Shown here in pieces: positions 1 through 35,994 of a stretch of 35,994 nucleotides of DNA. The translations under genes were made by a program, and so were the position numbers. How positions within the stretch are numbered: position 1 is the stretch's first letter; each line of letters begins with the position of its first letter. Below the pieces are notes generated by a model. That model did no database searches and was not told the DNA's origin. It saw only the letters and a program-made list of their open reading frames with translations. The stretch is taken from the NCBI GenBank assembly GCA_026983525.1, contig JALWHQ010000424.1, positions 1 through 35,994 on the forward strand, given 5' to 3'. Origin of the DNA: Anaerolineae bacterium (GTDB taxonomy: Bacteria > Chloroflexota > Anaerolineae > JAADDB01).

Positions 1-908
1 CCTGTGGACTGATACGCGTACGCGGACGTCAAAATCAGCGCACTCCATGTACCGGCCGCCACTGCCAGGTGCAGGGCGTTCACCAAGGGAGGGAAATTGA
101 GCCATACATTGATGGCGCCCAGCAGGCCGCCCAGCAGGAAAAGGGAGGCGGCGGTAAGGCTCCAGGTTCGGGCTTGCGGTTGCACAGATGTGTCCTGCAG
201 GGTCCGATAAACAAGAAGCCCCAACATCCCGCCGATGATGAGCGTCATGTATCGGTGAACCAGGTTGATCAGGGCCAGAGGATTGTCCGCAGGCCACAAG
301 CCTTCCTTGCACAATGGCCATCCCTGGCACACCCAGGCGGCCCCCGTGGTAGTGACCAGGGCGCCGGTCAAGATGAAGACGTACACCAGCAGGAGCGTTG
401 TATCCACAAGGCGCGCGAGGGGGCTACGTCTGCGGGCCAGTGTGGACGGTAAAAATGCACGCACAGCCGCCATAAGGACCAGCGCGATCATCAGGAGGGA
501 AAGGGCCAGGTGCACGGCTATGACCTGGGCGGGCAATTCGCGGATGACGGCCAATCCCCCCAGGCCGGATTCAATGAGCAACAGGGGAACGGTAAGGGCC
601 AGGTAGCGCGTTACCGGGTGGGTGATGGTCAGTTCTGCCCAGGCCAGGGCCGTGGCGCCGACCAGGAAAATGCCCACCACGCTGGCGACGAATCGGTGGA
701 TCCATTCCAGCCAGGCCGAAAATGTGGGGGGAGGAAAAAGTCGCCCGTAACAAAGAGGCCAATCAGGGCATCTGGGGCCCGGTGTGGTGCGCACTAAGCC
801 TCCCAATACAATGAGAGCATACATCAATAGGGCTGTCCCTATAATAAGATATCGGAGGAACGTAGAAGGTTGTCGTCGGACTGTCGGAAGTGTGCTGTCT
901 TCAGACAT
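1..908 (-). CDS. ctaA: Heme A synthase (COX15/CtaA family), N-terminal part; the ORF runs off the left edge of the window
   Basis: Hand translation of the reverse strand from the ATG (complement of 906-908) gives MSEDSTLPTVRRQPSTFLRYLIIGTALLMYALIVLGGLVRTTPGPRCPDWPLCYGRLFPPPTFSAWLEWIHRFVASVVG... and stays open to position 1. It is a multi-TM protein with the C-P-D-W-P-L-C motif and His-bearing helices typical of CtaA/COX15. It is absent from the ORF track, which appears to list only ORFs complete within the window. Confidence 0.7.
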   Translation of the reverse strand, partial: MSEDSTLPTVRRQPSTFLRYLIIGTALLMYALIVLGGLVRTTPGPRCPDWPLCYGRLFPPPTFSAWLEWIHRFVASVVGIFLVGATALAWAELTITHPVTRYLALTVPLLLIESGLGGLAVIRELPAQVIAVHLALSLLMIALVLMAAVRAFLPSTLARRRSPLARLVDTTLLLVYVFILTGALVTTTGAAWVCQGWPLCKEGLWPADNPLALINLVHRYMTLIIGGMLGLLVYRTLQDTSVQPQARTWSLTAASLFLLGGLLGAINVWLNFPPLVNALHLAVAAGTWSALILTSAYAYQST

Positions 909-1067
909 GCTTTACTCCTATATGAATCTTTGACCGGCTTCCCCACTCAGTAGCAAATCGACGGATCACTATCATAGTAGGCCAATTCGCCAGAAATCTC
1001 AAGTTTATTGTGTCAAATTTGGCCCAATTGCTTCGACGGGCGTAATGAAGTCCCTCTTGCTTCTATG

Positions 1068-1076
1068 TGGTATAAT
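1068..1076 (+). promoter_or_regulatory. Extended -10 promoter element TGgTATAAT upstream of the ParA-like gene
   Basis: TGgTATAAT lies at 1068-1076, 40 nt upstream of the ATG at 1116. No good -35 hexamer is present, which is acceptable for extended -10 promoters. Confidence 0.35.
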
Positions 1077-1115
1077 GAGGGAAAAGATGATTGAGTTAAT
1101 GTCGGGTGAGTAAAC

Positions 1116-1913
1116 ATGGCCACCATCATCGCCGTCACCAATCAAAAGGGTGGGGTCGGGAAAACAACTACCGTCGTCAATCTCGGTGCTGCACTGGCGG
1201 AGAAGGGACAGCGGGTTCTCCTCGTCGACTTGGATCCTCAAGGGTCGTTGAGCAGTGCCTTTGGGGTTGACGTGGATGAGACGACACCGACGATGTACGC
1301 CCTCTTCGTTGATCCTGCCCTTGATCCGCACGATGCGATAGTCTTCGTACGTGAACGTGTGGGCCTGATTCCCGCGGATATTCATTTGGCCGCAGTGGAA
1401 TTAGAGTTGGTCAACAAGCCGGGACGAGAGTATGTGCTCAAGGAAATACTCGCTCCTTTGAAGCGGGAGTTCGACTATATCCTCATCGATTGTGGGCCCA
1501 ATCTTGGATTGCTTACGGTTAACGCCTTGTCTGCAGCCGATGAGGTTATCGTCCCCCTGGTATGTGAGTATTTGGCGCTGCGTGGGTTGGGTACATTGTT
1601 CGAAAACATTGCCCATGTCCGTCGCACGTTGAATCGCCGCCTCTACGTGCGGGGGATTCTGCCCGTTATGTACGATGTTCGTTCCTCCCACCCGCGCCAG
1701 ATCTTGGAGGAAACGCGCACGCTCTTTGGGGATTTTGTTTTTCCCATCGTTGTACGCCGCAGCATTCGCTTTGCCGAAGCCGCGGTCATCGGCGCTCCTA
1801 TCTTGGAATACGCGCCACATCATCCCGGTGCTCAAGCGTATCGTGATCTTGCGGAGGTAATCATCAATGGCCAACAAAGACGCTCCAAAGAAAACAAAGA
1901 AAACTCGTCGTAA
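1116..1913 (+). CDS. ParA/MinD-family P-loop ATPase (orphan ParA-like; not the chromosomal Soj, which lies at 28018..28881)
   Basis: 265 aa. The deviant Walker A is IIAVTNQKGGVGKTTTVVNLGAAL, followed by LLVDLDPQGS and a Walker B-like YILIDCGP. The 3' end overlaps the next ORF by 47 nt. Confidence 0.85.
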   Translation: MATIIAVTNQKGGVGKTTTVVNLGAALAEKGQRVLLVDLDPQGSLSSAFGVDVDETTPTMYALFVDPALDPHDAIVFVRERVGLIPADIHLAAVELELVNKPGREYVLKEILAPLKREFDYILIDCGPNLGLLTVNALSAADEVIVPLVCEYLALRGLGTLFENIAHVRRTLNRRLYVRGILPVMYDVRSSHPRQILEETRTLFGDFVFPIVVRRSIRFAEAAVIGAPILEYAPHHPGAQAYRDLAEVIINGQQRRSKENKENSS

Positions 1914-3171
1914 GGAGAAAGTGGAGAAGGTCCTTCAGGATCGAGTAAAAAATACGGTCGGACGTGGAGTTCTGGCCTACTTTTCCAGCGAGGGGGCTTC
2001 CTCGTCAGAAACGGTATCCTCTCCCCCTGACATTGATGCCGCGCTGGGGGCCATGTTGGACGAGGAGGTAAAGGCCGCGGGGAATGTCCACGAGGAGTTG
2101 AAAGAGCCGCCCCCTTTGGCCAAGGCGGAGCTGGTGGCCGGTGAAAGGCCCTCTTCGGCCGAAACCCCACCGTCGGAGGCGGAGACACCTCTGCCCCCGG
2201 ATCCCGCTTCGTCCGAACCACCCGCGGGTGAGCCGGAGATGGCGACTCCTCCCCCTGAAGAGGAGGCTGTGGCGCCTGTGGCAGAGGATATTACTCCCCC
2301 ACGTTTGCGTCCCGCGGGCACACTTTTGGAGTATCCTATGGAGGTGGAGGCGACACCACCGGGTCCTGGAAGCGAGGCGACGCTGGAGATTCCCGAACCG
2401 GAGACACCCACTCCTACCCTCTCACGCGAGGAAATCGTTCTGCGGATTTCTGAAGAGCACTTCAAGGAATTGGAGAAGGAGATCGGCCAGTTGTACGATG
2501 CCGTCCCGCGTGCCTTGGCTTCCCACAAGGAGGCCGCAGATGAGGCCCTCACCACCCTCCATGAGGCGCGAGCGCTCCTTTGGGGAGCCCCTGAGCGCCT
2601 GGTGGATGTGGAGTACCGGGTGAACCAGGTTAAGACCCTCATTGAACGTCATAAACTCAGTGCAAAGTGGGCCGCGGTGTATGGGCGCCGACTTTTTATC
2701 TATGAGACGGTTTGGCTTTTCGTTTTGCTGGGGGCTTTCGTGGGCGTTCAGTTGGGACAAAAGAGCCTTCTTGCATGGGTCGGCACACTGGTGGGAAGCG
2801 GTGCAGACACGACGTTTACCGGTGTACTGGTTCCCTTCCTGAACAGCCTGATTTGGGGAGGGATTGGTGGTGTGGTAGGGGCACTTTACAGCCTATGGTG
2901 GCATGTCTCCCAATTGCAGGATTTCGATAAGCGCTACAATATGTGGTATTTGGTACAGCCCATCATGGGTATTGTGTTGGGTGGTATCGTGTACCTTATC
3001 ATTGCCACCGGATTTCTGGCTTTGCAGGGGAGCCTGCCAAGCGCTGAAACGGCACGTGGCGTACAGATGTTTCCGTCCCTCGTCGCTGTGCTGGGAGGGT
3101 TCCGCCAAAAGTTTGTGTATGAACTCCTGGATCGCATCATTCGCGTGCTGACGCCGACGCCCGAGGGATAA
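1867..3171 (+). CDS. Hypothetical membrane protein with a Lys/Arg-rich N-terminal tail, a Pro/Glu-rich disordered region, a helical segment and a C-terminal 4-TM Gly-rich domain; candidate ParA partner
   Basis: 434 aa. The ATG at 1867 is preceded by GGAGGT at 1852-1857. The first 28 residues (MANKDAPKKTKKTRRKEKVEKVLQDRVK) contain 12 K/R. About 150 residues of P/E/A/S-rich low complexity follow, then four hydrophobic helices encoded at about 2690-3140. I recognise no family motif. Confidence 0.7.
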   Translation: MANKDAPKKTKKTRRKEKVEKVLQDRVKNTVGRGVLAYFSSEGASSSETVSSPPDIDAALGAMLDEEVKAAGNVHEELKEPPPLAKAELVAGERPSSAETPPSEAETPLPPDPASSEPPAGEPEMATPPPEEEAVAPVAEDITPPRLRPAGTLLEYPMEVEATPPGPGSEATLEIPEPETPTPTLSREEIVLRISEEHFKELEKEIGQLYDAVPRALASHKEAADEALTTLHEARALLWGAPERLVDVEYRVNQVKTLIERHKLSAKWAAVYGRRLFIYETVWLFVLLGAFVGVQLGQKSLLAWVGTLVGSGADTTFTGVLVPFLNSLIWGGIGGVVGALYSLWWHVSQLQDFDKRYNMWYLVQPIMGIVLGGIVYLIIATGFLALQGSLPSAETARGVQMFPSLVAVLGGFRQKFVYELLDRIIRVLTPTPEG

Positions 3172-3309
3172 TCAAGTACAAGGACGCACGTAAGTGTGCA
3201 GCGTCACAGGTTATGGCCGTGATTTCATGTGCCCCGCAACGCGAATTGCGGGGCATCACATTCCCAGTGGCTTTCGTGCCCAACATTTCTGGTGGAGGTG
3301 AGTGTATCG

Positions 3310-4404
3310 GTGACTTCACAGCATCTTGTGCCCGTCATTCTGCTGGGGGTAGGAGGGGTTGGCCGGGCGTTGATCCAGCAGATTTTAGCCCGCCGTGATT
3401 ATCACGTGTCCCAGTATGGAGTGCGCCTGGAAATCGTGGCTGTCGCGGATCGGAATGGCGCCTGTGTTGCCCCACAAGGGTTGAGCGAGAGTGAATTGCG
3501 CACCATTGTCGAACACAAGGCCGGCGGCGGATATCTGGCCGACCTTTCCTTTGGCTATTATCAGCACAATGTGCGCGACATCGTCGACTTGGAGGCCCAT
3601 GCAAACACCATTGTGGTGGACGTCACGGCTACAGATAACACGTTCGATGCCCTTCTTCTGGCTCGCGAACGTCGGGCAGGCATCGTCCTGGCCAACAAGT
3701 TGCCTCTCACCCGTCCCCTTGAGAAGTCATCGCCCTTGTGGCAGTACCCCCGCCTACGCTACGAAACAACCGTGGGCTCGGCCGTTCCGGTGATCACCAC
3801 AGCCCAACGCTTGGCCGCCAGTGGGGAACGGATCGAGCGTGTCCAGGGCAGTTTCAGTGGCACGTTGGGATACATCATGACCGCGATTGAAGAAGGTATG
3901 GCCTTTTCGAAGGCCGTGCTGCGAGCAAAGGAACTGGGCTATACCGAACCCGACCCGCGAGAGGATCTGAGCGGTCGGGACGTCGCCCGTAAGGCGTTGA
4001 TTTTGGCGCGCACCCTGGGGTGGAAGGTTGAAATGGCCGACATCCGGGTGCAGTCCCTCTTCCCCGAAGAGTGGGCTACGTGGCCGCTGGAGGACTTTCT
4101 GGCCGAGTTGCCCGCCCTGGACGCGGACTTCTTCTCCTGGCGAAATGTTTCCCAGGCCCGTCACGAGGCCCTGCGCTATGTCGCCAAACTGACGCCCGAT
4201 CAGATAACGGTGGGGTTGGAGTTCGTGCCCCAAACCTCACCCCTTGGGCGCTTGCAAGGCACGGACAATCTCGTGGAGTTTTACACGGAATATTACGACC
4301 CCCAGCCGCTGGCCCTGCAAGGGCGCGGGGCTGGGGTAGAGGCCACCGCCTCGGGAGTTCTGAGTGACATCATCCAATTGGCCCTCGCGAGTTCATCTGC
4401 CTGA
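3310..4404 (+). CDS. hom: Homoserine dehydrogenase
   Basis: Motifs seen: Rossmann-type LLGVGGVGRALIQQI, ANKLPLT, YETTVGSAVPVI, GSFSGTLGYI and ELGYTEPDPREDLSGRDVARKALILAR, resembling the ThrA/Hom catalytic domain. The ORF opens at 3229. I prefer the GTG at 3310, which has GGAGG at 3294-3298, because the 27 upstream codons look non-protein-like. Confidence 0.8.
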   Translation: MTSQHLVPVILLGVGGVGRALIQQILARRDYHVSQYGVRLEIVAVADRNGACVAPQGLSESELRTIVEHKAGGGYLADLSFGYYQHNVRDIVDLEAHANTIVVDVTATDNTFDALLLARERRAGIVLANKLPLTRPLEKSSPLWQYPRLRYETTVGSAVPVITTAQRLAASGERIERVQGSFSGTLGYIMTAIEEGMAFSKAVLRAKELGYTEPDPREDLSGRDVARKALILARTLGWKVEMADIRVQSLFPEEWATWPLEDFLAELPALDADFFSWRNVSQARHEALRYVAKLTPDQITVGLEFVPQTSPLGRLQGTDNLVEFYTEYYDPQPLALQGRGAGVEATASGVLSDIIQLALASSSA

Positions 4405-4903
4405 GCAGGGCCAGAATCTCGTCCACCACCTGCGCCACGCGCTTCCCCGTTGTGTCGACGTGATAGGGGAGGCGCAGGTATGCGGTACGCCGCTGGGCCA
4501 GCAGCCGGCGCAGGTGGTCCTTCCAATCCGGGCGGGCGAGCAGAGGCCGGGATGAATCCTCGGCAAGGCGTTCGATTAGCGCCTCCGGTTCGGCCCACAG
4601 ACAGATGACGATGCCGGTATCGGTCATGCGTTTCCGGTTATGTTCGGGTATGAGCGCGCCTCCCCCGGTAGCGATGACCAGGCCCTGGCGAGCAGCGAGT
4701 TCCTCGATAATTTCTGCCTCCAAGCGGCGGAAGTAAGGTTCCCCGCTCTCGGCGAAAATTTGCGAGATCGTCCGTCCTTCCCGCTCCTCGATGAGCGCGT
4801 CCATGTCCACGAACGGGCGCGCAAGGCGGCGCGCAAGTTCCCGCCCAACCGCGCTCTTGCCCGTCCCCATGAACCCTGCGATCACGATGTTCCGCTCGTC
4901 CAT
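4370..4903 (-). CDS. aroK: Shikimate kinase
   Basis: 177 aa. The N-terminus NIVIAGFMGTGKSAVGRELARRL carries a Walker A, followed by ATGGGA. Size is typical for AroK. The 3' end overlaps the hom 3' end by 35 bp (4370-4404). Confidence 0.85.
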   Translation of the reverse strand: MDERNIVIAGFMGTGKSAVGRELARRLARPFVDMDALIEEREGRTISQIFAESGEPYFRRLEAEIIEELAARQGLVIATGGGALIPEHNRKRMTDTGIVICLWAEPEALIERLAEDSSRPLLARPDWKDHLRRLLAQRRTAYLRLPYHVDTTGKRVAQVVDEILALLRQMNSRGPIG

Positions 4904-4973
4904 CGCCCGGTCGGTACACCTGGCCTACTGAGGAGGAAGATCCCCTCAAACTTCATCTGTACCTTGCCTCCCA

Positions 4974-4982
4974 TGCTACAAT
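4974..4982 (+). promoter_or_regulatory. Extended -10 promoter element TGcTACAAT upstream of rtcB
   Basis: TGcTACAAT lies at 4974-4982, about 98 nt upstream of the rtcB ATG at 5080. It is the same architecture as the elements at 1068 and 16592. Confidence 0.3.
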
Positions 4983-5079
4983 GATAGGAGGGAAGATGAC
5001 AAGCTAATGACAAGCGAGATGGGGATTTCTCCTTCTCACAGATCTTTTGGACAGGGCACTTTGCAAAGGAGTGAGGCCT

Positions 5080-6531
5080 ATGGTGAAGCGAAGCGATCTC
5101 GTACAAATTGCGCCTTACCTGTACGAAATTCCCAAGTCGTATCGGGCGGACATGCGCGTGCCGGCGCGCTTCTACGCTAACGGGGAACTTTTGGCCAAGG
5201 CTCTGGAAGACCGTTCGCTGGAGCAACTGGTCAACACGGCCACGCTGCCCGGGGTGGTGAAGTGGGCCCTGGCTATGCCGGACATTCATCAGGGCTACGG
5301 CTTCCCTATCGGTGGCGTGGTGGCCACCAAGTTGCCGAACGGCATCATCTCCCCGGGAGGCGTGGGATACGACATCAATTGTGGTGTGTGCCTTCTGGCA
5401 TCCGATGCGGATGAAGGGGAGGTTCGCCCCTACTTGGAGGATCTGGCTACGGCATTGTACGAGTACGTGCCCAGTGGTGTGGGTGTAAAGGGGTTCGTGC
5501 GGCTTTCGGATAAGGAACTGGACGAACTTATGGTCAGGGGCGCACGCTGGACCCTGGAACGCGGGTACGCGCGGCCGGAGGACTTGCGTCACACCGAGGA
5601 AGGGGGCGCGATGAAAGGCGCGGATCCGAGCAAGGTGAGCAAGAAGGCCCGCGAGCGAGGGCGCGCCCAAGTCGGCACGCTGGGCGCGGGCAACCACTTC
5701 GCCGAAATCGACGTCGTGGACGAGGTGTTCGACGCGGACGTGGCCGCGGCCTTTGGGCTTTGGGAGGGCCAGATCGTGGTGCAAATTCACTGTGGGAGTC
5801 GGGGGTTCGGCCACCAGATTTGTACGGACTACGTGCAACTCTTTCAGAAGGCCATTCGCAAGTACGGCATCACATTGCCCGACCGGGAGTTGGTGTGCGC
5901 GCCCTTTGACACGCCCGAAGGGCAATCCTACTTCGCGGCCATGGTTGCCGCGGCCAACTACGCCTGGGCCAACCGTCAATTGCTCACCCACCAGGTGCGC
6001 CAGGCCTTCGAGACCGTACTCGCCGGAAAGGTAAAGGGCTTTGACCTGCGCGTCGTGTACGACGTGGCGCACAACATCGCCAAGCGCGAGTTCCACGACA
6101 TCGACGGCAAACGGATGGAAGTGCTCGTCCATCGCAAGGGCGCGACGCGCGCCTTCCCCGCCGGCCATGAGGCCATTCCGGAGGACTATCGCGATTACGG
6201 GCAGCCCGTGCTGGTTCCGGGATCCATGGGCACCGCGTCGTGGGTGCTGGTGGGCACGCCCAGCGCCATGGATCAGACCTTTGGGTCGTCGTGTCATGGG
6301 GCCGGACGAATGATGAGTCGTCGCCAGGCGACCAAGCGGGTGCGCGGCCAGACGCTCATTGAGGAGTTGAAGCACGAGGGCATTGTCGTGCGCGCGGGCA
6401 GCATGCGCGGTGTGGCCGAGGAAGCCCCCTTCGCGTACAAGGACGTGGATCTGGTGGTGGAGGTGGTGCACAACGCCGGCATCGCGCGCAAGGTCGCCCG
6501 ACTGCGCCCCATTGCCGTGGTGAAGGGATAA
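5080..6531 (+). CDS. rtcB: RNA 3'-phosphate/5'-OH ligase RtcB
   Basis: Motifs seen: [50 protein letters not shown] and SSCHGAGR. The ORF track starts at 5047. The ATG at 5080 follows AAGGAGTGAGG and is the likelier start. Confidence 0.9.
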
Positions 6532-6540
6532 CGGACGTTC

Positions 6541-6575
6541 GCGTGTGGGCCAGGCGCACGCCCTGGCCCACACGC
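6541..6575. terminator. GC-rich hairpin filling the gap between the convergent rtcB and aor stop codons (candidate bidirectional terminator)
   Basis: A perfect 14-bp stem pairs GCGTGTGGGCCAGG (6541-6554) with CCTGGCCCACACGC (6562-6575), with a 7-nt loop. There is no U-tract on either side. Confidence 0.5.
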
Positions 6576-8396
6576 TCATACAATCCCCAGTCGTTTCAAC
6601 GTTTCTTCTCGAGGCTCTCCCGTCTCCTCGTCCCACCCTCGAACGCGGTAATAGTGGCGGAGCATCTTGTCCACGTCGGGCGCATACCCGGCAGAGGGGC
6701 CGTCTGCGAGGGGCTGACGTAAGAGTTTGGGCAGCGTGTCGTCCGCGCGGGTCATCCCCAGCCGATGGTTGAGCCATCGCTTGAATGTGTAGATGCGTTC
6801 TCCCGCGCGGGCAACGTCTTCAACCGTCCAATCCCATCCCGTCACAGCATTGAGTAAATCGACCATTCCCTGGGCTGTTACGTCTTCAAAGTGACAGAGG
6901 ATAACGGAGTTGGTGAAGGCGCGGTAGTCTATCACCCGCGCCACGACGCGTGCCTTCTCCTCCGACTCGTCGTGTGGGTCGCCCATGACTATTCCCAGTT
7001 CGGGTACCTCGCGGCCGGTGTCCACGTGGTACATATCCCCGGACATGTGATCGGCCCCGCGCGTGGCTGTCGCATAGACCAGGGCCAATCCGCTGAAAGC
7101 GCGCGGGTCGTGATACGGCACCTCGAGGCCCTTCACATGGGCGGCCTCATCCGGAACGCCCCAGTACTCGCCTGCACGTTTGACCCCTTCGGCGAGGATG
7201 TCGCCGATTCCCTCGCGGTGAGCGATCTTTTCCACAAGGGCAATGGCTGCCCGGCTGTTGCCCCAGGAAAGGTCGAGCCCGTCGACATTGGCGGGGGTGA
7301 GTTTGCCGGTGTTGTAGAGGTGAAACGCGAAGGCCACGGCAGCGGAGGTGGAAATGGTGTCCAGCCCGTAGCGGTTACAGAGGTGTCCCGCGTAAGCGGC
7401 ATCGGCCAGGTTATCCGACCCGACTATGAAAGAGAAGCCAACGGCCGTCTCGTATTCGGGTCCGTCCACTTTGGGCTGGTCGTACTCGGGCAATTGGATT
7501 TCCCGACCACAGGCGATGGGGCAGCGATAGCAGGCCACATGGCGGAGCAGGTAGGTGTCGTTCAGCGTGGGGGCGCTGACCTTTTCCGTCCACGCTTCCA
7601 CGTCCCCTTGCGTGTAGTAACGCGCGGGCACGTCGCCGTACATGGCCCCGACTTCTGTGTAGAGGATGGTGCCGCCCAACCGAAGCATTTGCGTGTAAAT
7701 GTCATCCAGAACGTGGCGCATGGTGCGGCGCAACGTGTCGCGAAATGTGTCCGGGTGGGCGATGGGCACTTTCTGACGACCGTGAACAACGATGGCTTTA
7801 AGTCCCTTGCTGCCCATTACTGCGCCCATGCCTGTGCGTCCGGCAGCGCGGCCGTGGTCGTTCATGATTGCCGCGTAGCGCACAAGGCGTTCCCCGGCCG
7901 GGCCTATGGCCGCCACCTTTGCCTTGGGAAGGTTGAGATCCGCGCGCAGGCGGTCTTGCACCTCGTACGTGTCCAGCCCGGCCAGGTCGGGCCGATGGAT
8001 GAGCTGTGCCCGCCCCCCTTCGATGACGAGGACGGCCCAGGGTTCAGCCTGACCGGTGATGATGATCCCATCGTATCCGGCAAAGCGGAGTTCCGGGCCC
8101 CAGAAGCCCCCACTGTTGGCCTCGCCTACGAAGGTCGTGAGGGGTGAGCGGGCCACAACACTGTAACGTCCGGCAGCGGGGATGGGGGTGCCCACAAAGG
8201 GACCGGTCATGAAGATGAGGGGGGCTGCTGGATCAAAGGGATCGGTGTCTGGAGTAAGGTAATCTGCAAGGAGTCGGGCTCCCAGCCCTGACCCGCCCAC
8301 GAACCGGCGGGCCATGTCCATATCCAGAGGGATGTCTTCCAAGCGCCCGCTGGACAAGTCGACGAACAAGAGCCTGCCCATGTAGCCGTAATGCAT
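6576..8396 (-). CDS. aor: Aldehyde:ferredoxin oxidoreductase (tungstopterin AOR family)
   Basis: The N-terminus is MHYGYMGRLLFVDLSSGRLEDIPLD...GGSGLGARLL. A Cys cluster CYRCPIACGR is present, the length is about 607 aa, and a DxxGLD-type C-terminal region is typical of AOR. The ORF extends to 8561, but the ATG at 8396 has a GGAG 9 nt upstream and matches the usual AOR N-terminus. Confidence 0.8.
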   Translation of the reverse strand: MHYGYMGRLLFVDLSSGRLEDIPLDMDMARRFVGGSGLGARLLADYLTPDTDPFDPAAPLIFMTGPFVGTPIPAAGRYSVVARSPLTTFVGEANSGGFWGPELRFAGYDGIIITGQAEPWAVLVIEGGRAQLIHRPDLAGLDTYEVQDRLRADLNLPKAKVAAIGPAGERLVRYAAIMNDHGRAAGRTGMGAVMGSKGLKAIVVHGRQKVPIAHPDTFRDTLRRTMRHVLDDIYTQMLRLGGTILYTEVGAMYGDVPARYYTQGDVEAWTEKVSAPTLNDTYLLRHVACYRCPIACGREIQLPEYDQPKVDGPEYETAVGFSFIVGSDNLADAAYAGHLCNRYGLDTISTSAAVAFAFHLYNTGKLTPANVDGLDLSWGNSRAAIALVEKIAHREGIGDILAEGVKRAGEYWGVPDEAAHVKGLEVPYHDPRAFSGLALVYATATRGADHMSGDMYHVDTGREVPELGIVMGDPHDESEEKARVVARVIDYRAFTNSVILCHFEDVTAQGMVDLLNAVTGWDWTVEDVARAGERIYTFKRWLNHRLGMTRADDTLPKLLRQPLADGPSAGYAPDVDKMLRHYYRVRGWDEETGEPREETLKRLGIV

Positions 8397-8436
8397 AGGC
8401 GCGTTCTCCGCAGAGTGATGGGGGTGAGAACCGGAC

Positions 8437-8886
8437 CTATGAGTCCTCTTCTGCCAACGGCCAGGGGAAGTGTTCCAGGGCCACGCGCGCTTCCTGCAGG
8501 AATTGCACGGCCAGGGGATCTGGATACTCGCCCGCGTACACCACGCGTACGAGCCCGGCATTGATAATCATCTTCGCGCAGGTCAGGCACGGCTGGTGGG
8601 TGACGTAAATGGTCCCGCCCCGCACGCTTACCCCGTGAAGCGCGGCCTGGATGATGGCGTTTTGTTCCGCGTGGAGGGTGCGCACACAATGCCCCCCCAC
8701 CATCAGGTGTCCCACATCATCACAGTGAGGGAGGCCCATGGGGGCGCCGTTGTAGCCGGTGGTGAGGATGCGCTTTTCCTTGACGATGATGGCGCCCACA
8801 TGGGCTCGATCGCAGGTGCTGCGCGTGGCAACTTGAAAGGCAATGCTCATGAAGTATTCATCCCAGGAGGGGCGCTTTTGGCCCAT
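8437..8886 (-). CDS. dCMP deaminase (ComEB / cytidine-deoxycytidylate deaminase family)
   Basis: 149 aa. The start is PSWDEYFM. The zinc motifs HAEQNAI and PCLTCAKMIINAG are present. Confidence 0.85.
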   Translation of the reverse strand: MGQKRPSWDEYFMSIAFQVATRSTCDRAHVGAIIVKEKRILTTGYNGAPMGLPHCDDVGHLMVGGHCVRTLHAEQNAIIQAALHGVSVRGGTIYVTHQPCLTCAKMIINAGLVRVVYAGEYPDPLAVQFLQEARVALEHFPWPLAEEDS

Positions 8887-8907
8887 GTGTTACCTCGACT
8901 TTCGGAA

Positions 8908-9579
8908 TCAAGTACCAAAGAGACGATCGCCCGCGTCGCCCAGACCAGGAACGATGTACCCGGCCGGTGGGTCGCCTGGCTTTTGGGGAGGCGGTGTCAG
9001 GTGATCGTCCAACACGGCAAGGAAGATTTCGACATCTGAGAATCGGCTACGGACAAATTCGACGCCTTCGGGCGCGCCTACCAATCCGAGAAACTTGACC
9101 CGTTTCACCCCCCGTTTTTTGAGAAGGGCAATGGTGGCTGCTGCTGAGCCACCCGTTGCCAGCATAGGATCCAGCACAAGGCCCAGGCTGATGGGCATTT
9201 CTGGGGGTAACTTTTCGTAGTAGGTAATAGGCTGCAAGGTTTCTTCGTCCCGATAGATGCCGACAGGCCAGACGGTAGCATTAGGGACTACGCTGAGCAC
9301 GCCTTCTACTAAACCAAGGCCCGCGCGTAGGATGGGCACTAGGCCCACACGCTCGTCGAGATCGTAGCCCGTAGTTTCGGCAAGAGGCGTACGAACCTGC
9401 CGTGGTTTGATGCGTGCATCATACAGGGCGGCCCATGCAAGCCATGTAGCCACTTCTTGGGCCAGATTTCGGAACTCCCGATGGTGCGTGTTCACGTCGC
9501 GCATCAAGGTTATTTTCGTTTTCGTGAGCGGGTGCTCGCTCACGAAAACGCCGGGCTGGATTTCTCGAACCCATTCCAT
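8908..9579 (-). CDS. upp: Uracil phosphoribosyltransferase
   Basis: The PRPP loop LVLDPMLATGGSA and the C-terminal YIVPGLGDAGDRLFGT are present. The start is taken at the ATG at 9579 (GAGAGGAG upstream) rather than the ORF-track start at 9627. Confidence 0.88.
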   Translation of the reverse strand: MEWVREIQPGVFVSEHPLTKTKITLMRDVNTHHREFRNLAQEVATWLAWAALYDARIKPRQVRTPLAETTGYDLDERVGLVPILRAGLGLVEGVLSVVPNATVWPVGIYRDEETLQPITYYEKLPPEMPISLGLVLDPMLATGGSAAATIALLKKRGVKRVKFLGLVGAPEGVEFVRSRFSDVEIFLAVLDDHLTPPPQKPGDPPAGYIVPGLGDAGDRLFGT

Positions 9580-9592
9580 GTGTGGACTCCTC

Positions 9593-10006
9593 TCATTCCA
9601 ACTGTAAGAAACGCCGTGCCCGCTCACTCAATTGACTTAGCTCGCGGTGTCGCCCCATTTTCACCAAGCGCTCGACCTCTGCCTGGCATTTTACACAAAG
9701 GGATGCATCGGGGTACACCTCAAGCCGTTCTATGGGAATTTCCTGTCCACAGCGTTCACAAATGCCGTAAGTGCCTCTTTCCATGGCTTGTAGTGCGGAG
9801 CGCACCGATGCCAAACGGTTTTCCAAGGCAACCAGGAGTGCTACATTTTTCTCGCGTTCGATTACCTCCGGGTCTCCCTCTTCGATTTCGATCTCCACTT
9901 CTCCCGTGCGCACCTGTGCGCTCAGGTTTTCGATTTCATGTAAGAGCTGCTCCTCTTCTTCCAGTAACATTTCGCGTAATTTGGAGAAATCCCGTGTTTC
10001 GTTCAT
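9593..10006 (-). CDS. DksA/TraR-family C4 zinc-finger protein
   Basis: An acidic coiled-coil N-terminus is followed by CERCGQEIPIERLEVYPDASLCVKCQ. The start is taken at the ATG at 10006 (MNETRDFSKLREMLL). Confidence 0.75.
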   Translation of the reverse strand: MNETRDFSKLREMLLEEEEQLLHEIENLSAQVRTGEVEIEIEEGDPEVIEREKNVALLVALENRLASVRSALQAMERGTYGICERCGQEIPIERLEVYPDASLCVKCQAEVERLVKMGRHRELSQLSERARRFLQLE

Positions 10007-10298
10007 GTCGTCTCTCGCCCTGTGAGGTTTTTGTCCTAACTTCGTGCAGCGCGGAAATTTTCTCAAAAGAGCGGGAAATTGTCAACTTGTCGACTTCCCA
10101 TAAATTGCGGGGAGCACAACCTCATTGTGTCAGAGCGTTGGAGGAGTATGGTTACTGCTTCTTTTCCCAGTCCTTGTTCTTGACCGATATTGGCCGGGGG
10201 AAAGGGCATTTGCGTAACCTTATTTGCCAGTTGTGCGTCTTTTACCACAGCCAAGGGTTGAGATAACGGAAGAGCCGAAGGGAGGGGGACCTCACAAC

Positions 10299-13200
10299 AT
10301 GAAAAAATTTATACCTTTGGGAGACATGAAACATTGGCTTACGTTGGTTCTCCCTCTGGTATTTGTCGGATTGCTGGTAAGCCTCTCGCCTTTTTCCTCT
10401 GATGCGGCCCTGACTCGTGTCCGTTATCTCACGCCTTACCCGACCCCACGCAATAACCCTATGTCATTGGTGCGCTATCCGGGCATCTACGCGGTGGATT
10501 TCTGGTGGGGGTTAGACCCTAACCGCTATCACTTGGTAGGTGCACTCTACAACGGCATCAATTGGTCGCAAGTCGAGACGCAACCCGGTCAATACGACTG
10601 GACGGTCATCGATCAGTGGCTGGACTTCCAACTCTCAACGGGCAAAGTGGGCGGGCTGCCCATTAGCACGTACAATGGCCGATGTTGTGGGGGAATTGGG
10701 GCCCTGCCTCCTTACCTGCGTCAGCCCGATACCCTGATTCAAGTGGCACCTGACTGGTACATCCCCAACTATTGGAGTCCTAAGTACCTTAACGCGTACA
10801 AGAACTTTATCTATGCCTTGGGGCGACGCTATCGGAATGATCCCCGCGTCGAATGGGTGGCCATTGCGACAGGTATATACGGAGAGACGCGCGCGGCGGA
10901 CTGGGTCGATATCGGGGTTCTGCGCAACATGGGTATTACCAGTCAGATGTGGATCGATTATGTGAATCAAGTAGCGGACTGGTATCTTGATGCCTTCAGT
11001 GAAAATGGCCAGTTGAAGAAAGTATTGCTCCAACAGGCTGCGCCTTATACATTCTCTCCGCGGGAGCGCACAGCCATTCAATTGTACGCGGTACAACGGG
11101 GTATTGGAATCTCCTTGAATGCCCTTTTTCCCCAACAGGAAAATGCTTATTATGCGGAGAACTCTGCGTGCAATCTGTGTGGCATTTATGATGTAGTTAC
11201 GGCCTACCAGGAACAAATTCCTCTGGCGTTCGAAACGTATGAAATGTTTTTGTGCACGGAGACGTTCGTTTACTGGGGCATGTTGAATGGCTTGGACAAA
11301 CATCCCACCTACCTTCGGTTGGATGAAGATCTTTTCTATAAGACACCACCAAACGATCCTCCCAAGGACGGTAGCAGAGACAAGGTCGAGAATATTCGCC
11401 TTTTCGGATGGGTCTCCAAATATCTGGGGGTGACCCCTAACACTTCCCCCAGTGCGTGGGTGGCCTTGCGCGAGCACATCTACCCGGATCAAAAGTGCTG
11501 GCAAACGGCACCTGGACCCGCGCCCAATAAGCCCGACTGGGGCAATTACGAATTTTACCTGCAGCAGGATGATGGTGTTCCGGGGGGGCGTACGGTTCCC
11601 GCTACCAACGATCCCAGCGTCGTACACATGCGTTACCATTACAACCCTTACGACCCGAAAATCCCGCCTGGGCGTGAGGGGTGGAGTACGCGACGTACCG
11701 ATCAGGCCAGTGGCAATCCTTACATGTGGTTCAAACTCGACGATCGTTTCCTGTTTGGGGGCTCAAACACCGTTACTGTCACTGTGACGTATCTTGATGT
11801 GGGTACAGACGCCTGGCAATTGCGTTATGATGCAGCCGGAGGCATCGAGAAAGCAGCCGTACCTCGCGGGGCGACGGTTCCTGTTGTCCAAAAACGCAAC
11901 ACAGGTACGTGGCAACAGGCAGTCTTTGTAATACCTGATGCCCGTTTTGCTAATGGGTTGCGTGGGGGGAGCGATTTTGTCATCGATTCCCTCAATGATG
12001 GAGATGAGTACATTCACTTTGTGGACGTTGCACGGCCTGGCGCAAATCCTGGGCCTCCCCCTCCGCCTGATCCGCTTCCTACTCCTACACCGACCTTGTC
12101 CGCGCGTGCCCGCTATCAAGTTCCTTATCTGCCAACGCCTCCAACCTTGGACGGTGATGTAAGCGAATGGCAGGGTATTCCTTCTTTCCGTTTGAATTTG
12201 AACACAGCCTCTTTCGTCTCCATTAAACAACATGCTTTACCTACCGATCCAGATGTTACCCTATGGGTTGGGTGGCGGCCAGAGGGCCTATACGTGGCGG
12301 CTCAGGTTCAGGACGCCAGCCACGTGAGCGATAGTGCAGACATATGGCGAGATGACTCGATAGAAATTGGAATAGATAGTACGGATGATGGCAGGGTCGA
12401 TTGGAATCAGGGAGACCGTCAGTATACCATAGCGATTGATGGTCGCGTGGCACGGCACGGGTTTGCGAGCACGGACCTACAGCCCACTATTCGGAGAACA
12501 TCGGGTGGATGGGTAGTGGAAACGTTAATTCCACATAATAGATTAAACCTCGCACCGCTTTCACAGGGGCAAAAATTAGGTTTCACCTTTGGGTATCACG
12601 ATGATGACGATGGTCAGGATTGGGATACTTATCTCATTTGGCAAGGGAATAGTACGAGTAAGAACACGTACCAGTGGGCATCGCTGTCGCTCGTTACCTG
12701 TACAGGAACGTGTCCTACAGCGACTCCAACTCCTACTCCCACGCCTGTGTCTTCACCATCTCCAACTGCAACTCCTACTGTTGCTGCCTCTCCCACGCCG
12801 ACGCCTACGCCTACCTTGGATCCGGATCGTACACTGCTTTTTGCTTATCGCACCGATATCGGCGTAGATGGGAATTTAGGGGAATGGTCTGTACCCCTTG
12901 CAATCTTGGATGCATCTACGGCCCAGACCGTGCTTAATTCGCCTCCCTCTGCCGATCCGCGTGTGTACTTATACGGAGCCTGGAACGAGACGGGGCTTTA
13001 TCTGGCCGCGCGCATTACCGACACCATGCTCTTTACGGATAGCCTCAAACTTTGGTACGATGACTCTCTGGAGTTCGGCATCGACGGGGCTCACGATCAC
13101 CAAGCCCATTGGGATCAAGATGACCATCAATTCACTATTGGTGTGGATGGGCGTGTAGCCCGCTTTGCAGTGCCCATATCGAGCCTCTCTCCGGCTATCC

Positions 13201-14960
13201 GACGCACGGGTACGGGTTGGGACGTAGAAGTTTGGATTCCTGCGGGTGTGCTGAAGGCTGGCGCATTAGAAAGTGGCAAGGTCATTGGATTTACATTTGC
13301 TTACAACGATGATGATGATGGTGGGGCGCGCGATCATTATCTTGTATGGGCAAGCAACAATACCACTCAAAGCAAAGCCGACTATGGACACATTGTTTTG
13401 GAGGCTCCTTCCTCGCCCGGGACTGTGCCTACGTCAACACCAACCCCGACTCTGGCCGTCTCGCCAACGAATACACCCACGCCTACCCCAACCCCAACAT
13501 CTGTAGGATTACCCACGGCTACACCTACTCCTACTTTATCCCCTACGCCGACGTCCACGCCAACGCCCACGCATACGCCTACTGCTACCGCGACGCCTAC
13601 CCCCACATCCACTCCCACCGCTACGCCGACTTTGACACCAACGCCTTCTCCCACCGCGACTTACACCCCCACACCCACTCATACGCCGACTCCCACGCCT
13701 ACATCGACGCCTACCCCAACACCTACACCTTCACCAACTAACACCCCCACACCCGATCCTGCTCGGATAATAGAGTTCCCATATCGGACCGATGTGGCCG
13801 TAGACGGCGTATTACGGGAGTGGGGGGAAACCTTGGCCACTCTCGATAGGACAACTGCTCGCACGATGAGTACAGTCCCCCCGAGAGATGATGATCCGCG
13901 CGTGGAACTCTATGGGGCCTGGAATGAAGGGGGGCTCTACATCGCAGCCCGAGTGAGCGATGCGGTCACCCAAAGCGATAGCAACGCTCTCTGGCACGAC
14001 GATTCCATCGAGTTAGGCATTGATGGACGTAACGATCACGAGGCTCACTGGGACCAAGACGATCATCAGTTCACCATTGGAGTGGATGGCCGGGTAACGC
14101 GTTTTGCCACGCCCATCGCATCTCTCGTATCGGAAGTGCGTACCACGGAAGGGGGCTGGCTGATGGAAGTATGGATCCCTGCAGAGGTGCTCAACGCGGG
14201 TGCGCTCACCACCGGCCGCATGATCGGGTTTACTTTCGCTTACAACGACGATGACGACGGAGGAAGACGCGACTACTACCTCGTTTGGGCCAGTGATAAT
14301 ACTACCCAGAGCAAAGCGGATTATGGGCATATTTTGTTGGGAGATCCTGTCACCCCTACCCCCACACCAACGCTCACCCCTACACCTACTCCAACCTTTA
14401 CGGCAACGCCCACATATACTCCAACCTCAACGCCGACACCGACGCCCACGAATACGCCCACGCCCACATCGACACCTACATCCACACCTACGTGGACGCC
14501 CACCTATACGCCTACCCCAACATCCACGCCCACTCCTACACCGACACCTACGCCAACACGTACACCTACCCCTACGACCACACCAACTGCGACGTCCACT
14601 CCCACGCCCACTCCCTCGCCCACACCCAACTGTGGAACCAATTGCGAGGTAGTTATCGTAGGACAACTCTTTTTCGACGGAGATGGAAACGGTGTGTATA
14701 ACCTTGGGGACAGGCCCATTCGTTATGAGCGCTTGCTTCTTACGAGGGGACAACTACAGGCAGCGTATGTGACGTTCACAGATTCTGAGGGGCATTTCAC
14801 GTTTCCGCCGGTGCCGGCTGGACGTTACTTGCTGTATCTGCGCCAGCAGGATGGCGGGCTTTTGCTTAGGGTGGTCGATGCTACCTCGGAGCAAGTGGTT
14901 CGGGTTGTGCTCTCCTTGCCATTGACACAACGGACGAGTGTACCTTATATCGCGCGATAG
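10299..14960 (+). CDS. Large secreted multidomain carbohydrate-active protein: signal anchor, glycoside-hydrolase-like TIM-barrel region, three CBM9-like modules with Pro-Thr linkers, and a C-terminal SdrD-B/Cna-B-like fold
   Basis: The ATG at 10299 follows GAAGGGAGGGGG. The N-terminus is [55 protein letters not shown] resembles the GH42/GH35-type motif. The three CBM9-like modules carry W(R/Y/H)DDS(I/L)E(I/F/L)GID and D(Q/R)Q(Y/F)TI...DGRV motifs. The C-terminal [14 protein letters not shown]...[19 protein letters not shown] resembles an SdrD B-like domain. The catalytic family is not certain. Confidence 0.8.
12103..12700 (+). repeat. CBM9-like module, copy 1 (the most diverged) within the large CDS
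   Basis: Motifs seen: [21 protein letters not shown]...[16 protein letters not shown]...[11 protein letters not shown]...[12 protein letters not shown]...[12 protein letters not shown]. Confidence 0.65.
12714..12816 (+). repeat. Pro-Thr linker 1 (low-complexity ACNCCN codon repeats)
   Basis: It encodes [34 protein letters not shown]. Confidence 0.85.
12817..13406 (+). repeat. CBM9-like module, copy 2 (paralogous to copy 3)
   Basis: Motifs seen: [14 protein letters not shown]...[18 protein letters not shown]...[38 protein letters not shown]...[38 protein letters not shown]. Confidence 0.75.
13407..13760 (+). repeat. Pro-Thr linker 2 (about 118 codons)
   Basis: It encodes [32 protein letters not shown]...[26 protein letters not shown]. 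Confidence 0.85.
13761..14346 (+). repeat. CBM9-like module, copy 3 (paralogous to copy 2)
   Basis: Motifs seen: [14 protein letters not shown]...[18 protein letters not shown]...[38 protein letters not shown]...[38 protein letters not shown]. Long identical peptide stretches are shared with copy 2, but synonymous sites differ. Confidence 0.75.
14347..14629 (+). repeat. Pro-Thr linker 3 (about 94 codons)
   Basis: It encodes [42 protein letters not shown]...[10 protein letters not shown]. Confidence 0.85.
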
Positions 14961-14961
14961 T

Positions 14962-15002
14962 GACTGGTGGGACAAGGATCACCATTCTTTGTCCCACCAG
15001 TC
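14962..15002. terminator. Hairpin at the convergent junction of the large CDS and thrC (candidate bidirectional terminator overlapping the thrC 3' end)
   Basis: A perfect 14-bp stem pairs GACTGGTGGGACAA (14962-14975) with TTGTCCCACCAGTC (14989-15002), with a 13-nt loop. The right arm also encodes the thrC C-terminal DWWDKEW. Confidence 0.45.
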
Positions 15003-16346
15003 GCGCTCCATCCGTTCCATCTTGTCAAGGCGACGCCGGATGGTGTCCTGTACCACAGTGGGGTCGGGGGGCAGGTAAATGGGGGGATTCGCATGTCGTG
15101 CCACAACCCCGTCCAGCGTGTTTTCGTGATATCCCACCTTGAATTGGGTGAACTTTAGCCCGTGTGCAGTGGAGATGACGACTACCTGATCGTCCTTCTT
15201 GATGATGCCGCGCTTCACCAGTTTGAAGAGCACAGCCAGGGCCACCCCCGTATGCGGACACGTGTACATCCCCGTCCGATCGGCCACAGCCGCCGCGTTG
15301 GCCAGTTCGTCCTCCGTTGCTTGTTCGACGATGCCGTCGAACATTTGCAGCGTTTTGACCGCCTTGTCGTAGGAGACGGGGTTGCCTATCTGGATGGCTG
15401 AGGCCAGGGTGGGTTGGGCCTTGATGGTCACCTTTTCCTTGAACCCCGTTTGATAACTGCGGTAGAGGGGGTTGGCGCGTTCGGCTTGGGCTGCGACAAG
15501 GCGGGGAAGTTTGTTGATGATACCCAGTTCCTTGAGTAGTAGCAACCCCTTGCCCAGGGCGCTTATGTTGCCCAGGTTCCCGACAGGGATGATGATCCAG
15601 TCCGGGACGGCCCAATCAAACTGCTGGACGATTTCGATGCTGACCGTTTTCTGGCCTTCGATGCGCAGGGAGTTCATGGAATTGGCCAGGTAGATGGTCT
15701 CGTCCTTGGTGATTTCTTGCACAACGCGCATGCAACCGTCGAAGTCAGTGTCCAGGGCGAGGACAAGCGCGCCGTTCGCTATCGGCTGAATGAGTTGGTC
15801 GACGCTCACCTTACCTTGGGGGAGAATGACGATGGCCGGGATGCCCGCGGCTGCGGCATAGGCGGCCAGTGCGGCCGATGTGTCGCCCGTAGAGGCTGCG
15901 GCCACAGCTCGAATGGGCTTGCCCATGGCCCGCATCTGTTGAACCGCGGAGACCAGGACGGTCATGCCCAGGTCTTTGAATGACCCGGTGTGGCTGTTGC
16001 CGCACAGTTTCACCCACAGGTCCGGCACACCGATTTGTTCCCCCAGACGCGTGGCCTGGAAGAGGTTAGTGTTTCCCTCGAACATGCTGACGATGTTTTC
16101 ATTGTCGATGTTTGGGAGCACCCACTCCTTGTACCGCCACACGCCCGATCCGTATGGCCACTGGGTTGTGCCAGCCCGATCCTCCATAATGCGCATCCAG
16201 GCTGCCGCGCTGCGATTCTTCAATGCTTCCACATTGTGCACGACTTCCAGAAGGCCACCACAGGTAGGGCAACGGTAGATAACGTCGTACACAGAGTACC
16301 GGCCAGGACATCCGTGGAAACATTGGAACCAGGCTTCATATGTCAT
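14979..16346 (-). CDS. thrC: Threonine synthase
   Basis: The N-terminal zinc-ribbon-like segment [23 protein letters not shown] and the PLP lysine motif [10 protein letters not shown] are present, with the fold continuing through TGDTSAA. The start is taken at the ATG at 16346 (MTYEAWFQC), not the ORF-track start at 16421. Confidence 0.88.
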
Positions 16347-16405
16347 ATGGCACTTCCCCGATTGTGAAAGATGAACGTGGCTGGATGTGGGGCGATTCCG
16401 GGATA

Positions 16406-16434
16406 AGTTTAGCATGCGCACGTGATAGGGGCAA
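16406..16434 (-). promoter_or_regulatory. Candidate thrC promoter, TTGCCC-17 nt-TAAACT with a TGc extension
   Basis: Read on the minus strand, the -35 TTGCCC is the complement of 16429-16434 and the -10 TGcTAAACT is the complement of 16406-16414. The spacer is 17 nt. It lies about 60 nt upstream of the thrC ATG. Confidence 0.35.
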
Positions 16435-16591
16435 CCGCATCTTGCCCCTTGTGCGTGGTTACTTCATTCGTCGTTTCTCTCCGTATTTCGTATACGGAGT
16501 AACGGAGAAGTGGTAATGTTGTGTCAGGGTTTTGTTGTTATGGGCTTCTTGCTCTGACCCTCGAAAATCCTTCTGGGAAGTTGTGTATTTA

Positions 16592-16600
16592 TGCTATAAT
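16592..16600 (+). promoter_or_regulatory. Extended -10 element TGcTATAAT upstream of the glycosyltransferase operon
   Basis: TGcTATAAT lies at 16592-16600, 28 nt upstream of the GTG at 16628. The SD sequence GAAGGAGAGG lies at 16611-16620. Confidence 0.4.
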
Positions 16601-16627
16601 CTCCACGCCCGAAGGAGAGGTAAACAA

Positions 16628-17788
16628 GTGGCCAGAGGTTCTCACGTTGTGCTCAATGCGTTGCTGATGAATCTGTCCCCGACCTATCGGGGTGCCGGCA
16701 TTAGCGCTTATGAGCAGCATCTGCTCTCTTCTCTGGCTTCTGTGGAGAAGGATATGACGTTTACGGCCGTTGTTGCCGAGCCTGTATGGCAGGCTCCACA
16801 ACCTATGCGTGTTTATCGCGCGCCCAGGTGGGTCCAGCGCCCCATGTTGCGCATCCTGTGGGAGCAGGTCCGCTTACCCCTGGTAGCGCGACAGATCAAG
16901 GCCCACCTGCTTCATGCCCTGGCTTTTGTGGCCCCGGTACAGGGCCTTTCCATCCCCCACATAGTGACCGTTCATGACTTGAGTTTCGTGCGCTTCCCAC
17001 GAACGCTTCCTGCCTGGAAGGCCCGCTACCTCCGCTGGTTCACGCGCGTGAGCCTGACGCGCGCGGCTCGCATCATCGCCGTATCTGAGAGCACCCGCCG
17101 TGACGTGTTGGCCTGGCTTTCTTTGCCGCCCCATCGGGTCGTCGCCGTGCCCAACGGTGTGGAGTCCCGCTTTCGCCCGCTTCCGTCTGGAGAGGTGGAG
17201 CAATGGCGCGCTCGCAAGGGACTCCCAGAGCGATTTGTGCTTTACCTGGGCACCCTTCAGCCCCGCAAGAATTTGGAGACTCTGGTGCGCGCGTTCGCTC
17301 AATGGCGAAGAGAGGCCCCTTCTTCCATGCATGATGTGGCCCTCATCCTGGCGGGGGCGAAGGGGTGGTTCTACTCTCGCCTGTTTCGTTTGGTGGATGA
17401 ACTGAAGGTGCGCGATCATGTGCTGTTTCCCGGCTATATCCCGTCCGAGGAATTGCCCCTTTGGTACAACGCCGCCACCCTTTTCGCTTATCCATCCTTG
17501 TTCGAGGGCTTTGGTTTGCCCGTGTTAGAAGCCATGGCCTGTGGCACGGCTGTGCTGGCCGCGGATTCATCGTCCCTGCCGGAGATTGTGGGTGACGCGG
17601 GCTTGTTGCTTCCGCCTACCGATGTGGAGGCCTGGGCCAAGGCGCTGGGAGGTCTACTTGCTGACGAAGAAAGGCGAGCAGCGTTGGGACAGGCGGGTGT
17701 GGCACGGGCGCGAAATTTCTCTTGGGAGCGCACGGCCCGTGAGACCATAGCGATCTATCAGGACGTCCTGAGCACTATCCATGAATAA
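16628..17788 (+). CDS. Glycosyltransferase family 4 (GT-B, retaining type)
   Basis: The motifs YPSLFEGFGLPVLEAMACGTAVLAADSSSLPEIVGD (E-x7-E region) and LGTLQPRKN are present. The start is taken at the GTG at 16628, behind a strong SD. The ORF track opens at 16532. Confidence 0.85.
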   Translation: MARGSHVVLNALLMNLSPTYRGAGISAYEQHLLSSLASVEKDMTFTAVVAEPVWQAPQPMRVYRAPRWVQRPMLRILWEQVRLPLVARQIKAHLLHALAFVAPVQGLSIPHIVTVHDLSFVRFPRTLPAWKARYLRWFTRVSLTRAARIIAVSESTRRDVLAWLSLPPHRVVAVPNGVESRFRPLPSGEVEQWRARKGLPERFVLYLGTLQPRKNLETLVRAFAQWRREAPSSMHDVALILAGAKGWFYSRLFRLVDELKVRDHVLFPGYIPSEELPLWYNAATLFAYPSLFEGFGLPVLEAMACGTAVLAADSSSLPEIVGDAGLLLPPTDVEAWAKALGGLLADEERRAALGQAGVARARNFSWERTARETIAIYQDVLSTIHE

Positions 17789-19217
17789 AGGGCCACGTAC
17801 TCCGTTGCACTGGCTGCGCTTCGTTGTCCTGGCGCTGGATATCGTGTTGGTCAATGTGGCCTTTGGCTTGGCCTACATCATTCGATATCGCTTGCAGTGG
17901 TTTCGCGCGGTCGACCCGGCTTATTACACCGATTTCTCCGCGTACCTTCCCTTTGCCGCTCTCCTCACTTTGCTCCTGATTTCTGCCTACGCGATGGAGG
18001 GACTGTACGGGGAACAGCGAGGGCGCCGCTTCTGGGATGACTTCTACGGTATTTTCAACGGCACGATGACGGGTCTGGGCATCACGATAATCATCGTCTT
18101 CTTCTGGCGGCCGCTCTTTTATTCCCGCCTGATTTTTGCTTACACGGCTGTCCTCGTCATCACCCTGTTGAGTATAGAACGGATTATTTTGCGCGCGGTG
18201 TTGGCGTGGTTGCGCAAACGAGGGGTAGGGGTGGCGCGTGTGGTCGTGGTGGGCGCGGGTGAACTGGGGCGCATGGTCATGCGCAACGTGGTGGCCAATC
18301 CTGACTTGGGATACAAAGTGGTCGGCTTCCTGGATGATAACCCGGGGAAGACCGCGGATATCGGTCCCATTCGTGCCCTGGGGAGCATCGATCGGCTTCC
18401 CGAGGTCCTGAAGACAGAAGATATCGATGAGGTGATTATCACGTTGCCGTGGCATTCGTATCGGCGCATTATGCGGGTAATGGCACAAAGCGAGCGCGCG
18501 GGCGTGCGGGCGCGGGTCGTCCCCGACCTTTTCCAGTTGCGGTTGGGACGCGTCGAGGTGGACACTCTGAACGGTATTCCACTTATTGGTCTCCGCGAAA
18601 TGCAATTGTCCAAACACCAACTGATCATCAAGCGGGGCATGGACGTGGTCCTTTCCGCCTTCGCTCTCATTGCCCTGTTGCCCCTTATGGGGCTCATCGC
18701 CTTGGCCATCAAGGTGGATTCACCCCACGGTCCGGTTCTCTTCCGTCAAGTGCGTATCGGCAAGAACGGCCGTCCCTTCCACCTGTACAAGTTCCGTTCC
18801 ATGATTCCCGAGGCCGACCTGATCAAGCAACATCTGAAGGACCTGAACGAGGCCGATGGTCCTCTGTTCAAAATTCGGAACGATCCTCGCCTGACGCGCG
18901 TGGGCCGCATTTTGCGCCGTTTTAGCCTGGACGAATTGCCCCAACTGGTCAACGTGTTGCGCGGGGAGATGAGCCTGGTGGGGCCCCGGCCCGCACTGCC
19001 CGAGGAAGTGGCCCATTACGAACCCTGGCACCACAAGCGCCTCACCGTCACCCCCGGCATTACGGGGCTGTGGCAAATCAGTGGCCGCAGCGATCTCAGT
19101 TTCGATGAGATGATGCTTTTGGATGTGTATTACGTGGAGAACTGGTCACTCTTGCTGGATTTGCGCATTTTGCTCCTCACAATCCCTAAAGTTATCTTAG
19201 GGGAAGGGGCCTATTGA
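17781..19217 (+). CDS. Polyprenyl-phosphate glycosyl-1-phosphate transferase (WbaP/EpsB-type exopolysaccharide priming enzyme)
   Basis: It has an N-terminal TM helix bundle, a Rossmann-like VVVVGAGELG, and the C-terminal sugar-transferase motifs GPVLFRQVRIGKNGRPF.LYKFRSM and LDELPQLVNVLRGEMSLVGPRP. It overlaps the preceding GT4 gene by 8 nt. Confidence 0.88.
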   Translation: MNKGPRTPLHWLRFVVLALDIVLVNVAFGLAYIIRYRLQWFRAVDPAYYTDFSAYLPFAALLTLLLISAYAMEGLYGEQRGRRFWDDFYGIFNGTMTGLGITIIIVFFWRPLFYSRLIFAYTAVLVITLLSIERIILRAVLAWLRKRGVGVARVVVVGAGELGRMVMRNVVANPDLGYKVVGFLDDNPGKTADIGPIRALGSIDRLPEVLKTEDIDEVIITLPWHSYRRIMRVMAQSERAGVRARVVPDLFQLRLGRVEVDTLNGIPLIGLREMQLSKHQLIIKRGMDVVLSAFALIALLPLMGLIALAIKVDSPHGPVLFRQVRIGKNGRPFHLYKFRSMIPEADLIKQHLKDLNEADGPLFKIRNDPRLTRVGRILRRFSLDELPQLVNVLRGEMSLVGPRPALPEEVAHYEPWHHKRLTVTPGITGLWQISGRSDLSFDEMMLLDVYYVENWSLLLDLRILLLTIPKVILGEGAY

Positions 19218-19279
19218 CACACGAGTACGCCCACCAACTCCGTTCGGCACCTTACCCCACTTTTTTAGGAGAGCAAACG

Positions 19280-20455
19280 GTGGCACGTCACGATTATGAG
19301 GAACAGGTCATTGCATTGGCCCGGGATCTGGTACGCTTGCCCAGCCTTTCGGGACAGGAAGAACGCGTGGCCCAACGCCTGGCCGAGGAGATGGAGCGCC
19401 TGAATTTCGACCGGGTGTGGATCGATCCGGTGGGAAACGTCATCGGCCAGGTGGGAACAGGTGAGCCCCCCATCCTGATCTTCAATGGGCACATGGATAC
19501 CGTGGGGGTTGGCGATCCTCGCGCTTGGGAGCTCGATCCATTTGGTGGTGAGATTGTGGACGGCTATCTCTACGGCCGGGGCTCCGTGGATATGAAGGGG
19601 CCGCTGGCGGCCATGGTGTACGGCGCTCATCTTCTACATACCCGCGGGCTTCCCCAAGGCACCCTGTACGTGGTCGGGGTCGTTCAGGAGGAGCCCCGGG
19701 AAGGCATGGCCATGAAGTACTTGCTCACCGAGAACGACATCGAACCTGATTTCGTGCTTTTGGGAGAACCCTCCAATTTTCATGTGAAGCGTGGGCATCG
19801 AGGACGCCTGGAGATTCGCGTGGTCACATATGGGCGGGCTTGCCACGCATCGAACCCCAGCGCGGGGGAAAATGCGCTCTACGCAGCGGCGCGCATCATC
19901 TTCGGTATCGAACTGTTGGCCGCACACCTGCCGAGCGACCCGGTGCTGGGCCCGGGTACCCTTGCCGTCACCCACCTGGAGACGTTCTCCGCCAGCCGCA
20001 ATGCCATACCCGATAGGACCGAGATGGTCATCGATCGGCGTCTTACGTTAGGGGAAACAGAGGTCAAGGCGGTGGCGGAGATTCAAAGCATTGTGCAGAA
20101 GGAGGGAGCCCGGGCGGACGTGTTCGTGCCCGAATACGAGGCGGAAAGTTATACCCATTACCGCTTGCGAGGACGGGAATACTATCCCGCTTGGTTGCTA
20201 CCGGAGGATCATCCCTTTTTGCGCCGGGTCTTGCGGGGCGCGGAGCGCGCTTTAGGCATGAAACCCGAAGTAGGTACGTGGGCTTTCTCCACCGACGGGG
20301 TGTACACGATGGGCGAAGCGGGCATTCCCACGGTAGGTTTTGGCCCCGGGGAGGAGGAGCAAGCCCACACCGCCGACGAACGCATCGCCGTGCGGGACAT
20401 CGTGCGCGCGGTTGAAGCCTATGCTGCCATCGCGCGGGAGGTACTTCATCCATGA
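19280..20455 (+). CDS. M20-family metallohydrolase (ArgE/DapE/YgeY-like deacylase)
   Basis: Motifs seen: LVRLPSLSGQEE, ILIFNGHMDTVGVGD, YGRGSVDMKG and a C-terminal GPGEEEQAHTADE. The GTG at 19280 follows AGGAGAG at 19267-19273. The longest ORF starts with a TTG at 19214, which would overlap the upstream stop by 4 nt. Confidence 0.8.
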   Translation: MARHDYEEQVIALARDLVRLPSLSGQEERVAQRLAEEMERLNFDRVWIDPVGNVIGQVGTGEPPILIFNGHMDTVGVGDPRAWELDPFGGEIVDGYLYGRGSVDMKGPLAAMVYGAHLLHTRGLPQGTLYVVGVVQEEPREGMAMKYLLTENDIEPDFVLLGEPSNFHVKRGHRGRLEIRVVTYGRACHASNPSAGENALYAAARIIFGIELLAAHLPSDPVLGPGTLAVTHLETFSASRNAIPDRTEMVIDRRLTLGETEVKAVAEIQSIVQKEGARADVFVPEYEAESYTHYRLRGREYYPAWLLPEDHPFLRRVLRGAERALGMKPEVGTWAFSTDGVYTMGEAGIPTVGFGPGEEEQAHTADERIAVRDIVRAVEAYAAIAREVLHP

Positions 20456-21666
20456 CCGTTAAAACAGGACGTCCGCTGAACGTTCTTATCCTCTATTCGA
20501 ACACTGGAGGTGGGCATCGAGCCTCGGCAGAGGCCTTGCGCCAAGAATTCTTGCGTCGCAATCCAGGGCATCAGGTAAGGCTGGAGGATATTCTTTTACA
20601 CCGCACATTTTGGCCTTTGTCGGAAAGCGATCGATTTTACTTCTGGATGGTCAACAAAGCTCCTTGGGCCTGGAAAGCTCTCTATGCTTCCGTTGCTCGG
20701 CGTGAAATTTACACGACGTTGCATCGCACTTTAGCACCTATCATAGGGCCGCGCGTACGACGTATTTATGAAACCTTCTTACCCGACCTTGTCGTTGCTG
20801 CTCATCCCTTGCTCAATCACCTGCCTCGGCGTGTGCTGCGTCGTTGGGAAGAAGGCAATACTCGGACTCCTATTCCCTTTGCCACCGTTATTACCGACTT
20901 GACCACATTCCATCCTGCGTGGGTCGATCCTGAGGTTGACCTGATCACCGTGGCGACTGAGGAAGCCCAGCGCAATGTGCTGCACTTGGGTGCCCCGTCA
21001 TATAAGGTGCGGATTCTCGGCCTCCCCATTCGTGAATCGTTCAGTCACGTGCCCGAGGACAAGCACCGGTTGCGTAAAGAGTTAGGACTCATTCCCGGTT
21101 TGCCGGTTATATTGCTGATGAGTGGGGGACAAGGCATGGGACCGGTGGAGAAAATCGCTTCTGCTATTGCCCATGCAAATTTGAGGGCTCAGCTGGTCAT
21201 TGTGTGTGGTCGCAACGATGCTCTCATGCGACGTTTGAAAGCGCGTGGTTGGCCTATTCCTACACGGGTGTTAGGCTTTGTGGAGGATGTTCACTTGTGG
21301 ATGGGGGCCAGTGATGTACTGGTGACGAAGGCGGGGCCAGGTACGATAGCGGAGGCCCTGGTTTGTGGGCTGCCCATGATCTTGTACAGCTACATTCCAG
21401 GACAAGAAGAAGGGAATGTTGTGTTTGTTGAGAAACGGCACATTGGCGCTTACATAACGGATGCTCGCCGGATTGCACAAACTCTTGCCCGGTGGCTTCG
21501 TCGGCCAGACGATTATTTATATCCAATGGCAAAACGGGCTCGCGCTCTTGGTCGACCAAACGCTACGCGTGACATTGTAGACGCCTTGCTATCTTTAGTG
21601 AATACATCCACAAGAGGAAAGTCTCGTGCCATCCGTAGAGACATTTCCCCTCTCGCTTCAGCGTAA
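20452..21666 (+). CDS. GT28-family glycosyltransferase (MGDG-synthase/UgtP-like diacylglycerol glycosyltransferase)
   Basis: The N-terminal ILYSNTGGGHRASAEALRQEF resembles the MGDG_synth motif, and the C-terminal TKAGPGTIAEAL..GLPMIL...IPGQEEGN resembles the GT28 C-terminal domain. An ATGA overlap joins it to the M20 gene stop. Confidence 0.8.
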   Translation: MTVKTGRPLNVLILYSNTGGGHRASAEALRQEFLRRNPGHQVRLEDILLHRTFWPLSESDRFYFWMVNKAPWAWKALYASVARREIYTTLHRTLAPIIGPRVRRIYETFLPDLVVAAHPLLNHLPRRVLRRWEEGNTRTPIPFATVITDLTTFHPAWVDPEVDLITVATEEAQRNVLHLGAPSYKVRILGLPIRESFSHVPEDKHRLRKELGLIPGLPVILLMSGGQGMGPVEKIASAIAHANLRAQLVIVCGRNDALMRRLKARGWPIPTRVLGFVEDVHLWMGASDVLVTKAGPGTIAEALVCGLPMILYSYIPGQEEGNVVFVEKRHIGAYITDARRIAQTLARWLRRPDDYLYPMAKRARALGRPNATRDIVDALLSLVNTSTRGKSRAIRRDISPLASA

Positions 21667-21681
21667 GGGTGACATGCTGTC

Positions 21682-22140
21682 TTAACCCGATGCAGTTGAT
21701 CCTTCTTCGCGCGCCTCTCGCCAGCGGGAAACGATGAGCCTCAAAATATCAGAGGTAGTAATAATGCCGCAGAGGCTTTGGGTTTCATCCAATACCGGAA
21801 GTCCCCCTATTTTCTTTTCGATGAGAATTTCCGCAGCCTGCCAGATGGGGGTGTCTTCAGAGACCGTGATCGGGTTAGGGGTCATGGCTTCTTCTACAGT
21901 CAACCAGTGTTCTGTGGCTTCAGGTGCATAGGGGTTGATGGTTGCCTTAATAGCGGAGGCTTCCCGCAAGTCTCCCTCGGTGATAATGCCCACCAAATGC
22001 CCCTCATTGTCAACTACGGGCAGGCGGCGTACACCACGTTCTTCCATAAGGGCTTGGGCTTCTTCTACCGTGGCATCCTCACGAATGACTACAACGGGGC
22101 TGCTCATGATCTCCCGCACACGCGTCTCTTGGATGTGCAT
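21682..22140 (-). CDS. CBS-domain pair protein
   Basis: 152 aa with two CBS repeats: IMSSPVVVIREDATVEEAQALMEERGVRRLPVVDNEGHLVGIITEGDL and MTPNPITVSEDTPIWQAAEILIEKKIGGLPVLDE...GIITTSDI. Confidence 0.85.
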   Translation of the reverse strand: MHIQETRVREIMSSPVVVIREDATVEEAQALMEERGVRRLPVVDNEGHLVGIITEGDLREASAIKATINPYAPEATEHWLTVEEAMTPNPITVSEDTPIWQAAEILIEKKIGGLPVLDETQSLCGIITTSDILRLIVSRWREAREEGSTASG

Positions 22141-22183
22141 TTCTCCCTCCTCCCCCGTTACGAGATCCCTAAATACAACGATT

Positions 22184-23320
22184 TTAGCGACGACTGAGCA
22201 CCGGTGGCACGCCTATGTCATAAGCCAAATGGCGGTAAAGGGAGACGGTTTCCTCGGCGATGCGTTGATGGGTAAAGTAAGTTAGCACACGCTCCCGCCC
22301 TCGCCGTCCTAAGATGGTACGCAGATCCGCATCTTCCATAAGCACTTGCAAGTGATGTTGCAGTGTGATGGCATCTTCCTCCGGAAAAATCAGTCCTGCA
22401 TCCCCAATCACGTGAGGAATTTCCCCGCAGGTGGATCCCACAACCGGTACTTGACAGGCCATTGCTTCGATAAGCACCCGCCCAAATTGCTCTATCCAGT
22501 TTGGTCGACTGCGCGATGGGAGGACAAAAACGTCCAGACGTTGGTAGAACGTCGGCATTTCAACGCTGGGGATACGTGGCTGCCAATGCACTTGTTGGGT
22601 AAGGCCAAGTTCCTCGGCCAAACGTTTCAATGCGTGCTGTTCGGGGCCTTCTCCTACAATGTGCAGTTGCCATTCTCCGCGCAATCCCGCAACCGCGCGA
22701 AGCAACACATCAATGCCCTTTTCTGGCACGAGTCGTCCGGCAAACCCTATGGTGAAAGGTCTGTTGTCTTTTGCCTGTATGGGTGCAGGGTGAAAGAGAT
22801 CGGGATCCACACCAAACTGGGGAATCACGCGTATAGGGCCCCGAAATCCTTTTGAGCGTAAGACCTTAAGTGCTCCTTGGCTACCGGCAACAGCAAAATC
22901 TGCGTGCTGATAGACGTATTGTTCGAAGGAGGAGAAGGGAAATGGATATCGGCGATACAGGTTTTGCCAAGTAAAGAATATGCTCAAAATGCGCTGCGCG
23001 CGGGCGTGATGTACCGCGAGCCAGGTAGTAAAATTATACGGTTCCTCGTCGATATGGAAAACTTGGGGTCTGAGCCGCTTAAGTTCTCGTCCTAAGGTGG
23101 GGAAAAAATGAACATGATGGGATCCAGAGAAAACTATAGGAATCGTCTTTAGTGTGTACCCACGCGTGTAGACGCGCTCCAATACTTGCCGATTGTGACG
23201 CTCGCGCCAGTGAGGAGGCACAAGAACGATGAGTTCCACATCCGGATAGGCCGCAATTTCTTCCAGTTTCCGTTGGTATGCGCCGACCACACAAGCTTTG
23301 CATAGCATGACCACACGCAT
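22184..23320 (-). CDS. Glycosyltransferase family 4
   Basis: The motifs GRLVPEKGIDVLL and LPSRS...EQFGRVLIEAMACQVPVVGSTCGEIPHVIGD are present. The start is taken at the ATG at 23320 (MRVVMLCK), 7 nt after the upstream stop. Confidence 0.85.
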   Translation of the reverse strand: MRVVMLCKACVVGAYQRKLEEIAAYPDVELIVLVPPHWRERHNRQVLERVYTRGYTLKTIPIVFSGSHHVHFFPTLGRELKRLRPQVFHIDEEPYNFTTWLAVHHARAQRILSIFFTWQNLYRRYPFPFSSFEQYVYQHADFAVAGSQGALKVLRSKGFRGPIRVIPQFGVDPDLFHPAPIQAKDNRPFTIGFAGRLVPEKGIDVLLRAVAGLRGEWQLHIVGEGPEQHALKRLAEELGLTQQVHWQPRIPSVEMPTFYQRLDVFVLPSRSRPNWIEQFGRVLIEAMACQVPVVGSTCGEIPHVIGDAGLIFPEEDAITLQHHLQVLMEDADLRTILGRRGRERVLTYFTHQRIAEETVSLYRHLAYDIGVPPVLSRR

Positions 23321-23327
23321 TGATAAT

Positions 23328-24851
23328 TCAATAGCCCCCGTACACCCATTCTGAGAATACATCCTGCAAGGAGGTGTTGCTTACTGACTCAAACATCTGC
23401 TGAAGGTCGTGTGCAGTCGCCACTCGATATGCAAACCGTTCTCGATACTGACGCAGCGCTTTCAGGAACATTTCATCCCCGAGGCGCAGGCGCAGTGTGT
23501 GGAAGAAAAGAGCCCCCTTGCCGTACACGATGGTTTCGTAGTTGTCCAACGAGTAAGCCGTGGCAGGTAAGCCCAGGGGCGCATCCAAATCGCGCGACCG
23601 TACATAGTTCAGAGGAATCTCCCAGCGAGTTTTGCGCAAGCGTTCGGCGACGTCCCTGCCGTAGATGTACTCATAGTAAAAGTAGGTGCTGTATTCGGTC
23701 AACCCCTCGTCCAGCCAAGGTTCCCCTACCTGGTCGTTGCCCACCAGGTTGTACCACCATTGATGTCCAATTTCGTGCGCGGTTAGGAATTCCAGTTTAT
23801 CCCGTTCCTCGCGGAATAGGTAGGTCCCTAACAAGTTGAGGGTAGGATACTCCATTCCCCGGTTGAGCAAGCTTGCCTCGACCACATCTAACTTTACGAA
23901 GGGATAGGGGCCAAAGTAGCGTTGATAGACCCCCAATGCAGCGAGAGCGTAATGTAGCGCGGTTTGTGCGGCTCTTTCGTCGCCGGGGAGGTAGAAGACA
24001 CGTACTCGAAGGTCGTTCACAACTTGTTCTACATATTGGTAATTGCCCAGTAGTAGGGTGAACTCCCGGGCAGGCCCACTCACCAGTTCATAAGTAATTT
24101 GCTGTGTTGGCGTATGTGGCGTTGTGGCACGTACCACCGCGCTGCTGACCAGGGTCATGGTCGCGGGCACCGTTGCCCACACGTGGTAGAAGGCCGCCTC
24201 CGCGCTCAACGCATCCCCCAAGGGGATTCCATCACTCAGGACCCATGAGCCATCGGACTTGGGAAGGGCCAGAATAGGATATGCCAGTGGGAGGGCAACG
24301 ATACCCTTGTATTCCCCAAAGAGCCAATAGCCATCCCGTATGTGGCGCGGATAACGAACACGGTAACGGATATCCATAGAGGTTGTCTCTTGGGGAAGTA
24401 GTAACGTTGGGAGGTTGATGAGAGCGGCCGTTCCGGATTCGATTGAAGCGAAGGGTAGCGGCTCGCCTTGGGATGTTACCGATAAAAGTTCGAGGCTATT
24501 GCCGCCACCGTAGTGGGCAAGGTTGGGGTATAGACGTAAAGCCACATCTGACCAAGGAGATTCGGTACGATTGGTGACAGTGATGGAAGCTGTGCCAGTA
24601 ATGAGCCGTCTACTCACGTCCACTGTAAAGCGTAGAGTATAGCGAGGGGCACTCTGTAAAACAGGCGTATCAAGTTCGCTCCAAAAAGCACGCCGCAATG
24701 CCGGGTGTTGGTCTGCCAACGGGTGGGAGGGCACATCTTGCCAGGGCAATTGGGGCAAAAACGCGCATGCAGCTACCCCTCCTACGAGCCAGGGAAGCAG
24801 CATCAGGAGCATGAGACGTAATAGACGGCTTGGAAATAGGCTCTTTTTCAT
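23328..24851 (-). CDS. Secreted or membrane-anchored M1-family zinc metallopeptidase (aminopeptidase N-like)
   Basis: The gluzincin signature HEIGHQWWYNLVGNDQVGEPWLDEGLTEY (HExxH-x18-E) is present. The ATG at 24851 gives the signal-peptide-like N-terminus MKKSLFPSRLLRLMLLMLLPWLVGGVAACAF. Confidence 0.82.
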   Translation of the reverse strand: MKKSLFPSRLLRLMLLMLLPWLVGGVAACAFLPQLPWQDVPSHPLADQHPALRRAFWSELDTPVLQSAPRYTLRFTVDVSRRLITGTASITVTNRTESPWSDVALRLYPNLAHYGGGNSLELLSVTSQGEPLPFASIESGTAALINLPTLLLPQETTSMDIRYRVRYPRHIRDGYWLFGEYKGIVALPLAYPILALPKSDGSWVLSDGIPLGDALSAEAAFYHVWATVPATMTLVSSAVVRATTPHTPTQQITYELVSGPAREFTLLLGNYQYVEQVVNDLRVRVFYLPGDERAAQTALHYALAALGVYQRYFGPYPFVKLDVVEASLLNRGMEYPTLNLLGTYLFREERDKLEFLTAHEIGHQWWYNLVGNDQVGEPWLDEGLTEYSTYFYYEYIYGRDVAERLRKTRWEIPLNYVRSRDLDAPLGLPATAYSLDNYETIVYGKGALFFHTLRLRLGDEMFLKALRQYRERFAYRVATAHDLQQMFESVSNTSLQDVFSEWVYGGY

Positions 24852-24915
24852 AAATGGTGTGCTCTGTGCTTCTTGAGCGGCAACGTGCAATCGCACGGTT
24901 CGGTAAAGTGTTCCA

Positions 24916-26226
24916 TCAGCTATTTGTCTTTGTAGGGACAAGGTTTCTGTGGGACCTATACATCACAACCAATACGCCCACGCCCACAAGCACTACCAGC
25001 AGAGAGAACAGCCACCCTACATAGGGCAAACTGGTCAACATCACGTAGAGAAGCGTACCCAGCACCACAGGGGGTAACCACCACCACGTACCCCGATCAA
25101 GTTTGTGGAGGAGGGCGTAGGGCACGAATATTGGGGCTACCAGGTTCACGTAAGCGAGATAAGCGATAACGAGGAGAATATCTGTAGCCAAAGCTATTAC
25201 GATGGTCCACTTTGCAAGTTGGGAAAGGGTCACTAAGCTGAACACTAATGCGAGAAGCCCTCCTACAATTATCGAGCCAATGAGTGAGGCAATCAATGTA
25301 GCGACAAAGACAATGCCCCATCCCAGAGAGGCCAAGGGTTTGCGAGCGATGGTCGTTCCCACCTGGCGGGATTGGATGGGTAAGGTTAGGAAAAGGACAG
25401 CACCTGTTAGAAGTAGAGTCAACCAGCGCCGGAATTGCTCGATAGCCCAAGGCATAGAGCCAAATTGTGGGGGTTGTGTTTCTTGCGTAGGCGGAGGCGG
25501 CAACCGATGATTGACCTTCCCCTCGATGCGGGCTTGCGGGGAAATGACGGCTTCTTGTACGGATTCGTATGTCAAATTGCCACCCACTCGCGCCCCATCC
25601 CCTATGGTAAGACCGGCCGGCACTGCAGGAATGGTCACGCCGGCAGGAGCCATGAGCGATCCCCAGAGGGCGGGCGGAGGGCCACCACGCTCGCCAACAC
25701 TCGCTCTGACATCGCCTTCCACGGTACCGTGAATGGCCACGCTGTTCGCGCCCACGTATACGTCCTCGCGCACATCGCCACTCACCACGACCTGGTAAGC
25801 CCCAACGAGGAGGCTCCCTCCCACGGTGCTCCCTTTGGCGACTTCCATGGAGAAACACGCGGCCATCACGTCATCACCAACTTCGGGAGCGGCCACGCGA
25901 ATGACCTGGCCTGCAGCCCGAATGTCATCCTCCACGATTCCCTGGATGTCCACAACCTGCGCGCCCACAACCAGGTCGCCGGTAATACGGGCACCCGAAT
26001 CCACGATGACGCGCTGAGCCGCAGCGTACACGTCCCCTTCAACCGTGCCGCGAATGATCACTTCCCGAGCGGTGATGTAAAGGTCGTCGGCTATGACCTC
26101 ATCCGGCTCGATGACGACCCGCTCCCCACCGACAAAGCGCAGGGCATAGACGGTAGAGAGTGTGCCGAGGACAAGGAAGAGCACACCGACCAGCAGGAGC
26201 ACGGAAATGCTTCGCCGACGAAGCAT
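24916..26226 (-). CDS. Membrane protein with a bactofilin-like (polymer-forming cytoskeletal, beta-helical repeat) domain and a C-terminal multi-TM domain
   Basis: An N-terminal TM (RRRSISVLLLVGVLFLVLG) is followed by repeated hydrophobic/Gly/Asp turns (IIRGTVEGDVYAAAQRVIVDSGARITGDLVVGAQVVDIQGIVEDDI..., VVSGDVREDVYVGANSVAIHGTVEGDV...) and then about five hydrophobic helices. The start at 26226 is 6 nt after the parB stop, behind GGGAGGTGAGG. Confidence 0.65.
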   Translation of the reverse strand: MLRRRSISVLLLVGVLFLVLGTLSTVYALRFVGGERVVIEPDEVIADDLYITAREVIIRGTVEGDVYAAAQRVIVDSGARITGDLVVGAQVVDIQGIVEDDIRAAGQVIRVAAPEVGDDVMAACFSMEVAKGSTVGGSLLVGAYQVVVSGDVREDVYVGANSVAIHGTVEGDVRASVGERGGPPPALWGSLMAPAGVTIPAVPAGLTIGDGARVGGNLTYESVQEAVISPQARIEGKVNHRLPPPPTQETQPPQFGSMPWAIEQFRRWLTLLLTGAVLFLTLPIQSRQVGTTIARKPLASLGWGIVFVATLIASLIGSIIVGGLLALVFSLVTLSQLAKWTIVIALATDILLVIAYLAYVNLVAPIFVPYALLHKLDRGTWWWLPPVVLGTLLYVMLTSLPYVGWLFSLLVVLVGVGVLVVMYRSHRNLVPTKTNS

Positions 26227-26232
26227 AGCACC

Positions 26233-27120
26233 TCACCTCCCTTCCACAATGGCCTCATAAATTGCCTGCAGTTCTTCATCTGAATAGAAGTGAATGACGA
26301 TTTGTCCACCGCGCTTTCCCTTCCGCACTTCGACTTTGGTTCCTAACACATCGCGAAAGGCCCGCTCCACGGCCTGGAGTTCCGGGGGGAGGGAGGGCTT
26401 TTCCGGTGGCTTCCTCTCCGTCTTGTCCCCTTGCACGATGCGCCGCACCAGGGCTTCGGTCTCGCGCACGCTCAATCCCTTTTCGATAATGTGCTTTAGC
26501 ACACGACGTTGCATGTCGGGGTCGTCCAGCGCGAGGAGTGCCCGCCCGTGTCCCTCGCTGATTTTCCCCTCCAACAGCGCGGCCTGAGCCTCTGGGGGCA
26601 GGTTGAGCAGACGCAGGGTGTTGGTCACGGCCGCGCGGCTTTTGCCGACACGTTCGGCCACTTGCGCTTGCGTAAGACCAAAGCCATCGATCAGGCTCTT
26701 ATAGGCAGCCGCAGCTTCGAGGGGATTCAAATCCGTCCGCTGCACGTTTTCCACGAGGGCCCATTCTACCAGTTGCTGGCGCGTGGCGTCCTTGACGATG
26801 GCAGGGACGTGGGTGAGTCCGGCCATTTTGGCTGCACGCCATCGGCGCTCACCGGCGACGATATAATAGGGGACAGGGCTGGTGGGGTCGGCGCGGGCAA
26901 GGATGAGGGGCTGGAGAACACCGTGGACGCGAATGGATGCGGCCAGTTCGGCCAGGGCCTCCTCATCGAAACGACGGCGAGGCTGGTGGGGGTTAGGGGC
27001 AATTTGGTCGATAGGGATTTCTTCTGTGATGTCGTCCATCAAGCGCCGCGTCGTGCGCCGCTCCCCTTCTGTTAGAAGGGCTTCTAAGCCTTTCCCAAGG
27101 CCGCGTTTTTTCTGGGTCAT
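26233..27120 (-). CDS. parB: Chromosome partitioning protein ParB/Spo0J
   Basis: Motifs seen: IPIDQIAPNPHQPRRRFDEEALAELAASIRVHGVLQPL, the ParB box VAGERRWRAAKMAGL and the HTH segment TQAQVAERVGKSRAAVTNTLRLL. Confidence 0.92.
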   Translation of the reverse strand: MTQKKRGLGKGLEALLTEGERRTTRRLMDDITEEIPIDQIAPNPHQPRRRFDEEALAELAASIRVHGVLQPLILARADPTSPVPYYIVAGERRWRAAKMAGLTHVPAIVKDATRQQLVEWALVENVQRTDLNPLEAAAAYKSLIDGFGLTQAQVAERVGKSRAAVTNTLRLLNLPPEAQAALLEGKISEGHGRALLALDDPDMQRRVLKHIIEKGLSVRETEALVRRIVQGDKTERKPPEKPSLPPELQAVERAFRDVLGTKVEVRKGKRGGQIVIHFYSDEELQAIYEAIVEGR

Positions 27121-27220
27121 CGCGTGTCTCCGTGCCAGGATGGACGATAGACCATGGACGATGGATGGCCGTGGCCCATCGTCTATCTGTGTCCATGTAC
27201 ACTTACGTTTGTTCTCGCAT

Positions 27221-27982
27221 TTATTCTACCACAGGGGGGCGACGGGCAATGACAAAGGCACAGTTACCATCGCGCAAGCGCTGGCGGGCCTCCACGGCCA
27301 CAAGCAACCGGATCAAGGGCAAGAGAAGCAGGGTCCGCCCCACGCGATATCGGCTCCACTTCCACAGTTCCCAGGCCAGGGTGCCCCAGCGCCCGTGGGT
27401 GTACACCGTGCGTTCCACCCTCAAGCCCGCGCGCTGCATTTTCGCTTCCAACTCTCCTCGCCGGTATCCCTCGCGCGCGTGGAGCGGGTTCTTCAGGTGA
27501 TCCAGGTCGAAGCGGCGGAACCAGTGCACCTGGGGGGTAAGGGGCGTGTGCACGGCGAGCCAGCCACCCGGGCGCAGGGCCTGGGCCATGTGGGCCAGTG
27601 CCTTTTCGTCCTCTTCGATATGCTCGAGCACGTCGATGGAGTAGATGAGGTCGTAAGCATCGGGTGGCAGCGAAGCGGTCAAGTCACCCTCCACGAAGTG
27701 CAGGTTGTCCAGCCGCGAGCGCCGGGCCTCCGCCTCGGCACGGGCCACGACATCGGGGCGGTTGTCCAGCCCCGTCACTTGAAGGTGGGGAAACGCGCGC
27801 GCCAGGTAGAACGCGTGCTTCCCCGTACCACACCCTGCGTCGAGAACGGTCTTGGTCTCCGGGGTGATGAGGGGAACGACCAGGCGGAGGAACCAGCGAA
27901 ACCGGATGGCTTCCCCCACGTGGTAATCAAGACGGCGGGCCAGTTGCCAGTGCCATGTGCGCAGCGTTGTCATGGCCCCCAT
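27221..27982 (-). CDS. Class I SAM-dependent methyltransferase (Methyltransf_11/25-like; does not resemble RsmG)
   Basis: SAM motif I VLDAGCGTGKHAFYLA and the acidic loop LDNRPD are present, followed by DLIYSIDVLEHI. The start is taken at the ATG at 27982, behind a perfect AAGGAGG. The ORF-track start at 28126 would overlap parA by about 109 nt. Confidence 0.78.
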   Translation of the reverse strand: MGAMTTLRTWHWQLARRLDYHVGEAIRFRWFLRLVVPLITPETKTVLDAGCGTGKHAFYLARAFPHLQVTGLDNRPDVVARAEAEARRSRLDNLHFVEGDLTASLPPDAYDLIYSIDVLEHIEEDEKALAHMAQALRPGGWLAVHTPLTPQVHWFRRFDLDHLKNPLHAREGYRRGELEAKMQRAGLRVERTVYTHGRWGTLAWELWKWSRYRVGRTLLLLPLIRLLVAVEARQRLRDGNCAFVIARRPPVVE

Positions 27983-27991
27983 GGGTGCGTT

Positions 27992-28029
27992 AGCCTCCTT
28001 ATGCAGCCTGAGCCTCCTTATGCAGCCTG
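27992..28029. repeat. Perfect 19-bp tandem duplication at the parA stop / methyltransferase SD junction
   Basis: AGCCTCCTTATGCAGCCTG occurs at 27992-28010 and again at 28011-28029. On the minus strand each copy reads CAGGCTGCATAAGGAGGCT, which is a stop codon followed by an SD sequence. Confidence 0.9.
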
Positions 28030-28881
28030 CTCCGAACGGACGGCGACGGTTGTACGAGAGGAAACGGAGCCGCTTGCGCGGGAGGGTATCTCCTCGCGCG
28101 GGTAAGGCCACCCCAACCGTTGGCAAAATTCCTGGGCCAGGGCCCGGTACGCCTGCGCGCCACGCGAGTGGGGCGCATACCGCCGAATCACCTCTCCGAA
28201 ACTGGGCGCCTCGCCCAGTTGCACGTTGCGAGGAATCACGGTGTTGAACACGCGTTCTCCAAGGACATGCCGCACGTTCTCTTCAACTTGTTGGGAGAGT
28301 TTGGTGCGGGCGTCGTACATGGTGAGCACCACGCCGGCGATGTAGCAACGGGGGTTCAGTCGCTCCCGTACCAGGGAGATGGTCTCCCAAAGTCGGGTGA
28401 GACCTTCGAGGGCCAGGTATTCGGTCTGCACGGGGATGATAACCCCTGCGTTGACCGCGACCAGGGCGTTGATGGTTAGCAGCCCCAAACTGGGCGGGCT
28501 GTCGATCAAAATGATATCGTACCCCTCGAGCACGTCGGTCAGTGCATTGCGCAGGAGGTACTCCCGCCCTTCGACATCGACAAATTCCACCTCTACTCCG
28601 GCCAGGTCGGGGTGTCCTGGCACCACGTCGAGGTTGATCTCTTCTGTCAGGGCGATGGTGTCGGAGAGGGAGGCGCGACCAATGAACACATCGTACAGGG
28701 AGAGGGGGAGATCCAGGGCGGGGAGACCCAGGCTACTGGTGGCGTTGGCCTGGGGATCCGCGTCGACGACGAGTACCCGGTAACCGCCCGCGGCCAGGTA
28801 CGCGCCCAGGTTCACGGCCGTCGTTGTCTTGCCCACACCCCCTTTTTGATTTGCCAGAGCAAACACGTGAGCCGTACTCAT
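28018..28881 (-). CDS. parA: Chromosome partitioning ATPase ParA/Soj
   Basis: Motifs seen: VFALANQKGGVGKTTTAVNLGAYLA, VLVVDADPQANATS and IILIDSPPSLG. It lies in a parA...parB locus. The start overlaps the pfkB stop in an ATGA arrangement. Confidence 0.92.
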   Translation of the reverse strand: MSTAHVFALANQKGGVGKTTTAVNLGAYLAAGGYRVLVVDADPQANATSSLGLPALDLPLSLYDVFIGRASLSDTIALTEEINLDVVPGHPDLAGVEVEFVDVEGREYLLRNALTDVLEGYDIILIDSPPSLGLLTINALVAVNAGVIIPVQTEYLALEGLTRLWETISLVRERLNPRCYIAGVVLTMYDARTKLSQQVEENVRHVLGERVFNTVIPRNVQLGEAPSFGEVIRRYAPHSRGAQAYRALAQEFCQRLGWPYPREEIPSRASGSVSSRTTVAVRSEQAA

Positions 28882-29729
28882 AGCACGGGCGCCTCCACAG
28901 GAGACCAGGGATGCTCTGTTAGGTAGGCTTCCACTTGTTCGCGTGTGGGAATACCCTGTGGGCCAATGTCCTCAATGGCAAAGGAGGCGACGATGTTGGC
29001 GAAGTAGGCAGCCTGAAGAGGGTCGCCTGTCTCGTACAGGCGGATGAGCATGGCCGCGGTGAACACGTCGCCCGCGCCTGTGGGGTCCACTTCATTCGCC
29101 GGCCGCGGCGGGATGTGGGTGGCTATGCCGTTTTGGTAGACTACACTCCCGCGCGCGCTCAGCGTCACCACCACCAGGGGGAACAATTGGATGAGGTGGC
29201 GATGCACCTCTGGGTCGCCGCCAAAATCCTCTTCGCTGAAGACCAGCAAGTCGGTGTACGGCGCGATGGTCTCGGCTTCCTCCCAATCCCGGGGAAGCAC
29301 GCGGCCCGTCTCATCCCAGCGCCTCCCAAATCCCTGGGGGACGGCACCCAGGAGGGAATGGGCAAACCGTTCGGCGAAGGCGGGGTCGATCTCCGCCGCG
29401 ACGGCGCCCAACAGGACGATGGGCGCGTTCTCCCACTCTGTGGGAAGCGCACCCGCAGGAATAGGGTCGGCCACGGCATCCACGTATTGAATGCGGTGGC
29501 CCTGGTTGTATATGTTGCGGAAGATGGTGGTTACTTGGGAGGGAAGGCGGTGCACAATGACGCCGGGCAAAGCCTCATCGAACGGGTAGTTCTCTGCTGC
29601 TCGTGTGAGGATGCCCGGATTGTAGCCCAGGCGTTTGGCCGTCAGCGCGGCAAAGGTAACCGTGCCACCGGGCGTATAGGTTCCATCGCGTTTGTCGAGG
29701 GTAACGTGGCCGATAGCGAGAAAGTTCAT
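28878..29729 (-). CDS. PfkB-family (ribokinase-like) carbohydrate kinase
   Basis: The N-terminus is MNFLAIGHVTLDK and the C-terminal motif is DPTGAGDVFTAAML. The start is taken at the ATG at 29729. Substrate is unknown. Confidence 0.78.
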   Translation of the reverse strand: MNFLAIGHVTLDKRDGTYTPGGTVTFAALTAKRLGYNPGILTRAAENYPFDEALPGVIVHRLPSQVTTIFRNIYNQGHRIQYVDAVADPIPAGALPTEWENAPIVLLGAVAAEIDPAFAERFAHSLLGAVPQGFGRRWDETGRVLPRDWEEAETIAPYTDLLVFSEEDFGGDPEVHRHLIQLFPLVVVTLSARGSVVYQNGIATHIPPRPANEVDPTGAGDVFTAAMLIRLYETGDPLQAAYFANIVASFAIEDIGPQGIPTREQVEAYLTEHPWSPVEAPVL

Positions 29730-29940
29730 GTATTGGATTCCCCACTTTCCGCAGAGTATCAGGACGTTTGGCATTTTAGCATAGGGCCCAGAAGGGGGGA
29801 AACCGTGTCCGACCACGTGTGTCTTGTGCCGCGTCTGTCAGCCACTTGTCCGATTTTTGAGAGGGTACAATCCTACGAGGTGCTTATAATGGGGAAGGGG
29901 CGGTAAGAGGTGTTCATTCCTTTATCATGGAAGGTGGGTC

Positions 29941-30831
29941 ATGGTGTACGCGCTTCATGTCACGAATCTGCACAAGTCGTACGCGACCGTTCACGCGGTA
30001 AACGGGGTGAGTTTTGAAGTCGAGCGTGGGGAGATCTTTGGCTTGCTGGGGCCCAACGGCGCGGGCAAGACGACGACTATCCGCATCATCATGGATATCC
30101 TCAAGCCCGACGCGGGCGAGGTGAGGGTGCTGAACACGACGCCGGAGAAGGCTCGCGCACGCGTGGGCTATCTCCCCGAGGAGCGCGGCCTTTACCCCAA
30201 CCAGCGCGTCCTCGACGTGCTCGTCTACCTGGCCGAACTCAAGGGGCGGCCGCGACGCTGGGCCAGGCAACGGGCTGAGGAACTACTCGCCCGTGTGGAA
30301 CTGTCGGAATGGGCCAAGGCCAAGGTGCGCGAACTCAGTCGCGGCATGCAGCAGAAAGTCCAATTCATCGCCAGCATCATTCACGACCCCGACCTGTGCA
30401 TTTTCGACGAACCCTTCCAGGGCCTCGATCCGGTCAATGTGCAATTGGTGAAGGCCATCATGCGCGAGTTGCAGGCCCAGGGCAAGACCATCGTCCTCAG
30501 CACGCACCAGATGAACCAGGTGGAAGCGCTGTGCAACCGTATCGCGCTCATCAACCAGGGCCGCCTGGTGCTTTACGGCGACCTGGTCCAGATCAAACAC
30601 GATTACTCCCCGAACATCGTTACCGTGAAGGCCGCGACCCCGCTTCCCAGCCTGGAGGGCGTCGTTCGCGTCCGCAGCCGTGACAGCCACCACGTGCTGG
30701 AACTGGCGTCCGGCGTTTCCCCCCAGTCGGTGTTGGAGCAATTGGTGGCCGCTCATGTACCCGTCCAGTCCTTTGCGGTAGAGACCCTGCCCCTGGAAGA
30801 CATCTTCGTGCGCGTGGTGAAGGGGACGTGA
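29941..30831 (+). CDS. ABC transporter ATP-binding protein (ABC-2/DrrA-like)
   Basis: Walker A GLLGPNGAGKTTT, signature LSRGMQQKV, Walker B CIFDEPFQGLD and H-loop STHQ are all present. Confidence 0.9.
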   Translation: MVYALHVTNLHKSYATVHAVNGVSFEVERGEIFGLLGPNGAGKTTTIRIIMDILKPDAGEVRVLNTTPEKARARVGYLPEERGLYPNQRVLDVLVYLAELKGRPRRWARQRAEELLARVELSEWAKAKVRELSRGMQQKVQFIASIIHDPDLCIFDEPFQGLDPVNVQLVKAIMRELQAQGKTIVLSTHQMNQVEALCNRIALINQGRLVLYGDLVQIKHDYSPNIVTVKAATPLPSLEGVVRVRSRDSHHVLELASGVSPQSVLEQLVAAHVPVQSFAVETLPLEDIFVRVVKGT

Positions 30832-30903
30832 ACCATGCCAAGGGCCTGAAGACCTCCAGGGTTTGCCGGCCCTCGGAGATATTCATTGAAGAGGAGGACG
30901 TCC

Positions 30904-32136
30904 GTGAACTGGATGAAAATCTGGGCTATTATCCGACATGAGTACGTTACCAACATCCGCCGCACGGGGTTCATTGTGATGACGTTGATTGTGCCCGCGG
31001 TGGGCCTGTTGTCCTTGGGCCTCAGTGCGTTTGTGGGAAAATCCACGGTCGCCGTGCTGGATCGCCTGTTCGGCCCCTCGTCTCAAACCATCGCGGTGGT
31101 GGACGAATCGGGGTACTTCCAGCCCATCCTGCCCGATTTTCGGGAGAGGTTTGTGCTCTATCCCGACCGGGCGGCCGCGCGCGCGGCCGTTGACGAGGGC
31201 GACGTCAGCGCCGCTCTCTTCATTCCAGGCGACTACGTGCAAACGGGGAAGGTGTACGTCTACTCTACCGGGGGGGATATAGCCCTCACCACCCTGAGTG
31301 AATCGGAGTCCGTGCGCAGTTTCTTCATTGCCCACCTGGCCCGCAACTACGTGCCCGATGATATTCTTGTCCGCCTGAGTGACCCGGTGTCCCACTTCGT
31401 CCCTGTAGAGGAACAGGGGCCTGCCCCGGGTCCTTTGGGCTTTGTGTTCACATTCCTCATCCCTTATTTCTTCGCCATCCTGCTCATCATCAGCGTCTTC
31501 ATCAGTTCGGGCTATTTGCTGCAAGGGATTGCTGAGGAGAAGGAGAACCGTCTCGTCGAATTGGTACTTTCCTCGGTTTCTCCCCTGGAGTGGTTCGTGG
31601 GCAAGGTCATTGGCCTGGGCGCGGTAGGGTTGACACAATTGCTCATCTGGGTGATCAGCGTTGGGGCCATTTCCGGTGGTGCGGTGGTTCTGGTGGCCAT
31701 GAGCATCCCCTCTCTGCCCGTGCACAAATTGCTCATCCTGCCGGTTTTCTACCTCCTGGGATATGTGCTCTACGCGGTGCTCTACGCGGGCCTGGGCGCG
31801 CTTGGCACCAACCACCGTGAGTCGCAACAGGTAGCCGGGATCATTTCTTTCATTGCCGCGGTGCCCTTCATGGTGTCTGGTGTGCTCTTCACCAATCCTA
31901 ACTCGCCCATCATCCGCGCGCTCACCTTCTTCCCCCTCACCGCGGCCAGCATGATCATGCTCCGCCTCCCCATGTCCGACGTGCCCACGACGGACATGGG
32001 CATCAGTCTCATCAGCCTGGTAGTGAGCATTCCCCTCGCTGCCTGGCTGGGGGCCAAACTCTTCCGTATGGGCATCCTCATGTACGGCAAGCGCCCCAGT
32101 TTCAAGGAAGTGTGGGCCGCGCTGCGGGCGGCGTAG
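30904..32136 (+). CDS. ABC-2 family transporter permease
   Basis: An N-terminal TM helix is followed by a soluble loop of about 150 aa and then five hydrophobic helices. It lies directly downstream of the ATPase gene. The GTG at 30904 is 5 nt after AGGAGGA. The TTG at 30886 and the ATG at 30913 are alternatives. Confidence 0.75.
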   Translation: MNWMKIWAIIRHEYVTNIRRTGFIVMTLIVPAVGLLSLGLSAFVGKSTVAVLDRLFGPSSQTIAVVDESGYFQPILPDFRERFVLYPDRAAARAAVDEGDVSAALFIPGDYVQTGKVYVYSTGGDIALTTLSESESVRSFFIAHLARNYVPDDILVRLSDPVSHFVPVEEQGPAPGPLGFVFTFLIPYFFAILLIISVFISSGYLLQGIAEEKENRLVELVLSSVSPLEWFVGKVIGLGAVGLTQLLIWVISVGAISGGAVVLVAMSIPSLPVHKLLILPVFYLLGYVLYAVLYAGLGALGTNHRESQQVAGIISFIAAVPFMVSGVLFTNPNSPIIRALTFFPLTAASMIMLRLPMSDVPTTDMGISLISLVVSIPLAAWLGAKLFRMGILMYGKRPSFKEVWAALRAA

Positions 32137-32180
32137 CCAACGTCGAGACAGGACTCACCATCTACGAGGAGGAGGAGTAT

Positions 32181-32245
32181 AATACCTAATACCCGATACC
32201 CAGTACCCGATATCGAGGTCAGGTATCAGGTATCGGGTATCGGGG
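32181..32245. repeat. Heptamer-array hairpin element E1 (unit RATACCC / GGGTATY)
   Basis: The sequence reads AATACCT AATACCC GATACCC AGTACCC GATATCG aggtc AGGTATC AGGTATC GGGTATC GGGG. Positions 32192-32244 fold into a stem of about 23 bp with 2 mismatches and a 7-nt loop. It lies between the ABC permease gene and prs. Confidence 0.85.
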
Positions 32246-32283
32246 CCTGAACATTTCTTGCCTTTCACCTTGGAGGCCCTGCC

Positions 32284-33237
32284 GTGATGTACGGAGAACT
32301 CGCCCTGTTTTCAGGCACCGCAAACCGACCGCTGGCCGAAGCCGTTGCCGACTACCTGGGTATCGAACTCAGCGAGGCGGATGTGTTCCAGTTCCCCAAC
32401 ACGAACACGTTCTGTCGCCTGCGCCAGAGTGTGCGGGGCAAGGACGTGTTCATCATTCAGCCTACGTCGCCCCCCACCAACGACAACCTGATGGAGTTGC
32501 TGGTCTTCCTGGACACGGTGCGTCGCGATTCGGCCGCGCGCGTGACCGCAGTGGTGCCCTATTACGGCTACGGGCGCACGGACAAAAAGGACCAGCCGCG
32601 CGTGCCCATCACGGGCCGCCTGGTGGCCGACCTGATCACCGTCGCGGGCGCGGATCGCTTCCTCTCCTTCGACCTGCACGCGGGCCAGATTCAGGGTTTC
32701 TTCACCATTCCCGTGGACGAACTCAGCGCCGTGCCCATCATCCTCGACTATATCGAGCAGCAAGCCTGGCCCAACCTGGTCGTCGTGGCGCCGGACATCG
32801 GCGCGGTGCGCCGCAGCCGCAACTTCGCCGAGCGCCTCCATGTGCCCCTGGCGATCATTGAGAAGCGCCGCGCCCTGAGCGGGGAGAGCACCCACATCTA
32901 CAATTTGATCGGGGATGTCAAAGGCGCGGTTGCCCTATTAGTGGACGATGAAATCGACACCGCGGGCACTATCGTCAATGCCGCAGAATTTGTCATGGAA
33001 CAGGGGGCCAAAGAGGTCATCGCCTGCGCCACCCATCCCATCTTTTCCCCGCCCGCGCCCGAGCGCCTGGAGGCCAGTTGCCTTTCCCAGATCATCGTCA
33101 CCAACACCGTCCACGTAAAGGAACACGTGCGCGAAATGCTGGGCGAGCGCCTTGTCGTCCTCAATGTAGGCGACCTGTTGGGCGAGGTCATCCGCCGCAT
33201 TCACGTGGGCGTTTCCGTCGGCGCACTATTCGAATAG
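32284..33237 (+). CDS. prs: Ribose-phosphate pyrophosphokinase (PRPP synthetase)
   Basis: Motifs seen: LFSGTANRPLAEAVADYLG, VPYYGYGRTDKK, FDLHAGQIQGFF and the PRPP-binding loop LLVDDEIDTAGT. GGAGG lies at 32271-32275, upstream of the GTG at 32284 and the ATG at 32287. Confidence 0.92.
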   Translation: MMYGELALFSGTANRPLAEAVADYLGIELSEADVFQFPNTNTFCRLRQSVRGKDVFIIQPTSPPTNDNLMELLVFLDTVRRDSAARVTAVVPYYGYGRTDKKDQPRVPITGRLVADLITVAGADRFLSFDLHAGQIQGFFTIPVDELSAVPIILDYIEQQAWPNLVVVAPDIGAVRRSRNFAERLHVPLAIIEKRRALSGESTHIYNLIGDVKGAVALLVDDEIDTAGTIVNAAEFVMEQGAKEVIACATHPIFSPPAPERLEASCLSQIIVTNTVHVKEHVREMLGERLVVLNVGDLLGEVIRRIHVGVSVGALFE

Positions 33238-33251
33238 AGTGCAAATTGCAC

Positions 33252-33320
33252 AGTCCAAAGTGAAAAGGGAAGGCTCCTCCACATTTTCACTTTGGACTTT
33301 TCACTTTTCACTTTTTTCAC
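33252..33320. repeat. Heptamer-array hairpin element E2 (unit AGTGAAA / TTTCACT); possible prs terminator
   Basis: A perfect 15-bp stem pairs AGTCCAAAGTGAAAA (33252-33266) with TTTTCACTTTGGACT (33284-33298), with a 17-nt loop. Further TTTCACT units and a T-rich tail extend to 33320. Confidence 0.85.
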
Positions 33321-33333
33321 GTTGAGGTGCCCA

Positions 33334-35208
33334 ATGACACACAAACGAGTTCGTCCCTACGGCCTGTGGGATAGCCCCCTCTCGCCCCGCATGATGGCCT
33401 ATGGCCTGCGCCTGACCGATGTGTGCTGGGATACGGACGGTCGGACGTTGGGCTGGGTGGAGGGGCGCTCCGGGCAGAACGTGGTGGTCGTGCAGCAGGA
33501 GGGAGAGGCGCCGCGCGATCTGTTCGCCGAGTACTCCGCGCGCGGGGGCGTCGGCTATGGCGGGGGCGACTTCACCCTGTCCCACGGCTTCGCCTACTTC
33601 GTGCACGAGGGGCGCATTTACCGGCAGCGCCTGGCCGCGGGCGTCGCACGGCCCATCACCCCCCAGTTCGGCGCCGCGGCTTCCCCCACCGTCTCCCGCG
33701 ACGGTCGCTGGCTTATGTACGTCCACACCTACGAGCGCACCGACGTCATCGCGATTGTGGACAGCGAGGGGCAGCAGTGGCCCCAGCGCCTGGTCAGCGG
33801 CGCGGACTTCTACATGCAACCCGTGTGGCATCCTCGCGGCACGCACATCGCCTGGATCGAGTGGGATCATCCCAACATGCCCTGGGATGGCACGCGGCTT
33901 TACCTGGGCCGTGTGGAGGGAGAGCCGCCGCGCCTGGTGGAACACACGTTGATTGCCGGGGACGACGATGTTCCCGTGTTCCAGCCCGCGTTCTCCTCGG
34001 ACGGCCGGTATTTGAGTTACATCATTACCGAGGGTGAGTGGGATCGGCTGGTTCTGTACGATGTGGAGAGTGGACGCGCGCGCGTGCTTCTGGAGGGCGA
34101 GGGGTTGGTGCTGGCCGCGCCGGCGTGGGTGCAGGGATTGCGCGTGTACGGCTGGCGCGGGGATGGCCGCGCCCTCTACGTTCGGCGCAACGACAGGGGC
34201 TTCGCTTCCCTCCTGCGCGTGTGGGTGGAGGACGGCAGGGTGGAGGATGTGCCCCTGGGCGCGTACACGTGGGTCGACCAAGTAACCCCCGCGCCGGAGG
34301 GGGATCGGGTGGCCTTCATTGCCTCGGCCTCGCGTGTGCCCGCGCGTGTGGTGCTGTGGGAAGATGGCACGTTCCGCATCCTGCGGCGAAGCACCACCGA
34401 GAGCATCCCCCTCGACGACCTGGCCGAGCCCGTGCCCATCCAGTGGCAGGCACCCGATGGCACCACCGTGCACGCGCTGTACTATCCCCCCACCAACAGC
34501 CGTTTCGTGGGCGAAGGGCTGCCCCCCGCCATCGTGAACATCCACGGTGGGCCCACGTCGCAGCGGGTGGCGAATTACAACGCGGACGCGCAGTTCTTCA
34601 CCAGTCGGGGGTGGGCCTACGTGGAGATGAATTACCGTGGCAGCACGGGCTACGGGCGCTCGTACATGACCGCGCTGCGCGAGCACTGGGGAGAGTACGA
34701 CGTGGAGGATGCGGTGGGCGCGGCGCGGGCCCTGGCCGAACAAAAGTTGGCCGATCCCAAGCGCCTGGTTATCAAGGGGGGAAGTGCGGGGGGCTACACG
34801 GTGCTCAACGTGCTCGTTCGGCATCCCGGCGTCTTCAAGGCCGGCATTTGCCTCTACGGTGTGACGAACCTCTTCACCCTCGCGGCCGAAACGCACAAGT
34901 TCGAGGAACGCTACCTGGATTCCCTGGTCGGCCTCTTGCCCCAGGCCGCGGCCCGCTATCGCGAGTGGTCCCCCATCTTTCACGCCGACCGCATACGCGA
35001 CCCGATAGCCATCTTTCAGGGCGCGGAGGACAAAGTCGTGCCCCCCAACCAGGCCGAAAGCCTGGTCGCCGTGCTCAAGGCCAACCGGGTTCCGCACATC
35101 TACCGTGTCTACGAAGGGGAAGGCCACGGCTGGCGCCGGGCAGAAACCATCGAGGCCTACTACAAGGACGTGCTCGCCTTCCTGCGGGACTATGTCTTGT
35201 TTGCGTAG
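33334..35208 (+). CDS. S9-family serine peptidase (prolyl oligopeptidase / acylaminoacyl-peptidase-like) with an N-terminal beta-propeller
   Basis: The catalytic motifs are GGSAGGYT (Ser), GAEDKVVPPNQ (Asp) and EGEGHGW (His), with propeller-like repeats upstream. The ATG at 33334 follows GAGGTG. The ORF track opens at 33292, inside repeat E2. Confidence 0.85.
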   Translation: MTHKRVRPYGLWDSPLSPRMMAYGLRLTDVCWDTDGRTLGWVEGRSGQNVVVVQQEGEAPRDLFAEYSARGGVGYGGGDFTLSHGFAYFVHEGRIYRQRLAAGVARPITPQFGAAASPTVSRDGRWLMYVHTYERTDVIAIVDSEGQQWPQRLVSGADFYMQPVWHPRGTHIAWIEWDHPNMPWDGTRLYLGRVEGEPPRLVEHTLIAGDDDVPVFQPAFSSDGRYLSYIITEGEWDRLVLYDVESGRARVLLEGEGLVLAAPAWVQGLRVYGWRGDGRALYVRRNDRGFASLLRVWVEDGRVEDVPLGAYTWVDQVTPAPEGDRVAFIASASRVPARVVLWEDGTFRILRRSTTESIPLDDLAEPVPIQWQAPDGTTVHALYYPPTNSRFVGEGLPPAIVNIHGGPTSQRVANYNADAQFFTSRGWAYVEMNYRGSTGYGRSYMTALREHWGEYDVEDAVGAARALAEQKLADPKRLVIKGGSAGGYTVLNVLVRHPGVFKAGICLYGVTNLFTLAAETHKFEERYLDSLVGLLPQAAARYREWSPIFHADRIRDPIAIFQGAEDKVVPPNQAESLVAVLKANRVPHIYRVYEGEGHGWRRAETIEAYYKDVLAFLRDYVLFA

Positions 35209-35218
35209 GGAGCCCATC

Positions 35219-35326
35219 GAAGAGTGAAGAGTGAAAAGTGAAAAGTGAAAAGTGAATATCCGTGGGGTGACGCCACCTGACTCGTTCCTGCATATGTTCA
35301 CTTTTCACTTTGCACTTCGCACTTCG
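35219..35326. repeat. Heptamer-array hairpin element E3 (same AGTGAAA / TTCACTT unit as E2)
   Basis: The left arm (35223-35257) is AGTGAAG AGTGAAA x3 AGTGAAT. The right arm (35297-35324) is TTCACTT x2 TGCACTT CGCACTT. A perfect 14-bp core pairs 35243-35256 with 35297-35310, with a 40-nt loop. Confidence 0.85.
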
Positions 35327-35337
35327 TATTTCCCCCT

Positions 35338-35366
35338 TTGACGCCCCCCTGCTTCTGGACTATAAT
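35338..35366 (+). promoter_or_regulatory. Near-consensus sigma70-type promoter, TTGACG-17 nt-TATAAT
   Basis: The -35 TTGACG lies at 35338-35343 and the -10 TATAAT at 35361-35366, with exactly 17 nt between them. It lies about 310 nt upstream of the PFOR start, in the same orientation. Confidence 0.5.
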
Positions 35367-35515
35367 CCAGACCGAACAGGTGAGGAAGCGTGCTTCCCCG
35401 CGCCCGCTGTTCGGCAGCGGCGAGGGAGGTTCGCACAATGACGTGCCCCTGCTTTCTCCGTCGCTATGCTTCCCCACACCACGGGCAGGAGCATTGAGCG
35501 CGCGGCAAAAAAGGC

Positions 35516-35662
35516 GATACGTGAAGGCGTGATGCGTGAAGGCGTGATGCGTAATGCGTAATGCGTGATGCGTGATGTGAAACTTCGTGTTGTGTAAGGC
35601 ATTATGTATAAGGGTCGATCCGTGGATGGCGTGTTACGCATTACGCATTACGAATTACGGAT
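35516..35662. repeat. Heptamer-array hairpin element E4 (unit RATGCGT / TACGCAT), preceded by a 15-mer duplicated in tandem
   Basis: GATACGTGAAGGCGT (35516-35530) and GATGCGTGAAGGCGT (35531-35545) are followed by GATGCGT AATGCGT AATGCGT GATGCGT. The right arm (35635-35662) is TACGCAT x2 TACGAAT TACGGAT. A perfect 16-bp core pairs 35550-35565 with 35637-35652. The element ends 3 nt before the PFOR SD sequence. Confidence 0.85.
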
Positions 35663-35677
35663 TTAGGAGGCAAAACG

Positions 35678-35994
35678 ATGGCCGATAAACGGAGCGAGTT
35701 TCCCTACCCGGGGATTCCGACGACGTCGGATGGGACGGGAACGGTGGTTTGGGTCGAGACGAATGTGACGCAGGGCGCGTGCGCGTACCCCATCACGTCC
35801 TCGACGAACATGGGCGTGGAGTACGCGCGCGCCGTAGCCAACGGCCAGCGCAACCTCTGGGGCGAGCCGCTGGTCTTCATGGAGCCCGAGTCGGAGCACT
35901 CGTCCGCGTCCGCGGCGGAGGGCTTCGCGCTCGCGGGCGGCCGCGTGACCAACTTCACCTCCGGGCAGGGCCTGGTGCTGATGAAGGAGGTCCT
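35678..35994 (+). CDS. Pyruvate:ferredoxin (flavodoxin) oxidoreductase / 2-oxoacid:ferredoxin oxidoreductase, N-terminal fragment; runs off the right edge
   Basis: Hand translation from the ATG at 35678 (AGGAGG at 35665-35670) gives MADKRSEFPYPGIPTTSDGTGTVVWVETNVTQGACAYPITSSTNMGVEYARAVANGQRNLWGEPLVFMEPESEHSSASAAEGFALAGGRVTNFTSGQGLVLMKEV. The YPITSS...E.ESEHSAASA..G pattern is typical of the PFOR/OFOR alpha domain. It is absent from the ORF track, which appears to list only ORFs complete within the window. Confidence 0.75.
   Translation, partial: MADKRSEFPYPGIPTTSDGTGTVVWVETNVTQGACAYPITSSTNMGVEYARAVANGQRNLWGEPLVFMEPESEHSSASAAEGFALAGGRVTNFTSGQGLVLMKEV

Follow-up and report, generated by a model that had tools for sequence, protein, structure and literature searches.

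Why would a genome that already holds a complete parAB locus encode a second ParA-type ATPase, and what is the protein whose gene begins inside it? ParA/MinD ATPases are the main known means of placing large cargos in bacteria, and many of them are orphans whose partner is not known. The extra ATPase considered here is encoded on a 35,994-nt stretch of DNA from an Anaerolineae bacterium (hereafter, the window), where its gene overlaps that of a 434-aa membrane protein, the partner. An earlier note on this DNA had proposed that the partner is either the adaptor or the cargo of a ParA-based positioning system. Here, we describe the ATPase and the partner (Table 1), their conservation across Chloroflexota, and the role that the pair may play.

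Table 1. Positions, strands and supporting evidence of the features discussed in the text.
Feature	Position	Strand	Basis
Possible extended -10 element, TGgTATAAT, ~40 nt 5' of the ParA start	1068..1076	+	Sequence read; weak
ParA/Soj-type ATPase paralogue, 265 aa	1116..1913	+	Pfam, structure relatives
Deviant Walker A, KGGVGKTT with signature lysine (residues 11-18)	1146..1169	+	Translation
Shine-Dalgarno GGAGGT for the partner, within the ParA coding sequence, 8 nt before the ATG	1853..1858	+	Sequence
Gene of the partner, a 434-aa membrane protein without a named family	1867..3171	+	ORF list
Lys/Arg-rich N-terminal run (residues 1-28; net charge +8)	1867..1950	+	Composition
ParB-type putative ParA-binding motif, V31-G-R-G-V-L-A-Y-F39	1957..1983	+	Sequence match, conservation
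Disordered acidic Pro/Glu/Ala-rich linker (residues 40-186)	1984..2424	+	Composition, AlphaFold
Second conserved short motif, acidic amphipathic helix DIDAALGAMLDEEVKAA	2029..2079	+	AlphaFold, conservation
Conserved cytoplasmic helical region into TM1	2425..2685	+	AlphaFold pLDDT above 90
4-TM module, signatures YE..WL, WGGIGGVVGALYSLWWH, QDFD, WYLVQPIMG, GGFRQ	2686..3150	+	Hydropathy, AlphaFold, invariant alignment columns
Canonical ParB, N-terminus MTQKKRGLGKGLEALL carrying the motif	26233..27120	-	Pfam ParB_N, HTH_ParB, ParB_C
Canonical chromosome partition ATPase, ParA/Soj	28018..28881	-	Pfam AAA_31 1.6e-56

Based on its sequence, the ATPase is classified in the ParA/Soj branch of the ParA/MinD (deviant Walker A) ATPases. 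It matches Pfam AAA_31 at 4.9e-58 (196 bits, cut-off 27) and CbiA at 5.9e-25, which, together with the translated KGGVGKTT, bears out the initial call of a ParA-type enzyme. K11 and K16 of the Walker A motif are invariant across 48 orthologues. The best relatives of solved structure are M. smegmatis 4PFS (4e-60) and M. xanthus ParA 8RAY (6e-59), with T. thermophilus Soj 1WCV next (7e-49; residues 3-254). In NCBIfam, the ORF falls under all equivalog cut-offs, so no named orthologue can be assigned. The canonical parA and parB genes reported elsewhere in the window are indeed present, with a methyltransferase ORF between them, and the paralogue is 46% identical to this canonical Soj.

A MinD-type membrane helix is absent from the paralogue and its relatives, which end in short, polar tails (e.g., EVIINGQQRRSKENKENSS). 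With NCBIfam minD_bact, the ORF reaches 60.7 bits where 212.9 are required, and neither minE nor minC is found near it. We therefore ruled out MinD-type membrane binding, as the C-terminal amphipathic helix is missing. R215 and R218 are kept in most of the 48 orthologues, and B. subtilis Soj R189 has its counterpart in R189 of the paralogue. Nucleoid binding by the paralogue is nonetheless not assured from its sequence, because just 28 of the 48 have a basic residue at the R189 position. The candidate -10 element upstream has no good -35 element, a consensus scan of the forward strand did not find a full sigma-70 site, and the promoter/terminator scan was uninformative.

The partner ATG lies inside the ATPase ORF and gives the 47-nt overlap described earlier; independent gene calls in public assemblies contain the same two overlapping genes. 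The Shine-Dalgarno motif that had been placed at 1852-1857 is real, with its position shifted by one base (Table 1). The overlap and a Shine-Dalgarno sequence inside parA would fit co-expression of the two genes. The partner starts with the basic tail that had been noted, in which the 12 Lys/Arg of the first 28 residues are nine Lys and three Arg. This run is limited to close relatives of the window protein (P0002-P0021, L001-L005), and remoter homologues have just a short MAKKRAS lead-in in its place. The low-complexity stretch of about 150 aa said to follow corresponds to the linker, which is 21% Pro, 17.5% Glu and 14% Ala with a net charge of -24, is mostly below pLDDT 50 and thus disordered in the AlphaFold model, and varies among homologues from ~25 to >400 residues. 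Within it, the second short motif is modeled as a helix (residues 56-70, block pLDDT ~90) and is kept in ParA-linked and ParA-less homologues alike.

Beyond the linker, AlphaFold places cytoplasmic helices at 187-216, 221-240 and 242 onwards, a region in which L209, L231, R235, P242 and E249 are invariant. The helices of the 4-TM module are modeled at 242-296, 315-350, 356-386 and 393-412, and this module and the three-helix cytoplasmic region together form a confident model (pLDDT above 90), with both termini of the module predicted to be inside. Hydropathy gives strong segments at 274-303, 319-340 and 359-393 and a weaker fourth helix at 393-412, all Gly-rich. This agrees with the helical segment (here 187-273) and four Gly-rich hydrophobic helices read from the sequence before, three of them strong and one weaker.

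The partner had been described as having no ParB box, HTH or CTPase motif, and neither ParB_N nor HTH_ParB was found: PF02195, PF17762 and PF23552 gave no match even at E<=1, whereas the real ParB of the window matches all three. What the partner does share with ParB is a short N-terminal motif. Its VGRGVLAYF (31-39) aligns position-for-position with L11-G-R13-G-L15-S-A-L18-I19 of M. xanthus ParB, and the window's own ParB has LGKGLEALL at its N-terminus. In M. xanthus ParB, experiments showed that four hydrophobic residues and a central R/K of this motif mediate ParA binding and activation (PMC12462528). Across the partner family, the pattern is hydrophobic-G-R/K-G-hydrophobic-x-A-hydrophobic-hydrophobic, occurring as GRG(L/V)DA(L/Y)F or KRASIKG(R/K)GxDILFG, and residues 34-39 of the window protein are modeled as a short helix. 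Many homologues carry a tandem pair of motif copies, which is consistent with the two peptide sites of the ParA dimer (PMC12462528). The earlier note had drawn attention to the basic tail as a possible activator of the ATPase; the Lys/Arg run, found only in close relatives, is not the key feature, which is the conserved ParB-type motif just after it. By a rough hand calculation with average amino-acid frequencies, a random protein would show such a pattern among its first 60 residues with a chance of ~5e-5. Run over all six frames of the window, a 16-column motif HMM, underpowered for so short a motif of nine residues, ranked the ParB N-terminus 3rd of 671 segments (E=0.37) and scored the partner at 5.4 bits.

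On the ATPase side, the hydrophobic pocket for the partner peptide at the dimer edge is preserved. M. xanthus V116, L150, L152, L155, L187, L192, Y81 and E117 correspond to L96, L130, L132, V135, V168, L172, Y61 and E97 of the paralogue, and these positions are kept among the 48 orthologues. The paralogue of the window departs from M. xanthus ParA in having H90 and A62 in place of D110 and E82, the histidine being a feature of its ParA clade. In a divergent branch (L073, L075), the partner motif reads EGKGEEM(V/L)P(D/E)RG(L/I)PF and the ParA carries V116 -> Y and E117 -> K. Residues A26, E29, L45, I89, R156, H192, L197 and F219 form a signature specific to the paralogue.

Homologues of the partner are numerous, with 144 at E<=1e-3 in a word-indexed search and 1652 50%-identity clusters in an exhaustive HMM search. 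We collected 74 genome loci from Anaerolineae, Caldilineae and related lineages, 70 of which were testable, all of them Chloroflexota MAGs. Synteny with a ParA-like gene had been put forward as a check on the pairing, and in 51 of the 70 loci a co-oriented ParA paralogue (40-72% identity) immediately precedes the partner gene, the two genes abutting or overlapping. The divergent L073 and L075 are likewise syntenic despite their variant motif. Because the same paralogue recurs upstream on the same strand in so many loci, the arrangement is not due to chance.

The motif also tracks the ATPase gene. Both are present in 47 loci and both absent in 18, with ParA alone in four and the motif alone in one (n = 70; p = 5.6e-12 by Fisher's exact test, which disregards phylogenetic relatedness). 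The motif is thus lost or degraded in 18 of the 19 ParA-less loci, which fall into at least seven separate clades of the partner tree (crude neighbor-joining), and L041 has ParA remnants alongside a half-decayed motif. The exception, L023, has a perfect motif and no adjacent ParA; its partner might work with a ParA encoded elsewhere or with the canonical Soj. As 19 loci lack an adjacent ParA, the role of the membrane protein is in part independent of ParA. No third neighbor gene is conserved family-wide: murA (21 loci), pncB (12), and ABC and ECF transporter genes are limited to particular lineages.

Altogether, we consider it probable that the overlapping genes specify a ParA and its cognate partner. 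By way of the ParB-mimic peptide of the partner, nucleoid-bound ParA would position this membrane protein or tether it. Synteny favors the earlier reading of the 434-aa protein as adaptor or cargo, and the protein maps to no known family with an unrelated role. The Soj-like paralogue, which has no membrane-targeting helix, would most likely coat the nucleoid as an ATP dimer, and the conserved 4-TM module would anchor the partner in the cytoplasmic membrane. From there, the N-terminal peptide on its acidic flexible tether would act as a copy of the motif with which chromosomal ParB binds and activates ParA, stimulate ATP hydrolysis and free ParA from DNA. The membrane protein, or an assembly nucleated by it, would be transiently tethered to the nucleoid surface and spread over the nucleoid by the usual ParA diffusion-ratchet logic. 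We infer peptide binding, ATPase stimulation, DNA binding by the paralogue and positioning of the membrane protein from the features above, and positioning of a membrane-embedded structure is one among several possible outputs of the pair.

With its ParB-like tip on an unannotated four-helix membrane protein, the pair looks like a new, Chloroflexota-wide membrane-nucleoid coupling system. A more tentative extension is that such a system, built of a ParB-mimic peptide on a membrane protein of unseen fold and its own ParA, could set the spacing of septa or of a membrane complex in multicellular filaments, with the 4-TM module as an autonomous unit (e.g., an oligomeric channel or pore); we think this possible but doubtful. 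We know of no earlier ParA system with an integral membrane protein as the direct activating partner, and a literature search did not find a publication on the ParA/4-TM pair.

The closest parallel is the chromosomal ParABS system (Soj/Spo0J; M. xanthus), which has a Soj-like ParA with the same hydrophobic pocket, the same N-terminal partner motif after basic residues, and adjacent, co-oriented genes. Unlike ParB, however, the partner has no ParB/Srx CTPase domain, HTH or dimerization domain; in their place, an acidic linker is followed by a helical region and the 4-TM module. Since the DNA-clamp domains of ParB are missing, no parS-type centromere is expected and the cargo would not be DNA. 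The pair also differs from a sole ParABS in being additional to the canonical parAB of the window. ParA/MinD partners are known to act via charged, disordered N-termini, and the proposal for McdB and other cargo partners is that this end binds the ATPase and stimulates it, with the remainder associating with the cargo (PMC10241942). Like McdA-McdB and other cargo systems in that work, the locus is a two-gene module of a ParA-type ATPase and a largely disordered partner; by sequence, the partner is adjacent and conserved and combines a charged, disordered N-terminus with a separate membrane domain. McdB is soluble and serves a protein organelle, whereas this partner is a polytopic membrane protein with a ParB-type peptide that is not merely positively charged. 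ParC-ParP and PpfA-TlpT are similar in that ParA-like ATPases organize membrane-associated or cytoplasmic signaling clusters relative to the nucleoid or poles, but their partners belong to chemotaxis operons and contain CheW or receptor domains, and no chemotaxis gene or domain occurs at the partner loci.

The membrane protein might instead be a landmark or anchor and not cargo, capturing or stimulating ParA (the paralogue and possibly Soj) and thereby organizing or tethering the chromosome. HubP, TipN, PopZ and DivIVA-type factors act on ParA, and Noc, a ParB paralogue that binds the membrane via an N-terminal amphipathic helix, links DNA to the membrane; by analogy, the pair would also couple the nucleoid or partition machinery to the cell membrane. 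The partner motif is nearly identical to that of the chromosomal ParB in the window, and the pocket is kept in both the paralogue and Soj, which makes cross-talk with the canonical Soj plausible. The orphan motif of L023 is in line with such a role, as is the position of a motif-less homologue (P0219) between rnpA-rpmH and priA, in chromosome-maintenance territory, and the same interaction would tether membrane and nucleoid regardless of which side is the cargo. Against this, the ParA paralogue is dedicated, co-translated and lost along with the motif, which points to a private two-component system and not a canonical ParABS regulator, and the signature residues specific to the paralogue suggest insulation from Soj. 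Noc, HubP, TipN and PopZ are not homologous to the partner: in Noc, a DNA-binder reaches the membrane, whereas here a membrane protein would reach a DNA-bound ATPase, and HubP, TipN and PopZ are landmarks not known to carry the ParB-type motif. To our knowledge, no known landmark, DivIVA-type factors included, has a ParB-type activating peptide, which also counts against this explanation. On balance, we find a landmark role unlikely.

A role in placing the division site or septum is less likely still. Such a system (MipZ-, PomXYZ-, PldP- or Noc-like) would relay nucleoid position to the membrane-embedded division or septation machinery of filamentous Chloroflexota. Cultured members of the lineages that supplied all 74 loci (Anaerolineae, Caldilineae and relatives) grow as filaments. 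As in the actinobacterial orphan ParAs (PldP; Rv1708/MSMEG_3743; 4PFS), the paralogue is an extra ParA beside parAB. It shares 8 of 15 subfamily-specific residues (9 with the start methionine) with the mycobacterial orphan ParA-like protein 4PFS and not with canonical Soj; its overall similarity to 4PFS is no greater than that to canonical M. xanthus ParA. PldP and Rv1708/MSMEG_3743 have cell-division phenotypes (PMC10482377; bioRxiv 10.1101/2025.07.02.662783), which would fit a division role, as would murA downstream of the partner. However, the murA linkage is convergent and limited to a minority of loci, ftsZ, ftsA, sepF and min are absent among the conserved neighbors, and the partner has no detectable similarity to known divisome proteins. 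PldP and Rv1708 also differ in that they have no known dedicated partner, whereas here a partner is encoded next door. We consider it very improbable that the adjacency is incidental, with the ParA paralogue serving another cargo and the ParB resemblance a coincidence of short Gly/Arg-rich sequence. A nine-residue motif that is not significant in the six-frame scan and the missing ParA at 27% of loci would allow for this, but the 51/70 synteny of overlapping or abutting genes persists across 40-72% ParA identity, motif and ParA were repeatedly lost together, the divergent branch alters motif and pocket residues together, and the rough chance estimate for the pattern is low.

A cognate pair of this kind would add a new class of ParA partner, named from sequence alone, in which the ParB peptide sits on a membrane protein rather than on a DNA clamp. 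The ParB motif would then be a portable module, and searching for it in the N-termini of genes beside extra parA copies may reveal further partners. The pair also points to nucleoid-membrane coupling in Chloroflexota, a large phylum in which cell biology has received little attention. The peptide-binding prediction is readily testable, as a peptide, the purified ATPase and DNA suffice.

The partner family itself is unnamed and comprises at least 1600 clusters at 50% identity. The profile searches that the earlier note had called for place the partner in no characterized family by sequence or fold. Pfam and NCBIfam returned no family (best E 0.0075-0.02), nor did PADLOC, and a sequence-profile search of the PDB gave no significant relative (best E 0.1). 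We judged weak matches to PEP-utilisers_N, SemD, FtsX and PilC (E 0.007-0.65) to be noise. Foldseek against the PDB reached at best E 0.16 with the full model and 0.48 with the domain model, at a TM-score of at most 0.36, and its GPCR, BAR-domain and designed-helix matches were dismissed (E>0.1 and TM<0.36). As modeled, the 4-TM domain thus has a fold without a relative among solved structures, and it has no Pfam entry. In a word-indexed protein search, the 4-TM profile matched nothing but short fragments from Chloroflexota, none of them with a new architecture. One nSTAND1 NTPase (P0238) carries five tandem copies of the partner's 4-TM module. This prompted us to consider a defense or toxin role for the partner, which we set aside because PADLOC was empty and the loci lie in housekeeping contexts. 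If the 4-TM module is an autonomous functional unit, this would account for its reuse in nSTAND conflict-type NTPases.

The window carries two overlapping plus-strand genes, encoding a ParA paralogue and a 434-aa membrane protein (the partner), and both are called identically in public assemblies containing the contig. The earlier note had described this pair from sequence, and that description was confirmed: residues 11-18 of the ATPase form the deviant Walker A sequence KGGVGKTT, the partner starts inside the ParA gene with a 47 nt overlap, its residues 1-28 include 12 Lys/Arg, and a low-complexity stretch follows (residues 40-186: 21% Pro, 17.5% Glu, 14% Ala; net charge -24). The GGAGGT Shine-Dalgarno sequence exists too, at 1853-1858 rather than the 1852-1857 originally assigned, a one-base shift. 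The four reported hydrophobic segments resolve into three strong ones (residues 274-303, 319-340, and 359-393) and a weaker fourth. A canonical parA and parB, likewise reported, were both found elsewhere in the window by Pfam and translation.

Coordinates of the gene pair, partner helices, and other features
Feature	Position	Strand	Evidence
ParA paralogue ORF, 265 aa	window 1116-1913	+	ORF list; Pfam AAA_31 (4.9e-58), CbiA
Partner ORF, 434 aa	window 1867-3171	+	ORF list; ATG at 1867
Acidic helix of partner	residues 55-71 (window 2029-2079)		AlphaFold
Cytoplasm-side helices of partner	residues 187-216, 221-240		AlphaFold
Long helix, cytoplasm into TM1	residues 242-296		AlphaFold
Helix, then TM2 and TM3	residues 298-309, then 315-350 and 356-386		AlphaFold
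Helix, then terminal helix	residues 393-412, then 414-428		AlphaFold
Canonical parA	window 28018-28881	-	
Canonical parB	window 26233-27120	-	ParB_N, HTH_ParB, ParB_C
Class-I SAM methyltransferase ORF	window 27221-28126	-	Pfam Methyltransf_25 and Methyltransf_31 (~1e-22)
Bactofilin-domain protein, 436 aa	window 24916-26226	-	Pfam PF04519 (2.2e-09)
Heme A synthase-like membrane protein gene	window 1-908	-	
CBM9-like protein, 1578 aa	window 10224-14960	+	three CBM9-like carbohydrate-binding domains
Glycosyltransferase/sugar-transferase gene cluster	window 16532-21666		
P0238 gene	L076 5001-9260; also L077 3909-8168		
P0219 gene	L078 1038-2342		

The note could not assign the partner to a named family, and Pfam, NCBIfam, and PADLOC scans gave no match. 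A word-indexed search returned 144 homologues, all annotated "hypothetical," and those with organism names are Chloroflexota MAGs. When the conserved C-terminal domain was used as the query of an exhaustive HMM search, 1652 clusters (50% identity) passed E<=1e-3, of which 346 also passed E<=1e-30; the best 150 of the 1652 were inspected. In species-representative genomes, 74 loci were picked up by a scan based on two peptide patterns that cultured species may have escaped; each belongs to a MAG of Anaerolineae, Caldilineae, Ardenticatenales, or a related Chloroflexota lineage, and all homologues come from metagenome-assembled genomes. In alignments, a variable N-terminal region is followed by a conserved helical region (invariant L209, L231, R235, P242, and E249 in the first alignment) and a highly conserved membrane module whose signatures are WGGIGGVVGALYSLWWH, QDFD, WYLVQPxMG, and GFRQ; PP..R.GG and PPGPG motifs lie N-terminal of the helical domain. 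Linker length runs from ~25 to >400 residues, so a long tether is not essential.

The basic N-terminus had been proposed as the ParA contact. The basic run is real but limited to close relatives of the window sequence, and the conserved feature is a ParB-type motif just after it. Family-wide, this motif reads GRG(L/V)DA(L/Y)F, with KRAS(I/L)KG(R/K)Gx(D/E)ILFG in other branches, and in the window partner it is V31-G-R-G-V-L-A-Y-F39. The ParA-binding motif of M. xanthus ParB has hydrophobic L11, L15, L18, and I19 around a central R/K (R13); mutagenesis, NMR, and HDX showed that the peptide forms a short helix, and R13 adjoins ParA Y81, E82, D110, and E117 (2025 study, PMC12462528). The partner motif matches M. 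xanthus L11-G12-R13-G14-L15-S16-A17-L18-I19 one-to-one, and AlphaFold models partner residues 34-39 as a short helix. The N-terminus of the window's own ParB translates as MTQKKRGLGKGLEALL. Many homologues have a tandem double motif (e.g., KRASLKDKGPETLG-LTPKKGKGIDVLFGG); KRASLKDKGPETLG followed by KKGKGIDVLFGG is found in the homologous proteins P0155, P0169, P0175, P0182, P0197, P0202, P0211, and others. There are two sites for the peptide in each ParA dimer (PMC12462528), and with a doubled motif one chain could fill both.

Synteny ties the family to ParA, as the note's proposal had implied. A ParA paralogue lies directly upstream of the partner homologue, on the same strand and overlapping or abutting it, in 51 of 70 testable loci (four of the 74 were not testable and were left out), with 40-72% identity by tblastn of the window paralogue against the 74 loci. 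ParA is missing from the other 19, all with enough upstream sequence. When partner N-termini were scored with an HMM of the motif, it was present in 47 and absent in 4 loci with ParA upstream, versus present in 1 and absent in 18 without (Fisher's exact test, p=5.6e-12). All four ParA-linked loci scored as lacking the motif keep a half or variant form: GIDALF, GVSALF, KGLGNDRSF, and EGKGEEMVPDRGLPF. The ParA-less loci are spread over at least seven separate clades of a simple neighbour-joining tree of the C-terminal domain, so joint loss of gene and motif was recurrent rather than a single event. Locus L041 shows an intermediate state, with only ParA remnants and a half motif, and the sister loci L023 and L025, both without ParA, have the motif intact in one and decayed in the other.

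Neighbourhood analysis across the loci found no further conserved neighbour of the pair; limited associations are pncB (12 loci) and murA, which lies downstream in convergent orientation at 21. The heme A synthase-like gene, upstream of the pair and divergent from it in the window (in the full contig, a 609-aa COX15/CtaA + UbiA(CtaB) fusion), is not a conserved neighbour in other loci. P0219, a family member without motif or ParA, is encoded between rnpA-rpmH and priA, a replication/origin-type neighbourhood.

The ATPase of the pair belongs to the ParA/Soj branch. It is 46% identical to the window Soj, resembles M. xanthus ParA (8RAY, 6e-59) and the mycobacterial ParA-like 4PFS (4e-60) to much the same degree, and scores under every cut-off for an NCBIfam equivalog. 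Its conserved catalytic aspartate is D40, which corresponds to M. xanthus D60. The M. xanthus peptide pocket maps to L96, L130, L132, V135, V168, and L172, plus Y61 and E97, and these positions are conserved or conservatively substituted among 48 orthologues. At the D110-equivalent position, the window's clade has H90 and other members have D. In a divergent branch (loci L073 and L075), the partner motif is EGKGEEM(V/L)P(D/E)RG(L/I)PF and ParA, still directly upstream, carries Y at the V116 position and K at that of E117. The latter reverses the charge beside the peptide's central basic residue, a co-change with the motif that is suggestive rather than proof because it involves two sequences only. 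Eight of 15 paralogue signature residues (A26, E29, L45, I89, R156, H192, L197, and F219) are common to 4PFS and not canonical ParA/Soj. The paralogues have short, polar C-terminal tails with no MinD-type amphipathic helix. The window ParA retains the arginine corresponding to R189 of B. subtilis Soj, and nucleoid binding is likely but not secure, since this position is basic in only 28 of the 48 orthologues.

AlphaFold, run with a 98-sequence alignment, models partner residues 190-430 as an all-helical unit (pLDDT >90; 81 for a domain-only model). Basic residues flank the cytoplasmic helix ends, so by the positive-inside rule both termini should be cytoplasmic, as needed for the N-terminus to meet ParA. 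Foldseek found no significant relative in the PDB (best E 0.16 for the full model and 0.48 for the domain model; TM-scores <=0.36), nor did the sequence profile match any PDB entry. The module recurs in a distant hit, the 1419-aa protein P0238, in which EAD7 and an nSTAND1 NTPase precede five tandem 4-TM modules with 24-28% identity to that of the partner and all signature motifs kept. These tandem copies mark the module as an autonomous domain used in another context, and suggest a mobile domain also employed in conflict-type STAND proteins. The P0238 gene has HNH, IS110-transposase, and RRXRR genes as neighbours.

The best-supported reading is that the overlapping genes are a cognate ParA-partner pair; with the synteny and gene-motif co-variation, incidental adjacency is effectively excluded. 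By analogy with established ParA biology (PMC12462528, PMC10241942), the partner would bind ParA, stimulate its ATPase, and work by a ratchet mechanism. The membrane-anchored partner would offer its ParB-mimic peptide to the nucleoid-associated ParA paralogue, and contact would stimulate ATP hydrolysis and create transient nucleoid-membrane tethers, which could set the location of the membrane protein or of an assembly built on it. Alternatively, this contact may serve to anchor or organise the chromosome, with the partner as a membrane landmark, or to inform the septation machinery of where the nucleoid lies, a possible role in light of the division phenotypes of actinobacterial orphan ParAs.

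[quoted passage not shown] The pair's working logic would be like that of McdAB, PomXYZ, and ParC-ParP; what sets it apart is that a polytopic membrane protein acts as the partner and bears the motif of chromosomal ParB. We found no published account of a pair of ParA and a membrane partner, although journal coverage was incomplete, so this is not proof.

A second short motif is an acidic amphipathic helix with the consensus D.(D/E)LAA(L/M)L(D/E).E..AA, modelled at pLDDT ~90 within a linker that is disordered elsewhere. ParA-linked and ParA-less members alike retain it, including those without the ParB-like motif, so it serves something besides ParA and probably binds a different partner.

Elsewhere in the window, the methyltransferase ORF separates canonical parA from parB, genes that are adjacent as a rule. 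Directly downstream of parB, on the same strand after a 6 nt gap, is the bactofilin-domain ORF, an arrangement that recalls Myxococcus, where a bactofilin-PadC scaffold adjoins parAB; by this likeness, its product may be a ParAB-associated cytoskeletal scaffold. The gene for the CBM9-like protein adjoins the sugar-transferase cluster, and together they are probably a cell-surface or exopolysaccharide locus.

Follow-up and report, generated by a model that had tools for sequence, protein, structure and literature searches.

Heptamer Arrays around the PRPP Synthetase Gene

The window, i.e., the whole 35,994-nt stretch of DNA that was analyzed, belongs, judging by its sequence, to an Anaerolineae-like member of the Chloroflexota. 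Three successive intergenic gaps, which flank the genes for PRPP synthetase (PRS) and an S9 peptidase and precede that for PFOR alpha, contain four elements, E1–E4, in each of which tandem 7-nt units are followed by a spacer and then by the reverse-complement units in tandem. The S9 peptidase has homologues bearing the names Anaerolineae, Chloroflexi or Thermoflexus.

E1, with the unit RATACCC, lies upstream of the PRPP synthetase gene. Its left arm (32178–32212, + strand) reads TATAATA CCTAATA CCCGATA CCCAGTA CCCGATA, opening with a TATAAT hexamer, and its right arm (32219–32245, + strand) reads TCAGGTA TCAGGTA TCGGGTA TCGGGG; an SD, GGAGG, follows 24 nt on, and then the PRPP synthetase ATG at 32287. 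E2 occupies the next gap, with a left arm (33236–33268, + strand) of (T)AG AGTGCAA ATTGCAC AGTCCAA AGTGAAA AG and a right arm (33284–33320, + strand) of TTTTCAC TTTGGAC TTTTCAC TTTTCAC TTTTTTC AC, after which come an SD, GAGG, and the S9 peptidase ATG at 33334. An initial annotation of this DNA had placed E2 at 33252–33320. The element itself was upheld, but its left boundary was not: the 7-nt phase of the left arm runs back to the PRPP synthetase stop codon at 33236, and both arms therefore comprise about five units. The variant unit AGTCCAA, said to be mirrored as TTGGACT on the other arm, was verified in the sequence. E2 consists of a 15-bp stem and then UUUUCACUUUUCACUUUUUU, a U-rich tail, and in its minimum-energy fold the outer U-rich units of the right arm are unpaired. 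Judged on these features, it is most likely the clearest terminator-like form among the elements.

The third gap contains two elements. E3 begins 10 nt past the S9 peptidase stop codon (35208), with a left arm (35219–35259, + strand) of GAAGAGT x2, GAAAAGT x3 and GAATAT and a right arm (35294–35326, + strand) of ATGTTCA CTTTTCA CTTTGCA CTTCGCA CTTCG; identity between the arms peaks beside the loop and falls off outward. E4 has a left arm (35516–35577, + strand) of about nine units, GATGCGT or AATGCGT, with two 8-nt variants (GAAGGCGT), and a right arm (35634–35663, + strand) of TTACGCA x2, TTACGAA and TTACGGA that stops 2–3 nt before the SD, AGGAGG, of PFOR alpha (ATG at 35678). Between E3 and E4 lies a promoter-like site (35338–35366, + strand), TTGACG-17 nt-TATAAT, with 11/12 matches. 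If this promoter is used, the upstream unit would have E3 at its 3' end, and E4 would form part of the PFOR mRNA leader.

Verification and Extent of the Series

Tandem Repeats Finder detected period-7 arrays in the window at 32182–32244, 33284–33315, 35219–35326 and 35516–35663 and, at its threshold, no further period-7 array elsewhere in it. An exact-period scan for periods 4–12 gave runs at period 7 alone, confined to the E1–E4 sites. The arrays were not reproduced in the shuffled-sequence control that the initial annotation had proposed: when the three gaps were shuffled 1000 times, the mean was 0.001 arrays, compared with 7 observed. The arms are complementary over 22 nt (82%) in E1, 35 nt (83%) in E2, 30 nt (87%) in E3 and 27 nt (89%) in E4. 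Their longest perfect stem cores are 12, 15, 15 and 17 bp, respectively, so that of the core lengths first given (10, 15, 14 and 16 bp) that of E2 was correct and those of E1, E3 and E4 were not. Estimated RNA folding energies were -35.6, -32.2, -45.8 and -62.0 kcal/mol for E1 to E4, with z-scores against dinucleotide shuffles of -3.9, -4.3, -5.2 and -5.7. Repeat finding, period scan and folds thus all confirm heptamer arrays with reverse-complement arms at the four sites originally described. An ENA scaffold and a Logan contig were 99.97% identical to the window, with 4 SNPs in 13.7 kb, zero indels, E1–E4 unchanged and copy number equal at all four. Because these two other assemblies agree inside the elements, E1–E4 are real and not assembly artefacts; they are a genuine group of heptamer-built intergenic hairpins.

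The folding energy of E4 applies to the mRNA (+) strand, where 12 G.U pairs form; the other strand gave -30.6 kcal/mol. The sense strand was also favored in the folds of E3 and of a further element, E5. The G.U pairs of E4 could have arisen from one or two transitions multiplied by slippage.

The first 32 kb had been thought free of arrays, which was wrong by one. E0 (27136–27196, - strand; unit family ACGATGG, 7-nt spacer), with arms ATGGACG ATAGACC ATGGACG ATGGATGG and CCATCGT CTATCTG TGTCCAT, lies between a methyltransferase stop codon at 27221 and a ParB start at 27120, both genes being co-directional on the - strand. Its fold (-31.9 kcal/mol, z -3.0) is weaker than those of E1–E4. Nor does the series end at 35662, since three further array loci follow within 4.6 kb on the source scaffold. 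These include non-complementary arrays and one inside coding sequence. The POR alpha gene ends within a GGTTGAA array, which provides its final codons and TGA stop, and a 42-nt ATCTCCA array lies in frame within Maf, giving a loop longer than that in PDB 1ex2. Two neighboring arrays (L001 17794–17950) are not complementary.

Left arms begin 0–39 nt past a stop codon, and right arms finish 2–6 nt short of an SD, with the exception of E1 (24 nt). The arms are unequal in unit number (2.3 versus 5 in the fold of E2; 9 versus 4.5 in E4), the spacers between them range from 7 to 130 nt, and a stretch of 16 kb contains at least five unit families unrelated to one another. Right arms or single arrays that end 2–6 nt before an SD, or directly at a start codon (E2, E4 and E5; L001 17894–17950; L282 4075–4145 and 12550–12600; L280 1–30), would be expected if a regulatory or single-strand nucleic-acid-binding protein used the arrays as rows of binding sites and so controlled transcription, or the initiation of translation, of the downstream gene, with pairing modulating access to the sites. 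Recognition sites would also predict a small unit repertoire common to several species at different genes, and there are precedents (MacGregor 2015; Pradhan 2022, for Nostoc recF/recO); the proteins suggested for TAACTGA arrays (cold-shock-domain, S1 or CsrA-like) would be candidates. We nevertheless consider this explanation unlikely: no candidate protein was identified here, the unit families are numerous and unrelated, copy number varies freely, and arrays also occur immediately past stop codons and inside coding sequence.

AGTGAAA Arrays and the Terminator Question

Arrays of (AGTGAAA)3 were found in many phyla, frequently as inverted pairs. The A-rich arm was 5' and the U-rich arm 3' in 28 of these pairs, with the reverse in 1, and the gene context was co-directional in 19, convergent in 4 and divergent in 3. 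An ORF pointing toward such an element often terminates within the array. Inverted arrangements outnumbered direct ones both at spacers >30 nt (18 versus 8) and at all gaps ≥3 nt (36 versus 19). In the 19 co-directional inverted pairs of other phyla there was no sense-strand preference (9 versus 10, p = 0.98), which weakens the case for selection on RNA structure.

The polarity of this class on both strands recalls intrinsic (Rho-independent) terminators, including bidirectional ones, as do the stem-loops immediately past stop codons and, in E2, the 15-bp stem with its U-rich tail. However, intrinsic terminators have short, GC-rich stems, whereas those here are long and AU-rich, with the U residues mostly within the stem; a U-tract is missing from E1, E4 and E5, E3 likewise has no canonical one, and E4 would lie in a leader rather than at a 3' end. 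The AGTGAAA pairs have AT-rich spacers with hardly any structure, and there is therefore no general GC-rich terminator core. In a consensus terminator scan, matches were no more numerous than in shuffles. On sequence grounds, a role of the putative hairpins in termination or mRNA stabilization is plausible.

The missing sense-strand bias across phyla could also point to structures in the DNA itself (cruciforms, slipped DNA or quadruplexes) that affect replication, supercoiling or recombination. The inverted repeats are long and near-perfect enough to extrude as cruciforms, and GGGAATC arrays form a G-quadruplex (Rehm 2015, PMC4692102). We judge this extremely improbable, given that none of these units is a G-tract repeat, that E4 pairs well only via G.U/G.T wobbles and on one strand, and that placement follows gene ends and ribosome-binding sites rather than replication features, no GC-skew feature being found in the window.

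Turnover in Relatives

Orthologous gaps in close relatives contained different units or no arrays. There were none in an 88% relative or in 68% and 71% relatives, while a 77% relative had an inverted pair in the gap between ABC2 and PRS, that of E1, built of ACGATGG instead. Between L282 and L283, two strains of a related species that are 99–99.5% identical, we found an exact 14-nt (two-unit) indel: in the PRS-S9 gap, their GATTGAA arrays comprise 5.7 and 3.7 units, respectively. A two-unit difference between 99%-identical strains is direct evidence for slippage in this relative, and bears out the earlier suggestion that the elements are slippage-prone and length-variable. At E1–E4 themselves, the equal copy numbers in the window and the two other assemblies count against the slippage model, though with a divergence of only 4 SNPs in 13.7 kb. 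The hairpin in this gap is not conserved (-24.9 kcal/mol, z -2.5 in L283; -14.3 kcal/mol, z +1.8 in L282), and single arrays were unstructured when folded.

The same few unit families reappear at other gaps in relatives: ACGATGG in E0 and in the ABC2-PRS gap of L004, GCGTGAT in E4 and twice in L282. Local spread, offered initially as the cause of the clustering, does not account for families that sit at other gaps in other species, nor for E0, 5 kb upstream on the opposite strand. Recurrence of a few families at non-orthologous gaps across species is unexplained by plain slippage of arbitrary 7-mers.

This recurrence, together with the hairpin form and extragenic location that REPINs share, is what might be seen if the elements were non-autonomous REPIN/MITE-type mobile elements, moved in single-stranded DNA form by a transposase whose gene lies elsewhere, the heptamer periodicity being a property of their ends. 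Yet they have no conserved core, fixed length or target-site duplication; elements with the same unit share no flank (E2 versus E3; E1 versus L001 17894–17950), unit number differs between the arms, spacer length is variable, and some arrays are single or partnered with an unrelated unit. A 1.5-unit probe search matched only the arrays themselves, and no transposase is encoded in the window, making mobility highly improbable.

The arrays might, alternatively, be a functionless mutational by-product ("weeds") of 7-nt slippage or fold-back template switching, with incidental hairpins, which prone lineages tolerate wherever stop codon, SD and promoter are spared. Such a by-product would turn over quickly among relatives, could lose its hairpin in one strain and not in another that is 99% identical, would show no sense-strand bias across phyla or structure in single arrays, could reach into coding sequence and, by filling free space, would abut the SD, all of which is observed; moreover, neither Rehm 2015 nor MacGregor 2015 assigned a function. 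We regard it as possible but rather doubtful, because the 28:1 polarity of the AGTGAAA pairs requires selection or a directional mechanism, inverted arrangements exceed direct ones, the strand asymmetry of E4 is strong, and undirected slippage would not give a unit repertoire common to several species.

Comparison with Known Repeats

The STRR (short tandemly repeated repetitive) units reportedly described by Mazel et al. in 1990 are CCCCAGT, TTGGTCA and CAACAGT, none of which matched any unit here. As with our elements, STRRs are extragenic tandem heptanucleotides, with several unit families per genome and a repertoire common to related species, but the host phylum differs and STRRs are described as direct arrays. 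They are known from heterocystous cyanobacteria (the Calothrix PCC 7601 report, cited in PMC4692102), and in Nostoc paired heptamer arrays are few (Rehm 2015, PMC4692102). The initial annotation had named only such cyanobacteria as hosts of heptamer arrays; they also occur in Xanthomonas (PMC4692102) and in Beggiatoaceae, one Chromatiaceae and five Bacteroidetes (PMC4679880). Xanthomonas has 70–75 convergent heptamer-array pairs per genome that are capable of forming stem-loops, are mostly intergenic and near the upstream ORF, are transcribed and differ in length between species (Rehm et al. 2015, PLoS One, PMC4692102). The proposal of a distinct, undescribed family, which was to stand only if there was no match to an already described repeat class, therefore fails in kind. 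Our literature search found no description of such arrays in Chloroflexota.

The Xanthomonas GGGAATC pairs resemble those here in their tandem 7-nt units, mostly intergenic position, closely placed opposite-strand arrays, location near the end of the upstream ORF, mostly between co-directional genes, and length differences among related species, with the single or paired type usually kept. They differ in phylum (Gammaproteobacteria), in using a single G-rich unit throughout the genome, one with the potential to form G-quadruplexes, rather than at least five non-G-tract families in 16 kb, and in lying on average ~160 nt from the downstream ORF, whereas here arrays reach the SD. The TAACTGA intergenic repeats of marine Beggiatoaceae, some Cyanobacteria and Bacteroidetes (MacGregor 2015, PMC4679880) share 2–6 heptamer units within a few nt of the start codon, stop codons within the unit and a scattered phylogenetic distribution. 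By contrast, they form 169 direct sets versus 1 indirect (PMC4679880), have a single dominant unit and usually occur where the SD is absent, while arrays here halt a little short of a clear SD.

REP/BIME and REPIN elements of enterobacteria and Pseudomonas (PMC3733652, PMC3116915) are also imperfect palindromes in the intercistronic gaps of operons that are transcribed into stem-loops. REPs, however, have one conserved 20–40-nt sequence per genome, a GTAG or CGTC tag and an associated RAYT transposase; the present elements consist of 7-nt units in variable number, with no common sequence and no RAYT known. In E. coli, REP stem-loops can stabilize upstream mRNA or attenuate read-through.

Discussion

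The elements are heptanucleotide simple-sequence-repeat arrays, of one kind with cyanobacterial STRRs and the heptamer "long SSRs" of other bacteria, and most of the arrays form convergent pairs. With confidence somewhat above even, we favor the explanation that they are built by slippage and, once transcribed, act as putative intercistronic or UTR stem-loops. Replication slippage, one 7-nt unit per step, would make and resize the arrays, as in the relative above, and growth would halt at selected sequence, i.e., a stop codon on one side and an SD or promoter on the other, so that arrays fill intercistronic gaps. Read in the opposite orientation, the duplex of an array is that of its reverse complement; a small palindromic seed could therefore be extended in both directions, giving a long imperfect hairpin whose arms differ in length. 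Unequal arms, coding-sequence arrays and non-complementary neighbors support growth in situ over the insertion of an element of fixed form.

Because the flanking genes are all co-directional, the pairs are presumably transcribed, and would then fold into very stable RNA stem-loops. E0, E1, E2, E3 and E5 lie directly 3' of a stop codon, and as intercistronic or 3'-end hairpins they would most likely terminate transcription partially or impede 3' exonucleases, much like REP/BIME elements in operons of enterobacteria; E4 would be a stem-loop in the PFOR mRNA leader, ending just before the ribosome-binding site. Any single element would be under weak selection and turn over rapidly. The elements described here belong to a class of heptanucleotide repeats that is already described from bacteria but little understood, and extend it to a Chloroflexota host.

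Inverted Heptamer Arrays in Successive Intergenic Gaps

Re-reading of positions 31900-35994 revealed the four hairpin elements (E1 to E4) described in the initial annotation, and Tandem Repeats Finder reported period-7 arrays at 32182-32244 (E1), 33284-33315 (E2), 35219-35256 and 35297-35326 (E3), and 35516-35577 and 35634-35663 (E4). The inverted-arm architecture that had been proposed was also borne out, each array being paired with its own reverse complement. The arrays in the window contain from 3 to 9 units and, when the intergenic gaps were scanned for exact periodic runs with periods from 4 to 12, period 7 was the only one found, and only at the E1 to E4 sites. Across 1000 shuffled versions of the three gaps there were on average 0.001 arrays, compared with the seven observed. 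The longest perfect cores in E1 to E4 are 12, 15, 15, and 17 bp, and the predicted folds of the plus-strand RNAs have energies of -35.6, -32.2, -45.8, and -62.0 kcal/mol, with z-scores against dinucleotide shuffles of -3.9 to -5.7. In E2, the left arm stays in 7-nt phase as far upstream as the PRPP synthetase stop codon.

An 83.7-kb ENA metagenome scaffold and a Logan contig match the window at 99.97% identity, with four SNPs and no indel, and E1 to E4 were identical base for base in three independent assemblies. We therefore rejected an assembly artefact as the source of the sequence.

A scan at a lower threshold revealed a weaker element, E0 (27136-27196, minus strand), between the methyltransferase and parB genes, with the unit ACGATGG. 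It reads ATGGACG ATAGACC ATGGACG ATGGATGG, then ccgtggc, then CCATCGT CTATCTG TGTCCAT, and has a predicted fold of -31.9 kcal/mol (z = -3.0). The initial observation is thus confirmed, except that its statement that the first 32 kb hold no such arrays was slightly wrong.

Two other repeats were seen in the window. A 19-nt sequence (AGCCTCCTTATGCAGCCTG) is perfectly duplicated in tandem at 27992-28029; each copy contains, on the minus strand, TAA followed by AAGGAGG, so that the junction between the parA stop codon and the methyltransferase Shine-Dalgarno (SD) sequence is duplicated. A 1578-aa ORF at 10224-14960, with three CBM9 carbohydrate-binding domains and long (Thr-Pro)n linkers, explains every tandem-repeat row of period 6, 12, or 24 between 12.7 and 14.6 kb.

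Placement between Stop Codons and Shine-Dalgarno Sequences

The genes around E1 to E4 all lie on the plus strand, in the order ABC ATPase, ABC-2 permease, E1, PRPP synthetase (PRS), E2, S9 peptidase, E3, and PFOR alpha, the last with E4 in its leader. Left arms start 0-39 nt past a stop codon and right arms end 2-6 nt ahead of a clear SD sequence (24 nt in E1); thus, the arrays take up nearly all of the DNA between functional signals. A promoter-like sequence, TTGACG-17-TATAAT (35338-35366; 11 of 12 matches), lies between E3 and the PFOR alpha leader and was the only notable result of the terminator and promoter consensus scans. The leader, of about 300 nt, contains E4 (promoter-like site to gene, 35338-35677); the part upstream of E4 (35373-35515) has another hairpin, ccgaacagg...cgctgttcgg, with no Rfam match. 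Proximity to a replication origin was considered as a cause of the clustering and rejected, the window having no GC-skew feature.

Array Loci beyond the Window End

Three further array loci lie past the window on L001, the ENA source scaffold. The first, E5 (L001 15328-15470, some 1.6 kb past the end of the window), is a GGTTGAA/TTCAACC inverted pair between the PFOR alpha and beta genes, and its first three units encode about the last six codons of the alpha subunit plus the TGA stop. The second (L001 17487-17528) lies within the maf coding sequence, where six ATCTCCA-type units, 42 nt in all and in frame, encode the peptide ISNPQSPILQSPIS, and the loop is six residues longer than that of B. 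subtilis Maf (PDB 1ex2). The third (L001 17794-17950) is a double array in one gap, i.e., AGTGCAA/AGTGAAA and then AATCTCC grading into AATACCC. The two arrays have unrelated units, are not mutually complementary, and have TATAAT between them; the second runs right up to the uracil-DNA glycosylase ATG, without an SD sequence. Because L001 carries arrays within a coding sequence and arrays that are not complementary, the heptamer array, not the hairpin, is the primary object, the hairpin being its commonest arrangement and not the sole one.

The unit families in the window and E5 are RATACCC, AGTGAAA, GATGCGT, GGTTGAA, and ACGATGG. At both AATACCC-type loci the array starts with a TATAAT hexamer (window 32178-32183 and L001 ~17893), which could be either a -10 box or a mere unit variant.

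Arrays in Orthologous Gaps of Relatives

Judged by its S9 peptidase, whose closest named homologs are from Anaerolineae, Chloroflexi, and Thermoflexus, the host is an Anaerolineae-like member of the Chloroflexota. We compared orthologous regions from six relatives, for which identities refer to the S9 protein. No array was present in the orthologous gaps of L003 (88%), nor in L281 (71%) or L006 (68%). L004 (77%) has an inverted pair in the ABC2-PRS gap, i.e., that of E1 (L004 8790-8971), with a unit unlike that of E1 (ACAATGG ATGATGG ACGATGG ... CCATCGT CCATCGT CTATCGT) and a 130-nt spacer that holds a TGTATAAT. A TATCCAA array lies upstream of an SD sequence in L280 (76%). Finally, the PRS-S9 gap of L282 and L283 (72%), the position of E2, holds a GATTGAA array whose inverse partner is degenerate, and two single ATCACGY arrays lie just upstream of SD sequences in these relatives. 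Arrays at any given gap therefore turn over fast. The PRS-S9 gap of L003 contains a short imperfect palindrome, GGGACGATAGACC / GTCCATTGTCC (L003 653-700), similar to 1.5 units of the ACGATGG family, which could be an array seed or a remnant. Among JGI metagenomes the best match to the S9 peptidase was only 66% identical, so these yielded no orthologous gaps.

Unit families are shared between species at different gaps: ACGATGG is common to E0 and the ABC2-PRS gap of L004, GCGTGAT/ATCACGC to E4 and L282, GRTTGAA to E5 and L282, and AATAYCC to E1, L001 17894-17950, and L280.

The L282 and L283 scaffolds come from two samples of one study and are 99-99.5% identical. Within their PRS-S9 gap, the left GATTGAA array differs by an exact 14-nt (two-unit) indel, which is direct evidence of unit-wise length variation; the right arm differs by a 5-nt indel and substitutions. 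The hairpin is predicted to fold in L283 (-24.9 kcal/mol, z = -2.5) but not in L282 (-14.3 kcal/mol, z = +1.8), and pairing is thus not strictly maintained in this gap. The variation in copy number at orthologous loci that the initial annotation had anticipated was therefore found in a related species, whereas at E1 to E4 no unit-number difference was seen among the three near-identical assemblies. L283 has runs of N (~4042-4141 and 12553-12652) exactly where L282 has ATCACGY arrays; short-read assembly and scaffolding appear to fail at the heptamer arrays.

Distribution outside the Clade

An exact (AGTGAAA)3 scan of 185,579 species genomes returned at least 120 stretches. Hosts among the matches listed include Bacteroidota, Acidobacteriota, Vulcanimicrobiota, Fibrobacteria, Planctomycetota, Chloroflexota (Promineifilaceae, Leptofilum, and Anaerolineae), Nitrospirota, Desulfobacterota, and Bacillota, together with a few cyanobacteria and one archaeon. 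The architecture seen in the window thus occurs in many phyla. Across 0.95 Mb around the matches listed, there were 275 arrays of period 7, compared with 21 of period 6 and 23 of period 8, and the period-7 arrays represent 79 canonical units. Neighboring arrays in the same matches form 36 inverted complements versus 19 direct pairs (18 versus 8 where the spacer exceeds 30 nt), and the inverted pairs include ones built from other units, such as AATGCAC, CGAAACT, and AGTGGTC.

Abundance is lineage specific. As a background, 80 loci totalling 673 kb, centred on S9 homologs from the JGI metagenome scan, contained 16 period-7 arrays, or 0.024/kb, versus 0.21/kb in the window plus its extension at the same threshold. 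Within IMG/VR, (AGTGAAA)3 was found in 53 stretches, a composition-matched permutation in 9, and (GATACCC)3 in 10. AGTGAAA is therefore favored about 5-fold, yet it is not unique, and the idea that it is a uniquely special unit was rejected.

Arm Polarity and a Possible Role at the RNA Level

Among the matches listed, AGTGAAA-type inverted pairs are arranged as (AGTGAAA)n-spacer-(TTTCACT)n in 28 cases and the other way round in one. Since the common order reads alike from both strands, this polarity is not a search bias. Units without A/T skew have no polarity (3:3 among the matches listed). A transcript through an AGTGAAA pair, in either direction, first meets UGA in each of the three frames, all within three units, then a stem-loop, and then a U-rich 3' side, which is how a bidirectional intrinsic terminator is laid out. 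Among the matches listed, the pairs lie between co-directional genes in 19 cases, convergent in 4, and divergent in 3, and an ORF pointing at a pair frequently has its end at the array or within it. The strong arm polarity across phyla points to a role at RNA 3' ends or of a terminator type.

To test for an RNA-level role, the two strands were compared. E4 folds at -62.0 kcal/mol in the sense strand, with 12 G.U among 57 pairs, compared with -30.6 kcal/mol antisense; the sense and antisense values are -43.0 and -35.9 for E3, -43.9 and -36.3 for E5, -34.6 and -35.8 for E1, and -23.0 and -26.0 for E2. The sense strand was not favored among 19 co-directional pairs from other phyla in the matches listed (9 versus 10). 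A sense-strand G.U bias, being strong in E4, moderate in E3 and E5, and absent from E1, E2, and the 19 other pairs, was rejected as proof of RNA-level selection; thus, the evidence that RNA structure is under selection is suggestive in E4 and weak elsewhere. The G.U pairs of E4 could be one transition copied by slippage. A terminator consensus scan gave 4 matches, compared with 5.0 expected from shuffles; E2 has a U-rich tail past its 15-bp stem, and the other elements have no U-tract. A GC-rich terminator core, present in E2 and E3, was considered as a general array seed and dropped on the evidence of spacers from other genomes: in 31 AGTGAAA pairs among the matches listed, the spacers have a GC content 10% below their own loci and are barely more structured than shuffles.

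Relation to Known Repeat Classes

Cyanobacterial STRRs are the classical case of heptamer arrays. By inspection, the units that Mazel et al. reportedly described in 1990 (STRR1 CCCCAGT, STRR2 TTGGTCA, and STRR3 CAACAGT) are unlike the window unit consensus in every rotation and on both strands. None of 268 cross-phylum arrays among the matches listed was identical to STRR1-3, and 0, 5, and 4, respectively, were within one mismatch. The hosts differ as well: (heterocystous) cyanobacteria in one case and, judged by S9 homologs, an Anaerolineae-like member of the Chloroflexota in the other.

Long simple sequence repeats (LSSRs; Mrazek 2007, in the summaries given by PMC4679880 and PMC4692102) are head-to-tail repeats of 1-11 nt units that are longer than chance would give in that genome; the predominance of heptamers among long SSRs, found in 2007, is cited in both papers, as is the idea of polymerase slippage. 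The window arrays share the head-to-tail, above-chance copies, here of a 7-nt unit, and the unit-number variation between strains occurs in the species of L282 and L283. Rehm et al. 2015 found 183-186 GGGAATC arrays per Xanthomonas genome, 89-93% of them intergenic, and 70-75 convergent two-array cases that are potential stem-loops; array length varied between species, and no function was found (PMC4692102). E0 to E4 and E5 are alike in having the same heptamer on opposite strands, close together, in intergenic DNA, and able to form a stem-loop, as have 36 further convergent pairs in loci from other phyla among the matches listed. However, the Xanthomonas family has one G-tract unit genome-wide, with G-quadruplex potential, whereas the window elements have several units, none within one mismatch of it.

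TAACTGA arrays immediately precede start codons in Beggiatoaceae, Cyanobacteria, and Bacteroidetes (MacGregor 2015; PMC4679880). Control of initiation has been proposed for these and for the heptamers of Nostoc. One of the main rivals to a stem-loop role is, likewise, that the arrays here are protein-binding tracks controlling initiation.

REPs and REPINs consist of one conserved palindrome of 20-40 nt in many copies, whereas the elements here share architecture, not sequence. Probes of 1.5 units matched only the arrays themselves, with no dispersed single-unit or 1.5-unit copies beyond chance, and no RAYT (IS200/IS605-like Y1 transposase) was found among the called genes of L001 or the scanned ORFs of the window, which cover 43 kb of the genome. 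MITEs have TIRs, target-site duplications, and a similar length and core, whereas the elements here have no flanking direct repeats, and their spacers, of 7-130 nt, have no common sequence. Mobility of the REPIN or MITE type, for which target-site duplications, shared flanks, a common core, and dispersed partial copies beyond chance were sought and not found, is much less likely than the other rivals. The Rfam search suggested in the initial annotation matched no family at gathering thresholds over the whole window; a permissive search of 32100-35720 gave only chance-level matches to miRNA precursors (E 0.1-0.9).

The elements share what defines heptamer LSSRs and convergent heptamer pairs; they differ in unit sequence or host from STRRs and the Xanthomonas family, and fall outside REPs, MITEs, and Rfam families. 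Our literature search found no description of heptamer arrays in Chloroflexota.

Discussion

The elements are SSR arrays built of heptanucleotides, and most of them form convergent pairs. We propose that they would grow from small palindromic seeds by replication slippage and would occupy whatever part of the gap is free of constraint. In transcripts, they may form intercistronic or 3'-end stem-loops that act as partial terminators or exonuclease barriers, as REP/BIME elements do, with E4 as a putative leader stem-loop. The earlier interpretation, in which the hairpins may be terminators, mRNA-stabilising structures, or slippage-prone elements, is partly supported. The other main rival is that the arrays are a function-free mutational by-product.

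Simple slippage does not explain the shared unit repertoire or the arm polarity. An unlikely alternative to undirected slippage is that the arrays are seeded or propagated by a sequence-specific process, and that paired arrays are regulatory or mobile hairpins of a widespread kind not yet recognised. Such a process could involve an unknown enzyme, or a protein-recognition system acting on a small lineage-specific repertoire of 7-mers. It would explain why ACGATGG, GCGTGAT, GRTTGAA, and AATAYCC recur at gaps that are not orthologous, in species whose identity in a housekeeping-type protein is only 72-77%, and also the fixed (AGTGAAA)n-loop-(TTTCACT)n polarity across many phyla.

To our knowledge, bacterial heptanucleotide arrays have been known for decades without an accepted origin or function. 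The present locus adds to these a Chloroflexota lineage whose ordinary housekeeping genes have paired inverted arrays filling one intercistronic gap after another, and it offers three testable handles, i.e., unit polymorphism between near-identical strains, the unit repertoire across species, and the polarity of AGTGAAA arms. The shared repertoire and the arm polarity are the parts worth following up. The arrays also appear to break short-read assemblies, N runs standing in for them in one scaffold, and, as a possible source of stop codons or of short in-frame insertions, they affect gene calling in metagenome-assembled genomes.
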